From positions 9,128 through 73,127 of the forward strand of contig JAMOSO010000001.1 in assembly GCA_027063065.1 (NCBI GenBank): 64,000 nucleotides of DNA, read 5' to 3'. A program made the position numbers and the translations under genes. Under the pieces are notes generated by a model. That model was not told the DNA's origin, ran no database searches, and saw only the letters and a list, made by a program, of their open reading frames with translations. The first letter of the stretch is position 1. The number at the start of each line of letters is the position of its first letter. Of this stretch, positions 1 through 64,000 are shown in pieces. Source of the stretch: Planctomycetota bacterium. Its GTDB lineage: Bacteria > Planctomycetota > JAMOSO01.

Positions 1-454
1 AAGCCTCCGCCTCAATACACGGGGTTAATTTGACTGCACGCTTTAAATACTCAACCTTTTTTTTACGACTATCAACTAAAGACCACCTTAAATACGGATA
101 CCAACTCATCAAAGCCAAACCTGGATAACCACTACCTGCACCTAAATCGACACACCTGTCACCCTCTTCTAAGCTTGCCAATAAAGGATGGCCAACTATC
201 ATCAAAGAGTCTAACAAATGTAGACGTAAATATTCTTGCACTGTTACCAGACGCGTTAAATTAAGCCAACGATTGACACCAACTAAATGACTATATAAAT
301 TATTTATCAATGTATATGCATTATCCATCAAAGGTATTTCTAATTCATTACAACGATTAGTAAACTCAAGCCATAAGTCTTTAGGAATTGTTAATTGAGG
401 TTGATCTGCTGGCTCATAAGAACCCATACCATTTTCTTGAGTTAAATCTGACAT
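1..454 (-). CDS. rsmG: 16S rRNA (guanine527-N7)-methyltransferase RsmG/GidB, C-terminal part cut by window edge
   Basis: Not in ORF track because it runs off the edge. Hand translation of the minus strand from ATG 454-452 gives MSDLTQENGMGSYEP...VNRWLNLTRLVTVQEYLRLHLLDSL...CVDLGAGSGYPGLAL. It carries the NLT and HxLDS motifs and the DxGxGxGxPG SAM-binding motif typical of RsmG. Confidence 0.8.
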   Translation of the reverse strand, partial: MSDLTQENGMGSYEPADQPQLTIPKDLWLEFTNRCNELEIPLMDNAYTLINNLYSHLVGVNRWLNLTRLVTVQEYLRLHLLDSLMIVGHPLLASLEEGDRCVDLGAGSGYPGLALMSWYPYLRWSLVDSRKKKVEYLKRAVKLTPCIEAEA

Positions 455-462
455 ATTTTTAC

Positions 463-1350
463 CTAATTTGTAGCGCAAACAACTTTATTACGCCCTGTTT
501 CTTTTGCTTTATACAGAGCCGCATCTAAACGCTCTAAAAAATCATTGATTGTTTCTTTTTGCAAGTATTGTGCCACTCCACAACTAATCGTGATAGGCAA
601 AGTATTGCCGTCACATTCAAACGGTTGCGACCTAGTAATTTCTAATAAGCGATTACCCACTTCTGTTGCGCCTTTTAAAGTTGTCTCTGGTAATAATGCT
701 ATAAATTCTTCACCGCCTAAACGATATAGCATATCGCTATTTCTAAATAAAGATGACATACGTTTACACATCTCTTTTATAACACAATCACCTATCACAT
801 GACCGTAGATATCATTGACATTTTTAAATTTATCTATATCAATCATCACCATAGATAGATTATTTCCATAACGTTGGCATCGATGTAACTCTCTTTCAAA
901 GTCTTCATCAAAACGACCTCGGTTATAAAAGCCGGTTAAAGCATCACGGTTGCTTTTTTCTTTTAATTTTAATTTGATTTCATATTCTGATATTAGGCGT
1001 TTAGATCGCATTAATAATTCTTGCAGTTTATAAGGCTTTGATAAGTAATCATGTACACCGTCTCTAAAAGCTTCTGTTAAATCGTGTTCATCGTTACGAG
1101 CCGTCAACATCAAAAATGGAATATCTGCAAAACGCTCATCTGCTGTTTTTTTGCGAAGTAACTCAATCCCTGTCATATTGGGCATCATCCAGTCTGATAT
1201 AATTAGCTCTACCTTATTATTTTGTAAAATATCCCATGCGATTTGCCCATCCGCAGCACCCATCACTGAATAGCCTAATTTTTTTAAGCTATGAACTAAT
1301 ATAGTTCTTAAAGACTCTTCGTCTTCCGCTATCAATATTAAACTACTCAT
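463..1350 (-). CDS. Response regulator with GGDEF output domain (diguanylate cyclase, PleD/WspR-like)
   Basis: 295-aa ORF. N-terminal receiver domain (LIAEDEE, ISDWMMPNMTG, SKPY). GGDEF domain with intact GGEEF active site and an RNSD (RxxD) I-site five residues upstream. Confidence 0.9.
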   Translation of the reverse strand: MSSLILIAEDEESLRTILVHSLKKLGYSVMGAADGQIAWDILQNNKVELIISDWMMPNMTGIELLRKKTADERFADIPFLMLTARNDEHDLTEAFRDGVHDYLSKPYKLQELLMRSKRLISEYEIKLKLKEKSNRDALTGFYNRGRFDEDFERELHRCQRYGNNLSMVMIDIDKFKNVNDIYGHVIGDCVIKEMCKRMSSLFRNSDMLYRLGGEEFIALLPETTLKGATEVGNRLLEITRSQPFECDGNTLPITISCGVAQYLQKETINDFLERLDAALYKAKETGRNKVVCATN

Positions 1351-1359
1351 ACACAGCCC

Positions 1360-1914
1360 CTAATCAACTTTATTTAAAAATCCAAAAACAACACCTAAGA
1401 TACCACCCGCTATATGCGCCATATGAGAGATGTTATCGTTTTCATTACCTACCACCATAAACTCTTTACCTAAGTAGGCTATCACTACAAATATCATTGT
1501 CAAAGGTAATTTACCAGCTTTACGATTAGTAAACGAGCTTAAGGTAATAAACATAAACACTATTCCGCTTGCACCTAACAATAAACCTGTAAATAAAAAC
1601 GCATGTAATAAGCCTGTAACTAAAGCCGTTACTAACATCATAATTATTAAACGCCAAAAACCGTATTTTTCTTCTAACAATGGGCCAATTAACATCAACA
1701 ATAATATATTGCCACTTAAATGCTGTAAATCATAATGCCCCAACACATGCGAAAACAACCTAAAATAGCTCCAAAAATCTTGAAAATCCATTCTATCCGC
1801 AACAGTAAACTTTAAAGATACCACCTCACCAAAAATACCTGCACCAAGTATAAAAACTATCAAAGACGCTATAGAAAAAGTCAATACAACTGGAGAATTA
1901 TAACTTAATCTCAT
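1360..1914 (-). CDS. Rhomboid-family intramembrane serine protease
   Basis: ORF 1360-1977. Preferred start is ATG 1914 (MRLSYNSP...), which overlaps the upstream stop as ATGA. Multi-TM protein with GASGIVF (GxSG) and HIAGGILG catalytic Ser/His motifs. Confidence 0.8.
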   Translation of the reverse strand: MRLSYNSPVVLTFSIASLIVFILGAGIFGEVVSLKFTVADRMDFQDFWSYFRLFSHVLGHYDLQHLSGNILLLMLIGPLLEEKYGFWRLIIMMLVTALVTGLLHAFLFTGLLLGASGIVFMFITLSSFTNRKAGKLPLTMIFVVIAYLGKEFMVVGNENDNISHMAHIAGGILGVVFGFLNKVD

Positions 1915-2675
1915 TTGCTCATCTCTTCTATACTTAACACTTTGCCTTTGGGCAATAATTCTCCAGAAGCAGTCCAAGCTCTATAAGCATTTTTTTCTTT
2001 AGAATGATCTATTTCTTCCATAACTTGACCTGTTTTATAAAAACTGCGACTAATGCCAATTAATTTATCATCTTTATATTCTTGTTTGGATGCCAACTGC
2101 CCTGTTTGATAATACATTTTAAAAATACCATTTCGCTTATTATTTTTATAATATATTTCAGATTCTAACCTAGCTTTTTTATCATACCAAGTACTAGCTA
2201 CACCTTCTTTTTTACCTTTTTTATATGAAGTTTGGGCTTTTATATTTCCAGATGGATAATATTCTTGATGTATTCCATCAAGCTTACCTTTAATCCAATT
2301 TCTTTTGTCTGCTATTTTGCCGTCACTAAAATACTGAATACCCTCACCATGAGAGCGACCGTCTTTATAGTGATAACGGGCAAATATTTCACCCGTACGC
2401 AAATACACAACTGTTTCACCATTTAATTTACCATCGACCCAATTTTCAATACATAACAATGGGCCTTGTTTAAAATCTTTGGGAGATTTTGGCTTACCTT
2501 CAAAAACATTAAAATAATATTTAGCTACACCATTTTTTTTGCCGTCACGATATGTATATACAGCCTGTACATACTCACCACCACGTTTTAAAATACGACT
2601 TTGACGTCCTGTTTTATCCCCACAAGACACTAAAACTAAAACCAAAATAAAAAGACATAATTTATACGGTTTCAT
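1911..2675 (-). CDS. MORN-variant (YwqK-like) repeat lipoprotein
   Basis: ORF 1911-2729. Preferred start ATG 2675 gives the lipoprotein signal MKPYKLCLFILVLVLVSCG. The body consists of repeated Y-x-x-G-x-x-x-G-x-x-x-x-Y units (e.g. YYPSGNIKAQTSYKKGKKEGVASTWY). Confidence 0.7.
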   Translation of the reverse strand: MKPYKLCLFILVLVLVSCGDKTGRQSRILKRGGEYVQAVYTYRDGKKNGVAKYYFNVFEGKPKSPKDFKQGPLLCIENWVDGKLNGETVVYLRTGEIFARYHYKDGRSHGEGIQYFSDGKIADKRNWIKGKLDGIHQEYYPSGNIKAQTSYKKGKKEGVASTWYDKKARLESEIYYKNNKRNGIFKMYYQTGQLASKQEYKDDKLIGISRSFYKTGQVMEEIDHSKEKNAYRAWTASGELLPKGKVLSIEEMSK

Positions 2676-2964
2676 TTGCGATAACCTCTGCCGCTTGTAG
2701 CATTTCTTGCAATTCTTGGTGCGCCGCATAAATACGCAGACTTTCTGCCAAATTAACTAATTTTTGACCAAGCTGTTTTTTGTCATCATTACACGGTGGA
2801 TTGGCAACGTCTAAACTAGATATAGACAATTCTAAATGGGCATCTGTATCTCTTTTGCGTAGTTGACTTAAAAAAAACTGTCGCTCTTGATCAGTTAAAA
2901 AGCGAAATAACTGTTCTTTACCATTTTTGGCAATCTTAACTAAATAAATATACTTATGAGCCAT
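2662..2964 (-). CDS. Hypothetical protein (100 aa)
   Basis: ORF packed between manA (stop 2966) and the MORN gene (14-nt overlap). I recognise no motif. Support is only operon packing and ORF length in an AT-rich genome. Confidence 0.4.
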   Translation of the reverse strand: MAHKYIYLVKIAKNGKEQLFRFLTDQERQFFLSQLRKRDTDAHLELSISSLDVANPPCNDDKKQLGQKLVNLAESLRIYAAHQELQEMLQAAEVIANETV

Positions 2965-2965
2965 A

Positions 2966-3958
2966 TCATACTGGGGCAGAAAGCAATACCTCTAAAGAAC
3001 CATGCAGGCTATATTTATTTAAACTGGCAGGAATTAATAAAGTCATACCTTTTTGTAAATCAATATTATTATCGCACCATCTCAATTGACCTTCACCTGC
3101 TACTATCATTAAGACTTGTACCTCGTCATCAGTGCTTAACTCTACACTAGCTTTATTAGGCGTAGTCAAAGATAATTTATCAACCCAAAACTTATCACAC
3201 TTGTTTAATCTAAACCGCTCAGCACCATCACAAGGCATTGCCAATGGGACTTCGATACGATTGTTACTTTTAGATAAATCCGCCACTGCTAATGTTTTAT
3301 CTATGTGTAATTCTCGTGTTTTACCGTCTAATCCCTTGCGATTGTAATCATATACACGATATGTAGTATCAGAATTTTGTTGTATCTCAGCTATTACTGT
3401 ACCACTACAAATAGCGTGAATAGTACCAGCTGGTAAAAATAAAAAATCCCCTGTTTTGACAGGAAACTCATCCAACACATCCATAACTTTACCATCAACT
3501 ATGGCTTGTTTAAATTGCTCTTTAGTTAAATCTTGATTAACACCTTTAATAATAGTGGCATTATCTTTAGCGTACAAAACATACCAACACTCTGTTTTAC
3601 CTAATTCATTTACCTCTAATTCACCAGCTTGTTGATCATTGGGGTGTACTTGCACAGATAAATTTTCACGGGCATCTAAAAATTTAACCAATAAAGGAAA
3701 TTTATCAGCATATTTTGCCGCCAATTTTTGACCCATTAATTCAACTTTATAGTCAGTAAAAATTTTATGTAAACTGTTACCCGCCAATTTGCCATTGGCA
3801 ATAATACTGCTGTCTAAGCCGTGGTCGCTTACTTCCCAAGACTCACCGATAGTTTCGCCAATGGCAATATTTTTACCTAATAATGAACCCATGGCATCAC
3901 CGCCCCAGATTTTTTCTTTAAGTGTTTCTTTAAATATTAAAGGATATAATGCGCTCAT
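2966..3958 (-). CDS. manA: Mannose-6-phosphate isomerase, class I
   Basis: 330 aa with LSVQVHPND, ECWYVL and GDFLFLPAGTIHA cupin motifs characteristic of type I phosphomannose isomerase. Confidence 0.85.
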   Translation of the reverse strand: MSALYPLIFKETLKEKIWGGDAMGSLLGKNIAIGETIGESWEVSDHGLDSSIIANGKLAGNSLHKIFTDYKVELMGQKLAAKYADKFPLLVKFLDARENLSVQVHPNDQQAGELEVNELGKTECWYVLYAKDNATIIKGVNQDLTKEQFKQAIVDGKVMDVLDEFPVKTGDFLFLPAGTIHAICSGTVIAEIQQNSDTTYRVYDYNRKGLDGKTRELHIDKTLAVADLSKSNNRIEVPLAMPCDGAERFRLNKCDKFWVDKLSLTTPNKASVELSTDDEVQVLMIVAGEGQLRWCDNNIDLQKGMTLLIPASLNKYSLHGSLEVLLSAPV

Positions 3959-4008
3959 GTTTTACTCGTATAAAATATAATAATAATATATAATAATATT
4001 AGTATAAA

Positions 4009-4041
4009 TAAAAAAAGAGAAGGCAAGCCTTCTCTTTTTTT
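4009..4041 (-). terminator. Rho-independent terminator after rpmH (symmetrical A-run/T-run, potentially bidirectional)
   Basis: Perfect 8-bp stem gagaaggc (4017-4024) / gccttctc (4027-4034), flanked by an A-run (4009-4016) and a T-run (4035-4041). It lies 18 nt downstream of the rpmH stop on the minus strand. Confidence 0.6.
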
Positions 4042-4058
4042 ATTTAATCTTGTAATGT

Positions 4059-4217
4059 CTACTTTCCGCGTTCTTGATCGCTAACGCTTAAACGTTTGCA
4101 ACCTTTAGCACGACGACGATTTATAATCTTACGACCACTTTTAGTAGCCATACGATGACGAAATCCGTGTCTGCGTAGTCGACGGCGAGTTTTTACTTTT
4201 CCACCTACTCCAGCCAT
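4059..4217 (-). CDS. rpmH: 50S ribosomal protein L34
   Basis: Too short for the ORF track. Hand translation gives [52 protein letters not shown] (52 aa). The HGFRxRMATKxGRKxxxRRRxKGRKRLxV core is the L34 signature. Confidence 0.9.
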
Positions 4218-4286
4218 ATTTATCTCCTAGTACAGTTATTCTTATAAAGAGCGAGAAATCATACAGGTTTAAACCATAATGTCAAT

Positions 4287-5000
4287 TTATTCTGGCGCAC
4301 CTATTGAAAAAAGCATTTCCAAATCTGTCGGAGCACCCTCTAAACCAAGGTGCTTAGCCAATTTAGTATTATACATATCTGCAAATTCTGCTTTTTTTGA
4401 TAATTTATCTGAAAATTTAGTATATTTAGTATCACTATCATCACTGCCCGGCTGTTTTACACGTCCACCTTGCACGCGTACACTAGGGCTGGTAGGACGC
4501 CTAGGCACACCCTCTGAATAATGTCTAGCCGGATGCTTTTTTACCCATTTAAAAAAATTTTTATGTGCTTTTTTTTCTGTCTTAGGCAATTTATCACCCT
4601 GTTCTGCTGCCCAAGCTTCATATTCATTAGCTATCAATTGCTCTTCTAAGTATTTTTTATAATCACTACGACTTGCATCTGGATGTTCAGCTTTCCAAGC
4701 TTTTTCAGCCTCTTTTTTTGCTAATTTTTGCTCTGCTAACCAAGTTTTATAAGCTTTACTAGCTGTATTATATGCAGACAACGCCTCTTTATATTGATCT
4801 TTAAGATTTTTATTAATCGCTTTGATAATTTTAGGTGCTTCACTAGGCTTATTAAAAATAATAGATCCATAGGCTATAAAACCATGGCAATCTTTAATCA
4901 ATAACATTTGCTCATAGGTTTTGTCTTCGTCCTTTTTAGCCTGCAAATCACTCATACCTAAAAACAACAAAAAACACATAAGCAAGCGTATATACTTCAT
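4287..5000 (-). CDS. Secreted lysine-rich hypothetical protein
   Basis: 237 aa. N-terminal signal peptide MKYIRLLMCFLLFLGMSDLQA. The remainder is K/E/A-rich and predicted helical. No recognisable family. Confidence 0.55.
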   Translation of the reverse strand: MKYIRLLMCFLLFLGMSDLQAKKDEDKTYEQMLLIKDCHGFIAYGSIIFNKPSEAPKIIKAINKNLKDQYKEALSAYNTASKAYKTWLAEQKLAKKEAEKAWKAEHPDASRSDYKKYLEEQLIANEYEAWAAEQGDKLPKTEKKAHKNFFKWVKKHPARHYSEGVPRRPTSPSVRVQGGRVKQPGSDDSDTKYTKFSDKLSKKAEFADMYNTKLAKHLGLEGAPTDLEMLFSIGAPE

Positions 5001-5100
5001 TTAATAATCCTTTATAATTAAACTATTAATAAACAAGTTTAAGGATACACCTTATTTTGGCAAGTTTATTGAAGATTTAACAATCTATCAGACATATTTT

Positions 5101-5128
5101 TTGACAAATTATACCAATACTCTATAAC
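5101..5128 (+). promoter_or_regulatory. Sigma70-type promoter candidate for the histidine kinase operon
   Basis: TTGACA (5101-5106), 16-nt spacer, TATAAC (5123-5128). The ATG at 5137 lies only 8 nt after the -10 element, and no Shine-Dalgarno sequence is present. Confidence 0.45.
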
Positions 5129-5136
5129 TTTTATAT

Positions 5137-6246
5137 ATGCAAACATCTACTATACAAAATATTGCCACTCCCATAGAAACGTGGGTAAACCCTAACCACA
5201 CCATTCAACAGGGATGCAGTGCCATACAAAATCAAAAATCTCATGTAATTTTACTGGGCAAGCCCAATGCTCCTATGGGGATTGTATCCGCTGGAGATGT
5301 AGTAAATGCAATAGCAAACAACATTGATATTGCCAACACTCCATTAAGTGAAATTGCCACCACAAACATTGCTACCATAAACGAAAATTCTAGTTTAACA
5401 GAATGTTTAAAAATGTTTCAAGAAACACACGTACGCTGCATTTTTGTAACGCACAACAATAATATTACGTCTATTATTTCTAAAAATATTATTTTATCTA
5501 AACATTCTGAAATTTTAGATTTAGCCATTGCCGAAGCAACCGCCAAGTTACAAGAAACTGCCGATAACCGCGATGAATTACTAGGCACAGCCGCCCATGA
5601 TATTCGCAATCCATTAGGGGTCATCTTAGCGTGGTGCGAGTTATTTGAAGACATTTTTGACGATCAAATCAGCCTTGAAATAAGCGAAGGCCTAGAAACT
5701 ATTAAAAAACAAGCTACACATATTTTAGAAATTTTAAACCAATTCTTAGATGTGTCCAAAATAGAATCTGGCAAAGTACACTTACATATTACAGAATTTG
5801 ATCCCGCCGAAATCATTTTAAGTGCGTATAAATCTAATTTAATTAGAGCGCAAAAAAAGATGATCCCCTTAGAAAATGACGCACCGTTAACTATGCCATT
5901 AATTAAAGGTGATAGAGACAGAATCCAGTCAACCATTTATAAACTAATTCAAAATGCTATTAAATATTCCAAAGCTGGAGAACTTATACGCATTAAAGCT
6001 TATAACGAAGAAGATAAGTTAAAAATAGAAATTATAGACAGCGGTCAAGGCATTCCACTAGAAGAGCAAGAGCGTATTTTTACCGCATTTGCCAAAACAT
6101 CAACACGCCCAACTGCCGGAGAAACAAGCACTGGTTTAGGGTTAGCAATTGCCAAAAAAATTATTGAAATACATCAAGGCAAATTAAAATTAACAAGTGA
6201 GCCTGGCAAAGGCAGTATTTTCACCATTGAATTACCTAATTCATAA
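5137..6246 (+). CDS. Cytoplasmic sensor histidine kinase with N-terminal CBS-like domain
   Basis: 369 aa, no TM segment. H-box AAHDIRNPL. HATPase_c N, G1 and G2 boxes (IQNAIKYS, DSGQGIP, GLGLAIAKKI). The N-terminal ~110 aa resembles a CBS module. Confidence 0.85.
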   Translation: MQTSTIQNIATPIETWVNPNHTIQQGCSAIQNQKSHVILLGKPNAPMGIVSAGDVVNAIANNIDIANTPLSEIATTNIATINENSSLTECLKMFQETHVRCIFVTHNNNITSIISKNIILSKHSEILDLAIAEATAKLQETADNRDELLGTAAHDIRNPLGVILAWCELFEDIFDDQISLEISEGLETIKKQATHILEILNQFLDVSKIESGKVHLHITEFDPAEIILSAYKSNLIRAQKKMIPLENDAPLTMPLIKGDRDRIQSTIYKLIQNAIKYSKAGELIRIKAYNEEDKLKIEIIDSGQGIPLEEQERIFTAFAKTSTRPTAGETSTGLGLAIAKKIIEIHQGKLKLTSEPGKGSIFTIELPNS

Positions 6247-6255
6247 GAGATTATC

Positions 6256-6624
6256 ATGCAAACTATTTATTTACTTGAAGACAATCCCATTATTAGCAAA
6301 GTCATAGATAAACACTTTGGCAAAGCTGGATATAACTGCACTGTATTCAACCGTGGCGACTTATTAAAAAATACGTTAGCCACTAATACCCCAGATGTAA
6401 TGATATGCGACATTATGGTGCCTGGATTAACGGGCTTAGATATAGCCAGATATTGCAAAAGCACCAAACACTTGGCTAAAGTTCCAATAGTAATTTTAAC
6501 AGCGATGACCGATCAAAAATACCGCCACGAAGCCAAGGAAATTGGTGTAGATATGTATATGACAAAAGACAATTTAGTATTAGCAAAACTTGTAGAAGAT
6601 ATAAGCCAATTAATAGCCAAATGA
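6256..6624 (+). CDS. Single-domain response regulator (CheY-like receiver)
   Basis: 122 aa. LLEDN, CDIMVPGLTG (phospho-acceptor Asp) and a conserved Lys (YMTKD). Confidence 0.85.
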   Translation: MQTIYLLEDNPIISKVIDKHFGKAGYNCTVFNRGDLLKNTLATNTPDVMICDIMVPGLTGLDIARYCKSTKHLAKVPIVILTAMTDQKYRHEAKEIGVDMYMTKDNLVLAKLVEDISQLIAK

Positions 6625-7664
6625 TTAGAGAAACCATAAAAAAATTAGCTGGATATACACCTGGCGAACAACCTAATCCTGCAACGCATACCATTAAATT
6701 AAATACCAACGAAAACCCATACCCGCCCACTCCAGCAGTTAGCAATATTTTAAAAAATATACATCCAGATATTTTAAAAATATACCCACCTGCCGATGCT
6801 ATAAGCGTGCGTGAAGCTACAGCTAAACTATTAAATATAAACCCTGAAGAAGTAATTGTTGGCAACGGTAGCGATGACATTTTAACAATGGTACACCGAT
6901 TAAGTTTAGAACAAGGGACAAACTCTTGTGCTATGGCTCCTACATATACTCTGTATAGAACACTGGCCAAATTACAAGGGGCAGAACTTAATGAGCTAGA
7001 TTTTGCACCTGATTATAAAATCAGTCAGGAGTTTTTACAAAACAATGCGCCTTTAAAATTATTACCAAACCCCAACGCGCCTACAGGAACTTTAATTAAC
7101 AAAGAGGATATTAAAAAACTATGTGAACTTAGCCAAGGTATTGTAGTCATTGATGAAGCATATATCGACTTTGCTCCAGACAATGCCAGTGCTGTGGATT
7201 TAATTAATCAATATTCAAATTTATTAATTTGTCGCACCTTATCCAAATCATACTCATTAGCTGGGTTGCGTTTAGGCTTGGGTATTGCCAATGCAGAATT
7301 AATATCTCAAATGCATAAAATTAGAGATAGTTATAATGTAGATATTATATCGCAATTAATAGCAACAGAAGCTTTAAACGATAGCGCTTGGATGAAAACA
7401 AATGCTAAAAAAATTATAAAAACACGTATGTTTTTAGATGAAGAACTCACTAAAAGAAATTGGCAAACAATTAAATCGCACACAAATTTTATCTTCTGCC
7501 AACCACCCAAAAACATATCGGCCAACCTTGTATATAAGCACTTAAAAAGTCAAAATATTTTGGTTAGGCATTTTAAAGATAATAATATCAAAAATTTTAT
7601 CCGTATTTCTATCGGCAGCGATGATGAATGTCGCAGTTTACTTACCGCCATAGATAGTCTATAA
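6621..7664 (+). CDS. hisC: Histidinol-phosphate aminotransferase
   Basis: 347 aa. [10 protein letters not shown] near the N-terminus and [15 protein letters not shown] (PLP lysine) are HisC hallmarks. The start overlaps the response regulator stop (ATGA). Confidence 0.85.
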
Positions 7665-7680
7665 ATCTGGAGTTGTAACC

Positions 7681-8865
7681 ATGAATAACAAAGCCTACTT
7701 TGGTGATTTTGGTGGACAATTTGTCCCTGAAACCCTAATGACTGCACTTACTGAATTAGAAAATTCTTTTAATGACGCTTGGAAAGATGCAAACTTTAAA
7801 AAAGAATTTAATACCATATTACAAGAATATGCCTCTCGCCCTTCGTTATTATATAAAGCAGAAAAATTAAGCAAAAACTGGGGAGCCGAGGTATACTTAA
7901 AACGCGAAGACCTAAATCATACTGGAGCTCATAAAATCAACAATACCCTAGGGCAAATTTTACTTGCCAAACGAATGGGCAAGAAAAAAATCATAGCCGA
8001 AACAGGGGCTGGACAACACGGCGTAGCCACAGCAACAGTATGTGCTTTATTTAATATGCAATGCACTATCTATATGGGTAAAGAAGACACAGAAAGACAG
8101 GCTTTAAATGTGTTTCGTATGGAATTAATGGGCGCTAAAGTTGTACCTGTTACCAGTGGTTCTATGACATTAAAAGATGCCTGTAGCGAAGCTTTACGCG
8201 CATGGGTTGCCAACGTCAAAGACACTTACTATATATTAGGCTCTGTTACTGGACCTCACCCATATCCAAAAATGGTACGTGAATTTCAAACAGTAATAGG
8301 CAAAGAAACCAAAAAACAAATTAAAAAAGTCGAAGGGCGTTTGCCAGATGCTATTATAGCCTGTGTAGGTGGTGGCTCAAATGCGATGGGAATATTTCAT
8401 CCTTTTATTAAAGATACAAATGTAGAACTTATCGGAGTAGAAGCCGCTGGTTTTGGTATTAAAACTGGCAAACATGCCGCCAGTTTAAAACACGGTAAAA
8501 AAGGTGTATTTCAAGGAGCTTTAGCCTATGTTTTACAAGACGCAAATGGTCAAATCACTCCTGCGCATTCTATTTCTGCAGGCTTAGATTATCCTGGCAG
8601 TGGACCTGAACACAGTTTTTTAGCACATAACAAACGGGCGCGTTACGAGTCTATCCGCGATGACGAAGCTGTTGCTGCTTTTTGTGAAGTAAGTAAACTA
8701 GAGGGGATTATTCCTGCCCTTGAAAGTTCTCATGCTTTGGCATACGCTAAAAAATATTGTCGTAAAAACAAAGGCAAATTAATAGTTGTTAATTTATCTG
8801 GACGTGGCGACAAAGATGTTGAACAAATAAAAACATATTTAGAAAATCAAAATCATAAAAAATAA
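7681..8865 (+). CDS. trpB: Tryptophan synthase beta chain
   Basis: 394 aa. [11 protein letters not shown] (PLP lysine), [10 protein letters not shown] and GGGSNAMG motifs. Confidence 0.92.
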
Positions 8866-8875
8866 TGACTTTATG

Positions 8876-8929
8876 ATAACTATTTTAGACAAAAATAATG
8901 TTTAATATTATCTTGTCTAAAATAGTTAT
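8876..8929. repeat. 17-bp perfect inverted repeat whose loop contains the comEC start codon
   Basis: ataactattttagacaa (8876-8892) and ttgtctaaaatagttat (8913-8929) are exact reverse complements. The 20-nt loop holds the ATG at 8898. A T-rich tract follows. Confidence 0.6.
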
Positions 8930-11015
8930 TTATATTAAAAATATTAACTTTATATACCAAACCCCATTATTGGTACCGTTAATTTTATTAGCTAGTTTAA
9001 TTTTTTTTAAAGATGCCACCAAAGACATACAATATATAGACTCACAATACGAACATCTTATATCTAACAAAGCTACTGTTGCATCTACCGAATCAATACA
9101 TCCTAAACAATTTTATAATAAAAAAACTTACAAGCATCAAGTTGTTATAACCAATCAACATAAACTAAATTATAATTTAATTTGGTATAGTCATTCACCA
9201 ACACCATTAACCTTGCCCGGATATATATTACATTATTCTGGACAATATATCCCGCTATATCCCAATGCCAATAATTTTGGGTTTAATTATCGTCAATATT
9301 TATTACGCCGTAATATTAATGCCATTGTTAAAACTAAAATAAAAAATATCCAAATACTAAAAAGAGAACCTAATATATTAGGCACTCTTGAACATATAAG
9401 GTATAAATTTCAAAACTTATTGTTTCATAAAATGCCCATCAAAGAAGCATCTGTCATCAATGCTTTGCTAACGGGCAATCGCAATTTTATTGACGAACAA
9501 ACCAAAAACATTTTTATCAATACTGGCACAGCGCATTTATTGGCAATTAGCGGATTGCACTTGGCCCTAATAGCCAGCTTACTCTATTGGTTATTAGGTT
9601 GGATATTACCATACTATAAACATCGCATACCAATTGTAATATGCGTGATTATCGTATTGATGGCATTTAGCGGCTCGCATCCGCCTGTTGTTAGAGCTGG
9701 CCTAATGGTTATATTAGTTGCCCTAGCATTTTTAGTTAAACGGCCTGTACAATTTTTTAATATTTTATGCGCCTCATTAATTATAACTTTATTAATTTGG
9801 CCTTATCAATTATTTAACACTGGACTGTACTTAAGCTATGGTGCTGTCATGGGGATTGTATTAAGTATAAATTATTATAACCCTTCATCATTTTTTGGGC
9901 GTTTAATGGTGGTCTCAACCAGTGCTTGGCTTTGGACAATGCCTATAATTTTATTTACATTTAATAGCTTTCAAATTTTTAGTCCCATTTGCAATTTAGT
10001 CATCGTGCCAATTTTTAGTGTTTTTTTAACTATTGAAATTGTATTAATTATCATTGCCCTATGCACAGGATTTACTTGGGCTTGGTATTTAATTGCCAAA
10101 GTCTGCACCTTATTTTTATTATTAGTGCATAACATTAATCATATATTGCCACCATCTATCTTTTTACCACCACCAAATGCTATATTGGTAGTTAGTTTTT
10201 TATTGGGGATTTTATTATTTTTACAGCATTATAAAAAAGGCATAATAATTAGTCTGATAAGTGTCTTAATTTACTTACCTTGGGGCTTGGGGTTTTTAAG
10301 CTCTTCAGCAAATCAAATTATATTTTTAAATGTCGGCGTAGGCGATAGCACACTATTAACCAGCAATAAAAAAATTGCTGTTATCGATTGTGGAGGGTTT
10401 AAAAATGCTACGCAAAATGCATTATTACATCGTGGCTTTACAGAAATAGAATATTTATTTTTAACCCATAGTGATATGGATCATATAAAAAATATAAAAC
10501 AATTAATGCAAAATTTTAAAATAAAAACATTAGTATTACCTAGAGCTATTTTAAAAACATCTTTAATCAAATATATTATTAAAAAATCACCAAAAACTAT
10601 TTATGTATCTGAAAATGATTTATTAAATTTTGAAAAATTTAAAATACGCATTTTAAATCCACCATATAAAATAAAGCATAAAATTACTAATAATAACGAA
10701 AACAATTATTCTATCGCCATGTTAATTAGTCATAAAAATAAACCTTTAATATTTTTAGGTGGTGATATTGAAACTAAAAGCAAAAAACGTTTATTAAATA
10801 AATACGCTTTATTATTACATAAAATTAAAATATTTAAAGCTCCTCATCACGGACGCAATTCAATACGTGATAAGTTTTTTATTCGCAAAATCAAACCAAA
10901 AAATATTATTATTAATGGAATCACCAATAAAAAAATGAATACATATTTAATAATGTTTAACCATAATAATATTATTAATACACGTTTTACTGGTGAAACT
11001 GATATAAACTTATAA
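8898..11015 (+). CDS. comEC: DNA internalisation-related competence protein ComEC/Rec2 with C-terminal metallo-beta-lactamase domain
   Basis: 705 aa. Central polytopic competence domain (GTAHLLAISGLHLAL). C-terminal MBL-like part (FLNVGVGDSTLL, LTHSDMDH, APHHG). Confidence 0.8.
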   Translation: MFNIILSKIVIYIKNINFIYQTPLLVPLILLASLIFFKDATKDIQYIDSQYEHLISNKATVASTESIHPKQFYNKKTYKHQVVITNQHKLNYNLIWYSHSPTPLTLPGYILHYSGQYIPLYPNANNFGFNYRQYLLRRNINAIVKTKIKNIQILKREPNILGTLEHIRYKFQNLLFHKMPIKEASVINALLTGNRNFIDEQTKNIFINTGTAHLLAISGLHLALIASLLYWLLGWILPYYKHRIPIVICVIIVLMAFSGSHPPVVRAGLMVILVALAFLVKRPVQFFNILCASLIITLLIWPYQLFNTGLYLSYGAVMGIVLSINYYNPSSFFGRLMVVSTSAWLWTMPIILFTFNSFQIFSPICNLVIVPIFSVFLTIEIVLIIIALCTGFTWAWYLIAKVCTLFLLLVHNINHILPPSIFLPPPNAILVVSFLLGILLFLQHYKKGIIISLISVLIYLPWGLGFLSSSANQIIFLNVGVGDSTLLTSNKKIAVIDCGGFKNATQNALLHRGFTEIEYLFLTHSDMDHIKNIKQLMQNFKIKTLVLPRAILKTSLIKYIIKKSPKTIYVSENDLLNFEKFKIRILNPPYKIKHKITNNNENNYSIAMLISHKNKPLIFLGGDIETKSKKRLLNKYALLLHKIKIFKAPHHGRNSIRDKFFIRKIKPKNIIINGITNKKMNTYLIMFNHNNIINTRFTGETDINL

Positions 11016-12137
11016 TTAATATTTATAAATTCTATCCACACGATTGCCTAGGGAACAAATAATTTCATATTCGTGGGTTTGTTTTAAACACGCCCAGTCA
11101 CTGACTGTAATCTCATCGCCCAAACATATTACCTCATCTGAGACTTTGGCGTGAGGCACATTGCTTAAATCAATTATAGTATAATCCATAGTAACTCGCC
11201 CCAATACCTTACAGGCCTTTCCATGCACCATAACATAACCCTTTTGCGATAAAGCCAATGGCAAACCATCAGCATACCCTAAAGATATTGTACCTAATCT
11301 TGTTGACTTAGTTAATGTATCACTACAGCCATAACTAATACTTGTGCCTGCTGGCAAAGTTTTAATTGCAATTAAACGTGATTTTAAAGTAATAACAGAT
11401 TGTATATTAACTCGTTGACGACCTTGCATATCATATACACCATATAAATTAATACCTGTACGCACTAAATTAAAAGGAGCTTCAATGGATTGAGATATAT
11501 TATTAATACCATCGCTATTGGCGATATGAAAATTTAAAGTAGTGCCTAATTGTTTTTTTAACCAGCCATGAATGGCACTTAAGTTTCTAATTTGTTTTTT
11601 AGAAAATTCTAAATCCTCATTGGCATTTGGAAAATGCGAATAAACACCCTCTATTTTTAAATGAGGCAATTTTAAAATTTCTTCCAACTCAATATATGCA
11701 CGTTGCCACCACAATCCCAATCGCCCCATACCTGTATCAATTAAAATCTCGCACTGTGCAGAAATACCTAACTTTAAAGCAACATCAGAAATTGCCCTTG
11801 CCGTTTCTAATGAAGATAATGGTAAAATGATATGCTTTTTAATTGCAAGTTCAATTTCATACGGAGTTACATCTCCTAATACTTGAACCCGTTTTGCATT
11901 AATTTTATATAAAGCTAACGCCTCGTTCACATTTGCCACACCAAAAGTATCTGCGCCAACCATTTGTAAAGCTTTACAAATTGGCTTCATACCCAAACCA
12001 TACGCATTAGCTTTTAAAACTGGCATCACCTGTTTAGAACCTACAAAATCCTTAATAGCTTGATAATTAGATTGAATTTTTTTTAAATCAATTTCAAGCC
12101 AAGCTCTATATGATTTATCAATAATTATTTTAGACAT
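11016..12137 (-). CDS. alr: Alanine racemase
   Basis: ORF 11016-12209; preferred start ATG 12137 (MSKIIIDKSYRAWLEIDL). VLKANAYGLG (PLP lysine) and the conserved C-terminal beta domain. Confidence 0.85.
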   Translation of the reverse strand: MSKIIIDKSYRAWLEIDLKKIQSNYQAIKDFVGSKQVMPVLKANAYGLGMKPICKALQMVGADTFGVANVNEALALYKINAKRVQVLGDVTPYEIELAIKKHIILPLSSLETARAISDVALKLGISAQCEILIDTGMGRLGLWWQRAYIELEEILKLPHLKIEGVYSHFPNANEDLEFSKKQIRNLSAIHGWLKKQLGTTLNFHIANSDGINNISQSIEAPFNLVRTGINLYGVYDMQGRQRVNIQSVITLKSRLIAIKTLPAGTSISYGCSDTLTKSTRLGTISLGYADGLPLALSQKGYVMVHGKACKVLGRVTMDYTIIDLSNVPHAKVSDEVICLGDEITVSDWACLKQTHEYEIICSLGNRVDRIYKY

Positions 12138-12219
12138 TCTAACAGTATGCGTTTTGATACTTGATATTGCAATAGCTTTAAGCCTATCTATAATACCAAT
12201 TTTACCCAAAAGAGAAAAT

Positions 12220-13488
12220 ATGCCTGAGACAATTAATATTGATGCTTTAAAAGCTGACGAAGCGAGCCTTCGCGCCCGTTACCAAAAATTTAAAAATATG
12301 GGTCTAAGGTTAGATATGACCCGTGGTAAACCAGCCCCTGAACAATTAGACTTAGCTAATGATATGATTAATATTTTAAGTGCTAAAGACTATAAAGATA
12401 TTAATGGCGTAGACTGTCGCAATTACGGTGGATTAGATGGCCTTGCAGAAGCCAAAAAATTATTTGCCGATTTTTTAGAAGTCAACACAGATGAGATTAT
12501 CATAGGTGGTAATGCCAGCTTAAATATTATGCATGATATTATAGTGCGCGCAATTACCCACGGCACTTGTGATTCTGATACACCTTGGGGTAAATTAAAT
12601 AAAATTAAATTTTTATGTCCTGCGCCAGGATATGATAGACATTTTGCTATTTGCGAACATTTTGGTATAGAAATGATTACTATTGGCTTAGAAGACAATG
12701 GCGATCCTAAAATGGATGAAGTCCAAAAATTAGTTGCCAATGACGACAGTATAAAAGGTATGTGGTTTGTGCCTAAATATGGCAACCCCACTGGCTTATC
12801 TGTTAGTGATGCCACCGTAGATAAATTAGCATCTATGCCAACGGCAGCTAAAGATTTTAGAATTATGTGGGATAATGCCTATACAGTACACCATCTAAAT
12901 GACAACCACGATAAAATCAAAAATTTATTAGAAGCTTGTAAAGCTAATGGCAATGACAATCGTGCTTTTATCATAGGCTCTACTTCTAAAGTTAGTTTTG
13001 CTGGAGCAGGTGTTTCTATGGTTGGTTGTTCGCAAGCAAATATCGCTTGGTTAAAATCACATCTATCCATACAAACCATTGGTCCTGACAAATTAAATCA
13101 ACTGCGTCATATTAAATTCTTTAAAAATATGGATGGTATAAAAGCGCATATGCAAAAACATGCGGCAATTATTAAACCCAAATTTGAAAAAGTTTTAGAA
13201 ATATTAGAAAACGAACTAGGCAAAAAAAACATTGCCAAATGGTCTAATCCAAATGGTGGTTATTTTATTAATTTTGATGTACCAAATAATTGTGCTAAAA
13301 AAGTAGTGGCAATGGCAAGTGAGGCAGGCGTTAAACTAACTGGGGCTGGGGCAACTTTTCCATATAAAAAAGACCCAAATGATTGCAACATCCGTATAGC
13401 ACCAACATTACCGTCTATTACAGAAATTGCACAAGCAATGGAAATTGTGGCAATTTGTGTTCAAATTGCCGCTATAGAAAACTTATAA
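12220..13488 (+). CDS. PLP-dependent aminotransferase, class I/II (aspartate-aminotransferase-like)
   Basis: ORF 12154-13488; preferred start ATG 12220 (MPETINID), which avoids overlapping alr. LDMTRGKPAPEQLDL and GSTSKVSFAGAGVS (PLP lysine) motifs. Confidence 0.75.
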   Translation: MPETINIDALKADEASLRARYQKFKNMGLRLDMTRGKPAPEQLDLANDMINILSAKDYKDINGVDCRNYGGLDGLAEAKKLFADFLEVNTDEIIIGGNASLNIMHDIIVRAITHGTCDSDTPWGKLNKIKFLCPAPGYDRHFAICEHFGIEMITIGLEDNGDPKMDEVQKLVANDDSIKGMWFVPKYGNPTGLSVSDATVDKLASMPTAAKDFRIMWDNAYTVHHLNDNHDKIKNLLEACKANGNDNRAFIIGSTSKVSFAGAGVSMVGCSQANIAWLKSHLSIQTIGPDKLNQLRHIKFFKNMDGIKAHMQKHAAIIKPKFEKVLEILENELGKKNIAKWSNPNGGYFINFDVPNNCAKKVVAMASEAGVKLTGAGATFPYKKDPNDCNIRIAPTLPSITEIAQAMEIVAICVQIAAIENL

Positions 13489-13495
13489 AAACTAC

Positions 13496-13528
13496 ACAAT
13501 AGCCATAGCCTTAGGTTATGGCTATTGT
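13496..13528. terminator. Hairpin terminator between convergent aminotransferase and HAD genes
   Basis: acaatagccatagcc / ggttatggctattgt arms (one G-U pair) around a 3-nt loop, followed by a T-rich tract. It starts 8 nt after the aminotransferase stop and overlaps the HAD gene stop. Confidence 0.55.
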
Positions 13529-14161
13529 TTTATTTAAAAAATCTACCAATGCTTCTTGAGTATTAAAAATATGGTGTGGGTTTGCTGATTTTAAATGATT
13601 AAAAGGTTGATATCCCCATGTTACACCTATGGCTTGAACATCAGCCTGTAAGGCATGTTTAATATCACTGGTAGCATCACCTATCATAAAAATGCTATTA
13701 GCGTTAATTGACATATCTTTTTGTAATTTTTTTAATTTATCTGCTTTATTGCCAGCTGTTTCTTCACCTAAAACTTGAGTAAAATATTTATTAATGCCTT
13801 TACGATTTAAAGTAGGTTTTACAACTGATTCATGATTGGCCGTAATAATAACTAATGTAGCTATTTTGCTTAACCTTTTTAATGTTTGTTCAATACCCGC
13901 AAATAAATCCACCTTATCTGTTGTGTTGTCCAAATAAGCCATAGTTTTATATACAAAATCTTTGTGTAAATGTTTTGGCATTTTAATTTGATGGGCTAAG
14001 GCTTCAAAACTCATTGTCGGTAAATATTGTAAATCTGTTACACAAGGCAATTTAGAGTATTTTATCTGCTCACACGCATAACAGGCAGCTTTAATATTAT
14101 GCTCGGCAGAATCTAACAAGACTCCATCGTAATCAAAGGCAACAACTGCTTGTCCAATCAT
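13511..14161 (-). CDS. HAD-superfamily hydrolase (phosphoglycolate-phosphatase-like)
   Basis: 216 aa. Motif I VAFDYDGVLLDS (DxDG) and motif IV MIGDATSD. Confidence 0.75.
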   Translation of the reverse strand: MIGQAVVAFDYDGVLLDSAEHNIKAACYACEQIKYSKLPCVTDLQYLPTMSFEALAHQIKMPKHLHKDFVYKTMAYLDNTTDKVDLFAGIEQTLKRLSKIATLVIITANHESVVKPTLNRKGINKYFTQVLGEETAGNKADKLKKLQKDMSINANSIFMIGDATSDIKHALQADVQAIGVTWGYQPFNHLKSANPHHIFNTQEALVDFLNKTIAIT

Positions 14162-14181
14162 ATATTCTCACATTTATAGAT

Positions 14182-14211
14182 AAAAAAAGCTCTGTGCATA
14201 TTACACAGAGC
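14182..14211 (-). terminator. Rho-independent terminator after gap
   Basis: Stem gctctgtg (14189-14196) / cacagagc (14204-14211). On the minus strand it is followed by a U7 run (A-run 14182-14188). It lies 38 nt after the gap stop. Confidence 0.6.
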
Positions 14212-14249
14212 CTTTGTATTTTAAAACATATAAAAATATGCGTTAATTA

Positions 14250-15254
<1,005 letters not shown>

Positions 15255-15376
15255 TTATTTTAAACAGAAAACATAAAAAATACTTAATTTTTTGAACTCA
15301 ATACTTTATAAATACCATTAAAAATGTCAAGATATTTCACCTGAATGTTTTATTTCAAACTAATTTAAAGGCCAAT

Positions 15377-16654
15377 ATGAGCACAAACACACCCAAAAAC
15401 ACACAAATATGGCTACCTTTTACTCAAATGAGTGAAATAACCAAAAATCCCCCTATCGAAATAAAAAAAGCTAAGGGCGCTTGGCTATACGACAATAATA
15501 ACAACAAATATTTAGACGCAGTTGCATCTTGGTGGGTATCCGCGCTGGGGCATAACAATCCCAAAATTGCTAAAGCCATAGGCGAACAAGCCAAAAAATT
15601 AGATCAAGTTATTTTTGCAAATTGCACCCATACAGGCGCACAAGAAGTAGCCAAAAAAGTATTAAATTTGTTGCCAAATAAATTACAAAAAGTCTTTTTT
15701 AGCGACAATGGCTCCACTGCTGTAGAAGTGAGCTTAAAACTAGCTTTACAATATCATCATCAAACTGGCAACCCACAAAAAACTAAAATTATGTCATTAA
15801 ATGATGCCTACCACGGAGACACCATAGGAGCTATGAGCGTAAGTGGCACCGAGCATTTTTTTGCACCCTACAAACCAATGTTATTTAAATCGCCAAAAAT
15901 TAAAAATTGGAATAAACTAGAACAAACAATCATTAAACACGCACACAAAACTGCTGCTATTATTGTTGAACCGCTAATTCAAGCGGCAGGCGGTATGAAA
16001 ATTTATCACATAAAACACCTGCAACAATTAGCAAAATTATGCAAAAAACACAATGTTTTAGTCATATATGATGAAATAGCCACTGGCTTTGGCAGAACAG
16101 GCACAATGTTTGCCATGGATCAAATTGGCACCTCCAATTTATACGCTCCAGATATGGTATGCCTATCCAAAGGCTTAACAGGCGGAACAGTAGCCATGTC
16201 GATTACCGCTTGTAGCAATAAAATTTATAAAGCTTTTTTGGGGCCATACTCTGCTAATAAAACGTTTTTTCATGGTCATTCGTATACCGCTAATCCAATA
16301 GCCTGTGCGGCTAGTATTGCCACATTAGACATATTTGCCAACCAAAATATAATAAAAAATATGCAAAAAAATATGCAATACTTTAATGATTGCGCACAAA
16401 AATTTGCCAAAAATTTACCTTTAAAAAACTTTCGTGCCTTAGGCTGGGTAGCCGCTTGGGACATAGATGATGTACGTAAATCACAAAAACAAAGATTAAG
16501 TCCTATAATCACAAAAACCGCACTCAAATACGGATTGCTAATTAGGCCATTAGGTAATGTGCTTTATTTTTGGCCACCAATTACATTAACTAAAACCGAA
16601 ATTGATTTTATGTTTAACACCACAAAAAAAGTGTTAAACGAAATAATGATTTAA
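15377..16654 (+). CDS. bioA: Adenosylmethionine-8-amino-7-oxononanoate aminotransferase
   Basis: 425 aa. WLPFTQM N-terminus, YDEIATGFGRTG, LSKGLTGG (PLP lysine). Confidence 0.85.
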   Translation: MSTNTPKNTQIWLPFTQMSEITKNPPIEIKKAKGAWLYDNNNNKYLDAVASWWVSALGHNNPKIAKAIGEQAKKLDQVIFANCTHTGAQEVAKKVLNLLPNKLQKVFFSDNGSTAVEVSLKLALQYHHQTGNPQKTKIMSLNDAYHGDTIGAMSVSGTEHFFAPYKPMLFKSPKIKNWNKLEQTIIKHAHKTAAIIVEPLIQAAGGMKIYHIKHLQQLAKLCKKHNVLVIYDEIATGFGRTGTMFAMDQIGTSNLYAPDMVCLSKGLTGGTVAMSITACSNKIYKAFLGPYSANKTFFHGHSYTANPIACAASIATLDIFANQNIIKNMQKNMQYFNDCAQKFAKNLPLKNFRALGWVAAWDIDDVRKSQKQRLSPIITKTALKYGLLIRPLGNVLYFWPPITLTKTEIDFMFNTTKKVLNEIMI

Positions 16655-16730
16655 TATGCAATAAAGCCTGTTAGTAATAATAAAAAACTTTATACTGCCA
16701 TTTTTATTAAAATTTAACAAAGAGAGAATT

Positions 16731-17024
16731 ATGGAAACTGTTGATGATATCACAATGAATTACGAAGAAGACGGTCTTTTAAAAGTTAAAGAACTTAAAA
16801 AAGAAGTCTTAACCAAAGGTGCATGGGCAACTGTAATGTTTACATTTCAAGAGTGGAGCAATAAAGACGAAGATTACGGCCCTGTTAAAGCTACTATTCG
16901 CCGTTATCAAAAACGAGATGGCAGTTATAGACAAAAATCTAAATTTAATATCACTAATGGCAAACAAGCTCGCCAAATTATCAAAACATTAGATAGCTGG
17001 TTTCCTGAAGAAGAAACTAACTAA
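16731..17024 (+). CDS. Small hypothetical protein (97 aa), possibly PC4/YdbC-like
   Basis: Clean ORF with an upstream aagagag SD-like element. The pattern KGAWATVMFTFQEW...IRRYQKRDGSYRQKSKFNIT resembles, from memory only, bacterial PC4/YdbC ssDNA-binding proteins. Confidence 0.5.
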   Translation: METVDDITMNYEEDGLLKVKELKKEVLTKGAWATVMFTFQEWSNKDEDYGPVKATIRRYQKRDGSYRQKSKFNITNGKQARQIIKTLDSWFPEEETN

Positions 17025-17671
17025 AACCACCAAACCCGCTTACGATATTGATTGTAAGCGGGAAAATTTTTTATTAACTTCAACTCTTCCCTGCTAGCAC
17101 GGTAAGATTGGCATAAAACAAACGTCAAAAATATAAACATATTAAAAAAACTAAAACGATATAAACCTATACCTAAAGCACCAAAAAACGAACCAATATA
17201 CATGGGATGACGCATAAACCTATAAATGCCTTTTGTTACTAACTCACGTGCCTCAGTCATAATAGAAAAACTGCGTCTAAGATAAAAAACACCGACTATT
17301 TGGATTGACAAGCCAATAATCAATAACAAAACACACAAACTTTGTAACTGTGGCTGGGTTACAGGTGCTGGCTTAAAGCTATACGGGCTCAATGCAAAAG
17401 GCAACATTGCAGTACCTAATGGGTAAATAGTCTGCCAAAAACCAACAGCCCTATCTACAGCTTTTAACCTAGTAATATAAGCAATAATAAATAGCAAAAA
17501 TTGAGTGTTTTCTAAATACCATAATAAAGGCATAGAATAACTGTGCAAATAACCGAAACGGTAATAAATCCAATAAGTAAAAAATAAGCCACCTATTATG
17601 CGCCCTATCAAATCCCACCGACTAAGCCAGTTAAATGGTATGGCCAATATATTAAATAACTTATCTAACAT
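17021..17671 (-). CDS. Membrane methyltransferase of the ICMT / phospholipid methyltransferase family
   Basis: 216 aa, polytopic. C-terminal RHPMYIGSFFGALG motif typical of isoprenylcysteine carboxyl methyltransferase-like enzymes. Confidence 0.7.
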   Translation of the reverse strand: MLDKLFNILAIPFNWLSRWDLIGRIIGGLFFTYWIYYRFGYLHSYSMPLLWYLENTQFLLFIIAYITRLKAVDRAVGFWQTIYPLGTAMLPFALSPYSFKPAPVTQPQLQSLCVLLLIIGLSIQIVGVFYLRRSFSIMTEARELVTKGIYRFMRHPMYIGSFFGALGIGLYRFSFFNMFIFLTFVLCQSYRASREELKLIKNFPAYNQYRKRVWWF

Positions 17672-17716
17672 TTTAAACGTTTAAAAGTTAAATATACCTA
17701 ACCAACCTATAGTCTA

Positions 17717-18715
17717 CTAATTTTTAATATAACGCAATACACCACCTGCAGTAGTAAAGCCTGCACCAAAAGTAGTCATAACAATATTATCCCCATGCTT
17801 TATGCGATTAGTATCAAATGCCTCACGCAGAGCAATACCCACCGAAGCACTAGAGGTATTTCCATATTTTTCTAAATTAATAAATACCTTATCACTACTT
17901 AACTTTAATTTTTTACCTACAGACTTAATAATGCGTATATTAGCTTGGTGCGGTATCAAAAGCGAAATATCATCTAAGCCTAGACCACTTTCTTCTAAAA
18001 CAGCTTTAGATATACCTGACATAGAATTGACCGCATGCTTATACACCGCTTGTCCATCCATAGTTATATATTGTAAACGTTTATCAATTACATCTTGCGA
18101 TGCTGGATTTCTGGACCCACAGCCAGGTATTTTTAATAAGTCTGCACAATTGCCATCAGAACTTAATTTAAGCCCCACCACATCAAAACCATCTTTATCA
18201 GTATCCATCTCTAATACAAATGTAGCGGCACCATCACCAAATAAAATGCAAGTATTTCTATCTGTAAAGTCAGAAAATTTAGTTAAAGTATCCACACCTA
18301 CAACCAAGGCTTTACGATATGCACCTGCTCTTAACATATTATTGGCAACCTCTAAGGCATACATCATACCACTGCAAGCAGCAGAAACATCCAAACATAC
18401 AGCAGTGGTAGGCACACCTAATTTAGCTTGCAAAATACATCCTGTAGAAGGAAACAACATATCTGGACTTGTAGTGCCAACCACAATTAAATCAATATCA
18501 TCGGCACACAACCCTGCATCATTTAATGCATTTGTCGCGCTAATCAAAGCTAAATCACTTGATGCTTGCTCTTGGCTTGATATATGCCTTTCCTGTATAC
18601 CCGTTCGGGATACAATCCACTCGTCATTTGTATCAACCATTTGTTCTAAATCTTGATTAGTAAGCACCTTATCCGGTACATAACAACCAAATCCCGTTAT
18701 TCTTGCAATTTTCAC
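17717..18715 (-). CDS. fabH: 3-oxoacyl-ACP synthase III
   Basis: 332 aa. Active-site AACSG, HQANIRI, GNTSSAS motifs (Cys-His-Asn triad context). Confidence 0.92.
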   Translation of the reverse strand: MKIARITGFGCYVPDKVLTNQDLEQMVDTNDEWIVSRTGIQERHISSQEQASSDLALISATNALNDAGLCADDIDLIVVGTTSPDMLFPSTGCILQAKLGVPTTAVCLDVSAACSGMMYALEVANNMLRAGAYRKALVVGVDTLTKFSDFTDRNTCILFGDGAATFVLEMDTDKDGFDVVGLKLSSDGNCADLLKIPGCGSRNPASQDVIDKRLQYITMDGQAVYKHAVNSMSGISKAVLEESGLGLDDISLLIPHQANIRIIKSVGKKLKLSSDKVFINLEKYGNTSSASVGIALREAFDTNRIKHGDNIVMTTFGAGFTTAGGVLRYIKN

Positions 18716-18826
18716 AGTATCTCCAGAAGCTATATTTATAACATAAAAACTATTTATAATATCACTATATCGCTAATATTTCAATTATCCTAAAAAATAT
18801 TCATCACACTTCACTTAAAATCAAAT

Positions 18827-20452
18827 TTACAAAATAGGCACCCAATAACATTGGATATTATTAGGCATAAATTGCAATAGTTTATTTAATGCTTCTGCAT
18901 TGGATATTTTAACAGCATATAAATTTGCCGATATAAATTTATCTTGCATCATTATTGGTGATTGAATAAACACATTTGCCATATTCCATACAGATCCAAT
19001 TTGATGATGAACCTTCTCGACAGAATTAGATATCAAAATATCATTTATAAAAAACAATAAAGGAAAAGACACCTCCTCAGCACATCTAAAACGCATTAAA
19101 GACAAACTAATAAAATTATAATTATCTATAAAATTAGATGTCACTGGCACAGACTTATCCACCGTAAAAACAATCTCATTGCCTGTACTAAATTGAAATA
19201 ATGATATCGAGGCTACACTACCATGTGCATTCACTAAAGTAATAGGCAACGATTTTTTAAAATTAACCATCAATGCTTTTGTATTATTTATTATCAAATC
19301 ATTATGACCATAAAAATTAGCACATTTACCATCGTGAACAGGTATTAAATGATAGCTTAATTGCTTTTGGTTTTTTTGATTAATTATATTAATAATTTTC
19401 TTATAGTCCGCTTGTAATGCCCACTTATGCTCTAATACAGAAACATTAATAAATTGATACAGCAAAATAACTAAAGATAAAGCCTCAAACACATATTTTA
19501 TCTTCCCATCTAAATTAAAAATAAAAATATATAATAAATACACAGTAATTGGCACAATATATATGTATACTCTTGCGGGTCCAAAATGCGACATAAGTGC
19601 CACAACTATAGCAACCCATAATACTCCCACAAAATAAAATGCAACAAATCTTGTTTTAACACTTATCGCACTCATTAAGACCAAAACAACTATAGGTAAA
19701 CCTATAACAGATTTAAGTATTAATATTCCATTAGTTATCAATAAAGAAAAATCCGTTACAACACTTTGTTGCTGAGCTAAAAATAAAATATGTCGATAGA
19801 AATACACTACCACTAAAATTATAAAACACGGCAAAATAACATCTAACCATTTACCTTGTTTTTGTTTAACTTCCGCTACATATATATAGCCCAAAATTGG
19901 CACAATAAACAAAAATGCAACCAATAAGGTTAACTGTGATAGTAAGGTTAATAAGCACAACACCACTGTTCTTTTATTACAGGCTTGATATGTTAATAAT
20001 AGTAAAAACAAACAGACCTCTAAAACAACATAAGAATAAGGCCTAGCCATATGAGAATAATGCACTAATATTGGTGATGTAATACAAAATAAAGCCACAC
20101 ATATAGAATAAACATTATGCTTTGTTCTGCGCCAAAAGGCATAATACATAACCAAAGGGGTAACACAACCAGCTAAAAAATTAGGAAATCTATACCAAAA
20201 CTCTTGATGGACACCTTGCATAAACCACAAACGATTAAACGCATGAGTTAAAGGTGGATAATTAGAAAAAATATCCGAAAATAATATTCCAAAAAAAGAT
20301 GAATCTGGATAGTCTTGCAATGGCCAGATTTCATCATACTCTAAGCCTCTAAACATTCCAGAAATACGCACCATAAATGATATGCACAATAACAATAAAT
20401 ATATAACAAATGTATGCTTTGTGAACAGTGTTTGAAGTTTAGCTAACATCAA
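18827..20452 (-). CDS. Polytopic membrane protein, GT-C (ArnT/PMT, GT39-like) glycosyltransferase candidate
   Basis: 541 aa. About 10 or more TM helices in the N-terminal 340 aa, with an early-loop RGLEYDEIW (DE-containing) motif, then a soluble C-terminal domain. The start overlaps the stop of the upstream Wzy_C gene. Confidence 0.5.
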   Translation of the reverse strand: MMLAKLQTLFTKHTFVIYLLLLCISFMVRISGMFRGLEYDEIWPLQDYPDSSFFGILFSDIFSNYPPLTHAFNRLWFMQGVHQEFWYRFPNFLAGCVTPLVMYYAFWRRTKHNVYSICVALFCITSPILVHYSHMARPYSYVVLEVCLFLLLLTYQACNKRTVVLCLLTLLSQLTLLVAFLFIVPILGYIYVAEVKQKQGKWLDVILPCFIILVVVYFYRHILFLAQQQSVVTDFSLLITNGILILKSVIGLPIVVLVLMSAISVKTRFVAFYFVGVLWVAIVVALMSHFGPARVYIYIVPITVYLLYIFIFNLDGKIKYVFEALSLVILLYQFINVSVLEHKWALQADYKKIINIINQKNQKQLSYHLIPVHDGKCANFYGHNDLIINNTKALMVNFKKSLPITLVNAHGSVASISLFQFSTGNEIVFTVDKSVPVTSNFIDNYNFISLSLMRFRCAEEVSFPLLFFINDILISNSVEKVHHQIGSVWNMANVFIQSPIMMQDKFISANLYAVKISNAEALNKLLQFMPNNIQCYWVPIL

Positions 20453-22611
20453 TATTTTAGTATAAGATTGGCTAATGCCTGTTGTTTTTTTGTTAATATC
20501 GATTTGTAACGTTTATTTAGTTGAGCGATATGCGCATGGGCCTCTTGATGATTACCCAAAAACAAACTGGCTTGGGCGATGCCCAAAATTACATCAGGAC
20601 GTGTATCACCTTTTTTTAAAAATTGTTTATATAAATTATAAGCATATTGCCATCTATGTAAGCGTAAACTTGTTTTAGCTAAAAAGTATTTTAAAGGCTC
20701 GTTAAATTTTTCTAACTCTGTTTGATATATTTTATCTAACAATTGGTTTGCTTTGTTATTATTTTTAGTAAACAATGCCACTTTTAACAACCCTACCCAA
20801 CCTTGCGAACTGTACGGGTATAATTCTGCGTGTTTTACATAAGCTTTTATAGCCTTATTAACATATCCGTACTTTAAATTAGTATCAGCTATTAACATAT
20901 CAGTAGCTTTTGGCTTATCAGCACATTTAAGCAAATTGATAATCAAATCTTGCGGATAAGTACGTGCCACCATAATTTTAATAAATAATTGTTGTGATTT
21001 AGTAAAGTGCAATAGAAGCTTGTTTATATCATCAGATTGCGCTACTAGACTAGCTATTGAATCTCTGTAAAAATAATCGTGATAATCTCGAAACATTTCT
21101 GTTAACAATGGCACCAGCCTTGCAGATAAATTTTGCGTATTTAAACCCATTTGTGGAACAATTTTTGAAATATTAACATAATGAGGTGAAATTTGCTCTA
21201 ATTCATTTGCTATACTTAAAGCTTGGCTTTCTTGATGAAGCTGTCGATAAAGCCCAAATAAACGCCACCGTAAAAAAGATTCTTTGTGTAAAGAATTTAA
21301 TTTATTTTTAGATAACTCTAACGATTTAACTGCCTGTTGTAATTTACCTAAGGAAGCCAAATTTTGCCCTTGATAATAATGATAATGTGCTACTCCAGAG
21401 CGAATAACCAAATATATACATAAACAAATCACAGGTATTAAAATTAATTGCTTTAATTTAACATACCTAATATTAACAACAAAATTACCACCTACTATAC
21501 TTAATAAAATGGCATAATTAGTCCAAAAAACTATAGGAAAAAACTCATAACGCATAGCCCCACTTAAGCCTATAGAAAATACCCACGCCAAATGTATTAA
21601 ACAAATAGGAATAGCCGTTTTTACAGGATGCCGATAAAACAAAAATAATGGCAATAAAATAATTGCTAAAAAAACACTTAGACCAACTATGCCTAAAGAG
21701 CCTAACAACTGGGCGTATTCATTATGAGCTGTATTTAAAATTAAACCAAAACCAGGTAATAAATACCAATCTGCTGGGGCAAAACTATTAAATAAGCCAA
21801 TATAACTACCAGCACCATGACCTAATAAAGGTGCGTTTTTACATAAACTTAAAGCTGTTTGGATAGTAGTATACCTAACTGCCTGAGACACGCGTAAATA
21901 ATTTAAAACACTCTCATTTAAAGATAACAAAACAGCAAAAACAATTAGCAATAATAAAATAATATAAAAAATGTTTTTTTTATGCCTAGTTATATATGCT
22001 AATGCAAAAATAATACTAGAAAGCACAAACGCTAACGATGAGGATTGACTACGACATTTAGCAAATGCAAAAGATAAAACTAAAAGTGCAACCACATAAA
22101 GCACATATTGAATTTTAGAAGTATTGATATTTTTTATATTATATAATTGAAAGACAACACAGATTATCGGCGCAATTAAATAAGCCCCAAAAATATTAGG
22201 ATTACCCAATGGCCACATTAAACGGTTTAAATTATGATAATATAAAAAGCCTAACCCCATTAACGCCGTCAATACACCACCTAAAATAATAGCGTAAATG
22301 ATATGCTTAATATTGATAGCAGAAAATTTTAATACACTAACTATTGCTATCCATAAACCAATAAATAGCAAATCGACAGACCTATGCCAAGATGCCAAAG
22401 CAATCTCGCTGTAAAATACAGAATAAATGTTTAGTAAAGCAAATATAAAAAAACCAATACTTAGAGCATTTATTTTACGACTATGCAACAAAGAGCCGGT
22501 AGCTACAATCACTAAACATTGAAACACCAATTGCTTTACATATATATAACTATATAAATCAACAAGTATAAACGATGGAATTAACGCAAAAATAAAAAGA
22601 ATATTGGGCAT
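20449..22611 (-). CDS. Wzy_C (O-antigen ligase / O-oligosaccharyltransferase-like) membrane domain fused to C-terminal TPR repeats
   Basis: 720 aa. The N-terminal ~400 aa is polytopic and carries NTAHNEYAQLLGSLGIVGL (Wzy_C signature). The C-terminal ~300 aa is TPR-like helical repeats. Confidence 0.7.
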   Translation of the reverse strand: MPNILFIFALIPSFILVDLYSYIYVKQLVFQCLVIVATGSLLHSRKINALSIGFFIFALLNIYSVFYSEIALASWHRSVDLLFIGLWIAIVSVLKFSAINIKHIIYAIILGGVLTALMGLGFLYYHNLNRLMWPLGNPNIFGAYLIAPIICVVFQLYNIKNINTSKIQYVLYVVALLVLSFAFAKCRSQSSSLAFVLSSIIFALAYITRHKKNIFYIILLLLIVFAVLLSLNESVLNYLRVSQAVRYTTIQTALSLCKNAPLLGHGAGSYIGLFNSFAPADWYLLPGFGLILNTAHNEYAQLLGSLGIVGLSVFLAIILLPLFLFYRHPVKTAIPICLIHLAWVFSIGLSGAMRYEFFPIVFWTNYAILLSIVGGNFVVNIRYVKLKQLILIPVICLCIYLVIRSGVAHYHYYQGQNLASLGKLQQAVKSLELSKNKLNSLHKESFLRWRLFGLYRQLHQESQALSIANELEQISPHYVNISKIVPQMGLNTQNLSARLVPLLTEMFRDYHDYFYRDSIASLVAQSDDINKLLLHFTKSQQLFIKIMVARTYPQDLIINLLKCADKPKATDMLIADTNLKYGYVNKAIKAYVKHAELYPYSSQGWVGLLKVALFTKNNNKANQLLDKIYQTELEKFNEPLKYFLAKTSLRLHRWQYAYNLYKQFLKKGDTRPDVILGIAQASLFLGNHQEAHAHIAQLNKRYKSILTKKQQALANLILKY

Positions 22612-22626
22612 TTATAAATTGTAACC

Positions 22627-22662
22627 AAAAAAAAACGGCGAGCAACAAAGGCTCGCCGTTTT
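22627..22662 (-). terminator. Rho-independent terminator after pseudopilin gene 1
   Basis: Stem cggcgagc (22636-22643) / gctcgccg (22651-22658) with a 7-nt loop. On the minus strand it is followed by a U9 run (A-run 22627-22635). Confidence 0.7.
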
Positions 22663-22683
22663 AATAATATTTAAATTTAAATA

Positions 22684-23307
22684 TTAATTAGTTTCACCTG
22701 GAGAGAAAAATTTATCCGCTCCAATCATTGTAGCATCTGTAGGTGCCGCACTAGATGCAGCAGAAGTATCTATATCTTCTTTAATATCAGTAACTTTTTT
22801 AACTGAAGCATCTGTTTTTAAGACATGAAAATATTCATTACCTTCACCCCAAAATGATGGATAATCAGAAATATGAACTGTAGTTTTAATATTTACAGAA
22901 GCAGCTAAAGTTAAAGTATTTAATGCATAATTAGAATTGATGACTTTTGTAGGAGCTGTGACACTGTCTAACTCAGGAACTTTTAAAGCACCACGTTGAG
23001 GCGATTCAAAAGTTTTTACAGATAAGTTTTGATCATTCATTAAACATGCAAATGCTTGACCTACGCCATTGTCGCTAGCATCAACATTAGCTTTAGCCGC
23101 TTCTAAACCAGGAAACACATCTTTGTTATCCATAGTGTACATAGCCATTGAACTTGCCATTGCTTTAAGATTTGACATAGATTTAACAGCATTGGCTTTT
23201 TCTTTTGCCTTGCCAAGTGATGGCAATAACATTGAAGCCAAGATTGCGATAATCGAAATTACAACTAGCAATTCGATAAGGGTGAAGCCTTTTAGTAGTT
23301 TTTTCAT
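22684..23307 (-). CDS. Prepilin-type N-terminal cleavage/methylation domain protein (PVC-type pseudopilin, DUF1559-like)
   Basis: 207 aa. MKKLLKGFTLIELLVVISIIAILASMLLPSL prepilin leader plus hydrophobic helix. C-terminal FHVLKTDASVKKV motif. Strong SD (aggagg) upstream. Confidence 0.85.
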   Translation of the reverse strand: MKKLLKGFTLIELLVVISIIAILASMLLPSLGKAKEKANAVKSMSNLKAMASSMAMYTMDNKDVFPGLEAAKANVDASDNGVGQAFACLMNDQNLSVKTFESPQRGALKVPELDSVTAPTKVINSNYALNTLTLAASVNIKTTVHISDYPSFWGEGNEYFHVLKTDASVKKVTDIKEDIDTSAASSAAPTDATMIGADKFFSPGETN

Positions 23308-23342
23308 ACTACCTCCTAAAAAAAAGAAAAAAGTGTAAATAA

Positions 23343-23371
23343 AACATATACCACATATCTGATATTGTCAA
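23343..23371 (-). promoter_or_regulatory. Sigma70-type promoter candidate for pseudopilin gene 1
   Basis: Read on the minus strand: TTGACA (23371-23366), 17-nt spacer, TATGTT (23348-23343). It lies about 35 nt upstream of the ATG at 23307. Confidence 0.45.
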
Positions 23372-23408
23372 TACATAATTTAAAATATAGTATGCTCTAT
23401 CGTACAAG

Positions 23409-24026
23409 TTAAGGCTGTGTTCCTTCTGTGGCAAATAATCCCGTGCCTATCAATAACGAATCTGACACCTTATTAGTGCTTACACCTACGCCAATTTCAT
23501 CCATATTTACAATTTTTTTTACAGAAGCATCGCTATATAAAGCATGAAAATAAGATGAGCCTGCTTCCCAAAAACTAGGCCTGTCCATTATATGAATGGT
23601 AGTCGACAAATTTATCCCCTTAGATAATGTATTTGTATTAAATACATAACTAATATTAGTAATAGAAGTAATTGGATCATTACCAACAACTACGGGACGT
23701 TTTAAGCGTGCCTTTTGAGGACACTCTAATACATCATTGCTTAAATCTTGATCATTTAATAAAACCCTAAATGCATCATCCACATCTGAAGATGCTGTAG
23801 TATTAGCCTTAGCTGTAGTTAAACCAGGATAAATGTCATTATGATCCATTAAATACATAGATACTGCACTATCTAAAGCCTTTAAATTGGACATTGATTT
23901 GGATGCATTAGCCTTTTCTTTAGCTTTAGTCAAAGAAGGCAATAACATAGACGCCAAAATGGCAATGATAGAAATCACCACCAACAACTCTATCAAAGTA
24001 AATTTTTTAATTAACAAACGTTTCAT
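23409..24026 (-). CDS. Prepilin-type N-terminal cleavage/methylation domain protein (paralog of 22684-23307)
   Basis: ORF 23409-24056; preferred start ATG 24026 (MKRLLIKKFTLIELLVVISIIAILASMLLPSL). C-terminal FHALYSDASVKKI. Collinear with the neighbouring paralog. Confidence 0.85.
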   Translation of the reverse strand: MKRLLIKKFTLIELLVVISIIAILASMLLPSLTKAKEKANASKSMSNLKALDSAVSMYLMDHNDIYPGLTTAKANTTASSDVDDAFRVLLNDQDLSNDVLECPQKARLKRPVVVGNDPITSITNISYVFNTNTLSKGINLSTTIHIMDRPSFWEAGSSYFHALYSDASVKKIVNMDEIGVGVSTNKVSDSLLIGTGLFATEGTQP

Positions 24027-24179
24027 ACCAACCACTAGTTTTAAAATCGGGCACAACTATAATAAAAAATATTTCACATTCAATTAAAAGTATAAATAAA
24101 AGTATTTAAATAGCAGTTGACAAATTTATATTCCACCTTAAATTAATACTGCTTTTAAAATCACTATTTGGAGAGGTCT

Positions 24180-25724
24180 ATGTTTGCAACTTTATGCGCT
24201 ATTACATTACATGGGGTAGATGCTATCGAGGTGGCTGTTGAGCTTGACGCGAGCAATGGGATGCCTTCATTTCAAATTGGCGGATTAGGTGATTCTGCAA
24301 TCAAAGAAAGCAAACAAAGGGTGATTTCTGCTATTAAAAATTCTGGATATAAAATACCACCCAGACGCATTACAGTAAATTTAGCACCAGCAGATTTAAA
24401 AAAAGAAGGCACTTGCTATGATTTGGCCATTGCTATTGGATTATTAATAGCGACTAATCAGATTGAAATATTAATAAAAGGCAAATTTTTGATATTAGGC
24501 GAATTGTCATTAGACGGTAAATTACGTCCAGTATCTGGTATTTTACCCGCAGCTATTATGGCTAAAAAACAACAATATGATGGATTAATTCTGCCTAAAG
24601 AAAATCAATCTGAAGCAAGCGTTGTAGAAGATATCAAAATAATTGGAGTCAATAATTTGCTAGAAGCAATTAAATTTTTATCTAATGAATTTATACCCAA
24701 CACAACAGAAATACATAATATTATACCAAACAACGAAAACTACCCTGTAGATTTTAGTGATATTAAAGGACAAGAAGGTGTTAAACGTGCATTAACAATT
24801 GCAGCAGCTGGAGGGCATAATTTAATTTGTATAGGCCCTCCTGGATCAGGCAAAACAATGTCTGCTAGAGCCATACCATCTATTTTGCCAAGCTTAAGTA
24901 AACCAGAAATGCTAGAAACCAGTAAAATTTATTCTGTGGCTGGATTACTACCCACTAATTATCCATTAATACATACTAGGCCATTTAGAGCCCCACATCA
25001 CTCAATATCAGAAGCCGGCCTAGTCGGTGGCGGTAGCAATCCTATGCCAGGAGAAGTAAGTTTGTCACATAATGGCGTATTATTTTTAGATGAACTAACC
25101 GAATTTAATCTGCGTACATTAGAATCATTACGCCAACCGCTAGAAGATAAAAAAATTACCATATCAAGAGCTAAACGGACTGTAACATTTCCATCAAATA
25201 CTATGCTATTAGCCGCCATGAATCCATGTCCTTGTGGTTTTTACGGTTCTAATTCCAATAGCTGTACCTGTACAAGCAATCAAATACAAAAATATCTGAG
25301 TAAAGTATCAGGGCCTTTGCTTGATCGTATTGATATGCACATAGAAGCCCCTCCTGTAAACAAAACTGATTTATTAAGCAATACTAAATCAGAAACATCG
25401 GCATCAATAAAAATTAAAGTAGAAAATGCCAGAAATGTGCAATTAAAACGATTTCAGAACCAATCTAATATGCAAATACATAGTTGTTATTCTAATTCGG
25501 ATATGAATCCTCGTCAAATTAAACAATTTTGCTTATTAAATACACAAAATACTAAATTAATGGAAAAAATGTTTGATAATTTAAACTTTTCGGCGCGTTC
25601 ATACAATAAAGTCTTAAAAATAGCACGTACTATAGCCGATTTAGACGATTCAAAAAATATAGAACAAAATCATTTATTAGAAGCCATTCAATATAGAACT
25701 CTAGACAGAAAATATTGGGGTTAA
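24180..25724 (+). CDS. comM: Mg-chelatase-like AAA+ ATPase YifB/ComM
   Basis: The ORF track begins at TTG 24168. The ATG at 24180 sits 5 nt after a ggagagg SD. Lon-protease-like N-terminal domain, Walker A GPPGSGKT, Walker B GVLFLDE, ComM C-terminal domain. Confidence 0.9.
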   Translation: MFATLCAITLHGVDAIEVAVELDASNGMPSFQIGGLGDSAIKESKQRVISAIKNSGYKIPPRRITVNLAPADLKKEGTCYDLAIAIGLLIATNQIEILIKGKFLILGELSLDGKLRPVSGILPAAIMAKKQQYDGLILPKENQSEASVVEDIKIIGVNNLLEAIKFLSNEFIPNTTEIHNIIPNNENYPVDFSDIKGQEGVKRALTIAAAGGHNLICIGPPGSGKTMSARAIPSILPSLSKPEMLETSKIYSVAGLLPTNYPLIHTRPFRAPHHSISEAGLVGGGSNPMPGEVSLSHNGVLFLDELTEFNLRTLESLRQPLEDKKITISRAKRTVTFPSNTMLLAAMNPCPCGFYGSNSNSCTCTSNQIQKYLSKVSGPLLDRIDMHIEAPPVNKTDLLSNTKSETSASIKIKVENARNVQLKRFQNQSNMQIHSCYSNSDMNPRQIKQFCLLNTQNTKLMEKMFDNLNFSARSYNKVLKIARTIADLDDSKNIEQNHLLEAIQYRTLDRKYWG

Positions 25725-26112
25725 CAATATTCAATCTAAAAAGTCTTTAATTAGTACGAAATAATCCCATTATAGCCTAAAAAAATAAATTTATAGTTAT
25801 ACACCGCCTATCAATCCAAATTATCGGCAAAAATACTTGACCTAAGCGATTTATCTGATTTAATCATCAGACGAGATTGATTGACTGCCAAAATTGTATT
25901 GTAAAAAAACCGATTTAAACGATGGGTTTTACCGATGATTAAGATTTAATTACAAGATGTTTATGATTGAGTTTTACTTTGTAATAATACTTAAATTCAA
26001 TAATGGCAATAGTTTATCAAAAATCAATGAAATATATCAGCGTTCCTGTTATAGTAATAGTATTAGTAGTTAAAAGAGGTAATAGTAACTATTCTTTTTT
26101 TATAAAATAAAT

Positions 26113-27951
26113 ATGAATAAAAAACAATTAACATTTATGGATAATATTAATACTAATGGCCGTAAAGAGCCATTAACTATTATTAAAGCTAATAATTTAG
26201 AAAATAGCACTATAACTTTTGATGAAATTTTACTAGGTCAAACTTCGATTGTAGCTCCGGAAGGCGCTGTACTTGAAAGACGTGTCAATCCTGATACATC
26301 ACAAGAATATTTAGTTAAACGATTTAACCATGTAGTTGGAACACATAATGGTGATTTAAGATCAGTTGAAATAGAAATAGAAACACTACCCAGTCAGGGC
26401 TTAACAGACTATTTTGATGATAAAGTATTATTAACTCTACATTCTTTAGCTTTAGAAAAAGACTCTTATGAGTATTACACAAATATTTCAGAAATTTGCG
26501 CCGCTAGAGATTGGCCTTTAAATGGTGAATATATTGCTAAAGTACGCAAAAGCTTAGAAAAACTAGAAGGTACTTCTATTGCCAGTGATCAATTTGTTGA
26601 TCCTGATACTAACGAATCAATTAAACAAAGAATAAATTTATTATCTCGTTATGTGCGTTTTAAAGACGAACAGCGTTCAACATCAATCAAAAAAGACGGT
26701 ATTTTATATGATGATGAAATTAAATTTAAAAAAGATTTTTTAATTGAGATAAATCAATTTTTTTTTAAGAGTTTGCAAAAACAAAAAATAAAACTTGATA
26801 TTAAGGTTTTAAATTCATTTAGAAATAAAACAGTTGAAAAATTATATCGCTTTTTAAATACAATGTTTCAATTAAAATCAGAAATTGAAATAAATCTAAC
26901 AGATTTATGTGAAACTTTAGGCATTACTGTGCCTAAGTATATTTCTAATATAAAACGTAATATTTATGTACGTTATATCAAAGAAATAGAAAAAAATAAT
27001 ATAATCAAACCTTTTGATATTAAAACTAATTATTATAAACATAATAAAATTTGGCGTGTGAAATTTGAACGTGGTGAATTTTACGAGTCTCTTGAAGATA
27101 GATGGGCAATGAAACCAGCTTTATTTAATATTTTTAATTATTTGCACGCCGAATTAAAATTTAAAAAACATGAAGCTCATACTTTGATGGGTAAATATGC
27201 CAATGAGCTTATTCAAGAAAATATCAATTATTTGCGTTTATCATTAGAAATTACTCCAAATGTGATTAGATATCCAAAAGCTTGGATGAAAAAATCATTA
27301 GAAAACAATTGGGATCATAGTTTAAATTTACAAATCTTAAGAGAGTTAAAACACAGTAAAACACCATTAACACAATATCAGCAATCTTGGGAAAAACGTG
27401 ATTTTAATGAAGAAGAAAAACAAGCATTTGAACGTTGTACTATTAAATTTAAAATACCAGAAAACATAGTTATTCCTTGGATTAAAACCCATGCTAATTT
27501 TGATTATATCAAACAATTAGATAAGGTTTTTGATTTATTAAAACCTGAAGAACAAAAATATGATTATTTAGCTACTATGATTAGACATCGAGACTCCAGA
27601 GTTTGGCGTATAACAATACCTGGCAGTGAGCAAGAACAAGTTGCCAATCGTATACAAAAACAGAAATATCAATCTTTGTTTGCTAATGAAATTGTAATTG
27701 AACCAGATGACATAGAAACATCAGATAATATCACACCTGTCGCCCCTCCTATGCCCAATATATTAAATTTAATGGACGCCTTAAAACAACATTTAGGAGA
27801 AGAATATAATAAATTGTTTAATGAAACATATATGGCTGCGGAACCTGTTTTAGTTTTAGGTGGCATTGATAGCCCAGAGGCAATTAGAGATGCAATTTTA
27901 ATTCAGATGCAGAAAACATATTTGCCAAATTTTATTACGCAAAATGATTAA
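26113..27951 (+). CDS. Large hypothetical protein whose N-terminal half resembles RepA/TrfA-type (winged-helix) replication initiators; function unverified
   Basis: 612 aa. Segments LPSQGLTDYFDDKVLLTLHSLAL, ISEICAARDWPLNGEYIAKVRKSLEKLEGTSI and FRNKTVEKLYRFLN...INLTDLCETLGI follow, from memory, the pattern of replication-initiator-protein-A/TrfA families. The C-terminal ~280 aa is unassigned. No SD precedes the ATG. Confidence 0.5.
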   Translation: MNKKQLTFMDNINTNGRKEPLTIIKANNLENSTITFDEILLGQTSIVAPEGAVLERRVNPDTSQEYLVKRFNHVVGTHNGDLRSVEIEIETLPSQGLTDYFDDKVLLTLHSLALEKDSYEYYTNISEICAARDWPLNGEYIAKVRKSLEKLEGTSIASDQFVDPDTNESIKQRINLLSRYVRFKDEQRSTSIKKDGILYDDEIKFKKDFLIEINQFFFKSLQKQKIKLDIKVLNSFRNKTVEKLYRFLNTMFQLKSEIEINLTDLCETLGITVPKYISNIKRNIYVRYIKEIEKNNIIKPFDIKTNYYKHNKIWRVKFERGEFYESLEDRWAMKPALFNIFNYLHAELKFKKHEAHTLMGKYANELIQENINYLRLSLEITPNVIRYPKAWMKKSLENNWDHSLNLQILRELKHSKTPLTQYQQSWEKRDFNEEEKQAFERCTIKFKIPENIVIPWIKTHANFDYIKQLDKVFDLLKPEEQKYDYLATMIRHRDSRVWRITIPGSEQEQVANRIQKQKYQSLFANEIVIEPDDIETSDNITPVAPPMPNILNLMDALKQHLGEEYNKLFNETYMAAEPVLVLGGIDSPEAIRDAILIQMQKTYLPNFITQND

Positions 27952-29071
27952 ACGGGTTGGTATTTTTAGCTCAACAAGAGCTGATTATAGTTATTTGAAA
28001 CCTGTTGCCAAAGCTTTGCAACAATTAAAAATAAAAGTGGTTTTTTTTATTACTGGATTACATTTACGTCAAGATCGAGGCAATAGTATTAAATATATCC
28101 AATCAGATGGTTTTGTTTTTTATACTATTACCAATCAGTTGCATACTGATGAGGCAATTAATCAAGCTGGTATAAATGGCGATATATTAAAACAATTGCC
28201 GATGTTATTGTCAGAAAAGAAAATACAATTTCTTTTATTATTAGGTGATAGAAGCGAAATATTAACCGCGGCTTTATCGGCTATGCACATTAATGTTGCC
28301 ATTGGACATATCCATGGTGGTGATTTGTCTTATGGAGGCGGTATTGATGATAGTATTCGTCATGCCGTTACAAAGTTAGCTCATGTGCATTTTCCTGCTA
28401 GTAACGATAGTGCTAGACGTTTATTGAGGTTGCAAGAAGCACCATGGAGGATTATAAAAGCAGGTGAAACAAGTTTAGAAAATATTAAGCAATCTGATAA
28501 TACATTTTTACAACGGTTTAATTTACCTCAACCCTATGCCGTATTATTGCAACACGGCGAGGCATTACAGGCTGATAAGTCTGTAGAGCAGTTTAAAAGT
28601 GTATATACTGCCCTGTGTAGTTTTGATTTACATAAGGTTGTGATTTTGCCTAATGATGATCCTGGTGCAAAAAAAATGATTGCATTTATAAAAAGTCAAT
28701 CCAAGACATCTGCAACAACCGTTTTTAACACCCTTGCCACCGCCGATTTTTTTGATTTACTTAAAAATAGTAAATTTTTAATTGGCAATAGTTCTTCGGC
28801 TATAATTGAAGCACCCTATTTGGGCGTGCCAGCCATTAATTTAGGTATTCGCCAACAAGGGCGTAAAACTTATGTGTCTACATTACACGGTGATTTTAAC
28901 ACAGCAAATATAGTTGAGCTTATTGCCGAGGTTTTGACAAATAGGCACAAGCTTAAAACTCGTGCTGTTGCCAAACGTTTATCTAATCGACCATTGGCAA
29001 GTAAAATTATTGCTCAACATATTAAAAGTTTACGATTAGATAAATCGTTTTTTCAAAAAGTTATGTCTTAA
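27944..29071 (+). CDS. neuC: UDP-N-acetylglucosamine 2-epimerase, hydrolysing type (NeuC-like)
   Basis: 375 aa. GDRSEILTAALSAMHINVAIGHIHGGD and DDSIRHAVTKLAHVHF are NeuC/NnaA-type signatures. The start overlaps the upstream ORF by 8 nt. Confidence 0.8.
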   Translation: MIKRVGIFSSTRADYSYLKPVAKALQQLKIKVVFFITGLHLRQDRGNSIKYIQSDGFVFYTITNQLHTDEAINQAGINGDILKQLPMLLSEKKIQFLLLLGDRSEILTAALSAMHINVAIGHIHGGDLSYGGGIDDSIRHAVTKLAHVHFPASNDSARRLLRLQEAPWRIIKAGETSLENIKQSDNTFLQRFNLPQPYAVLLQHGEALQADKSVEQFKSVYTALCSFDLHKVVILPNDDPGAKKMIAFIKSQSKTSATTVFNTLATADFFDLLKNSKFLIGNSSSAIIEAPYLGVPAINLGIRQQGRKTYVSTLHGDFNTANIVELIAEVLTNRHKLKTRAVAKRLSNRPLASKIIAQHIKSLRLDKSFFQKVMS

Positions 29072-29747
29072 TTAAATAATCTAAAATTTGATTCATTATT
29101 ATATTTAATTGCTGATAATCTTTGGCGTTAGCATTTAAGATTTGTGCTTTGCTTTGGATATATGGGTTGTCAATTAATTCATTAGCACAGTGTTGGCATA
29201 TATCACTAGCTGAAGTTGGTGTCGTCTCTAAGTGAAATTGTAAGGCAATAATTGATGATGAAATTTGAAATGCCTGATTTTTGCAGATATGACTACTAGC
29301 TAATAGAGTGGCGTTTGTAGGTAAATCAAATGTTTCGCCATGCCAATGAAATGCTTGAAAATTTTCAGGAAATTGAAAAGCAGTTGTTTTGTGTGGGTGG
29401 GCAGTTACAGGAAACCAACCAATTTCTTTGTATTGACCTTGATATACATTTGCTTTCATCACGTTAGCTATTAATTGAGCTCCTAAACAAACCCCTAAAA
29501 TAATTTTATTTTTTTTAATAGCGTTCAATATAAATTGTTTTTCTTCTTTGAGCCATGGATAATCGGTTTCGTCATAAATACTCATGGGTCCACCCATAAT
29601 TATTAAAAAGTCAACATCGTCTAAATTTGGCAATTTTTGATTGTTATAAAGATGGGTATAGCTAATGCTATGCCCGTCTTTATTTAAATAATTTTCAATA
29701 CTGCCAAGTCCCTCAAAGGCTATATGTTTTAAGCAATGTACACGCAT
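29061..29747 (-). CDS. Class I glutamine amidotransferase-like protein (GuaA-GATase-like)
   Basis: 228 aa. Nucleophile elbow GVCLGAQL and downstream FHWHGETF / LQFHLE His-Glu region. Confidence 0.8.
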   Translation of the reverse strand: MRVHCLKHIAFEGLGSIENYLNKDGHSISYTHLYNNQKLPNLDDVDFLIIMGGPMSIYDETDYPWLKEEKQFILNAIKKNKIILGVCLGAQLIANVMKANVYQGQYKEIGWFPVTAHPHKTTAFQFPENFQAFHWHGETFDLPTNATLLASSHICKNQAFQISSSIIALQFHLETTPTSASDICQHCANELIDNPYIQSKAQILNANAKDYQQLNIIMNQILDYLIKT

Positions 29748-29748
29748 A

Positions 29749-30678
29749 TTATTTATTATTCATATTCCAAAGGATGTTTTGCCCCTGTCCCATCATGGTT
29801 TTGGGCAGTTGACCGTTCCATCTTTGTGCACGGATATAATCTACCAATGTTTTTGATTGTTGTAGTGCTTGGGCTTTTTTGCGCATTGCTTCGGCTTCGG
29901 CAGCGCCTTTTAGTTTGATTGCTTCGGCTTCGGCAATGGCTTCTATTTTGATGGAATAAGCTTTGCCGTCTGCAGTTGCCATGGTTGCTTCGCGTTTGGC
30001 GTTAGCTGTATTTACAGCACGTTGTGCTTCTAGTTTTTGACGTTCTAGGCGATGCATTTCAGCTGCGGCAAGGTTTTTTTCAGTTTGTTTGGTTTCGATA
30101 GATTGAATATATTTTTGTGGCAGTCCTAAATCCTCAAGTTGGGCAGAATCAAGTTTGACGGGATAATCTGCCATTGCCTGTTGTAGCTCTTCCTCTATTT
30201 GTGTAATTACTTTGTTTCTGTTTTGTATGATTTCTTCTGCTTTATAATGAGCCAAAGCATCTTTGGCAGCAGAGCGTAATTTAGGGTCTAAAATTCTAGT
30301 TTCAAATTGATCTAATCCTCCATAGCTTTTAAATAATTCAAATGCTAAATCTCGTTGAACAGTCCAGTTAATAGACACTTTGGCTGTGATAGGCATTTGT
30401 TCGTGAGTGGATGCGCTTAGTTTTTCTAAATTTTTACGTGTTCTAATTTCTAAAATCACTACAGAGTCAACTAAAGGGATTTTCATATGTAGCCCGGGGT
30501 TTACTTGTTTGGTTGCTTCTCCAAATCTTTTGACAATACCCACATGCCCTTCTTGCACAGTGAATAAACTTTGGAAGATTAAAATTGCCAGTATGATAAT
30601 TATTAAAAAGCTAATAGACGCGCCTTTGCCTTTATGGGCTATCACTTGAAAATCAGGCATATTATTTTGAACAGTCAT
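29749..30678 (-). CDS. SPFH/Band-7 (prohibitin-like) membrane protein
   Basis: ORF 29749-30759. Preferred start is ATG 30678 (MTVQNNMPDF), preceded by a ggagaaac SD. One N-terminal TM helix, SPFH domain (EGHVGIVKRFGE...), and an Ala/Glu-rich coiled-coil tail. Confidence 0.85.
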   Translation of the reverse strand: MTVQNNMPDFQVIAHKGKGASISFLIIIILAILIFQSLFTVQEGHVGIVKRFGEATKQVNPGLHMKIPLVDSVVILEIRTRKNLEKLSASTHEQMPITAKVSINWTVQRDLAFELFKSYGGLDQFETRILDPKLRSAAKDALAHYKAEEIIQNRNKVITQIEEELQQAMADYPVKLDSAQLEDLGLPQKYIQSIETKQTEKNLAAAEMHRLERQKLEAQRAVNTANAKREATMATADGKAYSIKIEAIAEAEAIKLKGAAEAEAMRKKAQALQQSKTLVDYIRAQRWNGQLPKTMMGQGQNILWNMNNK

Positions 30679-30915
30679 TTGTTTCTCCTTAAAAAAATTT
30701 TGTCTTAGATTACAGCTTTGCAAGCTTAATGCAAGGTGCATTCGGTACGGGTAAAGCAAGCCCTGTTTGATATGACGTAAGTTTGCTCTTGAGGTTAGTT
30801 GGGTATTTTAATCGATACAAATAGTAGTTGGATGTAAACTTGAAACTTTAAAAAACAGTATAAGATAGAGTATGGCTGTTGTTTAAAGTTATTTGGTTTT
30901 GCAATTAAGGTTATA

Positions 30916-30931
30916 GTCCAACGCGTTGGAC
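30916..30931. repeat. 16-bp perfect palindrome GTCCAACGCGTTGGAC, copy 1
   Basis: Read directly from the sequence. An identical copy lies at 30954-30969. I spotted no further copy by eye in the window. Confidence 0.9.
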
Positions 30932-30936
30932 AGTGG

Positions 30937-30950
30937 GTTTCACGTGAAAC
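30937..30950. promoter_or_regulatory. parS: parS centromere-like site (core GTTTCACGTGAAAC)
   Basis: 14-bp perfect palindrome identical to the core of the conserved chromosomal parS consensus TGTTNCACGTGAAACA. It sits 62 nt upstream of the parA ATG. Confidence 0.8.
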
Positions 30951-30953
30951 TTT

Positions 30954-30969
30954 GTCCAACGCGTTGGAC
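30954..30969. repeat. 16-bp perfect palindrome GTCCAACGCGTTGGAC, copy 2
   Basis: Identical to 30916-30931. It ends 6 nt before the putative parA -35 element. Confidence 0.9.
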
Positions 30970-30975
30970 TAAAGT

Positions 30976-31004
30976 TTGCATGTTGCCGAGCTTGAGCTTA
31001 TAAT
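30976..31004 (+). promoter_or_regulatory. Sigma70-type promoter candidate for parA-parB
   Basis: TTGCAT (30976-30981), 17-nt spacer, TATAAT (30999-31004). The parA ATG at 31012 lies 7 nt after the -10 element, with no SD. Confidence 0.55.
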
Positions 31005-31011
31005 CTTAAAT

Positions 31012-31830
31012 ATGTATTCTAAAAAAATAACGTTTATTAATCAAAAAGGTGGTGTAGGTAAAACTACATTATGTGTTAATGTTGCCGCTGATTTAGCTAT
31101 GCGTAATTATAAGGTTTTATTGGTTGATACTGATCCGCAAGCTAATGCTACTACTGTTGTGCATGAAGCTCCAGAAGGGGCGCCAACTATTGCAGATGTG
31201 ATGTTGGGTGATGTGAGTGCTGCCGATGCGGTGGTAACTGCACGCAAAAACTTAGATTTATTACCTTCTGGTGAAAATATGTGGAATTATTCATTTCAGG
31301 TAGTGCAACAAAATTTAGGTGATTTGCTAGGCCGTTTTCGTGAGGTTATTGATTCGGTTGATAAAGATTATGATTTTATTATTTTTGATACAAATCCATA
31401 TCCTGCTACTTTATGTATATTGGCTTTGGCTTTTTCTCAGCATAGTATTACGCCAATGTTTCCAGAGCCTTTTGCATGGGATGGGTATTCGACTTTATCG
31501 GGTTTAATTAATGATATTCGCAAGGATTTTAATCCAGACATACAACCTTTGGGTATCGTGGTAAATAACTTTAATGGATCAAAAAATATACATAAGGAAG
31601 TTTGCATGGCATTGTTTGAATCTGTTCCAGATGAAGTTTTTAAATCGGTCATTAGAACAAATAGTAACTTATGTAAGATGGGAAATGAATTAAAAACTAT
31701 TTTCGAAATAGAGTCTCCCAGCGGTAAAGGAAATAAGGATTTTTCGGCTTTGACGGATGAAATGTTAGATAAACTGTGTATGCCGATACGTAAAATGGAT
31801 GATGATATAATTAAAGCCCTGCAAAATTAG
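31012..31830 (+). CDS. parA: Chromosome partitioning ATPase ParA/Soj
   Basis: The ORF track starts at TTG 30976, inside the promoter. The ATG at 31012 gives [19 protein letters not shown] (deviant Walker A) and [13 protein letters not shown]. Confidence 0.9.
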
Positions 31831-31838
31831 GAGGTTTA

Positions 31839-32717
31839 GTGGCTGATTTTTCTGAAATAACCAAACAATTTAAAGAGAGTCAATCAGGCAAAAACAAACC
31901 AGCTCAGGGGCGTATTGCCGCTAAAGTGGCAAAGTTTAAACAGGATAAAATTGCTTCTGAATTTAAATTGGTTGAACTTAGTTCTATTGCACCCGATCCT
32001 AATCAGCCTAGGCGTATTAAGGATACCAAGAGTCGTGATTTAAAGTCCTTAGCTAAAACAATTAAAGAAAAAGGTGTTTTAGAACCTTTGCTTGTGCGTG
32101 AAACAGCAACAGGGTTTTTGTTAGTAGCTGGTGAAAGGCGTTATTGGGCTAGCCATATAGCTAAATTACGTGCTGTGCCTGTTAGGGTTGTGCATCTTAA
32201 TAGCCAAGAAATAGCCGAGGTACAATTAATTGAAAATATTCAGCGTAAGGATTTAAATCCATTAGAGCGTGCGAGAGGGTTAAAAAATATTGCCGATTCT
32301 GGAGGTAGCACAAAAGATATTTATAAACGAGTAGCAATTTCTCGCTCTTTATATTATGCGTTACTTTCTTTATTAAATTTACCAGAAGAAATACAGGATA
32401 AAATAGATCAAAGCTATGCTAACGAAAATGAGGGTATACCCCTTAGAGAATTAATTGAATTGGCAAAGATTAAAGACATTAATAAATTAAAATCAGCTTT
32501 TGAAGATTTAGATAGTGGCACTAGTTTAATAGAAGAACGACAAAAAAATAATCCTAAAGCATCAACTATTGCTAAAAATAAAGTTAAAGATTTTCAAAGA
32601 GTCTCTAATAAACAAGGGGTTGAAATATTATTGCGTATTCCAGCAGAGATGAAACCAAATGAGCTAGATTTAGAAGATATTGATGCGTTGTGGCAAGAGG
32701 TGTTAAATAAATTATGA
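31839..32717 (+). CDS. parB: Chromosome partitioning protein ParB/Spo0J
   Basis: 292 aa with a GTG start after an aggagg SD. ParB-box LEPLLVRE...FLLVAGERRYWAS and an HTH region. The N-terminus is Lys-rich. Confidence 0.9.
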   Translation: MADFSEITKQFKESQSGKNKPAQGRIAAKVAKFKQDKIASEFKLVELSSIAPDPNQPRRIKDTKSRDLKSLAKTIKEKGVLEPLLVRETATGFLLVAGERRYWASHIAKLRAVPVRVVHLNSQEIAEVQLIENIQRKDLNPLERARGLKNIADSGGSTKDIYKRVAISRSLYYALLSLLNLPEEIQDKIDQSYANENEGIPLRELIELAKIKDINKLKSAFEDLDSGTSLIEERQKNNPKASTIAKNKVKDFQRVSNKQGVEILLRIPAEMKPNELDLEDIDALWQEVLNKL

Positions 32718-34501
32718 TTATAAAATGGTGTAAAAATATTAAATCTTTAATTGTTTTGTTGCTAATAAGTAACGTGGCACTGGCACAAGATTTTCCTAGT
32801 AAAAACTGGCATGAATCAGTTGATGAACTTGCGTCAACAAATGCAATAAAGGGGGGGGCTTTATCGATATTTGCAGGTCAAAGTCCAAAAAGTTTTAATT
32901 ATTATTTAGATACTAATTCATTGACGGCACAAATTTTTGGTTTTATGTTTGAAACTCTCTTAGGTGCTAACTCTGTTACTATGCACGATGAACCAAATAT
33001 TGCATCTAAATGGCAAATAAGCCCTGATAAGCTTACTTTTAAGTTTTGGATTGACCCCGCCGCAAAGTGGAGTGATGGACAACCCATTACTGCTAGTGAT
33101 GTATTATTTACTTATGATACTATCTTAAATCCAAAAAATATGACAGGCCCACATAAGGTTGGCTTGGAAAGGTTTAAAAGGCCAGTAATTATCAATGATA
33201 GTCAGATTGTCTTTACAGCAAAAACTATTCATTGGTCAAACTTATCAGTATTAGGTGGTTTACAAATTTTGCCCAAGCATATATTGGCAAATAAGGATTT
33301 TAATAAAATTAATTTTGAGTTTCCCGTAGTGTCTGGCCCTTATAAATTGGGCACACATAATGAAACCATTAGTTTAACGATGGAACGTAATCAACAGTGG
33401 TGGGCTCAAAACAAAATGAGTAATCGTTATAAATATAATTTTGATAAATTGATATTTAAATTTTATGCTGATCGCAATAATGCTTTTGAAGCTTTTAAGA
33501 AGGGTGATATCGACTTATTTGCTGTATATACAGCAAAGCGTTGGGTTAAAGATGCTGTCGGCAAGAGTTTTGATAAAAATTGGATTATAAAACAACGCAT
33601 ATATAATTTTAAACCAGTTGGGTTTCAGGGCTTTGCAATGAATATGCGTAGAGAACCGTTTAATAATTTAAAGCTTAGAAAGGCTTTGTCTTTGTTGTTA
33701 AATCGTGAAAAGATGAATACACAATTGATGTATTCGCAATATTTTATGTTAAATTCTTATTATCCTGATATTTATGATTTGAAACATAAAAATTCCAACA
33801 AAAAAATCGTCTTTAATAAAAGTTTGGCGAGAAAATTATTAAAAGAAGCTGGTTGGGTGGTTAATCCAGCGACTGGATTACAAGAAAAGGACAAAAAGCC
33901 TTTAGTGATTAAGTTTTTAACTAGAGACGCCAGTGCCAATCGTTTTTTAGCGATTTATCGGGAGGACTTAGCCGATGTTGGTATCCAATTAAAAATTATT
34001 CAAAAGGATTGGGCTTCATGGGCTAAAGATATGGATTCATATAATTTTGATATGACTTGGGCTGCTTGGGGGGCGGGTATTCGTAAAAATCCCGAGGCAA
34101 TGTGGCATTCTAAAGAAATTAATCGTCCGTCTGGCATTAATATTACTGGGTTTAAAAATACGCAAGTAGATACGTTAATTAATAAACAAATGGGTATTTT
34201 TGATATGGATAAGCGTCATGAAATTTGTCGTCAAATAGATAAAATAGTATATTCGCAATATCCTTATGCGTTACTTTGGATGAATAGTTATACGCGGTTA
34301 TTGTATTGGAACAAATTTGGCACTCCTAAAACTGTTTTAAGTAAATATGGCGGTGAATCATCAGCGTATGTTTATTGGTGGTTTGATGAAGATAATTTAT
34401 TAGATTTAAAAGATGCTCAAGCAGATGATGAGGCTTTACCAGATATGCCTTTGGATGTGGTGTTTCCAATGTGCGCTAAAGATACGCTTAGCAATCGTTA
34501 G
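32714..34501 (+). CDS. ABC transporter substrate-binding protein, family 5 (peptide/opine/nickel; YejA/OppA-like)
   Basis: 595 aa. Signal peptide IKSLIVLLLISNVALAQ and family-5 SBP architecture. The start overlaps the parB stop (ATGA). Confidence 0.85.
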   Translation: MIIKWCKNIKSLIVLLLISNVALAQDFPSKNWHESVDELASTNAIKGGALSIFAGQSPKSFNYYLDTNSLTAQIFGFMFETLLGANSVTMHDEPNIASKWQISPDKLTFKFWIDPAAKWSDGQPITASDVLFTYDTILNPKNMTGPHKVGLERFKRPVIINDSQIVFTAKTIHWSNLSVLGGLQILPKHILANKDFNKINFEFPVVSGPYKLGTHNETISLTMERNQQWWAQNKMSNRYKYNFDKLIFKFYADRNNAFEAFKKGDIDLFAVYTAKRWVKDAVGKSFDKNWIIKQRIYNFKPVGFQGFAMNMRREPFNNLKLRKALSLLLNREKMNTQLMYSQYFMLNSYYPDIYDLKHKNSNKKIVFNKSLARKLLKEAGWVVNPATGLQEKDKKPLVIKFLTRDASANRFLAIYREDLADVGIQLKIIQKDWASWAKDMDSYNFDMTWAAWGAGIRKNPEAMWHSKEINRPSGINITGFKNTQVDTLINKQMGIFDMDKRHEICRQIDKIVYSQYPYALLWMNSYTRLLYWNKFGTPKTVLSKYGGESSAYVYWWFDEDNLLDLKDAQADDEALPDMPLDVVFPMCAKDTLSNR

Positions 34502-34528
34502 CCAGTAAGAATATTAATTGTTTAATTA

Positions 34529-35557
34529 ATGAATAGATTAGATTATTTATTGCGTAGAATATTTTTAATTATTCCTACATTTTTAGGTATAACTTTTTTA
34601 TGTTTTAGTATTTGCAGATTTGTACCAGGTGGGCCTGTTGAGCAGGCTTTGGCAAATATGCGAGGTGGCAATAATCCAAATAATGTTACAATGCAAACTC
34701 AAATATCACAAGCGCAAATACAGCAGTTGCGCAAGCATTATGGGTTTGATAAGCCATTATTAATTGCATATAAAGATTGGTTATCTGATGGGATTGGTAT
34801 GAATACGCCAAGTTTTAAATTTCCAAATAAAACGGCTTGGCAGTTAATATCTAGTCGTTTTAATATCTCATTAATTTTTGGCATAACTGGATTTATTTTA
34901 ACATATTTAATTTGTATTCCATTGGGCATTATAAAAGCTTTAAAAAATGGCGGACGCTTTGATATGTTTTCTAGTTTAATTATATTTGTGGGTTATTCTA
35001 TACCTAGTTTTGCATTTGGTATGTTGTTAAAAATGTTGTTTTGTGGAACTTCAGATAAGTTTTTTGATTTTTTTCCTGTGGCTGGGTTTACTTCAAGTAA
35101 CTTTGAACAATTAAGTTGGTATGGTCAATTAGTAGATATTTCTATGCATATGGCGTTGCCAGTATTGTGTTATGTGATTGGCAATTTTGCAGTATTAACC
35201 ATTTTAATGAAAAATTCTTTATTGGAAGAAATCAGTAAAGAATATATCCGTACGGTTTTAGCAAAAGGGGCTACATTAAACCGTGCGATTTGGTTTCACG
35301 CCTTGCGTAATGCTTTAATACCTTTAGCTACAGGTTTAGGATCTATTTTGACGTTGATGTTTTCGGGGGCAGTTTTAATTGAACAAGTATTTGAAATACC
35401 CGGAATGGGGCGCTTGTCTTTAGATGCTATAGTTAGCCGTGATTACCCTGTTTTTATGGGTATTTTAGCTTTAACTTCTATTTTAGGATTGCTTGGCCGA
35501 GTTCTTTCAGATGTGTTATATATGATTATTGACCCGCGAATAGATTTAGGTAAATAA
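34529..35557 (+). CDS. ABC transporter permease (YejB/OppB-like)
   Basis: 342 aa, 6 TM, with an EAA-type loop (EYIRTVLAKGATLNRAIWFHALRNALIP). Confidence 0.85.
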   Translation: MNRLDYLLRRIFLIIPTFLGITFLCFSICRFVPGGPVEQALANMRGGNNPNNVTMQTQISQAQIQQLRKHYGFDKPLLIAYKDWLSDGIGMNTPSFKFPNKTAWQLISSRFNISLIFGITGFILTYLICIPLGIIKALKNGGRFDMFSSLIIFVGYSIPSFAFGMLLKMLFCGTSDKFFDFFPVAGFTSSNFEQLSWYGQLVDISMHMALPVLCYVIGNFAVLTILMKNSLLEEISKEYIRTVLAKGATLNRAIWFHALRNALIPLATGLGSILTLMFSGAVLIEQVFEIPGMGRLSLDAIVSRDYPVFMGILALTSILGLLGRVLSDVLYMIIDPRIDLGK

Positions 35558-37143
35558 TGATATCTGAATATGCTATCTTATGGCAAAGATTTAAAAAAAT
35601 TAAACGCGCATATTGGTCGTTATTATTTTTGTCAATTGCGTATTTATTGTCATTGGGTGCCGAAATATTTTGTAGCAATATCCCCTTAACAATGCGATTT
35701 GATAATCAGCGTATTTACCCTGTGTTATCACATTATTTTGAATCGTTTTATTATACAGAAGATTATTTTTTACATAATAATCGTCAGACGCGACCTAATT
35801 ATAAATATATTATTAATTCTCAAGAGTTTAGATCTAATCCTAATAATAGTGTATTAATGCCGTTAATACCTTATGACCCATTAGAAAGTATGAGTGTAGA
35901 TGCATTAAAAGATATGCAAAATGTAGAAGTACGTTTAGTGCCAACATCGACTAATGCCTCTGTTGATATTAATGGTGCTGGCATTGTTAAACGCTCTAAA
36001 GGTTTGCAGTCTATTTTAAGTATCGATGATAGTTTTGTGGTTGGAAAAAAAATTACTGATTTTTTTGATTTCAATGCAGATTTAAAAAATGCAATTGATA
36101 ATCGTTTTAAAAATAAAAATAGTAATTTATTTTCTTCTGTAATTCACAAACAAGGTATAACAATTGTAATTACCTTACGCAAGTATAGAGCACATTTAAA
36201 TGCTCCATCTAAATTGCGCTTAAAATTGAAACTAAAACAAGTTAATGCTAAAGAAGTTAAAATGCTGTTTAATGCTAATAAAGAATTAATTAATGCAAAA
36301 GGCAAATGGCAACAAATAGAAGCTAAATTTAAAAAGCAGATATTACATGCGGTTGAAATGAGTAAAACCAATAATATTAATCCGTTTATAGTTAATATTA
36401 ATCATACACGTTTTAGAGTGTATGTAAGACAATTAGGCATTGTTTTTCCTATGGCGCCTAATAAATATCATTGGTTGGGTTTGGATGATACTGGTCGAGA
36501 TGTTTTTGCCAGAGTGTTGTATGGGTTTAGAACTTCTATGACTTTTGCAATTATTTTAGTTATATTTTCTATGGGTCTGGGGGTTGTAATTGGTGCGATT
36601 CAAGGCTATTTTGGTGGAATAATTGATATAGTAGCCCAGCGTTTAACTGAAATTTGGGAGTCATTGCCTTTTTTGTATGTGATGATTTTTATGGGTGCAG
36701 TATATGGGCAAAGTTTTATTTTGTTACTATTTTGTTATGCTATTTTTAATTGGATAGGCATTTCATATTATATGCGAGCAGAATTTTTGCGTTTACGTAG
36801 TCTACCATTTGTGGAATCTGCAAAAACTTTAGGTTTGCCAACTTGGCGCATAATATTTTTACATATTTTACCAAATGCTCTGGTGCCTATTGTTACTTTT
36901 TTTCCGTTTTCATTGGTTTCAGCTATTGGTTCATTGACAGCGTTGGACTATTTAGGTTTTGGTCTACCTGTGCCAACGCCAAGTTGGGGTGAACTATTTA
37001 AACAGGCACAAAATGATCCAAGTGCATGGTGGTTAATTTTGTATCCATTTTTAGCGTTATTTGTTGTTATTCTCTTGGGTGTTTTTATTGGCGAAGGCGC
37101 TAGAGCTGCTTTTGATCCTAAGCGTGAAAGTAAAGTACAATGA
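35557..37143 (+). CDS. ABC transporter permease (YejE/OppC-like) with enlarged first periplasmic loop
   Basis: 528 aa. WLGLDDTGRDVFARVLYG motif at about aa 307, and an EAA loop (ESAKTLGLPTWRIIFLHILPNAL). Confidence 0.85.
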   Translation: MISEYAILWQRFKKIKRAYWSLLFLSIAYLLSLGAEIFCSNIPLTMRFDNQRIYPVLSHYFESFYYTEDYFLHNNRQTRPNYKYIINSQEFRSNPNNSVLMPLIPYDPLESMSVDALKDMQNVEVRLVPTSTNASVDINGAGIVKRSKGLQSILSIDDSFVVGKKITDFFDFNADLKNAIDNRFKNKNSNLFSSVIHKQGITIVITLRKYRAHLNAPSKLRLKLKLKQVNAKEVKMLFNANKELINAKGKWQQIEAKFKKQILHAVEMSKTNNINPFIVNINHTRFRVYVRQLGIVFPMAPNKYHWLGLDDTGRDVFARVLYGFRTSMTFAIILVIFSMGLGVVIGAIQGYFGGIIDIVAQRLTEIWESLPFLYVMIFMGAVYGQSFILLLFCYAIFNWIGISYYMRAEFLRLRSLPFVESAKTLGLPTWRIIFLHILPNALVPIVTFFPFSLVSAIGSLTALDYLGFGLPVPTPSWGELFKQAQNDPSAWWLILYPFLALFVVILLGVFIGEGARAAFDPKRESKVQ

Positions 37144-38750
37144 CAAAAAAATTGCTTTCTATACATAATTTAACAATTTCATTTCCTTCGTCTAAAGGCA
37201 GGGTAGAAGTGGTGAAGGGGTTAAATTTAAATATTAATAAGGGTCAGATAGTTGGCTTGGCTGGCGAGTCAGGATCTGGCAAAAGTGTAACAGCTATGTC
37301 AATATTACGCTTAAATCCATCTCCACCAGCTAAGGTAGAAAGCGGCAGTATAAAATTTTTAGGTAGTGATTTGTTAACTATGCCCTTAGGTGATTTGCAA
37401 AAATTGCGCGGTCAGGATATTTCAGTTATTTTTCAAGAACCAATGACGGCTTTATCACCTTTGCATAGCATAGGCAGTCAATTGGTAGAAACTTTACAAT
37501 TACATCAAAATATTAATAAATCAAAAGCATTAAAAATTGCAATGCATTGGTTGCAAAAGGTAGAGATTCCAGATGTAGCAAATAAAATTAAAGCATATCC
37601 TTTTGAATTGTCGGGAGGTCAACGTCAGAGGGTTATGATTGCAATGGCTTTAATGTTAGCTCCAAAGTTAATTATTGCCGATGAACCAACCACCGCTTTA
37701 GATGTAACGATACAAAAACAGATTTTTAAATTAATGTTAGATTTAAAAAATGCAGACACAGCCATGTTATTTATCACACATGATATGGGGGTAATATGGC
37801 AAATGTGCGATAGGGTTGCGGTGATGCAAAATGGTTATGTAGTTGAAGAGGGGGCGGTAAAGCAATTACTTACGCATCCAAAGCACGCATATACACAACA
37901 GCTAATCAAATCTGTACCTCGATTAAATACAAACGATAAACATATTAGCCAATCGCCAAAAGAGGTTTTATTGCAAGTGCAAGATTTGCATACTTGGTAT
38001 CCTATCAAACAAGGTATCTTTGCCAAAACAGTTGATTATGTAAAAGCAGTAAATGGAGTAAGTTTTGATATTAGGCAGGGTGAAACTTTAGCGTTAGTAG
38101 GTGAGTCGGGCTGTGGCAAAACTACTTTAGGCAGAACTTTAATGGGTTTAGAGGTGGCTAAAGCAGGTGCCATAAATTTTGCCGAAGTTGATTTATTAAA
38201 ACACAATTTAAAACATACACGTCAAATGCGTCAATCAATGCAGATGGTTTTTCAAGATCCATATTCTGCGTTAAACCCTAAAATGAGAATTTGTGATATT
38301 ATTACAGAAGCGCTTGTGGTGCATAATATAATCACAGCAAATCAGCGATGGGTGCGAGCCACAGAGTTGCTTGATGAAGTGGGCTTATCTTCTAAAATTT
38401 TAAATCGTTATCCGCATGAATTTTCAGGAGGCCAACGTCAGCGTATATGTATTGCACGGGCGTTAGGTTTAAAGCCTAAATTAATAATTTTGGATGAATC
38501 CTTATCAGCTTTGGATGTATCTATACAAGCTAAGGTTATCGAGTTATTACAAGAACTCAAACAACGACATAGGTTATCGTATTTATTTATTTCTCATGAT
38601 TTAAGTGTAGTATCGCAAATTTCAGATCGCATAGCAGTAATGCAAAAAGGCAAAATTGTTGAAATAGGATTGCCATCACAAATTATTGCTAACCCGCAAA
38701 ATAGTTATACCCAAACATTAATATCTGCTATTCCAGTTTTAGGTAGTTAA
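37140..38750 (+). CDS. ABC transporter ATP-binding protein with duplicated ATPase domains (YejF-like)
   Basis: 536 aa. Two Walker A motifs (GESGSGKS, GESGCGKT), two LSGGQRQR signatures and two Walker B motifs. Confidence 0.9.
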   Translation: MTKKLLSIHNLTISFPSSKGRVEVVKGLNLNINKGQIVGLAGESGSGKSVTAMSILRLNPSPPAKVESGSIKFLGSDLLTMPLGDLQKLRGQDISVIFQEPMTALSPLHSIGSQLVETLQLHQNINKSKALKIAMHWLQKVEIPDVANKIKAYPFELSGGQRQRVMIAMALMLAPKLIIADEPTTALDVTIQKQIFKLMLDLKNADTAMLFITHDMGVIWQMCDRVAVMQNGYVVEEGAVKQLLTHPKHAYTQQLIKSVPRLNTNDKHISQSPKEVLLQVQDLHTWYPIKQGIFAKTVDYVKAVNGVSFDIRQGETLALVGESGCGKTTLGRTLMGLEVAKAGAINFAEVDLLKHNLKHTRQMRQSMQMVFQDPYSALNPKMRICDIITEALVVHNIITANQRWVRATELLDEVGLSSKILNRYPHEFSGGQRQRICIARALGLKPKLIILDESLSALDVSIQAKVIELLQELKQRHRLSYLFISHDLSVVSQISDRIAVMQKGKIVEIGLPSQIIANPQNSYTQTLISAIPVLGS

Positions 38751-38966
38751 ATGATTTTAAAACAATTGCGTATGTTAGGCTTAGTGGCCTGTAGTTTTGT
38801 GTTTATAATAGTAAGTGGTGCATAACTGTATGCTGTTACAATATGATTGGTAAAGCCAAAAAAATATACAAAGTGTGGAGAGATAATTGGTAACAATAAT
38901 TGTTGCAAGTCACAGACTATGCATAAAATGAAGAATAAGTAATAAAAATCTATAATCTATTATGTC

Positions 38967-39006
38967 AAAAGCTATATTTGTTATTTGCATAACAGATATA
39001 GCTTTT
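38967..39006. terminator. Long hairpin (about 18 bp) with A4/T4 flanks; candidate bidirectional terminator
   Basis: aaaagctatatttgttat (38967-38984), loop ttgc, ataacagatatagctttt (38989-39006), with one T-G pair. It lies about 215 nt after the ABC operon stop and about 180 nt before the GT2 gene. Confidence 0.5.
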
Positions 39007-39184
39007 ATTATGTACGGATAATATGTATTGGGTTTAATGGGTGATAATAGATTTAAGTATATTTGCCTGTATTATTGTTTATTATATATTATTCAGCTAT
39101 TTAATTTGTTTTGATTAGATAGTTTTAGATCATATTTTCAAAAATGATGGATTAAGTAATGCTTAATAGTGGCAAGGAATAGCA

Positions 39185-40021
39185 ATGAAAATCTCAATAA
39201 TTTGTCCTGTGCTTAATGGGGAAAAATATATTCAACAAATGTTTGATGGATTTCAAAATCAAGATAGATTTGCATATGAGCTAATTATAATGGATGGCGG
39301 TTCTACTGATAATACAGTAAATATTATAAAGCAAAATTTACATTTAGTTGATATCTGGCAGTCTCAAAAGGATGGAGGTCAAGCTATAGCTTTAAATAAT
39401 GGCTTTCAATTAGCTACTGGTGATATATATACTTGGTTAAATGCAGACGAATCTTATGTGCCAAATATTTTATCAGATATTATTAGTATATTTGAGGAAC
39501 AAGATTTGGATTTTGTTTATGGGGATAGATTAGTTATAGATGAAAACACAAAAACAGAATATATACGCAAGTGGCCACCTTTGCATCCGTTTGCTCAAAT
39601 AGTATATAGAGGTATACCTATGCCATCAGAGGCGTCTTTTTGGTGTAAAGAATTACATTTTAAAACAGGGCAATTAAATATTATAGATTATAATCATTTA
39701 TGTATGGATGATGATTGGTTTTTGAGAATGGCTGGATTTATTAAAAAATGGAAAAAAATAAACCATCCAATTGCTAAATTTGTAGAGCATAACGATAGAA
39801 AAACATTAGTGGCAGAGACAAGTGAGGATTTTACAAAAATGGTTTCTCAATTGCGAAGACGTGGCATAGAAGAATATAACATATCAAAGTTGCAGTGGTT
39901 TTTAGGAGCATTTATTGCGGCTTGTAAATCACGCTATTATGAAAGGCGTTTAGACCTTCCTAATTTAGATGTTTTCTGGCGTTTTTATCAAACTTGTTTT
40001 AATGTCAAACACAAAGCCTAA
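39185..40021 (+). CDS. Glycosyltransferase family 2
   Basis: 278 aa. ISIICPVLNGEKYI, IIMDGGSTD, WLNADE (DxD-type) motifs. Confidence 0.8.
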   Translation: MKISIICPVLNGEKYIQQMFDGFQNQDRFAYELIIMDGGSTDNTVNIIKQNLHLVDIWQSQKDGGQAIALNNGFQLATGDIYTWLNADESYVPNILSDIISIFEEQDLDFVYGDRLVIDENTKTEYIRKWPPLHPFAQIVYRGIPMPSEASFWCKELHFKTGQLNIIDYNHLCMDDDWFLRMAGFIKKWKKINHPIAKFVEHNDRKTLVAETSEDFTKMVSQLRRRGIEEYNISKLQWFLGAFIAACKSRYYERRLDLPNLDVFWRFYQTCFNVKHKA

Positions 40022-41147
40022 AAAATTAACGGTTGTCATTCCTACAATGAATATGGGTGGATGTGAAAAAAATCTATCACTTTTGTTGCCAGAATTATCT
40101 CATAAATTTGATTGCACTTTGATTTGTCACGAACATAAGCAGTCTTATTCAATCCCCAAAAATATTAAATATGTTTGTTTGAATATAGTTAGAAAAAATT
40201 ATTTTTTAAATAATATTATTAGAAATATATGCTTAATAAAGCAATTACGCAACTGTATTAAATTAAGCGATCCATCTGTGATTTTATCTTTTTTGGATTT
40301 AAATAATGTGCTTGTGTTTGTGGCTACTCGGTTTTTGTCCGTTCCATTAATTTGCGCTGAACATACAATTAATCATAACTTTTTTTTCAAAAATAAAAAT
40401 TTAATTGGTAAAGCGTGGTTATTAAAAAGTTTGTTACATTTTACATATAATAAAGTTGACGCTTTAATTGTTATTTCTCAAACAATGGCAAAGTATCTGA
40501 AAACAGATTTAAATATAATAACAAAGACTAAAATTATTTATAATGGTTTTGATTTGCCAGATATTGCCGATGTAAAAAGACCATTAGAATATAAAGGTAT
40601 AAAGGGTAAAATTTTGGTTTCTGTCGGCAGGCTTGATGATAATAAAAATCAAATCTATCAACTGAAGTTAATGCAAATATTAAATAAACAAATTTCAGAT
40701 ATACATTTATTTATTTTAGGTGATGGTGAAAATTTTGCTTTATTAAGTAAAAAAATTGTTGAATTAAATTTAGTTGATAATGTTCATTTGTTGGGATGGC
40801 AAGTAAATATATATCCTTATATTAAATATGCAGATGCGCTGGTGCACACTTCTTTTTTTGAGTCATTTGGAAATGTAATAGTAGAAGCTTTGGCTTTTGA
40901 AACGCCAGTGGTTTGTTCTTTTGTGGATGATGTGCAGATGGAAATTACCAATTCTAAACTGTTGTGCTTAATCAAAAATATAAATACTGATAATATGGTA
41001 AGTGAAATTAAATTGGCTTTAAGTATTAAAGAAAATCAAAATAACATAGTTGAATTAAAAAAAGTTGCAAATGAAGTACGTCAAAAGTTTTCAAGTAAAG
41101 TTATGATTAAGTCTTACTGTTCCGTAGTTAATAGTGATCAAATATAA
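40002..41147 (+). CDS. Glycosyltransferase family 4 (GT-B)
   Basis: ORF 39969-41147; preferred start ATG 40002 (MSNTKPKKLTVVIPTMNMGGCEKN). C-terminal FESFGNVIVEALAFETPVV (E-x7-E). Confidence 0.8.
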   Translation: MSNTKPKKLTVVIPTMNMGGCEKNLSLLLPELSHKFDCTLICHEHKQSYSIPKNIKYVCLNIVRKNYFLNNIIRNICLIKQLRNCIKLSDPSVILSFLDLNNVLVFVATRFLSVPLICAEHTINHNFFFKNKNLIGKAWLLKSLLHFTYNKVDALIVISQTMAKYLKTDLNIITKTKIIYNGFDLPDIADVKRPLEYKGIKGKILVSVGRLDDNKNQIYQLKLMQILNKQISDIHLFILGDGENFALLSKKIVELNLVDNVHLLGWQVNIYPYIKYADALVHTSFFESFGNVIVEALAFETPVVCSFVDDVQMEITNSKLLCLIKNINTDNMVSEIKLALSIKENQNNIVELKKVANEVRQKFSSKVMIKSYCSVVNSDQI

Positions 41148-41154
41148 CATATAT

Positions 41155-41847
41155 TTATGTTAAAATAAAACTATATTCTTCTTTAGAAGGGGAAATATAA
41201 AATAATTTATAACCCATTGCTTTTATTGCTTTGATAGCTTTTTTGGTTTTTTTCACACCAATATTTGGGAATCTATGATGAAATTCTATTAGTAATTGTT
41301 TTGGGCGGATATTTGTTGATTTTATATCATCTATTACAGAATATTCAGCGCCCTCTATATCCATTTTAAGAATATCAATATGTTGATGATTAAGCGTCTG
41401 TAAAATGGTTTTTAATGTTTTTACTGGAACTTGAATAGCTTGTTCTTTAGTATCTTCTTTGTTTAGCATAGTATGAGATATATAATTTGGATTACTTGGC
41501 GGGTAAAAAACTGCTGCGCCGTTGAAGTCAGCAATTCCATAATTATGCATAATAAATTGTTTAGGTAATGTTTGTTCATAGATCCATTGAATTGATTTTG
41601 GCGTAGGATCAAAGGCGTATATTGTCAAACTGAATTTATGAATTAAAGTTAGGTCAAAAGAAATATCTGTTCCTATGCCAAAAGAATAAACAATCGATTT
41701 TTTGTGTAGATATGTTTCTATAATCTCCCATCCTCCATATTCAGAACCAAACCTGTTATGTGTACATTGATAGTTAGGTTTGATAAATAAATGTTGCCCC
41801 GTAAGTATATCGGCCAGTTTTTTGAATTGTCTATAAATAATGTGCAT
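41155..41847 (-). CDS. FkbM-family methyltransferase
   Basis: 230 aa. FGIGTDISFD and ILKMDIEGAEYSVI motifs. Confidence 0.8.
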   Translation of the reverse strand: MHIIYRQFKKLADILTGQHLFIKPNYQCTHNRFGSEYGGWEIIETYLHKKSIVYSFGIGTDISFDLTLIHKFSLTIYAFDPTPKSIQWIYEQTLPKQFIMHNYGIADFNGAAVFYPPSNPNYISHTMLNKEDTKEQAIQVPVKTLKTILQTLNHQHIDILKMDIEGAEYSVIDDIKSTNIRPKQLLIEFHHRFPNIGVKKTKKAIKAIKAMGYKLFYISPSKEEYSFILT

Positions 41848-41863
41848 GGTTAATTTCTCAAGA

Positions 41864-43120
41864 TTAATTGATAGTGGTTGGTTTATGTAATATTGTTTTA
41901 TACAGTTCTATGTATTCTCTAGCTACGATATGACTATCAAAATGTTTTTTGATTTGCTGTCTGGCACATAAGCATAATGCATTATAATTTGTATTGTTTA
42001 AGATCCATTTAATACCATATGCGAGATCGTCGGAGTCAAATGCTTTAGCTAAATATCCATTTTGTTTATGTATGATTAGATCACTATTGCCACCAATATT
42101 AAAAGCTACAACAGGTGTTGCGCATGCAAGGCTTTCCATAATGGTGTTAGATAGATTTTCTTGTAAAGATGGTACAATCATGACGTCTACAGCATTGTAT
42201 AAAATCATCAGAGACTTATCGTCATATATATTGCCAAGATAATTTATTTTGCAATCTGTTTTTTGTGTAGGCGATATCGGTTTACTGGCTCCAAATACGA
42301 TAAATTCAGCATTGGAATCTGAGATCTTTTCTAGAGCACGGTTTAGTTTGTTAAATCCTTTTCTTGGATCGCTTGTTGCATTTACAGCGCCAAATAAGAT
42401 TAATTTTTTATTAGTAGGTAAGCTCCATATTTGTCTGGCTACATTTTTATTAATCCTTTTAAATGTTTTAGTATTAATGGGATTAGGTAAATTGAGATGA
42501 GTCTTGTCTTTTAATAAAGAGCTTTTACTTATGCAATTATCTAACCACTTGCTTAAACCTATAAGTGTTATATGGTTAATTAAATTAAAATATTTTTTCT
42601 TTTTTAAGAAATTAATATAACTTAGGTCTTTTCTTTTATTACTTTGGAGAATAGGACATGTATGGCATGTTTTTAAATATAGATTACACATATTTGTATA
42701 ATGGCACCCGCCTGTGAAGGCCCACATATCGTGTAATGACCAGACTATTGGCACATTAATTTTATGCAGATCGGTAATGGATAGCATAGATTGATTAAAC
42801 CAATGTAGATGCACTATATCTGCGGCACTTTTGTTAATTTTTTTAATTACATATATATTTGATAACCACTCAGAGCTGAATAATGTATATGTTTTTTTAT
42901 AGCGACTGAGTAAAAATTGTTCTATACGAATCAAAAGAAAACTAATTATTTTATTAAAAGGTGTATTATAGATAGATTCAATGGTTTTGTCATTTTCAGA
43001 TTTATACTTTACCAACATCTGGCTATTAATGTTAGAGTCTAATAAAGCTTTATGTAAACGTAATGCTGCACGTGCAGCACCGCCGTAATTATCATGAGTA
43101 TTAACGATTAAAATTTTCAT
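41864..43120 (-). CDS. Glycosyltransferase family 4 (GT-B)
   Basis: 418 aa. MKILIVNTHDNYGGAARAA N-terminus and ENLSNTIMESLACATPVVAF (E-x7-E). Confidence 0.8.
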   Translation of the reverse strand: MKILIVNTHDNYGGAARAALRLHKALLDSNINSQMLVKYKSENDKTIESIYNTPFNKIISFLLIRIEQFLLSRYKKTYTLFSSEWLSNIYVIKKINKSAADIVHLHWFNQSMLSITDLHKINVPIVWSLHDMWAFTGGCHYTNMCNLYLKTCHTCPILQSNKRKDLSYINFLKKKKYFNLINHITLIGLSKWLDNCISKSSLLKDKTHLNLPNPINTKTFKRINKNVARQIWSLPTNKKLILFGAVNATSDPRKGFNKLNRALEKISDSNAEFIVFGASKPISPTQKTDCKINYLGNIYDDKSLMILYNAVDVMIVPSLQENLSNTIMESLACATPVVAFNIGGNSDLIIHKQNGYLAKAFDSDDLAYGIKWILNNTNYNALCLCARQQIKKHFDSHIVAREYIELYKTILHKPTTIN

Positions 43121-44064
43121 TTTATTATATTTTTTTTATACACTATTCTACTAATTTTATTGATGATTCTAGGAAGTATATTTGTCATGCGCTTTTGTTG
43201 GTTAAGATGCCATTTTTTTATTATATTGACTATTTGAGTGTCTTCTACCATTAGATCAATAAATTTTGGATTTGGGTTGTTATTTAGAATTAAATTATCC
43301 GTATAATTACTGTCTTGGCAATGAGTTCCACTACCATCATGTCCGATATTACTAAGGTAGCTAATGGTAGGATTTAGGCATAAACCATTTTGTTTAAATA
43401 TAGTGGCGTACCAAAATATAGCCCAAGTATTAAGTATATGGTTTCGATTATCTAATACTTGATTCCAATGATTAGAGATTCCATCTAAATTAAATTTATG
43501 AATATCTTTTTTTGAAAAGTTATTTATTAACTTATCAGGTATTTTTTCAAAGTAACGCCATCTATCACGCCATGTTGCCCATCCACAGCAATTCATCATT
43601 CTCCATAAAAACACATCTTGATTATAATTTTTTTGTATTAAATTCGTAGGGTACACCCATGCACTTATATGCCATATTTGTTTTTTATCTATATAAAAAT
43701 CTAATGCTTTATTCATAAAGTCTAAAAAATAAGGGCTGGTTACTAAATCGTCCTCTAAAACTATCGCGTTACCATATTTGTTTATTATATCTGTGACACC
43801 ATTTATGATATTATTTGCTAACCCCCAATTTTTATTTCGTTCAATTATGGTAATGGTTTTAAATCCATTTATGGTTTTAAGATAATTTCTTACAAGATTA
43901 ACATTTGTGCGAGACTTATCATTTTTAGCCCCATCACTATAAATAAAAACCTCACTATTTTCGGCTAGATGATTTTTTTGCAAGGCTTGTATTGTTTGTT
44001 GTATGTGTTTAGGTCGGTTATATGTAAATATAATTACAGGAGCTAGTTTGTTAATATTTATCAT
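43117..44064 (-). CDS. GT-A fold glycosyltransferase (GT2/GNT-I-like, EDD motif)
   Basis: 315 aa. APVIIFTYNRPKHIQQTIQAL and NAIVLEDDLVTSPYF motifs. Confidence 0.65.
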   Translation of the reverse strand: MININKLAPVIIFTYNRPKHIQQTIQALQKNHLAENSEVFIYSDGAKNDKSRTNVNLVRNYLKTINGFKTITIIERNKNWGLANNIINGVTDIINKYGNAIVLEDDLVTSPYFLDFMNKALDFYIDKKQIWHISAWVYPTNLIQKNYNQDVFLWRMMNCCGWATWRDRWRYFEKIPDKLINNFSKKDIHKFNLDGISNHWNQVLDNRNHILNTWAIFWYATIFKQNGLCLNPTISYLSNIGHDGSGTHCQDSNYTDNLILNNNPNPKFIDLMVEDTQIVNIIKKWHLNQQKRMTNILPRIINKISRIVYKKNIIK

Positions 44065-44794
44065 ATATTATACCTTTTATTAAATGTAATAAAGTTCTGG
44101 TCATATATTTAAGTCTATTTTTAAAGTTGAATATTTGACAATGGTTATTTAAATCGTCAGCATAAATTCTGTAAATAGTATTTGCATTATATAAATTATA
44201 AATATTACCTATTGTAACATCATATTTATAATATTTATTTACCATTGTTTTTATGTAATGATTATGATTGCCATAAGGATATGTGAAAATATCGCATTTA
44301 ATTTTTAATTTGTTTTCTATGATTTTTTGCGATTCTCTTAATTCAAATTTTATGTTGTTATTATTGAGTGTTATTAAATTTGTATGATTCACACTATGAG
44401 AGGCTATTTTAACGTATTTACTATCACTCATTTCTTTTAATTCTGTCCATGTACAAAAAGGGGTGAATTGCAGAGCATGTTTATTATACATTATGTCATC
44501 ATGTGTGATGCTTAATCTTTTTTGATATTTTACTTCTGTTTGATCAACTATGTATTTTGTAGGTACGGATAAGATAGCTTTTAAATTATATTTTTTTAAT
44601 AATGGAAATACATAATAATAGAAATCAAAAAAGGCATCATCAAAAACAAGCATAATGCAGTTATTATATTTTGTTTCATTACAAAACACGGGTTGAAAAT
44701 TTTGTGCAATATATTCAAAATGCTTTTCTATTAATTCTAAATTATTAGAATATTTTTTATTATTTATGTGATGGTACATTAAAGCTAAAAACAT
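44051..44794 (-). CDS. Polysaccharide deacetylase (NodB-homology) family protein
   Basis: 247 aa. LVFDDAFFDFY (motif 1-like) and ASHSVNHTNL (His-His motif). Confidence 0.7.
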   Translation of the reverse strand: MFLALMYHHINNKKYSNNLELIEKHFEYIAQNFQPVFCNETKYNNCIMLVFDDAFFDFYYYVFPLLKKYNLKAILSVPTKYIVDQTEVKYQKRLSITHDDIMYNKHALQFTPFCTWTELKEMSDSKYVKIASHSVNHTNLITLNNNNIKFELRESQKIIENKLKIKCDIFTYPYGNHNHYIKTMVNKYYKYDVTIGNIYNLYNANTIYRIYADDLNNHCQIFNFKNRLKYMTRTLLHLIKGIIYDKY

Positions 44795-44802
44795 AGTGTA
44801 CT

Positions 44803-45555
44803 TTATATATGCTCAATAACAAAAATATCAAGACTTATTTGTTTTAAAAAAGATTTTTTACTCTTTTCTTTAAAAGGATATTTACATTTTAAAAAATAAT
44901 TTTTAATATCTAAATAGTTAGATGCCCATGTAGCATCTGCATCTCCGCCTATACTGATTTTTGGTTTTAAAGGTGTGAATTTCCAAATGGTTGTATTATT
45001 GAATAATAATTTTAAGAAGGTCAGAATAGAGCTTATTAAAAATCTATACATTAAGGTGCAATAGTTGCCCGTATTAAATGGTGTTAAGTGTAAGTGGTTA
45101 TTTTTTAATTTAGATTTGATATAGTAGATATAAGTTCTCGGATTTAAATAATTAGGTGTTCGAATATATAGGATGCCATTTTGGTTTGTTAAGTTCCACA
45201 ATATATTTAGAAAGTCATGTACATGGTTAACGTGTTCTAGTACATGATTTGATATTACTAAATCAAATTTTTTGTCAGTTAAATTTATGTCATCTATTAT
45301 AAAAATATTTTTAATCCCCGCTTTTTGTCCTGCCTTAACACTATTGCTATCAATATCTATACCCATTACATTGGGATATCCATTTTTATTAAGAACAGAG
45401 ACTAAATTGCCTGTGCCACAACCATAGTCTAATATAGAAATATTTTTGTTTTTTATTTGATTGTTCAGAAACGTAATGATGGGTTCAAAATATTTAATAT
45501 CATGGTTAAGTAATTGCTTAATATAGGCATCGTTAGAATATTTATATTCACTCAT
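44803..45555 (-). CDS. Class I SAM-dependent methyltransferase
   Basis: 250 aa. ILDYGCGTGNL (motif I), MGIDID, DLVISNHVLEHV. Confidence 0.8.
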   Translation of the reverse strand: MSEYKYSNDAYIKQLLNHDIKYFEPIITFLNNQIKNKNISILDYGCGTGNLVSVLNKNGYPNVMGIDIDSNSVKAGQKAGIKNIFIIDDINLTDKKFDLVISNHVLEHVNHVHDFLNILWNLTNQNGILYIRTPNYLNPRTYIYYIKSKLKNNHLHLTPFNTGNYCTLMYRFLISSILTFLKLLFNNTTIWKFTPLKPKISIGGDADATWASNYLDIKNYFLKCKYPFKEKSKKSFLKQISLDIFVIEHI

Positions 45556-46873
45556 TATTTTTACACTTTATAAAAAGAGTATATAAAAACAAGCATTGTG
45601 TTAAGTCAAAAAAACTTTTTCTAGTTGGTTTCCATAAAGATAAACTTAAGTATGCGGCTACAAAATATGCAATTAACGTTGCCCATGCTGCTCCTGTAAT
45701 ACCCATCTTTTGAATTAAGATATAATTTAAAATGATATTGAGAAGCATACCTATTGAAGTATTAATTGTGGTAAATTGTTGTAAATTTTCGTTTAATAAT
45801 CGCTTGCTATTTATTACTCCAATAAATACAAATATCGTTGCCCATGTATGTATTTTTAAAACACTAGTAGCTTGATTAAATTTATTGTCATAAAGAAAGC
45901 TGATTAAAGTGTCGCCAAAAACAGTCATAATAAGTGAAATGAAAATAGCTATATATATCATTAAGTTATAAAGGTACTGCAGTCTTTCACGGTATAGTTT
46001 ATTATTTATTTTTTGAGAGTTTATAATGGCTGGAAATAGCGAGGAGCCTATTATCATGGGAATAAAATACCAGCATTCGCTTAATCTAACAGCAACAGCA
46101 TAATTGCCGACAGCATTATTGCCTAATAATTCTTTTATCATAATTTGATCTATTTTCATATATATTGAAATGACTACTCCACTTATGATTAAGGGCCAAC
46201 TATCTTTTAATAAATTTAACGCTAAGCATGTCTTAAAGCGCCATTTTATGATAGATTGTTTATGTGTTAAATATAAAGATATAAAACCTATGGATAATAA
46301 AAAATTTTCAAAGACAATAATCCAAGCAAAGCATGTAAGAGTCGCGTGGTTCAGTATAAAATATATTTTTAATATAGCAGATATACAAGCCGTGCATATA
46401 TTTAATAATGCAATATTTTTGCTTTTTACTATAGCTTGAAAATATAAATCTATGACATTAAAACTTTGAAAAATAATAGAACTTGCAATAATAAATATTA
46501 ATTGATTGGTATATAAATTATTTGAAGTAAAATGTATGCCTATTAATAAAAATAAAAATGTTATTACAAATCCATAGATTTTTAAAATAAAAATAGTCCC
46601 TAAAATCTGATCTTTGTTAAGAGGATTTTTAACTATTTCTCTTACAGCAATTCCATCTAATCCTAATGTCGCAATAGTGCTAAAAAGCCCTATAAAGCTT
46701 AAGGCATAAGAAAAAAGTCCAAATTTATTTGGACCTAAATATCTAGCAACCCAGACTCCGATAAATAAACTTAATATCATCTTGAAGATTCTTTCGACAA
46801 ATAACCAAGACGTATTATGAAAATATTGAAGAAATCCTTTTGTAAATATCGTCTTATTTATAGAGTGTAACAT
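45548..46873 (-). CDS. wzx: Wzx-type oligosaccharide flippase (MOP superfamily polysaccharide biosynthesis protein)
   Basis: 441 aa, about 12 TM, with an N-terminus typical of PST-family flippases (ERIFKMILSLFIGVWVARYLGPNKFG). Confidence 0.8.
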   Translation of the reverse strand: MLHSINKTIFTKGFLQYFHNTSWLFVERIFKMILSLFIGVWVARYLGPNKFGLFSYALSFIGLFSTIATLGLDGIAVREIVKNPLNKDQILGTIFILKIYGFVITFLFLLIGIHFTSNNLYTNQLIFIIASSIIFQSFNVIDLYFQAIVKSKNIALLNICTACISAILKIYFILNHATLTCFAWIIVFENFLLSIGFISLYLTHKQSIIKWRFKTCLALNLLKDSWPLIISGVVISIYMKIDQIMIKELLGNNAVGNYAVAVRLSECWYFIPMIIGSSLFPAIINSQKINNKLYRERLQYLYNLMIYIAIFISLIMTVFGDTLISFLYDNKFNQATSVLKIHTWATIFVFIGVINSKRLLNENLQQFTTINTSIGMLLNIILNYILIQKMGITGAAWATLIAYFVAAYLSLSLWKPTRKSFFDLTQCLFLYTLFIKCKNNE

Positions 46874-47207
46874 ATTAATGTTAGATTAAATTTACTACTG
46901 TTGTTTTATGACGCTTAGACATACATAAAAAATAAGGATACTTTGTTTGTTTAAGTTTTATGTTAAATGGTGTCATATAATTTTTTCTTATATTTTAGTT
47001 TATTCACTAGTTTTTTTAATATGGTATGAGCTTCTTTTACATAACACTTTATTTTTGTTGTCGCCATACAGTTGTTAAATAAGTGTATTATTTTAACGTG
47101 TTTGAAATGTTTTAATTGATAATAAGTATGCGATTGAACAGTTGTAGTAGTAGACGATTTGTAACTTTGCATAAGCAAACTATAAAAATTAAATAATAAA
47201 AGTAAAG

Positions 47208-48224
47208 TTATGTATGTCGGTTTTTTAAATATTGAAATATTTTTTGATATTGTTTTGCACAATCTTGCCATGTTATTGGTTTTATATTTGTTGCTGTCGG
47301 TTTATTAATTATTGTATTTTTGATGTTAGTTTGAATTTGTTCATCGGTTAAATCTTGGTCTGCCCAACAAAAAGCTGGCAATCCTACCGATAGTGCTTCG
47401 CGTATGATATTAGGGTTGCCTTCCCATCTAGATGGTAAAATAAAAATATTTGATTGGCTAAAAAAATGAGGTAAGTTATTTTGACTAACAGGTTGTATAA
47501 AAGTTATTTTGTCTTTTAAGGATAGGTTATCTATTAAAGTTAATACGTTTTTATAGTATTGATACTCTTCTATTGCGCCTATTATAGTCCAATGCCAATT
47601 GATGTTTGGGGGCAAATCGTTTAAGGATTTAATTAAAATATCAATACCTTTTTGGTGGCAAATTCTGGCAATAGTCAAACCGCTTATTTGGTTGGCTTGA
47701 AATTTTTTAAAAGTTATTTTTTTAAATAATGCCGTGTCGATGCCGTTTTCTATAACACAACATTTTGTTTTGTTGATATTTAAAATGTTTTCAGCGTAAT
47801 TTTGCACATTTTTAGATACGCAAATAAAGTGATTTGGAATATGTTTAGTTAGTTTTTCTAATAAATTTATATGTTTGCGTTTGTCTTCTACGCGTAATGA
47901 ATTAACTAAATAATATGTATTAGGTAAAAATAAACGGCTTAGGAGGTTAGCATGTATCAACCATGAATTTATTATGTCTGGTTGAAATTTTTGTACAATA
48001 TGTCTAAGGCGATGTATGCGACAAATATCAAATATGGAGTCTATATTTAATGAGTGAGTTTGTATTTGATGTGATTGTAATTTTTGGGTTAATGGGGTTT
48101 TGTTGCCATATAGAGTTATCATTAAAATTGTTGCACCATCATCGGCTAAATTACAGGCGATGTTGGTTAAAGCATGTTCTGCGCCACCGGGGTTTAATTC
48201 TGTAATAATAAATAACAACTTCAT
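47208..48224 (-). CDS. Glycosyltransferase family 4 (GT-B)
   Basis: 338 aa. MKLLFIITELNPGGAEHAL N-terminus and SRWEGNPNIIREALSVGLP (E-x7-E). Confidence 0.8.
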   Translation of the reverse strand: MKLLFIITELNPGGAEHALTNIACNLADDGATILMITLYGNKTPLTQKLQSHQIQTHSLNIDSIFDICRIHRLRHIVQKFQPDIINSWLIHANLLSRLFLPNTYYLVNSLRVEDKRKHINLLEKLTKHIPNHFICVSKNVQNYAENILNINKTKCCVIENGIDTALFKKITFKKFQANQISGLTIARICHQKGIDILIKSLNDLPPNINWHWTIIGAIEEYQYYKNVLTLIDNLSLKDKITFIQPVSQNNLPHFFSQSNIFILPSRWEGNPNIIREALSVGLPAFCWADQDLTDEQIQTNIKNTIINKPTATNIKPITWQDCAKQYQKIFQYLKNRHT

Positions 48225-48249
48225 AAATAGGTGATAATTGATGATATGT

Positions 48250-48567
48250 TTAGACTGTAAAGTCTATATGCCCATTTGCATCAGGATGTCCTAATATATT
48301 GTCAGTTTCAATTTCTTCTTCGTCAATTGTTTGGTCGTCTTTTGGATTTGAATTTTGCATATCTTCTGGGTTGGCATCTCTGTCCATACTTTCTTCGGGC
48401 TTGCCAGCTTCTTCAACCTTTTCTTGGTTGATTGCATGCTCTTCTTTCATGTGTTCTGCTACGTGTTCTGCAGATAATTCATGACCACGATTTGTGGCGT
48501 CTTGCATTTGTCCTGCCAAGGCAGCTTTAGATACGATACCTTGGACGTTTGTTATACTATAGCTCAT
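48250..48567 (-). CDS. Highly acidic small hypothetical protein translationally coupled to fliA
   Basis: 105 aa, D/E-rich and low-complexity. Its ATG at 48567 lies inside the last codons of fliA (11-nt overlap). No motif recognised. Confidence 0.5.
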   Translation of the reverse strand: MSYSITNVQGIVSKAALAGQMQDATNRGHELSAEHVAEHMKEEHAINQEKVEEAGKPEESMDRDANPEDMQNSNPKDDQTIDEEEIETDNILGHPDANGHIDFTV

Positions 48568-49327
48568 CCGACCAAGGTTTTAGCTTATGTCTTAATCTGC
48601 TAATTAATTGCGAATGTACTTGGCAGATACGTGATTCTGTAACGCCTAAGACCTCGCCAATTTCTTTCATGGTCAATTCATCATAATAATACATTATTAA
48701 AATCATTTGTTCTTGATCAGATAAGTCTTTAATAATTTGTTCGCGTAGTTCTGTTCTGTTTAAATCTAAACTGGGATCGGTTTTGTCCATATTTTCTGCA
48801 ACTTCAATGCGAGTCATCTCACCGTCTTTATCTATGGTATATTTACCATCTAAAGATAGTAGTTGCTTAATATTGACTTCTCTTTGCAGTTCTTCTAGCT
48901 CGTCATCGCTCATACCTAGGTGTTCGGCCAATTCATGGTTTGCTGGTATACGTCCTAGTTGATGTTCTAATTCTTGGTAGGCTTTTTCTAGGTTAGATGA
49001 TTTATTTCTTAAATTTCTAGGAACCCAATCCATACGGCGGATAGAGTCAATAATTTCACCGCGAATACGTAAACTAGAATATGTTTCAAATTTAATGCCA
49101 CGTTCTAAATCAAATTTAGTTAAAGCGTCCATTAGACCTATTACACCAATATTATATAAGTCATTAATATCTACATAAGATGGCAATTTAGCTTTTAAGC
49201 GTTCAGAAGTGAAACGCACAACAGGCAGGTAATGTTCTACTAACATATTGCGTGTTTCATTGTCTAAATCACGTTTGTAAGCAATCCAAGTTTCTTGTAA
49301 TGTTTTTTCGTCTAATCTTATGGCCAT
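48557..49327 (-). CDS. fliA: Flagellar RNA polymerase sigma factor FliA (sigma-28)
   Basis: 256 aa. Sigma70 regions 2, 3 and 4 (region 2 GVIGLMDALTKFD; region 4.2 HTH TMKEIGEVLGVTESRICQVHS). Located in a flagellar operon after flhF-flhG. Confidence 0.9.
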   Translation of the reverse strand: MAIRLDEKTLQETWIAYKRDLDNETRNMLVEHYLPVVRFTSERLKAKLPSYVDINDLYNIGVIGLMDALTKFDLERGIKFETYSSLRIRGEIIDSIRRMDWVPRNLRNKSSNLEKAYQELEHQLGRIPANHELAEHLGMSDDELEELQREVNIKQLLSLDGKYTIDKDGEMTRIEVAENMDKTDPSLDLNRTELREQIIKDLSDQEQMILIMYYYDELTMKEIGEVLGVTESRICQVHSQLISRLRHKLKPWSDEL

Positions 49328-49338
49328 AATTTTTTACT

Positions 49339-49641
49339 CTATGAATTTTCCACTTCGTTTTTAACTTCTTCGTTAAGGTTTAAACCTGTTTCGCTCTCAA
49401 ACATATTGCGACTGATTTCAGATTGTTCTTTACGACGATTTTTTGCATCATTAATAGCCTCACGAAATAGATCTCTCCCAATATTTGAATATATTTTACC
49501 AAGAAACAAAAAAATAAGAATAGCAGCAAATGCTCTCATTATCACACTAGTTAATGGTATTGTCTGGTCTACTATACCAATAATAGCCATTAAAACAAAG
49601 GCGAACATTGCTAAAAGAATAGTTGTATTGCTAGTTCCCAT
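49339..49641 (-). CDS. Small two-TM membrane protein of the flagellar operon, unknown function
   Basis: 100 aa. Two hydrophobic helices, then a charged tail. Its start shares 1 nt with the flhG stop. Confidence 0.5.
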   Translation of the reverse strand: MGTSNTTILLAMFAFVLMAIIGIVDQTIPLTSVIMRAFAAILIFLFLGKIYSNIGRDLFREAINDAKNRRKEQSEISRNMFESETGLNLNEEVKNEVENS

Positions 49642-50510
49642 TATTTAACCCCTGTTTTGCGCAAAAAGTGTGAAAAAAAGCCTTTAATTGATCCTTGTTT
49701 TATTTTAGAGCCAGTATTATTTAAATAATAATTAGCTATTTTTTCAATGTTTTTATTTATTTGTGTATTTGGCTCTAACAGCGCAAAAGGTTGTCGCATT
49801 TTAACTGCACGCGAAACAGCAAAGTCATAAAGTAAATTGCCACGATGTGTAAGATTTAGTTTTAAAAAGCGTTGGCTTACATGGCATAATTTATTAGCTA
49901 TACGATTGCCTTCTTGCGGACTTTCAACCATGTTAATTACTATTGACATATTGCTATGCGCCTTTGCGCCAACAACCATTTTTATTAATGCGTAGGCATC
50001 AGCTAAGGCGGTTGGTTCTGGCGTGGTAACTACAATAGTTTCATCGGCGGGTGTGATAAAATTCATTACGTTGCTACTTACACCCGCTTGTGTATCTATA
50101 ATAATATAATCAAAAAAACCTTCTATTTTTGTTAATTGAGAGATTAATTGTTTTTTGGATTCTTCGCTCATATTAACAATATCATGTAATCCCGAGGCAC
50201 CGGGAATTATCTTTACCCCTCCAGGACTAGTCATAATTATATCTTTTAAGGTTTTATTGCCAGCTATGACATGTCCAATGTTAAACGGGCATCGCATACC
50301 GCATAAGATATCTATATTTGCTAGACCTAAATCGGCATCTAGCAATAATACTTTTTTTTTGCCTTTAACTAATGCCAAACTAAAATTGATTGCAAAATTA
50401 GATTTGCCGACACCGCCTTTGCCACTAGCTATGGTGATAATACGAGCACTTTTAGTTTGGCCACCCATCATTTCTCGTAGACGCGCAGCCTGATCAGGTG
50501 CGGGTGTCAT
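49641..50510 (-). CDS. flhG: Flagellar number regulator FlhG/YlxH (MinD/ParA-type ATPase)
   Basis: 289 aa. Deviant Walker A ASGKGGVGKS. Located directly downstream of flhF. Confidence 0.85.
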   Translation of the reverse strand: MTPAPDQAARLREMMGGQTKSARIITIASGKGGVGKSNFAINFSLALVKGKKKVLLLDADLGLANIDILCGMRCPFNIGHVIAGNKTLKDIIMTSPGGVKIIPGASGLHDIVNMSEESKKQLISQLTKIEGFFDYIIIDTQAGVSSNVMNFITPADETIVVTTPEPTALADAYALIKMVVGAKAHSNMSIVINMVESPQEGNRIANKLCHVSQRFLKLNLTHRGNLLYDFAVSRAVKMRQPFALLEPNTQINKNIEKIANYYLNNTGSKIKQGSIKGFFSHFLRKTGVK

Positions 50511-51844
50511 GCAAGAATCATCCTAGCTAATGTACGGGCTTCGCCTTCTTCAATGTCGTCGGGTACGTTTTGACCCGTTGTAAAATAGGATAACTCTGTT
50601 TGCACTCTGCCTAAAACATTTAAAACCATACCTAGGTTTACTGCTTCATCTAATTTTGTTAATAAAATACGATCTATATGGCAATAGCTAAAAGAATCTA
50701 TGATGCGTTCCATTGCTTTTTGATTAGTAGTGGTAGATAAAACAAGATGTACCTCATCTGGTTTAGCTAGTTTTAAAAATTTGGCTAAATCACTCATTTT
50801 GTCGTAATCGCGTGGCGAGCGTCCAGCAGTATCAATTAAGATGATATCGCATGCGCTTAACTGTATGATAGCTTCTTGAATTTCTTCAGCACGATTTACA
50901 ACAATAATGGGCACATCTAATATTGATGCATAATTATGTAATTGATCTACTGCAGAAATACGAAATGTATCTAATGTAATTAGGCCGACTTTGGCTTTTT
51001 GTTTTAATTGTAAATTGGCAGCAATTTTAGCTATGCTAGTTGTTTTGCCCACTCCCGTAGGACCAACCATTGCTATGACTTTAGTTTGTCCTTTTTTTAG
51101 GGTGATGGGACTGCCTACATTAATTAATTTGGCAATATTATTTAATAGTTTTTCACGTAATAAATCTTTGTCGTGTAAATAATCTTTGCCAACTTCGCGT
51201 ACTAATCGTTTTACTAGGCCATGGGCTAAGTCTTCGACCACTTCTTGTTCGATTAATTTGACATAAAATTCAGATAATTCATCAGGTATGTCTGCAAATC
51301 GATCTTTTCTTTGCATCGCTATTAATTCTTTAAGCATTTTTTTCATTTCGATAACATCATCTTGTACGATGTTGTTTTCTGTTGGCTTAGATTTAACAGT
51401 GGGCGATTTGTGTTTAATAGGCGTAGTTTTAGATGTTCTATCGATAATATCTTCTAGCTTAGATTGTGGAGCCTGTGCTAACTGATTATTAATTTTGTTG
51501 CGCATTTGCAATTTTTCTAATTGTTGTAAGTTTGGTTTACCACTTAAATAATCACTTTTGGCAGAGTTGTCTTTATTAATGCGTGCTTGTTCTAGAGTTT
51601 GACGTGCATATTCTGTCAATAATTTTTGACGTGCTTTAAAAGTAGGGTCAGGACGTGATTCTAAAGGTTTGCTACGTCCCCTTAGTCTTTTTGGTGGTTC
51701 TGTAGTAACAGTTACCTCTATCTTAGAACCCATTAATTTATTTAAGGTACGAGTATGTAATAGGGTAATGTCATTGCCCATTTCACGCTTGGCCTTTGCC
51801 AATGCTTCATTGTGTGATTTTCCCTTAAATTTTTTGATCACCAT
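50507..51844 (-). CDS. flhF: Flagellar biosynthesis SRP-type GTPase FlhF
   Basis: 445 aa. G1 VGPTGVGKTT, G3 DTAGR, G4 TKLD. Basic, disordered N-terminal B-domain. Confidence 0.85.
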   Translation of the reverse strand: MVIKKFKGKSHNEALAKAKREMGNDITLLHTRTLNKLMGSKIEVTVTTEPPKRLRGRSKPLESRPDPTFKARQKLLTEYARQTLEQARINKDNSAKSDYLSGKPNLQQLEKLQMRNKINNQLAQAPQSKLEDIIDRTSKTTPIKHKSPTVKSKPTENNIVQDDVIEMKKMLKELIAMQRKDRFADIPDELSEFYVKLIEQEVVEDLAHGLVKRLVREVGKDYLHDKDLLREKLLNNIAKLINVGSPITLKKGQTKVIAMVGPTGVGKTTSIAKIAANLQLKQKAKVGLITLDTFRISAVDQLHNYASILDVPIIVVNRAEEIQEAIIQLSACDIILIDTAGRSPRDYDKMSDLAKFLKLAKPDEVHLVLSTTTNQKAMERIIDSFSYCHIDRILLTKLDEAVNLGMVLNVLGRVQTELSYFTTGQNVPDDIEEGEARTLARMILA

Positions 51845-51856
51845 TTGGTGTTAATC

Positions 51857-53965
51857 CTAATTTAATGTTACCATTGCGACTGATTCAACTTCGACTTCAC
51901 GAACCATTTCATTATACGAAAGAACGACCAAGGATGAAAGAGGTCGTGAGGTCATATGCTTAACTTGTGCACGAATTGTTGCCGCAACTAGTAAAATAGG
52001 GATATGTCCTTCTCCTACTATGACTTCTACCTGGGACGCAATGGCATTATTGATCATTTGTACTTGATCGGACGACATTTTTAGATAACTACCATTTTCT
52101 GTGCGTTCAATCATATTAAAAATTGTATCTTCTAAAGCTGGGTCTAAAGTTATAACATATAGTTTGCCGTTGTCTTCACGGTATTTAAAACAAATGTCCC
52201 TAGCCAAGGTGTTTCTGACATACTCAGTTAAGACTTCAATATCTTTTGTTTTAGATGCCCAATCACCTAAAGTTTCTAATATGCCTTCCATATTGCGAAT
52301 GGAGACTTTTTCTTCTAATAGGTTTTTAAGCACTTGTTGTAGCTCACCCTTAGTTATTACTCCACCATCTTTTTCTATTACCTCTTCTACTACAGCAGGG
52401 GCGTTTTTCTTAACTTCGGTAATTAGTTTACTGACTTCTTCACGTGTTAGCAGTTCAGCACTATAAAGTTTAACTATTTCTGTTATATGGGTAGAAATTA
52501 CAGATGTTGGATCTACTACTGTATATCCAAGCATTTGAGCTTCATCACGGTGTTCACTTGTTACCCAGATAGCTGGCATTCCAAAAGCGGGCTCTACGGT
52601 TTCTATACCATCTACTTTCTTTTCAGCCATACCAGAATCCATTGCCATAAATCTATCGGCGTATATACGTCCGTTTGCCACTTCTGTGCCACGTATATGC
52701 ACACGGTATGCATCGGCTTCTAATTCCATATTATCCCGTATGCGTATAGGTGGCACTACAATGCCTAAATCGGTTGCCATGGTACGTCTAAGGTTAGTAA
52801 TGCGATCTAATAAATCTCCACCTTGGCTAGTGTCAACCAATGGTATTAGCCCATATCCTACTTCTAAATCCATAGGATCGACTCGCAATAAACTTTCGAT
52901 ATTTTCTGGCTCGCTAGATTTTGTGGGAGCAGCAGTATCTTTGGCTTTTTTAATGGATTTTTGTTTAATTTCTTCAATAACTGTTTTTTGTAATGCCCAG
53001 CTTAAACCAATGAGTCCAATACCTAAAATAATTAGCGGTGGCTTGGGTAAAGGAGTTGCAGCCATCAGTAATAATACTATACCTGTAATACCAGCGGCTC
53101 TAGGTCCTGGATTTGTTACAAATTGATTTACCATAGTTGCGCCCATATTGCCACCATCGTTTGAGCGTGTAATTAATAAGCCAGCACCTGTAGAAAGGAT
53201 TAAAGCAGGTATTTGAGACACTAACCCGTCGCCTATGGTTAGCATAGTATAGACCTTCATCGCTTCAGTCCAATCCATACCATTCATTGCAACACCTATT
53301 ACAAATCCTCCTAATAAGTTGATGCCTGTAATAATCAAGCCAGCAACAGCATCACCTCTGACAAATTTACTAGCACCATCCATCGACCCATAAAAGTCCA
53401 TTTCTTGCGTCAATCGTGCGCGCCTACTTTGTGCTTGCGCTTCGTCTATTAATCCTGCATTTAAATCTGCATCGATAGACATTTGTTTACCAGGCATTGC
53501 ATCTAAGCTAAAACGTGCCGCTACTTCTGTTATACGTGTGGAGCCTTTGGTAATTACTACAAAGTTTATAATTACAAATATCAAAAACATTACAAACCCT
53601 ACAACGGTGTTGCCACCAGCTACAAAGCTTGAAAACGCATTAATCATACCACCAGCATCAGGAGGGATAGTGCTAGAGCCTAAAATTAAACGTGTTGTGC
53701 TAACATTAAGAGATAGCCTAAAGACAGTGTTCATTAATAACATAGCTGGAAAACCAGAAAACTCTAATGGGTCTTTGATATATATGACTCCCATCATTAC
53801 TAATACTGTAAATCCAATACTAACCGATAGAAAAAAATCAATTATTTCTGGTGCTACAGGCACTATCATTAAGCCAATGGATATGACCATAACCATTGGC
53901 ACTGCAATATCGGTCCATTTTTTGCTGTTAGTTGTTATGTTTATATATAAATCTTTAACGCTCAT
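51857..53965 (-). CDS. flhA: Flagellar type III export apparatus protein FlhA
   Basis: 702 aa. Conserved N-terminal TM domain (FPAMLLMNTVFRLSLNVSTTRLIL, FSLDAMPGKQMSIDADL) and a C-terminal cytoplasmic domain. Confidence 0.95.
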   Translation of the reverse strand: MSVKDLYINITTNSKKWTDIAVPMVMVISIGLMIVPVAPEIIDFFLSVSIGFTVLVMMGVIYIKDPLEFSGFPAMLLMNTVFRLSLNVSTTRLILGSSTIPPDAGGMINAFSSFVAGGNTVVGFVMFLIFVIINFVVITKGSTRITEVAARFSLDAMPGKQMSIDADLNAGLIDEAQAQSRRARLTQEMDFYGSMDGASKFVRGDAVAGLIITGINLLGGFVIGVAMNGMDWTEAMKVYTMLTIGDGLVSQIPALILSTGAGLLITRSNDGGNMGATMVNQFVTNPGPRAAGITGIVLLLMAATPLPKPPLIILGIGLIGLSWALQKTVIEEIKQKSIKKAKDTAAPTKSSEPENIESLLRVDPMDLEVGYGLIPLVDTSQGGDLLDRITNLRRTMATDLGIVVPPIRIRDNMELEADAYRVHIRGTEVANGRIYADRFMAMDSGMAEKKVDGIETVEPAFGMPAIWVTSEHRDEAQMLGYTVVDPTSVISTHITEIVKLYSAELLTREEVSKLITEVKKNAPAVVEEVIEKDGGVITKGELQQVLKNLLEEKVSIRNMEGILETLGDWASKTKDIEVLTEYVRNTLARDICFKYREDNGKLYVITLDPALEDTIFNMIERTENGSYLKMSSDQVQMINNAIASQVEVIVGEGHIPILLVAATIRAQVKHMTSRPLSSLVVLSYNEMVREVEVESVAMVTLN

Positions 53966-53966
53966 G

Positions 53967-55043
53967 TTATCCTGCTACTTTTTTACCTTGTTGAGCCCAT
54001 ACAACAGACAACACCTCTATTACGGCTTTATATAATTCTGGTGGTATTAATTGTCCTACTTCAATATCTCTAAATAACTGTCGTGCTAATGGCGGGTTAG
54101 ATTGTATTGGGATATTGTTCTCAATTGCTATTTTGCGTATTTTTTGAGCGATTACATTTCGGCCTTTTGCAACCACAACGGGCGCGATGCTATTGGGCTC
54201 ATATTTTAAAGCTACTGCATATTCAGTTGGGTTTGTTACTACAACATCAGCTTTGCCAGCATCATTCATCATACCGTTCATTAAAGCTTGGCGAGCCATT
54301 TGCATTCGTCTGGCTTTAATTTGTGGATCGCCATCCATCTGCTTCATTTCATCTTTGACTTCTTGTTTACTCATTTTCATATCTTCAAAATATTGCCAAC
54401 GCTGGTATAAATAATCTACAAACCCTATGGTTAATAAAATTAATGCAATTCTAATACTTACGGTCATAAATAAGTCTGAAATTACCACTAGAGTCTGACC
54501 TATACCAAAGTCCATAGATTTTAGTAAATCTGGCAAACCAGCTTCTAATGATATAAATCCAACAACAGCTACCACTATAACTTTTAGTAGTCCCATTAAT
54601 AGACGCATGATAGCTTTAGTTTTAAATAGTTCTATACCCCAAGTAAATACATTAAATTTAATGTTGCTTGCCTTTGGTATTAATTTGTCGAAACTAAATA
54701 AAATGCCAAATTGTAGCCAATGTATGATTATGGCGCCCACTACAGTCAATAATAAAAAAGGCCCTAGCATATAAATCATATACATTAAAGTGTTTAAGCT
54801 AATGCTTACAAAATTGCCAACATTTAAACGGGCGTCATCTAACTCACCTAATATTCTACTAGTGTATCCCATTAATGTTTCTAATAATGGCCTGCCTAAT
54901 ACTTTTAAGGAAAGTAATCCAACCAATAAGATAAAAGCAGCTCCTAAATCTTGGCTACGTGGGACATTGCCTTTTTCACGCGATTCTCTAATGCGTTTGT
55001 CAGTTGCATCTTCTGTTTTTTCTTGTCCGTCATTTTCAGCCAT
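53967..55043 (-). CDS. flhB: Flagellar type III export switch protein FlhB
   Basis: 358 aa. N-terminal EKTEDATDKRIRESREKG, 4 TM, and the autocleavage region, here TNPTEYAVAL. Confidence 0.95.
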   Translation of the reverse strand: MAENDGQEKTEDATDKRIRESREKGNVPRSQDLGAAFILLVGLLSLKVLGRPLLETLMGYTSRILGELDDARLNVGNFVSISLNTLMYMIYMLGPFLLLTVVGAIIIHWLQFGILFSFDKLIPKASNIKFNVFTWGIELFKTKAIMRLLMGLLKVIVVAVVGFISLEAGLPDLLKSMDFGIGQTLVVISDLFMTVSIRIALILLTIGFVDYLYQRWQYFEDMKMSKQEVKDEMKQMDGDPQIKARRMQMARQALMNGMMNDAGKADVVVTNPTEYAVALKYEPNSIAPVVVAKGRNVIAQKIRKIAIENNIPIQSNPPLARQLFRDIEVGQLIPPELYKAVIEVLSVVWAQQGKKVAG

Positions 55044-55833
55044 GCGCGGCGGCCTCGCCCATAATATCTAACAATTCTATTGTGATACCGTTGATAGTGT
55101 CTAATAAACGATCAAATCCCATGCTAATGCCAGTAAGCCCAATCATTAGTAATATAATGCCAGTTATGATTTGGGCTGGCATTCCAATAACAAATACATT
55201 CATTTGAGGCATTGTACGAGCTAAAAAACCTAATATTACAATCACGATAAATAACGAGCCAACTAATGGTGCTGCAAACATGACGCCTATAGTAAACATA
55301 TATCCAACTTTTTCGGCAATATATCCTGCCATCATTTCCGAAAATACAAATCCGCCTGGTTTTATAAACTCAAAACTGCGTGCAATGGCCAATACAAACC
55401 AGTCTGGTCCACCAATAATAATAAATATGGCTAATAATAAAAAGAAGTACACCTGAGCTATTAAAGATACTTGAGTTTCTGTAAAAGGATCTAACACATT
55501 GGCCATAGCTAATCCCATGGAATGTCCGATTAAAAAACCGGCAAATTGAACGCCTATAAAAATAAGATTTGTAGTAAAACCCATTAAAATGCCAATTGAT
55601 AATTCGGCAAAGGCTGCCATAGTGAGATCTGTAATATCTGTTGGCATTGGCACGTTTGGATTCCAAACGCCAGGAAAAATCATTAATGCAAATAAAAATG
55701 CCATCATAGCTTTGGCGCTATTTGGTATGTCTTGACTGCCAAAAAAAGGAGTAAAAAGAAAAAACCCCGAAGTACGTACAATAATCAATAAAAAAAACTC
55801 CATTTGCATTAGAGTAAATTGCATTACGTTCAC
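55036..55833 (-). CDS. fliR: Flagellar export apparatus protein FliR
   Basis: 265 aa polytopic protein, positioned between fliQ and flhB. Confidence 0.9.
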   Translation of the reverse strand: MNVMQFTLMQMEFFLLIIVRTSGFFLFTPFFGSQDIPNSAKAMMAFLFALMIFPGVWNPNVPMPTDITDLTMAAFAELSIGILMGFTTNLIFIGVQFAGFLIGHSMGLAMANVLDPFTETQVSLIAQVYFFLLLAIFIIIGGPDWFVLAIARSFEFIKPGGFVFSEMMAGYIAEKVGYMFTIGVMFAAPLVGSLFIVIVILGFLARTMPQMNVFVIGMPAQIITGIILLMIGLTGISMGFDRLLDTINGITIELLDIMGEAAAHG

Positions 55834-56102
55834 GGTATTTTAGCGCTTTCTACATATTTCATTATTTCGTAAGTGTAATTCATTAATTCTTGCATCATCC
55901 AAGGCAAGGTTAAAATTAAGACTATAATTACTAAAGCAATTTTTGGTACAAATGCTAATGTCATTTCTTGTATAGATGTCATAGCTTGGAAAATACCCAT
56001 AATCACACCTACTACCATAGCTACTATTAACATTGGAGTGCTTACTTTTACGATGACCCATAAAGCCTGGCGTCCTAAGTCTATAGCTTGTTCGGGATCC
56101 AT
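55830..56102 (-). CDS. fliQ: Flagellar export apparatus protein FliQ
   Basis: ORF 55830-56144. Preferred start ATG 56102 (MDPEQAIDLGRQALW) overlaps the fliP stop by 1 nt. 90 aa, two TM. Confidence 0.9.
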   Translation of the reverse strand: MDPEQAIDLGRQALWVIVKVSTPMLIVAMVVGVIMGIFQAMTSIQEMTLAFVPKIALVIIVLILTLPWMMQELMNYTYEIMKYVESAKIP

Positions 56103-56872
56103 TAATAAAAGCTCCTTACAAGCGAGCCTACAATTAAGTTCCATCCATCAACTAGCACAAATAGTAAAATTTTAAAAGGAAACGATACCATTACTGGGGG
56201 CAACATCATCATACCCATGGCTAGTAGAATAGAAGCTACCACCATATCTATTACTAGAAAGGGCAAAAATATCATAAACCCCATTATAAAGGCGCGTTTT
56301 AATTCGCTTATGACAAATGCAGGTATCAACACTTCTGTTGGCACATCGGCTTTAGTTTTGATGTCTGTAACCCGTGCTATTTTAGCAAAAAGGGCAATGT
56401 CCTTTTTGCGTGTATGTTTAAACATAAAAACACGCATAGGTTTAACTGCTTCTTCTAGCATTTTAAATTGTCCGCCTTGACCGGCAAATTCGCCACGCAG
56501 ATAGGGCTGTATGGCGTTTTGATTCATTACTTTCCAGGTTGGCAACATAATAAGGAATGTTAAAATTAAACCCATTCCCATCAAAACTTGATTGGGTGGC
56601 ATTTCGTTGGTAGATAACGCTCGGCGTACAAAAGACAATACAATCACTATGCGTAAAAATCCTGTAGTCATTAACAATATGGAAGGTGCTAAAGTTAGGA
56701 TGGTTAATAATACGATTACCTCTAGCGTATTGGCAACATCTCCGGGCTTGGTGGCTGGTTGGACAAAATTAAAAGTAGGGATAAAACTGGCGTCTTGCGC
56801 CATAACGGTGGCAGTCCCAACGATAAACGCAATCAATGTAAATATGAGTAATTTTATGCGAGATATCTTCAT
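56102..56872 (-). CDS. fliP: Flagellar export apparatus protein FliP
   Basis: 256 aa. Signal-like N-terminus and conserved FliP blocks (SFVRRALSTNEMPPNQVL, AFVISELKRAFIMGFMIFLPFLVIDMVVASILLAMGMMMLPP). Confidence 0.95.
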   Translation of the reverse strand: MKISRIKLLIFTLIAFIVGTATVMAQDASFIPTFNFVQPATKPGDVANTLEVIVLLTILTLAPSILLMTTGFLRIVIVLSFVRRALSTNEMPPNQVLMGMGLILTFLIMLPTWKVMNQNAIQPYLRGEFAGQGGQFKMLEEAVKPMRVFMFKHTRKKDIALFAKIARVTDIKTKADVPTEVLIPAFVISELKRAFIMGFMIFLPFLVIDMVVASILLAMGMMMLPPVMVSFPFKILLFVLVDGWNLIVGSLVRSFY

Positions 56873-56987
56873 GAGAACAAAGGCTCCATTTTAAATTTAA
56901 ATTTTAATTGCGCAACGAGCCCCCTCGTTATAAACTCAACTTTAATAGGCAACCTATTTTGTTTATTTTTAAACAAAATATATGATA

Positions 56988-57015
56988 TTTATAGCAAATC
57001 AAAGGGGGTTGTCAA
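56988..57015 (-). promoter_or_regulatory. Sigma70-type promoter candidate for the fliP operon
   Basis: Read on the minus strand: TTGACA (57015-57010), 16-nt spacer, TATAAA (56993-56988). It lies about 115 nt upstream of the fliP ATG. The leader contains a small hairpin, aacgag-gggg-ctcgtt. Confidence 0.45.
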
Positions 57016-57123
57016 AAGTGTTTTTGGGTAAAAATTATTATCTACTAAATGTGTGTAAAAATCCAGCAATAAACACTACATCTTGTGCTTGACAACATGT
57101 GCCCTTTTTTTGTAACTTTTTAC

Positions 57124-57151
57124 TAAATAATAACTTAGGAAATGCCGATTA
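57124..57151 (+). promoter_or_regulatory. Sigma-28 (FliA)-type promoter candidate upstream of the LysM gene
   Basis: TAAA (57124-57127), 16-nt spacer, GCCGATTA (57144-57151). The consensus is TAAA-N15-GCCGATAA. Confidence 0.4.
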
Positions 57152-57215
57152 ATATAATAATCTCAAGGTGCAAGGCAAAAGTGTTTTGGGGTCGTATAAG
57201 GAACAAATACTCATA

Positions 57216-57992
57216 ATGGAAGAGTCTACAAACTGGTTGACGGAGCATTTCTCTGCGGTTCTTGGCGTTGCAACTTTAAGTGCTGTAATTATTGGCGTAT
57301 TGGGTTCAGCTAAATTAGATCCTAAAGCTGATGTGGCATCAAAAGACGCGATTACTATTGATATTTTTGCAAAAGAACAACCTCGTGTTGTGCGTAATAT
57401 ACCAAGAGTTCCAAATGTTGGATGTAAGACTTTTAGAGTTGAGCCTCTTATAAGCAATACCGATGATATAGAAATAGCTTTGACTCCTGTTAAGCAAACC
57501 AAATTGGTAAAAAATAAAATTTCTACTATAGATATGGTAGTTGATGTGCAGGCGCAACCTAAGCAGGCTAGAGCTATTAGAAGATATAAAGTGCGTCCCG
57601 GAGATACTTTGACTAAAATTTCGCGCAAAGTTTATGGTAGTACCCGTTATTGGAAGCGTATTGCCGAGGCTAATTTAAGTAAAATCGGCAATTATCATCG
57701 GCTTAAAATAGGTCAAGTATTAATTATACCATCTAAAAATCGTGTCAGTTATGCCAAGCCTCCACAGTTGTTAGCTTTTGGCGTACATGATGAGACGAAC
57801 AATAAGTCTAAACAGTTAAATAAATTAACTTCTGCACAGTCACAACGTACGTATACGGTACAAAAAAATGATACGTGGTGGACAATAGCAGGTAAACTTT
57901 TAGGCGACCCTACCAAATGGAAAGCACTTAAAAAAGCTAATACATCAGTGAGGGGACGAGTTTTAAATATAGGCACAACTTTACAATATTAA
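57216..57992 (+). CDS. Membrane-anchored protein with two C-terminal LysM peptidoglycan-binding domains
   Basis: The ORF track starts at GTG 57168. The ATG at 57216 follows a taaggaac SD. TM helix HFSAVLGVATLSAVIIGVLG. LysM 1 is YKVRPGDTLTKISRKVYG...IGQVLIIP. LysM 2 is YTVQKNDTWWTIAGKLLG...IGTTLQY. Confidence 0.75.
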   Translation: MEESTNWLTEHFSAVLGVATLSAVIIGVLGSAKLDPKADVASKDAITIDIFAKEQPRVVRNIPRVPNVGCKTFRVEPLISNTDDIEIALTPVKQTKLVKNKISTIDMVVDVQAQPKQARAIRRYKVRPGDTLTKISRKVYGSTRYWKRIAEANLSKIGNYHRLKIGQVLIIPSKNRVSYAKPPQLLAFGVHDETNNKSKQLNKLTSAQSQRTYTVQKNDTWWTIAGKLLGDPTKWKALKKANTSVRGRVLNIGTTLQY

Positions 57993-58017
57993 TTTATAAC
58001 TTTAAAATTTAGAGATT

Positions 58018-58767
58018 ATGATTACTAAAATAGATGTTGATTCGGAAGAATTTCAAAAAGAAAAAACTAACACAGAAGCTTTTGTGAAACGTGTTCAAGA
58101 TAAAAATGGTTGGGTTTCACATCCTGATGACAAAGTTAATGAATCTGTGATAGTTGGTTTAACTCGTAATAAAATTATGTATGGTCTTAGGTATTGCCCT
58201 TGTTTTATGGTCGAAGGGCAAACTAAAGAAGAGCGCAAATTAGCTAATAATCGTATTTGTCCATGTAAGCCCGCCCTAGAGTATGAGATTGCTAACGATG
58301 GCAGGTGTCATTGTGGGATTTATTGTCAGCCCAATTTTGCTAAAGCTTTAAAGTTAGAAGATGAGGCAGAGGTGGTTGCGCATACCCATTCCCGAGGTTT
58401 GTCCAAACAAGAGTGTCAGGCCTTATTAAACGAGGTTAATATAGACAGTGATAATTTAGAGGCGTTGCTAGAGGCGCGTTCAATCGGTTTTGTTGATTTT
58501 AATTTAGTTGATGTACGCGAATGGAACGAATGGGTTGCAGAAAGAATTGCAGGTACTGATTATTTAATGCCAACAACATCTTTTTATGAAGTTATTAATG
58601 ATTTAGATACTCAAAAAGATAAACCTGTAATTGTATATTGTTTTTCTGGTAGTCGTAGTAGGTATTGTCAACGTATTATGAAAGACTTGGGTTTTAAACA
58701 GGTGGTTAATTTACGCCGAGGCATCATGTCTTGGCATGGAGCAAAGGAATCGGGCTCTAATTCATAA
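58018..58767 (+). CDS. Ferredoxin:thioredoxin reductase catalytic-subunit-like domain fused to a rhodanese domain
   Basis: 249 aa. N-terminal CPC...CPC...CHC cysteine arrangement (YCPCFMVEG, ICPCKP, RCHCGIYC). C-terminal rhodanese with active-site loop VYCFSGSRSR. Confidence 0.7.
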   Translation: MITKIDVDSEEFQKEKTNTEAFVKRVQDKNGWVSHPDDKVNESVIVGLTRNKIMYGLRYCPCFMVEGQTKEERKLANNRICPCKPALEYEIANDGRCHCGIYCQPNFAKALKLEDEAEVVAHTHSRGLSKQECQALLNEVNIDSDNLEALLEARSIGFVDFNLVDVREWNEWVAERIAGTDYLMPTTSFYEVINDLDTQKDKPVIVYCFSGSRSRYCQRIMKDLGFKQVVNLRRGIMSWHGAKESGSNS

Positions 58768-58814
58768 TAGTATTATTAAAACTATTTTAAATTTCGTATT
58801 TATACTATGTTAAT

Positions 58815-59726
58815 ATGTATGATATTGTAGTTTTAGTTATTGCTTTTATTTGTGATTTAATATGGTCAGATTCTCAACGGTTGCCTCATATTGTTAATTT
58901 ACTTGGCAATTTACTTACATTTTTTGAATCTAAATTATATGCTCCCAAGAAAGTTAATGGTTTTTTATTAGTTATTATTTTAACTGGTTTAGTGTATGTT
59001 GTTACATATATTGTTTTAAATAATATTAATGTGTATTTAAAAATTATTATAGGTTCGTTTATTGCTTTTCAAGTTTTAGCTGGTACAACATTATTAAAAA
59101 TAGGCTTACAAATTTTTGATTTATTAGAAGGCAATCAACTAATAAAAGCGCGCGAGCAATTGCGTTGGTTAGTTGGCAGAGATACAAATAAGTTAGATGA
59201 GCAACAAATTAAACAAGCAACTTTAGAATCTATGGCAGAAAACCTATCTGATGGTATGATTGCGCCGTTGTTTTATTTGATTATCGGTGGTGTGCCAGCA
59301 ATGTTGTGTTATAAGATGATTAACACCTTGGATTCAAGAATAGGCTATAAAAATGATAAATATTTAAACTTTGGATATGCAGCAGCTAAATTAGACGATA
59401 TTGCCAATCTTATACCAGCTAGAATTACTGCTGTATTGATGGCGTTAACAGCGAGGTCATTGCTAGCCTTTAAATTTATAGTTCGATATGCTAGTGCACA
59501 TACTAGCCCTAATGCAGGATATCCAGAGTCAGCTTTAGCGGGTATATTAAATTGTCGTTTTGGTGGATCACATATATATTTTGGTAATATTGTTGAGAAA
59601 CCATATATTGGCAATAATCCGCGTTTGTTAAATTATCGAGATTTACAAGTTACTATTAAAATCAGTCGATATGTTAGCGTTATATTTGTATTGCTTGGAA
59701 TAATTTATTTAATGTATTTAAACTAA
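58815..59726 (+). CDS. cbiB: Adenosylcobinamide-phosphate synthase CbiB/CobD
   Basis: 303 aa polytopic protein. Conserved blocks AENLSDGMIAPLFY, LDSRIGYKN, AAKLDDIANLIPAR, SPNAGYPESA. Confidence 0.8.
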   Translation: MYDIVVLVIAFICDLIWSDSQRLPHIVNLLGNLLTFFESKLYAPKKVNGFLLVIILTGLVYVVTYIVLNNINVYLKIIIGSFIAFQVLAGTTLLKIGLQIFDLLEGNQLIKAREQLRWLVGRDTNKLDEQQIKQATLESMAENLSDGMIAPLFYLIIGGVPAMLCYKMINTLDSRIGYKNDKYLNFGYAAAKLDDIANLIPARITAVLMALTARSLLAFKFIVRYASAHTSPNAGYPESALAGILNCRFGGSHIYFGNIVEKPYIGNNPRLLNYRDLQVTIKISRYVSVIFVLLGIIYLMYLN

Positions 59727-59868
59727 ATTATGTTTTAGGCACTGAATTAAGACTATAATTTAATTGTTATTCTGATAGTTTAAAACAATACATCTGTTAA
59801 ACAGTAAATCTTTGCAAGGCAAGATTGCAGTATTGAATACTATTAAAAATTATTATAAGTGAGATAAT

Positions 59869-60582
59869 ATGCATTCTATTAATACAATAACTTTACCCCA
59901 TTTAGCATTGGCATTTGTGCCAGTTTTATTTGTGTTAATAATATTATGGCATTGGGGTATTATGTGTAAAAGCTATTTGTATGGCTTATTGCGGATGTTA
60001 TCTCAGTTATTATTGATAGGTTATGTTTTGGTTTTTATTTTTAAGTCTGAAAACGCTTTAATAATAGTTGGGGTTTTGTCGGTGATGTTATTGTCGTCTA
60101 GCTGGATAGCGTTGCGCAGTGTCAATTTGTCCCGCAAAATTTTGTATCCTAAAGCTTTATTGGCTATTTCTATTACAGGTGTTTTGATTTTATGGCTTAT
60201 TACACAAGGGGTCTTACAGGTAAGTCCTTGGTATTTACCTAGCGTGTTTATCCCTTTAGCGGGCATGATATTTGCCACAGCAATGAATAGTATCAGCCTG
60301 TCTGTAGAACGGCTAGAAGCAGAAATTAACCGTGGTGTTGCTTATGAAAAGGCTAGATTGATAGCAATTAAGGCATCTTTAATTCCTATTGTTAATTCAT
60401 TATTTGCAGTAGGATTGGTTTCTTTGCCGGGTATGATGACGGGGCAAATTTTATCTGGTGTTTCACCATTTATTGCCGCTAGATACCAAATAATGGTTAT
60501 GTGTATGGTGTTTGCTTCGTCTGGATTGTCGGCACTTATATTTTTGACATTAGTTAAATGTCATTTTAAATTACAAAAATAA
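59869..60582 (+). CDS. fetB: UPF0014/FetB-type ABC transporter permease (putative iron export)
   Basis: 237 aa, polytopic, with LPGMMTGQILSGVSPFIAARYQIMVM typical of FetB/YbbM. No partner ATPase gene is adjacent. Confidence 0.7.
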   Translation: MHSINTITLPHLALAFVPVLFVLIILWHWGIMCKSYLYGLLRMLSQLLLIGYVLVFIFKSENALIIVGVLSVMLLSSSWIALRSVNLSRKILYPKALLAISITGVLILWLITQGVLQVSPWYLPSVFIPLAGMIFATAMNSISLSVERLEAEINRGVAYEKARLIAIKASLIPIVNSLFAVGLVSLPGMMTGQILSGVSPFIAARYQIMVMCMVFASSGLSALIFLTLVKCHFKLQK

Positions 60583-60584
60583 GT

Positions 60585-61592
60585 TTAGTTAGAGTTTAAT
60601 TTGTCTAATGCAGAAAAGAATTCTGGCAAACCTTTTCTGGTTACAGAGGATATAACTACGCATTTACGATTTGTTTCTTGCGTGATACGGTTGTAACAAC
60701 TTTGTGCAAATTGGGCATCAACACATTCTGATTTAGTTAAAACTATTAGCTGTGGTTTGTTGGCAAGTGTAGCGCTAAAATTAGCCAATTCATTGTTGAT
60801 GATATGATATTGTTTAATTATTTCTTCAATATCGTATGGTGTTAAATCTATCAGATGAGCTAAAACCTTAGTGCGTTCAATATGCTTTAAAAAGCCTGTA
60901 CCCATACCACGTCCAGTTGATGCACCTTCAATTAGTCCAGGTATATCGGCAAGCAATATGGTGTGTCCAGGGGCTAATTCTGCCATACCAAGATGGGGGT
61001 GTAGTGTTGTAAATGGGTAGGCGGCAGTTTTAGGATTGGCGTTTGTTACTGTAGACAATAAAGTTGATTTGCCTGCATTTGGAAACCCAACTAAACCGAC
61101 ATCAGCAATTAGTTTGACCTCTAAATGTATTCGTTTGGTAGCTCCATGAGTACCTTTGGTGGTTTCTGTAGGTACTTGGTTGGTAGAAGATACAAAATGT
61201 AGATTGCCTAATCCGCCTTTACCACCTTTGGCGGCAATACACTGCATTCCATCTTTGTCTAAATCCATCCAAATGCGTTTAGTTTCTGCATCACGGACGA
61301 TTGTACCAATAGGTACTTCTACATATAGTTTTTTTCCACTTGCGCCTTGTTTTCGATGTGGACCACCAATTTGTGCATTTTCAGCTCTGTATACGTGTTG
61401 TTTGGTAATTTCAAATAGAGAACGGATATTCTCACGGGCAACTATTATGACGCTTCCGCCATCACCACCGTTGCCACCGTCAGGCCCGCCTTTGGCACGA
61501 TTTTTAGCTTGTGCAAAGCTTAAGCGACCATTGCCACCAGCTCCTCCTATTGCAGTAAATTCAACCTCATCAACAAAAGAAGTGGTGGCCAT
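60585..61592 (-). CDS. obg: GTPase Obg/CgtA
   Basis: 335 aa. Gly-rich Obg fold (GGAGGNG, GGPDGGNGGDGGSV), G1 GFPNAGKST, G3 DIPGLIEGA. Confidence 0.92.
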   Translation of the reverse strand: MATTSFVDEVEFTAIGGAGGNGRLSFAQAKNRAKGGPDGGNGGDGGSVIIVARENIRSLFEITKQHVYRAENAQIGGPHRKQGASGKKLYVEVPIGTIVRDAETKRIWMDLDKDGMQCIAAKGGKGGLGNLHFVSSTNQVPTETTKGTHGATKRIHLEVKLIADVGLVGFPNAGKSTLLSTVTNANPKTAAYPFTTLHPHLGMAELAPGHTILLADIPGLIEGASTGRGMGTGFLKHIERTKVLAHLIDLTPYDIEEIIKQYHIINNELANFSATLANKPQLIVLTKSECVDAQFAQSCYNRITQETNRKCVVISSVTRKGLPEFFSALDKLNSN

Positions 61593-61611
61593 GGTTTCTT
61601 TTTTGTAACTA

Positions 61612-61854
61612 CTATGCAGTAATTACAGCAACGCGACGACGACTTTGGAACTCAACCGTACCTTCTGCAGTTGCATATAGGGTATAGTCTTTGCCCATGC
61701 CAACGTTTTTGCCAGGGTGAAATTTAGTTCCACATTGGCGAACGATAGTAGTGCCGGGGGTTACTTTCTGACCACCGAAGCGCTTGACGCCACGGTACTG
61801 AGCGTTTGAATCACGACCGTTACTGGTGGATCCCTGTCCTGCTTTATGAGCCAT
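61612..61854 (-). CDS. rpmA: 50S ribosomal protein L27
   Basis: 80 aa. [29 protein letters not shown] is the L27 signature. Confidence 0.95.
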
Positions 61855-61882
61855 AGGTATTCCTTATTAAAATATATGTTGA

Positions 61883-62197
61883 TTAAGCTTGAATAGACTT
61901 AATTTTAATTTGAGTAAATTGGGTACGATGACCTATCTTCTTTTTGTAACCTTTACGCTTTTTAAATTTAAAAGAGTAAATTTTGTTTCCTTTTGTTTCG
62001 CCTAAGCATTCAGCTTCAACTTTGGCATTTTCAACGAAAGGTGCACCGATAGAGGCATCACCATCTTTGTCAACTAGCATAATTTGATCAAAACTAATTG
62101 ACTCGCCAACAGAGGCGTTTTTCATTTTGTCAACGCAAATCACATCACCTTCGGCGACTTTAATTTGGTTGCCACGATCATTAATAATGGCGTACAT
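61883..62197 (-). CDS. rplU: 50S ribosomal protein L21
   Basis: The ATG at 62197 (MYAIINDRGNQIKV) lies 7 nt after an aggaga SD. The KRKGYKKKIGHRTQFT motif is present. The ORF track begins 3 nt earlier at a GTG. Confidence 0.92.
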   Translation of the reverse strand: MYAIINDRGNQIKVAEGDVICVDKMKNASVGESISFDQIMLVDKDGDASIGAPFVENAKVEAECLGETKGNKIYSFKFKKRKGYKKKIGHRTQFTQIKIKSIQA

Positions 62198-62217
62198 CAC
62201 TGTTTCTCCTGTATTTA

Positions 62218-62258
62218 AATAAAATCCACCCCGTCAAGGCCAGTGAGTGCCCGGGGGT
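62218..62258 (-). terminator. GC-rich stem-loop plus U-tract between RNase E/G and rplU (terminator or attenuator)
   Basis: The minus strand reads CCCCG-GGC-ACTCACTG-GCC-TTGA-CGGGG, then TGGATTTTATTT. This is the only GC-rich patch in the spacer, and it ends about 20 nt before the rplU SD. Confidence 0.45.
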
Positions 62259-62264
62259 AAAGGG

Positions 62265-64000
62265 TTAAAGACTATAATGTTTAATTTCGAATTCGTCCAG
62301 CTTTTTTTGAAAATCTGTTGTTATTTCTATATGGTGCTTGGTTTTGGTCTCTAAATCTATCAATGCTTGGCGTTTAGAATTTGCAAATTCTAAGGCTCGT
62401 CCATTGGCTAGGCTGACCTCAATACGGCTAGGTTTTTTTCGATTGAGACAAATAGCTTTTAAATCGCGTAGCACTTGCGGAAACAGGCTTTGTGCGCCTT
62501 TTACTAAGCCTCTGCCATTGCAGGTAGGGCAAGTGTCATGCACGTACTTAGTTAATGAATGTCCTACGCGTTGACGAGTTATCTCCATTACACAAAACTT
62601 GCTCATCTCTAATACTCTGGTACGCGCTTTATCTTCTTTGAGCATTTCTACCATTTTGCTGTATACTCTTTTGCGGTTGGCACCTGATTGCATATCAATA
62701 AAATCCACAGCAATAATACCGCCTAAATCGCGCATTCTCATTTGTCTGGCTATTTCTTCAGCAGCTTCTAAATCGGTGTGTAAAGCTGTTTCTTCTGTAT
62801 TTTTACCATGGTGACTTTTGCCAGAGTTGACATCAACAGTCGTCATGGCTTCGGTTGGCTCTATTACTATCGAGCCACCACCTGGCAATGGTACTTCTCT
62901 TTGCAAAACGTGTTGAATTTTATCTTCTATTTTGTAGTGATGAAAAATAGGTGTGTTGCCTTTATATCGTTTAATACATTTTAAAAATTCTGGCATGGTA
63001 TTTTTTATAAATTCGCGAATATGCTTATATGTTTGTTCGTTATCAATTAAAATTTCAGTGATGTCATCTGAAACAATATCGCGTATTGTTCTGATTACAA
63101 AGTCAGATTCTTGATAAATAAGCCCAGGAGTGCGAGCTTTAGATACTTTTTTACTTAATAGGCTTTGTAATCGTTGTAAATATTCTACATCGCGTTTTAA
63201 TTCTTCTTCTGTTGCACCATCACCAGCTGTGCGAACTATAAAACTAACATCTTTGGGTAAATCTATTTCACGCAGGGTTTTTTTTAGACGTTTTCGTTCA
63301 GCATCGTCAGATATTTTACGCGATATACCGATTTTATCTTCCATAGCTACAGGCATCATGACTAAGTTGCGTCCTGGTATGCTAACTTCCATAGTGATAG
63401 TTGGGCATTTAGAAGAATATTTATCTTTTAATAATTGCACTAAAATAAATTGATTAATTAACGGTATATCACCCTCTATTTTGCCTTTAATAAAATTTGG
63501 ATTAACTTTATTGTTTAGAACAACATTTTTTTCATGTAAAAATCCTGTTTGTCCATCACCTAAATCTACAAAAGCAGCTTGTAAACCTTTTTCAATATGA
63601 TTGATACGTCCTAAAACAATATCTCCACGATGTAGGCCTTCGCTTTCTTTATCCCAAAATAAATTAATTAAATTTTCACCTTCAGCTAGTGCTATGCGTG
63701 TTTCTTGTGGATCTGTAGCATTAACCACCATGCGTTGCGGAGTTTTTTTAATTGTTTTATTTTGCGTTAGTTTTTTAGGTGTTTTTTTATCAGTTTCTTT
63801 TTTAGTTTTATCGATATTTGTTGGGCAAATTTCTGCATCTCTTACAGTGTTTTTGCTGTCGTTAACATTTTTTTTATGTCGTTTACCTCCGCGTGTACCA
63901 CGTTTACGTTTGTTTTTATCAGTTTTGTTATCGTCTTCTACATTATCGTTGATGATTTCTGTATTTGCCTGTGAAGCGTCTATTGGCTTAATAGGCAATA
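62265..64000 (-). CDS. rng: Ribonuclease E/G family protein, N-terminus possibly beyond window edge
   Basis: More than 577 aa. Lys-rich N-terminal extension, S1 domain (GDIVLGRINHIEKGLQAAFVDLG), and catalytic core blocks (TTVDVNSGK, GGIIAVDFIDM, CPTCNGRG zinc link). The apparent start at 63998 is a TTG at the window edge. Confidence 0.85.
   Translation of the reverse strand, partial: LPIKPIDASQANTEIINDNVEDDNKTDKNKRKRGTRGGKRHKKNVNDSKNTVRDAEICPTNIDKTKKETDKKTPKKLTQNKTIKKTPQRMVVNATDPQETRIALAEGENLINLFWDKESEGLHRGDIVLGRINHIEKGLQAAFVDLGDGQTGFLHEKNVVLNNKVNPNFIKGKIEGDIPLINQFILVQLLKDKYSSKCPTITMEVSIPGRNLVMMPVAMEDKIGISRKISDDAERKRLKKTLREIDLPKDVSFIVRTAGDGATEEELKRDVEYLQRLQSLLSKKVSKARTPGLIYQESDFVIRTIRDIVSDDITEILIDNEQTYKHIREFIKNTMPEFLKCIKRYKGNTPIFHHYKIEDKIQHVLQREVPLPGGGSIVIEPTEAMTTVDVNSGKSHHGKNTEETALHTDLEAAEEIARQMRMRDLGGIIAVDFIDMQSGANRKRVYSKMVEMLKEDKARTRVLEMSKFCVMEITRQRVGHSLTKYVHDTCPTCNGRGLVKGAQSLFPQVLRDLKAICLNRKKPSRIEVSLANGRALEFANSKRQALIDLETKTKHHIEITTDFQKKLDEFEIKHYSL

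Follow-up and report, generated by a model that had tools for sequence, protein, structure and literature searches.

Along the top strand of the stretch analyzed here (the window, 64,000 nucleotides from a contig of a Planctomycetota bacterium), base composition changes from C-rich to G-rich, and the question is whether this switch marks a replication origin and, if so, of which type. DnaA acting at oriC is the presumed rule for bacterial chromosomes, the exceptions being plasmid-derived secondary chromosomes, some cyanobacteria and reduced endosymbionts (10.1101/2025.08.05.668638). We consider it probable that the switch is a bidirectional replication origin at about 25.7-27.4 kb, of the plasmid (iteron/Rep) type and not of the DnaA/oriC type.

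Position and extent of the skew switch

The initial annotation had counted individual 60-nt lines and had claimed from them a flip from C-rich to G-rich between 25000 and 28500, independent of gene orientation and of the polarity expected at an origin. On recount, all seven line counts were exact. Cumulative GC and AT skew across the window and the replicon had been proposed beforehand, with the replicon-wide GC minimum predicted at about 25.7-31 kb. The base-by-base cumulative G-C curve has one minimum only, at 25868 (value -1147), inside that interval and within the intergenic spacer at 25725-26112. The observed excursion was 1148; over 2000 shuffles of 500-bp blocks the excursion averaged 435 and never exceeded 795. 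Third-codon-position GC skew passes from about -0.29 on the left to about +0.28 on the right in both gene orientations; its change point is at 26748 (bootstrap 95% interval 25705-27354). Both estimates place the switch in the spacer or in the 5′ half of the adjoining gene, rep, and within the range first claimed.

The independence from gene orientation also held. Top-strand third-position skew in the C-rich arm (1-25724) is -0.30 for plus-strand and -0.27 for minus-strand genes, and in the G-rich arm (27952-64000) it is +0.35 and +0.22, respectively. In a regression of the third-position skew, the effect of side was 0.279 (t = 11.9) and that of orientation 0.035, the latter not significant. 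The AT skew flips in the opposite sense, with a cumulative maximum at 28036 and a third-position side effect of t = -7; the G-rich arm is thus rich in T as well, and the C-rich arm in A. At an origin of this polarity, the top strand would serve as lagging strand for a left-moving fork over 1-25724 and as leading strand for a right-moving fork over 27952-64000.

All skew values refer to the contig stretch formed by the window and its flanks, about 79 kb, and not to the whole replicon. The C-rich arm extends at least 7.6 kb beyond the left edge of the window and the G-rich arm at least 7.5 kb past the right edge, where the pooled third-position skew is +0.275. No second sign change of the skew was found between -7.6 kb and +71.6 kb. 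The raw skew does turn negative again at 48-57 kb, because of a coding-strand effect of the minus-strand flagellar genes, and the third-position skew there is at or near zero or above. Co-directionality of the genes with the proposed forks is not marked (58% on the left, 44% on the right). Two further assemblies (ENA k141_165760 and Logan SRR7968107_20683) cover 22.8-38 kb collinearly, with one mismatch, in the spacer. A chimeric assembly as the cause of the switch was ruled out, as all three assemblies are collinear across the junction.

The initiator gene and its spacer

The gene at the switch, rep (26113-27951, plus strand), is an orphan that encodes 612 amino acids. Profiles and a confident AlphaFold model assign its product to the winged-helix, iteron-type initiators, as a divergent WH1-WH2 member of the RPA (PF10134) superfamily with a predicted fold like those of RctB and RepE. 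Planctomycetes plasmids have PF10134 as their main initiator, its function having been identified in the plasmid named pBTK45 (bioRxiv 10.1101/2024.01.22.576637). The Pfam RPA match of Rep is sub-threshold (17.8 bits vs a cut-off of 27, E 0.0025); under the rule that Pfam applies, Rep is a remote relative and not a member. Word-indexed protein searches, with the single sequence or a six-sequence profile, returned only Rep itself and one homologue. An exhaustive HMMER profile search gave 62 Rep homologues, 56 of which matched RPA, 17 Rep3_N and four TrfA. Alignment by hhalign to 31 RPA-family proteins covered 353 columns with a probability of 99.9% (E 3e-35), at identities of 15-25%. The only plasmid match is an Isosphaeraceae plasmid gene annotated as 'replication initiator protein A'. 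Profile searches with Rep found no match among PDB sequences and no relative in the genome collection scanned, in which FlhA likewise had nothing nearer than 48%.

The model of Rep was built from the 62-sequence alignment and reached a pLDDT of 82; it replaced an earlier model from a two-sequence alignment, with a pLDDT of 53 and weak fold matches. In a Foldseek search of the PDB, the best 14 matches were all RctB domains 2-3 or RepE, and the next match had E = 0.8. RctB domains 2-3 were the best fold match (E 7.5e-7), and RepE54 gave a TM-score of 0.58 normalized to the target. The C-terminal part (about residues 330-612) is helical, and no function was assigned to it.

Directly upstream of rep sits an AT-rich intergenic spacer of 388 bp (25725-26112), which we propose as the origin DNA and which holds the cumulative skew minimum and a cluster of GATTDA hexamers. 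Its left neighbor is comM/yifB (24168-25724, plus strand), an intact Mg-chelatase-like AAA+ gene (TIGR00368, 626 bits, full length). Eleven GATTDA hexamers fall within 240 bp (25731-25970), eight on the plus strand (25848-25965) and three on the minus strand (25731, 25811 and 25860). This is the densest cluster in the window, where the background is 3.7 per kb, and GATTGA occurs five times in the spacer vs 0.2 expected. The enrichment is suggestive only, because the motif was picked after inspection and the hexamers are themselves AT-rich. AT-rich stretches lie around the cluster, at 25761-25800 (82% AT) and 25961-26040 (78-82% AT), and AT content climbs to 90% at 26081-26120, spanning the rep start codon, against a background of 67% AT for the whole genome and of other 60-mers equally AT-rich.

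Repeat searches gave these short GATTDA repeats but no family of long repeats and no clear array of 17-22 bp iterons. Single-strand folding of the spacer was no more stable than that of shuffles (z = 0.67). Scanning the window for tRNAs and Rfam families yielded nothing, and there is neither a tRNA-linked island nor an RNA element at the switch. A consensus scan placed a candidate sigma-70-like rep promoter at 26027-26055 on the plus strand (ATGAAA-17-TATAGT, with TG before the second hexamer). The candidate is weak, because promoter-like sites are no more numerous than in shuffles. Downstream of it, the repeat search gave two direct repeats of GTAATAGTA, at 26054 and 26079, which might be an operator.

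Of the marks of a DnaA/oriC origin, a skew minimum of the right polarity is present; a box cluster and an adjacent dnaA are lacking, and adjacency of dnaA to the origin is common, not universal. The ORF annotation, which spans -7.6 to +71.6 kb, contains neither dnaA nor dnaN, and a six-frame scan was free of DnaA motifs. At four related loci, dnaA, dnaN and a DnaA-box cluster were absent as well. With at most one mismatch, there is no TTATCCACA-like DnaA box in 25725-26112, the lone site being TTATCCATA at 26136, and the whole window holds 16 such sites vs 24 expected for this consensus, from which that of the lineage may differ. No DnaA-box cluster beyond chance was found in the window at one to two mismatches; the densest spot, at 38.6-39.3 kb, consists of two-mismatch sites only. 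A deeper skew minimum or a DnaA-type origin may lie elsewhere on the same molecule, beyond the approximately 79 kb covered, and a dnaA product may act at this origin through sites of unrecognized sequence.

Partition locus, gene content and related loci

A canonical parS (GGTTTCACGTGAAACT) occupies 30936-30951; the annotated start of parA follows 25 bp downstream, and the skew minimum is 5 kb away. The parS stands between two perfect 16-bp palindromes, GTCCAACGCGTTGGAC (30916-30931 and 30954-30969), within a centromere region of 30916-30969; the window holds these two copies vs 0.04 expected. As 27 of 100 shuffles yield by chance a single match to the parS consensus tGTTTCACGTGAAACa with at most three mismatches, the site was weighted by its position and not by its count. 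The partition ATPase gene parA (30976-31830, plus strand) matches Pfam AAA_31 and CbiA and NCBIfam ParA_partition, and its translation probably begins at the ATG near 31012. It is followed by parB (31839-32717, plus strand), for the parS-binding partition protein, with ParB_N and HTH_ParB domains and a TIGR00180 score of 115 bits vs a cut-off of 58.

Core genes on the contig are rpmH, rplU, rpmA, obg, rne, gap, fabH and alr, and flagellar export genes are found as well. The core genes argue for an essential replicon with a plasmid-type origin, and the combination of a plasmid-type rep (RPA superfamily) and parABS with core genes would suit a chromid or secondary chromosome. The gene for ribosomal protein L34, rpmH (4059-4217, minus strand), lies about 22 kb from the switch and beside neither dnaA nor rnpA, and the N-terminal 151 codons of rsmG (gidB; 1-454, minus strand) are cut by the left edge of the window. 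Of the origin-linked genes to which the initial annotation had pointed, rsmG, rpmH and parS-parA-parB are thus present, but they do not make a classical DnaA/oriC region, since dnaA, dnaN and a DnaA-box cluster are absent from the approximately 79 kb. What does accompany the polarity expected of an origin is an initiator gene and an AT-rich repeat spacer within about 1 kb, with parS-parAB nearby.

The L34 of the window has an unusual N-terminus; it was missed by the regular-expression motif scan for rpmH and found through the annotation of its neighbors. Pilin-like N-termini, together with the Isosphaeraceae plasmid match, hint at a bacterium of the PVC group. An integrated mobile element was considered and ruled out, there being no integrase and no tRNA, and comM being intact.

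The metagenome has another contig (L011) that shares the tetranucleotide signature and carries a Rep paralogue of 30% identity, iterons and parABS. Its cumulative skew minimum, at 9769, is inside the spacer between parA and rep, and its third-position skew is negative in 12 of 12 genes on the left and positive in nine of nine on the right, in both orientations. The spacer holds at least nine copies of the iteron TTGWTATTTNRGTRTAAA, which is conserved in L004, a contig of 8.5 kb whose Rep is an 85%-identical orthologue of that of L011. In both, a classic array of at least eight 18-bp iterons separates par from rep. L004 shows no origin-like flip, and side and gene orientation are confounded in it. 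The iteron matrix of L011 and L004, scanned over our window, gave no site above background in the spacer, and a 9-mer comparison of five spacers gave noisy AT-rich words only. On a contig with a 52%-identical Rep homologue (L001), GATTGA is again enriched upstream.

A third Rep paralogue from the same sample, 25% identical, is on L013, where the third-position skew is positive on both sides without a flip; a Rep of this clade is therefore insufficient for a skew flip. Skew minima thus accompany two of the three same-sample paralogues, those of the window and of L011. Core genes lie near the related copies as well (rpsB, tsf and pyrH on L011; cmk and plsC on L001; secA, efp and map on L013), and each of the three paralogues has an orthologue in other samples. 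The three paralogues occur in one assembly, on contigs with a shared tetranucleotide signature and no duplicated housekeeping genes. We infer that these contigs belong to one genome, and the organism probably has several Rep-type origins.

Competing explanations and known systems

By analogy with plasmid initiators, Rep would bind the repeat cluster of the 388-bp spacer immediately 5′ of its own gene, open the neighboring AT-rich DNA and recruit the host helicase, and forks would depart both ways. Over evolutionary time, this would have rendered the top strand C-rich on the left and G-rich on the right, whatever the gene orientation. ParB loaded at parS, 5 kb rightward, would together with ParA segregate the duplicated origin region. 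Functionally, the replicon would be a chromosome or chromid under a plasmid-type initiator, comparable to the RctB-run chromosome 2 of Vibrio, and at least one further origin of this sort, served by a paralogous Rep and a parABS of its own, is most likely present in the organism.

Three other explanations were weighed against this one. Asymmetric inversion is known to produce local skew switches, and rep looks compositionally distinct, given a drop in GC content to 28% over the gene, as might be seen had a recent inversion, a rearrangement or a junction with foreign DNA joined segments of opposite skew. We regard such a breakpoint as very improbable. An inversion predicts two switches of opposite sign, and there is only one in the approximately 79 kb; the three assemblies agree over the junction; and the presence of an initiator gene at the switch with parS 5 kb off would be a coincidence repeated in L011. 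The same recurrence bears on a classical DnaA-dependent origin with DnaA boxes divergent beyond recognition and the rep-like gene as a bystander or accessory regulator at its side: a bystander leaves unexplained why the L011 paralogue lies exactly at a skew minimum. The vicinity of rpmH, rsmG and parA-parB with a canonical chromosomal parS does resemble that of primary-chromosome origins, and the site at 26136 is a near-consensus box; in addition, DnaA boxes differ between phyla, and many iteron plasmids and Vibrio ori2 use DnaA too. We nevertheless hold a DnaA-dependent origin to be quite unlikely, given approximately 79 kb free of dnaA and dnaN, the lack of an above-chance box cluster in the spacer, and the lack of any conserved box in the equivalent spacers of L001, L004, L011 and L012.

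Alternatively, a real Rep-type origin could have been captured from a plasmid or chromid into a larger chromosome with DnaA/oriC elsewhere, with at least two active origins on one molecule. The three same-assembly paralogues, alike in tetranucleotide signature and without duplicated housekeeping genes, and the location of two of them at skew minima would fit such a capture. Natural V. cholerae strains, in which fused chromosomes with two origins are documented, offer a precedent (PMC6284228). Yet no contig links two origins, no stretch examined has a terminus-type switch from G-rich to C-rich, and near rep there is no integrase, transposase or tRNA, the adjoining comM being intact; we judge the capture unlikely.

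The Rep-type origin that we favor admits a wider version, which we consider doubtful. The lineage, uncultured, free-living and flagellated, would be without any DnaA-driven origin. Replication of its core genome would start at several origins, on a single chromosome or on more than one, each origin with its own RPA-type paralogue from a new winged-helix clade, parS-parAB and locus-specific palindromes. The data are compatible with this version because no dnaA was seen in the approximately 79 kb, two Rep loci are at skew minima, core genes lie by all three paralogues, and orthologues exist elsewhere. It would provide a test case for cell-cycle coordination without DnaA, for the separation of origins that share a common parS core and for the birth of chromosomes from plasmids. 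The Rep-type origin by itself, without this version, would already add one initiator family and one lineage, both new, to the few essential replicons with plasmid-type origins. The clade, previously unrecognized and with only a few homologues in billions of proteins, would mark bidirectional origins of long use, on DNA with genes for ribosomal proteins, translation factors and central metabolism and next to a canonical chromosomal centromere. In our literature search, no free-living bacterium was described as having an RPA-type initiator for its chromosome, and no paper searched mentions the accession numbers of the samples. Prediction tools that rely on dnaA and DnaA boxes would overlook the origin proposed here.

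The closest functional parallel is chromosome 2 of V. cholerae (ori2/RctB/ParAB2), likewise an essential replicon with core genes and a plasmid-type origin. RctB also has tandem winged-helix domains, and its gene abuts the origin with a dedicated parABS alongside. The two proteins have no detectable sequence similarity, however, Rep being assigned to the RPA (PF10134) superfamily; neither 12-mer or 39-mer sites nor a DnaA box or Dam-methylation logic was identified at the spacer of the window; and parS of V. cholerae chromosome 2 is replicon-specific, whereas that of the window has the canonical chromosomal sequence. The RPA plasmid initiators (for example, that of pBTK45 and those of Planctomycetes plasmids) share homology over about 350 residues, an AT-rich repeat spacer adjoining the gene and linkage to parAB. 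Unlike them, Rep is very divergent and longer, with a helical C-terminal extension, and its gene lies among housekeeping genes at the skew minimum of a chromosome-like contig and not on a plasmid. The WH1-WH2 fold predicted for Rep and the iteron arrays of L011 and L004 recall the F plasmid (RepE/ori2) and the iteron plasmids pSC101, R6K, RK2 and P1, whereas the window has short GATTDA repeats only. The skew-minimum polarity, the AT-rich spacer and the neighborhood of parS-parAB, rsmG and rpmH are as at DnaA/oriC origins, from which the window differs in having no dnaA, dnaN or DnaA-box cluster and in the class of initiator at the switch. In Sulfolobus, each of the origins oriC1-3 has an initiator gene of its own next to it. 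Should the three contigs form one genome, the likeness to these multi-origin chromosomes is in paralogous initiators beside their own candidate origins, two of them at skew minima; Sulfolobus belongs to another domain of life and has another initiator family (Orc1/Cdc6 and WhiP). With several origins and no DnaA, the lineage would be a bacterial counterpart of this archaeal multi-origin, initiator-adjacent architecture.

Strand bias and its switch point

The cumulative G–C count, taken base by base over the window (G+C 33%), had one minimum, −1147 at position 25868, and rose afterwards; the 2-kb skew profile agrees with this position. The initial annotation had counted G and C by hand in 60-nt lines and had predicted that the replicon-wide minimum of cumulative skew would fall at about 25.7–31 kb. 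All seven of its lines proved exact on recount, and the single minimum of the window lies within that interval. The observed excursion (1148) was reached by none of 2000 permutations of 500-bp blocks (shuffle mean 435, maximum 795). The strongest claim of the annotation was that the bias is independent of gene orientation, and it holds at the third codon positions of 60 ORFs, all read on the top strand. The GC skew of plus-strand and minus-strand genes was −0.30 and −0.27 in the left arm, and +0.35 and +0.22 in the right arm, the sign being the same for both orientations within each arm. In a weighted regression the effect of side was 0.279 (t = 11.9), and that of orientation, 0.035, was not significant. 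The third-position switch was located at 26748 by a two-segment change-point fit to 4963 G/C sites (bootstrap 95% interval 25705–27354). AT skew reverses in the opposite sense, with a cumulative maximum at 28036, so the arm rich in G is rich in T as well. Leading strands are usually G- and T-rich.

Overlapping contigs from other assemblies carry the C-rich arm at least 7.6 kb beyond the left edge of the window, and overlapping contigs carry the G-rich arm at least 7.5 kb beyond the right edge (pooled third-position skew +0.275), with one sign change over about 79 kb. A chimeric join at the switch is ruled out, because two other assemblies follow the window collinearly from 22.8 to 38 kb, with a single mismatch in the spacer at the switch. 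The raw skew becomes negative once more at 48–57 kb. The minus-strand flagellar genes cause this by a coding-strand effect, their third-position skew being near zero or above. Within this cluster, flhB, fliR, fliQ and fliP (53967–56872, minus strand) have third-position GC skews of −0.21 to +0.01, whereas their neighbours on the arm are all clearly positive; codon usage in membrane proteins could account for the low values, or the segment could have been inverted or acquired more recently. The segment at 39185–48224 has low G+C (25–30%) and holds glycosyltransferase, methyltransferase, deacetylase and flippase genes. It looks like a surface-polysaccharide island, and its third-position skew is positive, as in the rest of the arm.

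The rep gene, its spacer and the partition site

The skew minimum is located in a 388-bp spacer (25725–26112) between an intact comM/yifB gene (24168–25724) and a plus-strand ORF of 612 codons (26113–27951); the stop of this ORF and the start of a UDP-GlcNAc 2-epimerase gene overlap. Among 5.8 billion proteins, a word-indexed search returned only the ORF product itself and one 52%-identical protein, and its Pfam match to PF10134 ("Replication initiator protein A"), at 17.8 bits, was below the cut-off of 27. When 1.84 billion cluster representatives were searched exhaustively with HMMER, 62 homologues were obtained at E < 0.001, among which PF10134 occurs in 56, Rep3_N in 17 and TrfA in four. 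Profile–profile alignment of the four closest sequences with 31 RPA-family proteins gave a probability of 99.9% (E 3e-35); it extends over 353 columns and takes in residues 28–404. The AlphaFold model, built from the 62-sequence alignment, had a mean pLDDT of 82, with values >90 across most of residues 40–410 and about 65–70 at 180–210; an earlier model from two sequences was poor and was discarded. The best 14 PDB matches of the model were all iteron-type initiators, either RepE of the F plasmid (TM-score 0.58 on target) or domains 2–3 of RctB from Vibrio chromosome 2 (E 7.5e-7), and the first match after these had E = 0.8. Only one PLSDB plasmid had a detectable relative, an Isosphaeraceae (Planctomycetes) gene annotated "replication initiator protein A". 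RPA is reported to be the principal initiator in plasmids of Planctomycetes (10.1101/2024.01.22.576637). On the strength of the profile, structure and plasmid matches, we therefore named the ORF rep. Its product belongs, as a distant member, to the superfamily of winged-helix, iteron-type initiators, and lies outside PF10134 by Pfam's own threshold. The N-terminal domain of DnaA (PF11638, best E 3e-9) also matches three of the 62 homologues, which would be plasmid-type initiators fused to a part of DnaA. In E. coli this domain of DnaA contacts the DnaB helicase, and these proteins are compatible with members of the family engaging the helicase directly.

The spacer is rich in GATTDA hexamers, of which 11 lie within 240 bp (25731–25970), compared to 3.7 per kb in the window. 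Eight are on the plus strand (25848–25965) and three on the minus strand (25731, 25811 and 25860). GATTGA itself occurs five times against 0.2 expected, and the sequence upstream of the 52%-identical Rep homologue is enriched in it too. Since the motif was selected post hoc and is short and AT-rich, this is only a candidate binding-site cluster. Repeat searches found no long iteron family in the window, and no DnaA-box cluster was found there. The densest weak DnaA-box-like run (seven sites of two mismatches each) lies at 38751–39184, a 434-bp spacer leading from the oligopeptide transporter genes to the glycosyltransferase cluster; it has no skew feature, and its count is indistinguishable from chance for such AT-rich DNA.

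A canonical parS, GGTTTCACGTGAAACT, is found at 30936–30951, 5 kb to the right of the switch, with parA and parB coming after it. A perfect copy of the 16-bp palindrome GTCCAACGCGTTGGAC stands on each side of parS (region 30916–30969), compared to TTGCGCYRGCGCAA at the paralogous locus; the palindromes around the canonical site are G+C-rich and differ between the two loci. They might separate two par systems with a common parS core, or act as operators. The SPFH/band-7 gene contains a 33-nt tandem repeat (29885–29952; 2.1 copies, 85% match) that encodes a repeated alanine/glutamate-rich segment.

Rep homologues at other loci

The skew flip recurs at L011, a 102.8-kb JGI contig (Ga0256837_1000051; G+C 33%) with a Rep 30% identical to that of the window. 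Here rpsB-tsf-pyrH and, further on, the leftward parB-parA are followed by a 1.6-kb AT-rich spacer and a rightward rep, and the cumulative skew minimum (9769) lies inside the spacer. Third-position skew, with both orientations present on each side, is negative in 12/12 genes on the left (−0.06 to −0.82) and positive in 9/9 on the right (+0.05 to +0.52). L011 is an independent repeat of the flip at a Rep locus. Its spacer contains at least nine copies of an 18-bp iteron, TTGWTATTTNRGTRTAAA, and a canonical parS lying between the palindromes TTGCGCCAGCGCAA and TTGCGCTGGCGCAA. L004, an 8.5-kb contig (G+C 50%) whose Rep is 85% identical to that of L011, has parS, palindromes and iterons as in L011; the two palindromes are kept in both (8413–8547 in L011, 3864–4102 in L004) despite an 18-point gap in G+C. 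No origin-like flip was seen on the 8.5 kb of L004, where side and gene orientation are confounded. At L001 (G+C 50%), which bears the 52%-identical Rep downstream of cmk, plsC and exbD, the left flank is mildly C-rich; rep is at the contig end, so only this side could be read.

The third Rep paralogue, 25% identical to that of the window, lies among secA, mreD, efp, map and rnhA on a 169.6-kb contig (L013, ERZ27262648 k141_110428, 10001–11833; the same gene as L012, 400–2232). There is no skew flip at the L013 rep, the third-position skew being positive on both sides, and no parAB within 10 kb of it. L013 serves as a negative control: the presence of a Rep of this clade does not suffice for a flip. 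The L013 copy may be inactive or silent, regulatory, or unidirectionally firing.

All three Rep types are present in one ENA assembly (ERZ27262648), and Logan SRR7968107 contains the window and L012/L013 types; the L011 type has one further occurrence. The G+C-normalised tetranucleotide correlations of the window, L011 and L013 pairs are 0.86–0.93, compared to 0.89–0.91 among thirds of the window and 0.02–0.53 for unrelated loci. The three contigs have no housekeeping genes in common, and their only homologous genes are those for Rep (30%, 25%), ParA (29%) and ParB (36%), with two domain-level matches. Separate close relatives are disfavoured as the source of the contigs, because similar composition would predict far more similar orthologues. 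Each of the three Reps has a much closer orthologue in other samples, with identities of 52%, 85% and 88%. It is fairly probable that one genome carries the three Reps as paralogous origin modules. Such a genome would have several replicons or several origins, and at least two of its origins would be of the Rep type and marked by skew minima. The contigs of orthologous Reps differ in G+C: 50% in L004 vs 33% in L011 (Reps 85% identical), 40% in L005 vs 32% in L012 (88%), and 50% for the orthologue of the window Rep in L001 (52%). The G+C content of the lineage seems to have shifted greatly.

Replicon content, proposed initiation and known systems

The window and its extensions encode translation and RNA functions (rsmG, rpmH, rplU, rpmA, obg and an RNase E/G gene), metabolism and envelope functions (gap, fabH, alr, several aminotransferases and an oligopeptide ABC transporter), DNA uptake (comEC), type IV pili and flagellar export (operon fliPQR-flhBA-flhF-flhG-fliA). 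The surroundings of rep are free of integrase, transposase and tRNA genes. The DNA is chromosome-like, and is neither a dispensable plasmid nor an obvious integrated element. The origin-linked genes listed by the initial annotation (rsmG, rpmH and parS-parA-parB) are present, but rpmH is not beside dnaA or rnpA; dnaA and dnaN are absent from the approximately 79 kb. The L34 encoded by the solitary rpmH (4059–4217, minus strand) has an unusual N-terminus, and upstream of the gene is an ORF of 237 aa (4287–5000) without a family match. Two tandem paralogous pilin-like genes (22684–23307 and 23409–24056, minus strand) have N-terminal methylation motifs, FTLIELLVVISIIAILASMLLPSL, of a type that we take to be associated with PVC-group bacteria; the first contains an indel near 22771 between the window and the other two assemblies.

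The analysis directly supports the skew switch, the family and fold of the initiator, the presence of parS-parAB, the core-gene surroundings and the recurrence at the paralogous iteron-array locus. By analogy to the biology of RepE, pi, TrfA and RctB, Rep monomers would bind the candidate repeat cluster in 25725–26112 and melt the adjoining AT-rich DNA. Rep would then recruit the host helicase, perhaps via its uncharacterised helical C-terminal part, and replication forks would depart both ways. Rep would probably repress its own promoter, and the origin would then be segregated by ParB loaded at parS.

One recent preprint gives some cyanobacteria and reduced endosymbionts as the only known cases of genomes that lack dnaA (10.1101/2025.08.05.668638). 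In the papers found by our literature search, no free-living bacterium was described as having a chromosomal initiator of the RPA type; were the organism to lack dnaA, the finding would be of far greater novelty. The closest functional analogue is Vibrio chromosome 2 (RctB, ori2, ParAB2), where an essential replicon likewise depends on a plasmid-type initiator of the same fold. The initiator families differ, the window Rep being of the RPA family and not RctB. For the window replicon, no DnaA-driven partner is known. Its centromere is a canonical chromosomal parS, whereas that of Vibrio chromosome 2 is a replicon-specific site. Unlike Vibrio chromosome 2, the window holds the ancestral origin-region genes rpmH and rsmG nearby, and its organism may have several such origins.

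Follow-up and report, generated by a model that had tools for sequence, protein, structure and literature searches.

Described replication initiators and the locus studied

Almost all main chromosomes of bacteria are considered to be initiated by DnaA. The known exceptions comprise reduced endosymbionts and certain cyanobacteria, for which a replacement mechanism has yet to be described. To our knowledge, plasmid-type initiators are known solely on secondary chromosomes of Proteobacteria. All secondary chromosomes studied have plasmid-type origins, of either the iteron or the repABC kind, and iteron chromids have so far been described in beta- and gammaproteobacteria (PMC6090056). Among plasmids, the 'replication initiator protein A' (RPA, PF10134) family provides the main initiators of Planctomycetes plasmids (bioRxiv 10.1101/2024.01.22.576637). 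Literature searches on dnaA-less bacteria and on main chromosomes of the PVC group driven by a Rep brought up no precedent. The window, i.e. the whole stretch of 64,000 nucleotides that was analysed, contained a gene related to these plasmid initiators, preceded by a non-coding spacer; related loci are denoted L001, L004, L005, and L086.

26113-27951, + strand: rep-like gene, ATG start, 612 aa; divergent RPA-superfamily initiator (profile, HMMER, model, hhalign)
25725-26112, no strand: putative replication origin, an ORF-free AT-rich spacer between a ComM/YifB-type gene and the rep-like gene; GC3-skew sign change

The RPA plasmid initiators, such as the Rep of a Tetrathiobacter kashmirensis plasmid and those of Planctomycetes plasmids, are homologous to the protein of the window over the N-terminal motif, both winged helices, and the first C-terminal helical module. 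They belong to the same size class and their gene likewise lies beside a long AT-rich stretch without coding sequence; among plasmids, the closest match stems from the Planctomycetes, the phylum to which the closest relatives of FlhA belong too. However, the identity is 15-25% only and the target protein falls below the Pfam cut-off. Moreover, the RPA genes are plasmid-borne, together with a small ParA and an RHH protein, whereas all four lineages of the clade described here carry the gene among core chromosomal genes; in the window, the gene is found at a skew switch with chromosomal-type ParB/parS. Finally, the nearest outgroup RPA member has a DnaA_N domain, which is missing from the target.

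Chromosome 2 of Vibrio cholerae is initiated by RctB (PDB 5tbf, 5ubf), the best structural match to the winged-helix pair (E 7.5e-7). Both proteins are large multidomain Reps (~600-660 aa) that have additional regions at both termini. The replicon served by RctB is of chromosome class and carries core genes as well as a ParAB system of its own; the same is proposed for the target. Yet, this likeness is structural only, without a sequence match, and the host of the window lies outside the proteobacteria. The partition site is a canonical main-chromosome parS, unlike that of the RctB replicon. Also, RctB-type origins have GATC iterons controlled by Dam and SeqA, the ori2 iterons being Dam-methylated (PMC6090056), whereas zero GATC sites occur in the spacers of the window, L004, and L005.

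The smaller initiators RepE (F plasmid), pi (R6K), RepA (pPS10), and TrfA (RK2) possess the tandem winged-helix fold of the target, and Pfam matches to Rep3_N and TrfA occur among its relatives. Their monomer-activator/dimer-repressor logic likely applies to the target as well, as an inverted repeat before its start codon suggests. However, the target is more than twice as large, a regular array of 17-22-bp iterons was not found in its spacer, and the plasmids concerned use the host DnaA, whereas DnaA boxes are absent from the putative origin in the window. Similarly, a DnaA-type oriC shares with the locus an initiator gene beside an AT-rich origin and a position at a skew switch near parS-parAB, rpmH, and rsmG, but its initiator is an AAA+ ATPase, a fold class different from that of a winged-helix Rep; DnaA boxes, and dnaA and dnaN in the neighbourhood, are all absent here.

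Sequence family and predicted fold of the rep-like protein

The ORF encodes a divergent member of the RPA superfamily. Indeed, the Pfam family PF10134 matched the same region of all four clade members (E 4.8e-6 to 0.074). The target scored 17.8 bits (E 0.0025), which is below the gathering score of 27 bits; scores of the orthologs were 26.7 bits (L004), 22.3 bits (P0002), and 13.1 bits (L005), P0003 being recorded as 'RPA (weak)'. An exhaustive HMMER search among 1.84 billion representative proteins yielded 62 relatives, of which 57 matched PF10134, 26 Rep3_N, and 17 TrfA. A two-sequence profile retrieved bona fide RPA proteins from 1.84 billion proteins, with E values from 2.6e-10 downwards. 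Furthermore, alignment of the clade with plasmid-type RPA proteins by hhalign extended over 364 columns (query columns 26-410; 99.93%, E 5e-36). It was the exhaustive HMMER search that brought the remote relatives to the surface; word-indexed searches, with the protein as well as with a four-sequence profile, returned solely the protein itself and P0002. Searches of NCBIfam and PHROGs with the ORF protein gave no match, phmmer against all PDB chains, including RctB (5tbf/5ubf), gave nothing at E values up to 10, viral contigs contained no relatives, and a GTDB scan retrieved no clade member.

Beyond the clade, the closest relatives resemble plasmid proteins, which speaks for a plasmid ancestry. 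These outgroup relatives were located on contigs of small size that carry partition genes of plasmid type (small plasmid-type ParA with RHH partners), and the only match in PLSDB was an RPA protein of an Isosphaeraceae plasmid.

Three regions were distinguished in the protein:

26200-27072, + strand: N-terminal beta element and winged helices, residues ~30-320 (model, Foldseek, hhalign columns 26-410)
27079-27612, + strand: all-helical C-terminal region, residues ~323-500, without Pfam family (model, hhalign)
27760-27948, + strand: helical tail, residues ~550-612, after a disordered linker; found in the L004 and L005 orthologs, not in P0002

An AlphaFold model based on the 62-sequence alignment (pLDDT 82), which superseded a model from a two-sequence alignment (pLDDT 53), displayed helices and strands in the order usual for a pair of winged helices, the first at residues ~100-182 and the second at residues ~209-320, mostly with pLDDT above 90. 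The best PDB matches found with Foldseek were RctB domains 2-3 (E 7.5e-7) and RepE54, with a probability of ~1.0 each; the TM score of RepE54, normalised on the target, was ~0.58. Matches in a viral library, which bear on the fold, were 'initiation of plasmid replication' proteins. A sequence-only reading of this DNA had described the 612-aa ORF as a candidate RepA/TrfA-like initiator with a two-winged-helix pattern and had named profile and structure searches as a test. Pfam, HMMER, hhalign, and Foldseek all agreed with this assignment, the ORF was recovered on the + strand with an ATG start, and the peptide segments quoted in that reading map to the predicted winged helices 1 and 2 of the confident model. 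As to the C-terminal ~280 aa, which it had considered unassignable, no Pfam family was indeed found, but ~170 aa are confidently predicted to be helical and the first helical module (to ~residue 414, with an IR.P.AW motif) aligns with, and is common to, plasmid RPA proteins. Both the homology and the fold of the Rep-like protein are regarded as established.

The C-terminal tail was also considered as a DnaA_N domain, such as the nearest outgroup protein carries. This was rejected, as the tail had no Pfam match (E up to 10) and no BLASTP similarity, and its model is all-helical.

The AT-rich spacer and its candidate elements

The spacer of 388 bp follows the gene for a YifB/ComM-type ATPase, which ends at 25724. 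Its GC content is 25.3% (window, 33.1%), and stop-free stretches in it reach 44 codons at most. The following elements were found in it:

25857-25884, + strand: candidate iteron copy 1, GATTTAATCATCAGACGAGATTGATTGA; direct repeat D1, with two overlapping GATTGA cores
25943-25970, + strand: candidate iteron copy 2, GATTTAATTACAAGATGTTTATGATTGA; 71% identity to copy 1, start-to-start distance 86 bp
25731-25736, - strand: further GATTGA core (6-mer enrichment)
25811-25816, - strand: further GATTGA core (6-mer enrichment)
26066-26091, + strand: promoter-proximal inverted repeat TAGTTA-N14-TAACTA, at the site where L001, L004, and L005 have a palindrome

GATTGA was the top enriched 6-mer in the spacer of the window, with five copies versus 0.24 expected (p = 5e-6 uncorrected, p ~0.01 once corrected for 2,080 six-mers), and it ranked second among the enriched 6-mers in the spacer of L001, the closest relative. 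GTGTAA was enriched in the L004 spacer. Except for GATTGA in the window and L001, the spacer motifs are lineage-specific, and no GC-containing k-mer of eight or more nucleotides was common to all four spacers. As candidate iterons, these repeats are few in number, short, and picked post hoc, and they are not arranged in the regular array that classic iteron origins have. A palindrome GTTA[AT][AT]TAAC, unique in each of the L001, L004, and L005 loci, is located 2-35 bp 5' of the rep start; it was not present in the window, where the TAGTTA-N14-TAACTA repeat is possibly a diverged autoregulatory operator. No Rfam match was found in the spacers.

The spacer might alternatively be a regular oriC that depends on DnaA, its boxes having diverged and dnaA lying at a distance; the Rep-like protein would then be a DNA-binding protein domesticated for accessory or regulatory tasks, not the initiator. 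This explanation is considered improbable. No DnaA box with at most one mismatch lies inside the four spacers; two boxes of this kind are found at the parA-side edge of the L004 spacer. In the window, 16 one-mismatch boxes (TTATCCACA-like) were counted versus 24 expected, none of them in the spacer; the L001, L004, L005, and L086 spacers contained no DnaA-box cluster, and the density of two-mismatch boxes in the spacers was near background. On the other hand, the slenderness of the iteron evidence is in favour of this explanation, as is the need of several iteron plasmids for host DnaA. In addition, oriC is far from dnaA in many bacteria, for example in E. coli and Caulobacter. No DnaA signature motifs were detected in the window with its ~17 kb extensions (~81 kb) and the related loci, although a positive control was, and dnaN was absent from the window, the two extensions, and the related loci. 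This agrees with the earlier statement that 64 kb contain neither dnaA nor dnaN, but such a lack is weak evidence by itself, because only one of 80 ParB-centred control loci has dnaA within 10 kb of ParB. The genes dnaA and dnaN, and a DnaA-type oriC, could sit elsewhere on the same or another replicon.

Strand-composition switch

With the + strand as reference, the GC skew at third codon positions (GC3 skew) left of 26 kb was -0.30 for genes on the + strand and -0.27 for genes on the - strand (~-0.28 overall), whereas it was +0.35 and +0.22, respectively, on the right side (~+0.26 overall; Mann-Whitney p = 1e-9). The best breakpoint lies at 25-29 kb and the sign changes between the ComM-type gene (end at 25724) and the ORF (start at 26113), i.e. 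at the place where the sequence-only reading had seen a compositional flip; it had counted the lack of a skew extremum at this locus as part of a refuting outcome, and the locus is such an extremum. Since this change occurs for genes of both strands, the flip is not an artefact of gene orientation. The sign of the AT skew agrees with that of the GC skew. A terminus in place of an origin was considered and rejected, as the signs of the GC and AT skews are those of an origin and parS-parAB are origin-proximal elements.

Gene orientation itself gives the origin reading no support. Only ~49% of the coding bases, as derived from strand totals, are co-oriented with forks leaving the spacer, and rplU-rpmA-obg in the window, rpsB-tsf-pyrH-frr in L004, and secA/hupB in L005 point towards it. 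A skew switch, an AT-rich unwinding region, and a nearby parS mark origins of any type; all three, i.e. skew switch, AT-rich region, and parS, are present at the locus.

Partition genes and core-gene neighbourhood

A partition locus is found downstream of the rep-like gene:

30937-30950, no strand: parS, GTTTCACGTGAAAC; perfect 14-bp palindrome just 5' of parA
30976-31830, + strand: parA (annotation)
31839-32717, + strand: parB, with ParB_N and HTH_ParB; TIGR00180 115 bits, above cut-off

The parS site is 3.0 kb from the end of the ORF and ~5 kb from the spacer, and the ParB protein belongs to a Spo0J/Noc-like family. Neighbouring genes that scored above NCBIfam cut-offs included rpmH, gap, fabH, obg, rplU, rne/rng, and flhA; rpmH is 22 kb and rsmG/gidB 26 kb away. 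Neither integrase, transposase, and relaxase genes nor tRNA genes were found in the annotated stretches, and a tRNA search of the window was negative; an Rfam search of the related loci found two tRNAs only, both in L004. Thus, the remaining elements of the sequence-only reading, namely an ORF-free AT-rich spacer of 388 bp, parS-parAB 3 kb from the ORF, core chromosome genes all around, and no integrase or transposase that would mark an integrated element, were recovered as described.

A remnant of an integrated plasmid or mobile element, without present role and located at the skew switch by coincidence, is a highly improbable identity for the gene. In favour of it, the family is plasmid-borne elsewhere and the gene, with a GC content of 27.9%, is more AT-rich than its neighbours. 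However, no integrase, transposase, relaxase, tRNA gene, or flanking repeats accompany it, and its codon usage is host-like (z = +2.4). The host-like codon usage and the lack of mobile-element genes indicate a long residence in the host, as do the absence of relatives from viral contigs and the similar divergence of Rep and ParB between the window and L004. Moreover, the reading frame is intact and conserved in four lineages, and the gene-spacer pair recurs in two other genomes, in one of them at the skew switch and in the other where an arm with positive skew begins.

The main rival explanation accepts the module of initiator and origin but places it on a chromid of a multipartite genome, with dnaA and a DnaA-type oriC on a separate main chromosome. 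It ranks as the main rival because the search for dnaA covered ~81 kb and the related loci rather than the whole genome; all in all, it is considered unlikely, though not to be dismissed lightly. A plasmid-type initiator, as present here, agrees with the plasmid-type origins of all studied secondary chromosomes (PMC6090056). In structure, the protein matches RctB of Vibrio chromosome 2 best, and the host-like codon usage is a feature of chromids too. The partition site speaks the other way. According to what Livny and co-workers reportedly stated in 2007, secondary replicons normally have their own distinct centromeres, but the centromere in the window and in L004 is the canonical main-chromosome parS (GTTTCACGTGAAAC). 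Similarly, rpmH, rsmG/gidB, and parAB, which occur near the putative origin, are usual oriC-neighbourhood genes of main chromosomes.

Conservation in related lineages

Among 1.84 billion representative proteins, the clade of the ORF protein comprised only three other lineages. In all three, a long AT-rich spacer precedes rep and the contigs carry core genes (rpsB-tsf-pyrH-frr, secA, cmk). On the 102-kb contig of L004, rpsB-tsf-pyrH-frr are followed by parB-parA, parS, a 1.6-kb spacer (23% GC), and rep, and the GC3 skew changes from -0.42 on the left to +0.25 on the right. The question raised beforehand, whether orthologs sit at the skew minimum, is therefore answered positively for L004, where the gene lies at the skew switch beside parS-parAB; the synteny of L086 is the same. 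The L005 contig begins inside the spacer, and its downstream genes, including secA and rnhA, display skews of 0.00 to +0.40, none being negative. In L001, cmk and plsC are followed by a 580-bp spacer and rep, and the skew is weak. The canonical GTTTCACGTGAAAC adjoins parA in the window and L004, the two lineages with parS-parAB nearby. Hence, the gene and its spacer are at a skew switch in two independent genomes.

In the four lineages, rep stays with the spacer, the other flank varying between a ComM-type gene, exbD, and parA, and core genes occur on all contigs. Such a constant pair of rep and spacer beside a changing flank is what one would expect if an initiator gene stays with the origin on which it acts. 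Clade members share 25-52% identity, with an intact reading frame and the full initiator architecture conserved throughout, which suggests that this architecture is kept under selection. Both this conservation and the constant pairing with the spacer argue against a merely accessory protein at a DnaA-dependent oriC. Between the window and L004, Rep has diverged about as much as ParB (30% versus 27%).

On each of the four independent contigs, universal single-copy genes abound (rpsB, tsf, pyrH, frr, secA, cmk, rplU, rpmA, obg, and rne), which is a further argument against a chromid. Nevertheless, L004 and L005 stem from the same metagenome, with similar GC content and different Reps, and could be two replicons of one cell, as the chromid explanation would allow.

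A GTDB scan with ParB yielded 80 loci from many phyla, at 46% identity at most, with a Rep homolog in none of the 80, and the synteny comparison with these loci revealed nothing shared; these ParB matches did not help to place the organism. The taxonomic placement was taken from FlhA, whose closest relatives came from Planctomycetota, Sedimentisphaerales, and Phycisphaerae MAGs, with at most 52% identity.

Proposed mode of replication and its significance

Taken together, the ORF and its upstream spacer plausibly act, in our judgement with the balance in favour, as a module of initiator and origin for a replicon of chromosome class. This replicon is probably the main chromosome of a Planctomycetota-like bacterium that is uncultured and deep-branching. 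Of the three possibilities in the sequence-only reading, the best fit is that of a Rep-type initiator firing the origin of a chromosome or chromid. We infer the following mode of action. Rep monomers would bind repeats in the spacer, the candidates being the two 28-nt GATTGA-containing repeats and the extra GATTGA cores, and would bend and melt the adjoining AT-rich DNA. The host replicative helicase would then be recruited via the C-terminal region of Rep, without participation of DnaA. Two opposite forks leaving the spacer would account for the strong G-over-C and T-over-A bias of the leading strand on both sides. Rep dimers would probably repress their own promoter at the inverted repeat just 5' of the start codon. 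ParB on the canonical parS, 5 kb away, would segregate the new origins together with ParA.

A more far-reaching version may be put forward tentatively, its chances being somewhat below even. A free-living flagellated Planctomycetota-like lineage may have lost DnaA and oriC, a plasmid-derived RPA-type Rep and the adjacent origin now replicating its only or main chromosome, with the ancestral chromosomal ParB-parS and the genes of the origin neighbourhood retained. If true, this loss would be a natural and ancient counterpart of the 'integrative suppression' known from the laboratory.

The data suggest that, in four or more uncultured lineages that are divergent and do not belong to the Proteobacteria, a Rep-type initiator has become fixed at an origin defined by skew, on a replicon that carries core genes and the canonical centromere of main chromosomes. 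Origin predictors that rely on dnaA and DnaA boxes would miss such origins. As a minimum, the chromid principle is extended to a phylum and an initiator family that are both new to it; at best, the locus offers a concrete and testable case of a chromosome that changed its initiator.

Rep protein and its plasmid relatives

The sequence-only reading of the window had placed a candidate plasmid-type initiator at a skew flip near parS-parAB. Both its open reading frame (rep) and the AT-rich spacer upstream were recovered, the preceding gene, coding for a YifB/ComM-type ATPase (TIGR00368, 626 bits), stopping at position 25724. The longest stop-free stretch of the spacer was 44 codons. The annotated rep start is about right, since the N-terminal motif QLTFM / QLSFLP / QMSFLP is kept across the orthologues, and rep codon usage agrees with host preference (z = +2.4).

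Features of the window
4062-4226, minus strand: rpmH (TIGR01030, 49 bits) with an unusual N-terminus, followed by a mannose-6-phosphate isomerase gene, not rnpA
13511-15245: gap (14250-15245, minus strand; top score against the E. coli-type GapA model NF011954, 625 bits) and an adjoining HAD hydrolase gene
22684-24056, minus strand: two paralogous prepilin-type genes with a PVC-style N-terminus, FTLIELLVVISIIAILASMLLPSL, adjoining an O-antigen-ligase/TPR gene
25725-26112: spacer, 388 bp, GC 25.3% versus 33.1% for the window
26113-27951, plus strand: rep, 612 amino acids
26152-26177: hairpin with a 7-10-bp stem within the 5' end of rep, reported on both strands by a terminator scan (2 found versus 0.1 expected in shuffles)
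27944-27951: 8-nt overlap of the rep stop with the start of a NeuC-type UDP-GlcNAc 2-epimerase gene (TIGR03568, 294 bits), suggesting that the two genes may be co-transcribed
30937-30950: perfect 14-bp parS, GTTTCACGTGAAAC, ahead of parA and parB
51857-56872: flhA-flhB-fliR-fliQ-fliP

The only Pfam match of Rep was a weak one to the replication initiator protein A family (RPA; PF10134; E-value 0.0025, below the gathering score), and searches against NCBIfam and PDB sequences gave no match. An exhaustive HMMER search among 1.84 billion representative proteins retrieved 62 relatives, of which only four (P0001 - P0004, 26-52% identical) belong to the close clade, a very rare group. PF10134 was found in 57 of the 62 relatives (best E-value 4.9e-20), Rep3_N in 26, TrfA in 17, and DnaA_N in four; in all four clade members, the RPA match falls on the same profile region. 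In addition, when the clade and 28 outgroup RPA proteins were compared as profiles, the probability was 99.93% (E-value 5e-36) over clade positions 26-410. An AlphaFold model built with the 62-sequence alignment (pLDDT 82; above 90 over most of residues 30-500) predicts a short beta element, two winged helices (residues ~100-182 and 209-320), an all-helical part (323-500), a disordered linker (519-551), and a helical tail. The Rep-like winged-helix fold proposed earlier was retrieved by Foldseek, with domains 2-3 of RctB ranking first (E-value 7.5e-7) and RepE54 of the F plasmid second (probability about 1.0, TM-score about 0.58 on the target); matches in a viral library were plasmid or phage replication initiators. 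The C-terminal ~280 residues had been called unassignable, which does not hold for residues 400-470, with which several relatives and one PLSDB match align, but does for the tail (550-612), which had no database match. A DnaA_N domain in this tail was ruled out (no Pfam or BLASTP match; modelled as helical). The helical module, ending in an IR.P.AW motif, is shared with the outgroup protein P0005. The window protein is probably an initiator of the Rep type that derives from plasmids.

The outgroup RPA proteins occur in plasmid-like contexts. P0005 is encoded on a 9.6-kb contig together with a small ParA and a 100-amino-acid partner, and P0008 adjoins a VirC1-type ParA and an RHH protein. The sole PLSDB match, a "replication initiator protein A", comes from a plasmid of an Isosphaeraceae member (Planctomycetes). 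RPA predominates among the initiators of Planctomycetes plasmids (13 of 21; bioRxiv 10.1101/2024.01.22.576637). P0005 (locus L088, 7341-8936), the nearest outgroup protein, has a DnaA_N domain (PF11638, 31.6 bits) at its C-terminal end, which hints that RPA-family initiators may recruit the helicase via a DnaA domain I module; its gene is preceded by about 2.7 kb without called genes.

Strand-composition switch at the spacer

The flip in strand composition is genuine, and gene orientation is not its cause. With the plus strand as reference, GC3 skew left of 26 kb was -0.30 for plus-strand and -0.27 for minus-strand genes, versus +0.35 and +0.22, respectively, to the right (Mann-Whitney, left versus right, p = 1e-9). 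A two-term fit attributed 0.10 to replication and 0.08 to transcription and placed the best breakpoints at 25-29 kb, and per-gene skew rose from -0.13 in the ComM-type gene through +0.04 in rep to +0.3 to +0.5 further right. AT skew was of complementary sign (A over T left, T over A right). Leading strands are G- and T-rich, as is the plus strand right of the switch, which therefore represents an origin; a replication terminus was ruled out by the signs of both skews. About 49% of coding bases (from strand totals) would be read in the same direction as forks moving away from the spacer, so that orientation gives the origin no support; the highly expressed operons rplU-rpmA-obg (window), rpsB-tsf-pyrH-frr (related locus L004), and secA/hupB (related locus L005) are directed towards the spacer of their locus. 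Two segments deviate locally. The skew of gap (+0.24) and the HAD hydrolase gene (+0.04), amid neighbours all at about -0.3, suggests a recent inversion or acquisition. Similarly, the flagellar genes flhA to fliP are near zero (-0.24 to +0.07) versus +0.3 for the rest of the arm, which could reflect membrane-protein composition or a past inversion.

Related loci

Rep orthologues with spacers of their own were found in four other loci.

Related loci carrying a rep orthologue
L004: contig of 102 kb; spacer of 1.6 kb, 23% GC; left, rpsB-tsf-pyrH-frr, two tRNAs, a rimO-like gene, response regulators, parB-parA, and canonical parS; right, rep orthologue (615 amino acids), greA-like and secretion-ATPase genes
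L086: contig of 8.5 kb; gene order as in L004; Rep 86% identical to L004 Rep; conserved blocks over the last ~300 bp of the spacer ahead of rep
L005: contig of 11.7 kb starting inside the spacer, of which 399 bp (18.5% GC) is present; right, rep orthologue, secA, rnhA, and an HU-like gene, GC3 skew all 0.00 to +0.40
L001: contig of 19.5 kb, 50% GC; spacer of 580 bp; GC3 skew weak; left, cmk, plsC-like, nth-like, and exbD genes; right, rep orthologue, then contig end

The search for orthologues at a skew switch was positive in L004, where GC3 skew was -0.42 left (13 genes, both strands) and +0.25 right (10 genes; p = 6e-5). The other flank of the spacer varies by lineage (ComM-type gene, exbD, or parA), and the pairing of rep with the spacer is constant, a pattern that would be that of an initiator gene and its own origin. 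Between the window and L004, Rep (30% identity) and ParB (27%) have diverged to a similar extent, which fits long co-residence. L004 and L005 both come from metagenome Ga0256837 (GC 32.6% and 31.6%), each starting an arm with a clade Rep, these being only about 25% identical; they could belong to two organisms, or one organism could carry both as separate Rep-driven replicons. L001 Rep is the closest relative of window Rep (52% identity), yet its region has 50% GC versus 33% in the window, reflecting either large base-composition drift within the clade or module transfer.

Candidate cis elements

GATTGA was the 6-mer with the strongest enrichment in the window spacer (5 copies versus 0.24 expected, p = 5e-6, about 0.01 corrected); it also ends each of two 28-nt repeats 86 bp apart and ranks second in the L001 spacer. 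In L004, GTGTAA occurred 8 times (0.85 expected), and it lies within the conserved L086 blocks too. The 10-bp palindrome GTTA[AT][AT]TAAC was present once each in L001, L004, and L005, 2-35 bp ahead of the rep start codon, and in the window only as a split version, TAGTTA-N14-TAACTA. The repeats fit candidate iteron-like sites co-evolving with Rep, and the palindrome a candidate autoregulatory operator. Furthermore, the L086 spacer (3812-5472) contained 8 copies of GCGCAA versus 0.5 expected, and in L004, parS is flanked by GC-rich inverted repeats, TTGCGCCAGCGCAA ... TTGCGCTGGCGCAA (8414-8549).

Replicon class and host

The core-gene surroundings noted earlier were confirmed, rpmH, gap, fabH, obg, rplU, rne/rng, and flhA scoring above curated cut-offs and rpmA being supported by a Pfam match. 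The annotated stretches likewise contained no integrase or transposase, as first stated, and no relaxase or tRNA genes. Beyond the left end, the contig continues with rsmG/gidB, an M16 peptidase gene, ompW, and nth, and beyond the right end with pilQ, pilO, pilM, and PTS genes. GTDB scans found no close relative; the best named FlhA relatives were Planctomycetota, Sedimentisphaerales, and Phycisphaerae MAGs (at most 52% identity). Based on these and on the PVC-style prepilin N-terminus, the host appears to be a deep-branching, low-GC, flagellated, Planctomycetota-like bacterium.

DnaA signature motifs were absent from the window, both contig extensions, and the related loci in a scan that recovered the DnaA of a control locus. 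As dnaA was near parB in only one of 80 control loci, this absence is a weak argument alone. Near-consensus DnaA boxes numbered 16 in the window versus 24 expected by chance, with none in the spacer and no cluster; no clusters were found in the spacers of related loci. On main chromosomes, dnaA-oriC usually has rpmH, rsmG, and parAB in its neighbourhood; here, these genes lie around the module of Rep type. This arrangement and the canonical parS jointly favour a main chromosome rather than a chromid (secondary chromosome), without proving it.

In at least two lineages, and probably in four, rep and its upstream spacer appear to mark where replication of a chromosome-class replicon begins. The best-supported mechanism, held with somewhat better than even confidence, is that the Rep-type protein fires the spacer origin. 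A main-chromosome status of this replicon, with DnaA dispensable or absent, is plausible but held with less than even confidence. Plasmid-type initiators have precedents on core-gene replicons, namely on chromids of the RctB and repABC kinds, which are known so far from Proteobacteria (PMC6090056). The initiator family and the phylum are new in the present case, as is the combination with a canonical main-chromosome parS and origin-neighbourhood genes.

Follow-up and report, generated by a model that had tools for sequence, protein, structure and literature searches.

Twin palindromes around a canonical parS core at the parA promoter of a Planctomycetota chromosome: a candidate composite centromere

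Introduction

The switching of chromosomal parAB expression and of ParB loading has been called poorly understood (PMC7022226). The locus described here raises this problem in a compact form: in front of the parAB genes of an uncultured Planctomycetota bacterium, a canonical parS core is enclosed by two identical copies of a different perfect palindrome, and it has to be asked which proteins read these sites and whether the palindromes could control ParB. The arrangement was noticed in a first-pass annotation of the window, by which the whole analysed stretch of 64 kb is meant. This annotation regarded the flanking palindromes as likely operators of a second dimeric DNA-binding protein and knew of no composite centromere of this form. 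Here, the site, its genomic setting, its relatives and the adjoining ParB protein are analysed computationally, and the possible functions of the palindromes are weighed against each other.

Three dyads in a 54-bp unit

The unit consists, in this order, of a left flanking palindrome, pal-L (GTCCAACGCGTTGGAC, 30916-30931), the spacer AGTGG, the canonical parS core GTTTCACGTGAAAC (30937-30950), the spacer TTT and a right flanking palindrome, pal-R (30954-30969), which is identical to pal-L; none of the three dyads is assigned to a strand. pal-R is followed by TAAAGT and thus stops 6 bp before the -35 hexamer TTGCAT at 30976. pal-L can also be read as the 7-bp arms GTCCAAC and GTTGGAC with GC between them, and the whole unit forms a larger near-palindrome with the 19-nt arms TAGTCCAACGCGTTGGACA and TGTCCAACGCGTTGGACTA. 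Tested against the parS consensus tGTTNCACGTGAAACa, the 14-bp core is perfect; the 16-mer GGTTTCACGTGAAACT at 30936-30951 matches TGTTTCACGTGAAACA at 14/16 positions, with both mismatches located at the outermost bases. The positions and letters given by the first-pass annotation, including the distance to the -35 element, turned out to be exact, and the GC content of 30-40% that it reported for the surrounding DNA agrees with the measured range of 0.25 to 0.41 across the window.

Both types of site are rare. The palindromic 16-mer occurs twice in the 64 kb, both times in the unit, even if up to 3 mismatches are allowed; in dinucleotide-preserving shuffles, the mean was 0.04 and two copies were reached in 0/100 cases, which bears out the earlier claim that the palindromes are improbable by chance. 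The parS core is found once at no more than 1 mismatch, compared to a mean of 0.01 in shuffled sequences and a match in 1/100 of them. When all perfect palindromes of at least 12 bp in the window were listed, the three dyads of the unit were the sole GC-rich intergenic ones of at least 14 bp, and the half-sites GTCCAAC/GTTGGAC have just 2 further occurrences in the 64 kb. The contig was extended through its end-proximal genes, which added around 15 kb and gave around 79 kb of DNA of this organism in all; neither parS nor the flanking dyad has a further copy there.

The parA promoter and the parAB operon

Downstream of the unit lies a sigma-70-type promoter on the plus strand, TTGCAT-17-TATAAT (30976-31004), with the -35 hexamer at 30976-30981 and the -10 hexamer at 30999-31004. 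The dyads are positioned at about -42 to -95, all of them upstream of the -35 hexamer, and the centres of parS and -35 hexamer are 35 bp apart. The parA start codon at 31012 follows the end of the -10 hexamer after 7 nt and is not preceded by a Shine-Dalgarno sequence, which suggests that the parA mRNA of this organism is probably leaderless or nearly so.

parA (31012-31830, plus strand) encodes a small Walker-type ParA of 272 amino acids without an N-terminal DNA-binding domain, as judged by Pfam, and parB (31839-32717, plus strand) encodes a protein of 292 amino acids with ParB_N and HTH_ParB domains (Pfam, TIGR00180). ParB scores 115 bits against TIGR00180, and the nearest solved structure in a PDB search is that of Thermus Spo0J (E = 9e-30). 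As in chromosomal ParABS systems, a cognate ParA/ParB pair is thus encoded beside parS. The parB stop codon and the beginning of the next gene overlap; this gene encodes an ABC-transporter binding protein (SBP_bac_5), and genes for a peptide-type ABC permease and ATPase come after it (window 32714-38750). This overlap is kept in L001 (3991-4116), the contig of a relative described below, and suggests that parAB is co-transcribed with the transporter operon.

On the other side of the unit, an SPFH/Band-7 gene (29749-30678, minus strand; Pfam) is transcribed divergently from parA. It may be served by a possible minus-strand promoter reading from 30885 to 30857, around 30 bp from pal-L. Towards its C-terminus, the SPFH protein contains an Ala/Glu-rich repeat, which is specified by imperfect 33-nt tandem repeats (ATTGCTTCGGCTTCGGCA...) at window positions 29883-30007.

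Conservation of the unit in relatives

The window ParA has two close relatives, with 89% and 86% identity, and the next match is at 36%. For ParB, one relative with 79% identity was found, beyond which only the N-terminal half is matched by generic ParBs. The closest ParA relative is encoded on L001, a 4.1-kb Logan contig with a GC content of 55%, compared to 33% in the window. The order of its genes, an SPFH gene divergent from parA-parB-SBP, is the same as in the window, and its upstream region reads GTCCAACGCGTTGGAC-tgg-GTTTCACGTGAAAC-ta-tTCCAACGCGTTGGAC-tttga-TTGACA-18-TATAAT. pal-L (L001 2155-2170) and the parS 16-mer (L001 2173-2188) are identical to those of the window, and pal-R (L001 2190-2205), which reads TTCCAACGCGTTGGAC, differs by a single change of an outermost base. 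Altogether, 50/54 positions of the unit are identical (93%); apart from this base, only spacer indels distinguish the two versions. By comparison, the parA genes share 73% nucleotide identity and 40% at third-codon positions, and the intergenic DNA shares 28% upstream of the unit and 24% in the segment from the promoter to the ATG. The -35 and -10 hexamers hold their position 5-6 bp past pal-R in both organisms, with unrelated spacer sequences (the distance between the centres of parS and -35 hexamer is 33 bp in L001), and in the alignment the unit and the two hexamers stand out as a conserved island. The parA leader of L001 is, unlike that of the window, 45 nt long (L001 2235-2288). An identity of 50/54 next to flanks of 24-28% indicates that all three dyads, together with the position of the promoter, are under strong purifying selection. 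Adjoining sites of the unit are separated by 2-5 bp in the two genomes; since the centre-to-centre spacings are 20 and 18 bp in the window and 18 and 17 bp in L001, the helical phasing of the dyads is not fixed.

The second relative, L002, is a contig of 1.3 kb with a ParA of 86% identity and a GC content of 39%, which covers 173 bp upstream of parA. Neither parS nor the dyad is present in these 173 bp (L002 1-173); the upstream gene is a different one, whose end is 100 bp away from parA, and a Shine-Dalgarno sequence is present. The lineage can thus do without the composite site at the parA promoter, and the conservation in relatives that the first-pass annotation had proposed to check is seen in L001 and not in the 173 bp of L002. 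Three vent-metagenome runs contain the locus in identical sequence and add no diversity, so that the unit is known from two genomes, both of uncultured organisms.

A search for the composite in larger collections used the pattern CCAACGCGTTGG-N(1-20)-TTCACGTGAA on around 600 Gb of GTDB genomes and on JGI metagenome contigs. It returned 2 + 1 matches, a number close to the chance expectation, all of which were lone 12-mers in GC-rich coding DNA and none of which was bracketed. PLSDB plasmids and phages held no composite, and in the literature the palindrome was encountered in primers and linkers only. In agreement with the first-pass annotation, which knew of no composite centromere of this form, none was found in the literature or the sequence collections, and a parS between twin palindromes at a promoter appears to be a form not described before. 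In Methylobacterium sp. W2 (L003 1982-2012), a full canonical parS, TGTTTCACGTGAAACA, has GTCCAACGCGTTGGC 1 nt upstream, which matches 14/16 bases of the dyad; the site lies in GC-rich, apparently coding DNA, and around one such case is expected by chance in the collection as a whole. One exact 18-bp copy of the palindrome in Klebsiella phages forms an isolated hairpin after a gene and was judged unrelated.

A ParB with altered DNA contacts

In Caulobacter ParB, the contacts to parS that ParB and Noc have in common are made by Q162, G170, K171, S172, N178 and R204, specificity lies with R173 and G201, and ParB variants of dual specificity have been obtained experimentally (PMC7383237). These positions were scored in an alignment of the window ParB with its 118 nearest homologs. 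Among the homologs, the usual residue is present in 110 (Q), 110 (G), 114 (K), 109 (S), 118 (R), 108 (N), 106 (G201) and 105 (R204) sequences, and the arginine of the LRLL motif is found in 108 of the 118. The ParB of the lineage keeps S172, R173 and R204; at the other positions, it has K for Q, A for G, I for K, A for N, and N for G201 together with an insertion of 3 residues, and the arginine of LRLL is a serine. It thus departs from a set of contact residues that is 90-100% conserved in the homologs, and its recognition helix reads AISRSLYYALLSLL compared to the usual GKSRSxVANxLRLL. Box II is changed as well: GERRYWA takes the place of GERRWRA, which is present in 107/120 sequences (general form GERRxRA). 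The altered Box II (ParB residues 98-105) and the altered contact residues (159-207) are both found in the L001 ParB (P0122), and the altered Box II is shared by the L002 fragment, which spans Box II only. In an AlphaFold (AF2) model, the N-terminal domain and the HTH are confidently folded; the HTH has helices at 158-164 and 169-180 and pLDDT values of 81-91. With most conserved contacts changed, recognition of canonical parS in the usual manner cannot be taken for granted for this ParB, which may read either of the two palindrome types.

Variant ParBs of other replicons offer a comparison. Part of the helix pattern, ...SSITE(I/L)LSLN, recurs in two ParB homologs within the helix GKSRSSITE(I/L)LSLN. 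Their genes are located on plasmid-like contigs that also encode an RPA-type Rep protein, a resolvase and a MazE/PIN pair, and 2-3 copies of TGTCGGAC|GTCCGACA are found beside parB. The corresponding TGTCGGACGTCCGACA dyads are located at 9140-9159 and 10442-10465 of L012, at 4499-4518 and 5801-5824 of L013, and at 1176-1195, 1502-1521 and 1770-1785 of L016, all of which are plasmid-like contigs. They are apparently variants of parS with a half-site that is unlike the canonical one only at positions 3-5. With GT-CGG-AC in the plasmid sites, GT-TTC-AC in canonical parS and GT-CCA-AC in the flanking dyads of the unit, the three half-sites agree at G1, T2, A6 and C7 and disagree at positions 3-5. 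However, neither parS nor another candidate dyad was found within 5-20 kb of three chromosomal ParBs with a helix of the type ...VTE..(S/T)(I/V)A (L011, L014 and L015), and no rule leading from helix to site can therefore be drawn.

Chromosomal setting

The window belongs to the main chromosome, as it contains gapA, trpB, fabH, rplU-rpmA-obg, a flagellar export cluster and PVC-type prepilins. rsmG (gidB) straddles its left edge, rpmH is located at around 4.1 kb, and the right flank beyond the window carries genes for RNase E/G, pilMNOPQ, ptsI and HPr. rpmH and rsmG are thus 27 kb and 30 kb away from the locus, which is surrounded by housekeeping genes. The prepilin-type proteins with N-terminal methylation motif (FTLIELLVVISIIAILASMLLPSL) are encoded by two tandem genes at 22684-24056 on the minus strand, an arrangement that is presumably typical of the PVC superphylum. 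Between around 39000 and 48000, an island of low GC content (0.25-0.30 compared to around 0.34 elsewhere) harbours a run of ORFs, among them one with a glycosyltransferase-like beginning, and may be a horizontally acquired surface-polysaccharide cluster.

The cumulative GC skew has its minimum at around 25 kb, although coding-strand orientation accounts for part of the skew. The window shows no enrichment of DnaA boxes, and no dnaA gene was seen in the roughly 79 kb, though rpmH and rsmG are present. At the skew minimum sits an ORF of 612 amino acids (26113-27951, plus strand), which the first-pass annotation had described as Rep-like. It has no family match at default thresholds and 1 homolog in a set of 5.8 billion proteins, and both proteins give sub-threshold matches to PF10134 (Replication initiator protein A) in the same region. 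A profile search of 1.84 billion representatives recovered 62 relatives, and PF10134 was above threshold in 9/10 of the more distant ones that were scanned, which supports the assignment of the ORF as a divergent relative of the RPA/RepA family of replication initiators. The 388 bp upstream of it (25725-26112) contain 5 copies of GATTGA, compared to 0.2 expected, and this hexamer is also enriched upstream of the homolog (L009 9421-11443). The sole close homolog, on L009, is likewise chromosomal and belongs to an organism with 50% GC. The region could be a plasmid-type origin on the main chromosome; a skew minimum beside an RPA-family initiator gene and not beside dnaA may point to an unconventional organisation of replication and segregation as a whole in this lineage. 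The first-pass annotation had also named the Rep-like protein, encoded 3 kb away, as a candidate binder of the palindromes. Its Rep-like character stood, whereas the link to the palindromes was rejected, as the iteron-like GATTGA repeats upstream of its gene are unrelated to GTCCAAC.

Proposed gating of ParB loading by a second DNA-binding protein

The reading that we favour, albeit tentatively, is that ParB loads at parS and that the flanking dyads are operators of a second dimeric protein, which gate the loading or escape of ParB as well as parAB transcription. We infer that the 54-bp unit is a composite protein-binding site under selection, which heads the parA-parB operon, probably together with the ABC transporter genes, in a possibly origin-proximal region. 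The central parS would be the ParB loading site of the chromosome in this region, and the twin 16-bp dyads would be bound by a second sequence-specific dimeric protein encoded away from the site. With gaps of 2-5 bp between adjoining sites and pal-R 5-6 bp from the -35 hexamer, occupied operators would hem in or exclude ParB at parS, or they might trap the closed clamp. Clamp loading or escape would thereby be gated, resulting in a switchable centromere, and the occupancy of the dyads together with ParB would set the adjoining parA promoter and possibly also the promoter of the divergent SPFH gene. Binding of proteins to the sites, a flank binder that differs from ParB and a mechanism of gating or co-repression are all inferred.

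Several observations argue for this reading. Each flank is a perfect dyad by itself, which points to dimeric binders, as a long hairpin would need pal-L to be complementary to pal-R only. The flanks differ from parS both in sequence and in half-site spacing, forming a 16-bp dyad next to a 14-bp core. The sole natural substitution in a dyad, that in pal-R of L001, affects the outermost G, which in a register of the ParB type would be the base read by the invariant Arg173 (PMC7383237); a 14-bp core, TCCAACGCGTTGGA, fits this substitution better, and it is counted in favour of a binder other than ParB. Taking the flanks as operators of a dimeric protein, as the first-pass annotation had done, is thus reasonable in view of the conservation of the unit; no binder was identified, however, and Pfam scans of 20 window ORFs revealed no gene for an HTH regulator or another candidate. 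ParA was ruled out as a binder of the dyads, as it has no N-terminal DNA-binding domain. Other findings speak against this reading: classical repressor sites cover the core promoter, whereas the dyads are all found on the upstream side of the -35 hexamer, the unit occurs in two genomes only and is missing from the 173 bp before parA in L002, and its sites have no fixed helical phasing between the window and L001. Furthermore, a ParB that is altered at most contacts leaves room for ParB itself on the flanks, and ParB-family sites with the same GT-NNN-AC half-site pattern exist elsewhere.

Could ParB itself read the flanks?

A serious, though less probable, alternative is that the flanks are themselves sites of the ParB family, bound either by a dual-specificity ParB, which would then have three adjacent sites, or by a ParB that reads the flanks only and is complemented by a second, canonical ParB. 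In this lineage, the contact residues that are near-invariant in the 118 homologs have been changed to K, A, I, A, S and N plus an insertion, S172, R173 and R204 are retained, and the HTH is still confidently folded in the model. GT-CCA-AC has G1, T2, A6 and C7 in common with GT-TTC-AC, and the GT-CGG-AC sites of the plasmid-like contigs show that positions 3-5 vary along with changes of the helix. In addition, cognate sites typically adjoin parAB, no regulator gene is located nearby, and dual-specificity variants of ParB are known from experiments (PMC7383237). The half-site GT-CCA-AC and an altered helix are both present; however, the centre of the flanking dyad is 2 bp longer than that of parS-type sites, and a similarity at 4/7 half-site positions does not reach statistical significance. 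Neither type of site varies at positions 3-5, and this strict conservation argues against a relaxed specificity, and the sole natural change takes away G1 of one half-site. The canonical parS is perfectly conserved and must therefore have a binder, which would need canonical specificity, and no second ParB was seen in around 79 kb of the genome.

A related proposal is a centromere with two specificities, whose ParB has a rewired recognition helix and would bind the new dyad in addition to the ancestral canonical parS; alternatively, the twin dyads would serve as a dedicated gate by which ParB loading is switched on and off. We consider this proposal rather doubtful. If true, a two-specificity ParB would be a natural counterpart of the dual-specificity intermediates in ParB/Noc evolution experiments.

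DNA structure and chance

That the unit acts as a DNA structure, such as a cruciform or hairpin between the divergent promoters or in single-stranded DNA during replication, is highly improbable. In single-stranded form, the folding energy is -26.1 kcal/mol (z = -10.5) for the 62-nt unit and -22.1 kcal/mol (z = -8.0) for its L001 counterpart. The site is also close to the skew minimum, and it has divergent promoters on its two sides, a position in which negative supercoiling builds up. However, a long hairpin follows automatically from nested palindromes, and selection for it would require neither self-complementary arms nor a perfect parS in the loop. The single 16-bp hairpins are weak (-3.6 kcal/mol), and a search of the unit against Rfam gave only matches to miRNA hairpins that were far sub-threshold and at chance level.

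Least probable of all, and already largely refuted, is that the palindromes are due to chance or are the remnant of a small mobile or dispersed repeat of the REP or MITE type without a function linked to parS: the inverted 19-nt arms look, on the surface, like terminal inverted repeats and one exact copy exists in Klebsiella phages, but instead of many scattered copies there are 2 in the 64 kb and 0 in the additional 15 kb, which contradicts the dispersed repeat that the first-pass annotation had named as the outcome opposed to its reading, the unit is retained at the same position in L001 with 93% identity despite saturated synonymous divergence and a different GC content, and the collections yielded lone 12-mers at chance level.

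Comparison with known systems

In terms of mechanism, the KorB-KorA system of the plasmid RK2 comes closest, by analogy, to a parS confined by operators. KorA and TrbA lock KorB, a clamp of the ParB family, at RK2 operators; transcription is controlled because the sliding clamp is stalled or locked by the second protein (PMC11790492, PMC13584720). Both RK2/IncP-1 KorB-KorA/TrbA and the unit described here combine a loading site for a ParB-family CTPase (OB in RK2) near a promoter with separate short palindromes, which in RK2 are operators (OA/OT) for a second dimeric protein. However, RK2 is a plasmid, whereas the unit is chromosomal. In RK2, OA overlaps the -10 hexamer and the distance to OB can reach 1.5 kb; here, two identical dyads enclose the loading site with gaps of 2-5 bp, every site is upstream of the -35 hexamer, and pal-R overlaps neither -35 nor -10. 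KorA is encoded in the KorB operon, whereas no KorA-like gene is present in the operon or among the scanned window ORFs. Thus, the unit shares with KorB/KorA a loading site near the promoter, and it has neither a partner gene in the operon nor an operator over the core promoter.

A chromosomal precedent is the centromere of Bdellovibrio bacteriovorus, in which short native flanks of parS block the accumulation of ParB in the native host only, an effect that was ascribed to unidentified host proteins or local topology (PMC10547168). There, as proposed here, the immediate flanks of a chromosomal parS act on ParB; no defined flanking motif was reported for Bdellovibrio (PMC10547168), whereas the flanks of the present site are explicit, identical and conserved dyads.

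Replicon-specific variants of parS such as the TGTCGGACGTCCGACA dyads resemble the flanks as perfect dyads of 14-16 bp beside parAB with half-sites that begin with GT and end with AC, and in these systems, too, the ParB helix departs from GKSRSxVANxLRLL. Further replicon-specific examples are the parS sites of Burkholderia cenocepacia c2, c3 and p1 and sopC of F, which has 7-bp arms and a 2-bp centre. Unlike the variant parS sites, the flanking dyad has a 2-bp centre, and whereas replicon-specific systems use several copies of one type of site, two types of dyad are interleaved here, one of which is the universal chromosomal parS. Two dyads of around 16-19 bp between divergent genes are also known from operators of the tetO1/tetO2 type, where the regulator is encoded by one of the divergent genes. 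The unit likewise has two copies of a dyad between divergently transcribed genes; however, the product of its divergent gene is an SPFH/Band-7 membrane protein, and its putative operators enclose a centromere.

Implications for ParABS systems

The unit combines known kinds of element, a parS centromere and putative promoter-proximal operators: a single parS is caged by two identical candidate operators against a promoter, and the ParB encoded next to it is altered at most canonical DNA contacts. The locus is thus an explicit, minimal and strongly conserved candidate for a control of ParB by the flanks of parS, as observed in Bdellovibrio (PMC10547168). Whether it turns out to be a gated centromere, the site of a multi-specificity ParB or a site of crosstalk between two ParBs, any one of these outcomes, if true, would extend the repertoire of ParABS systems.
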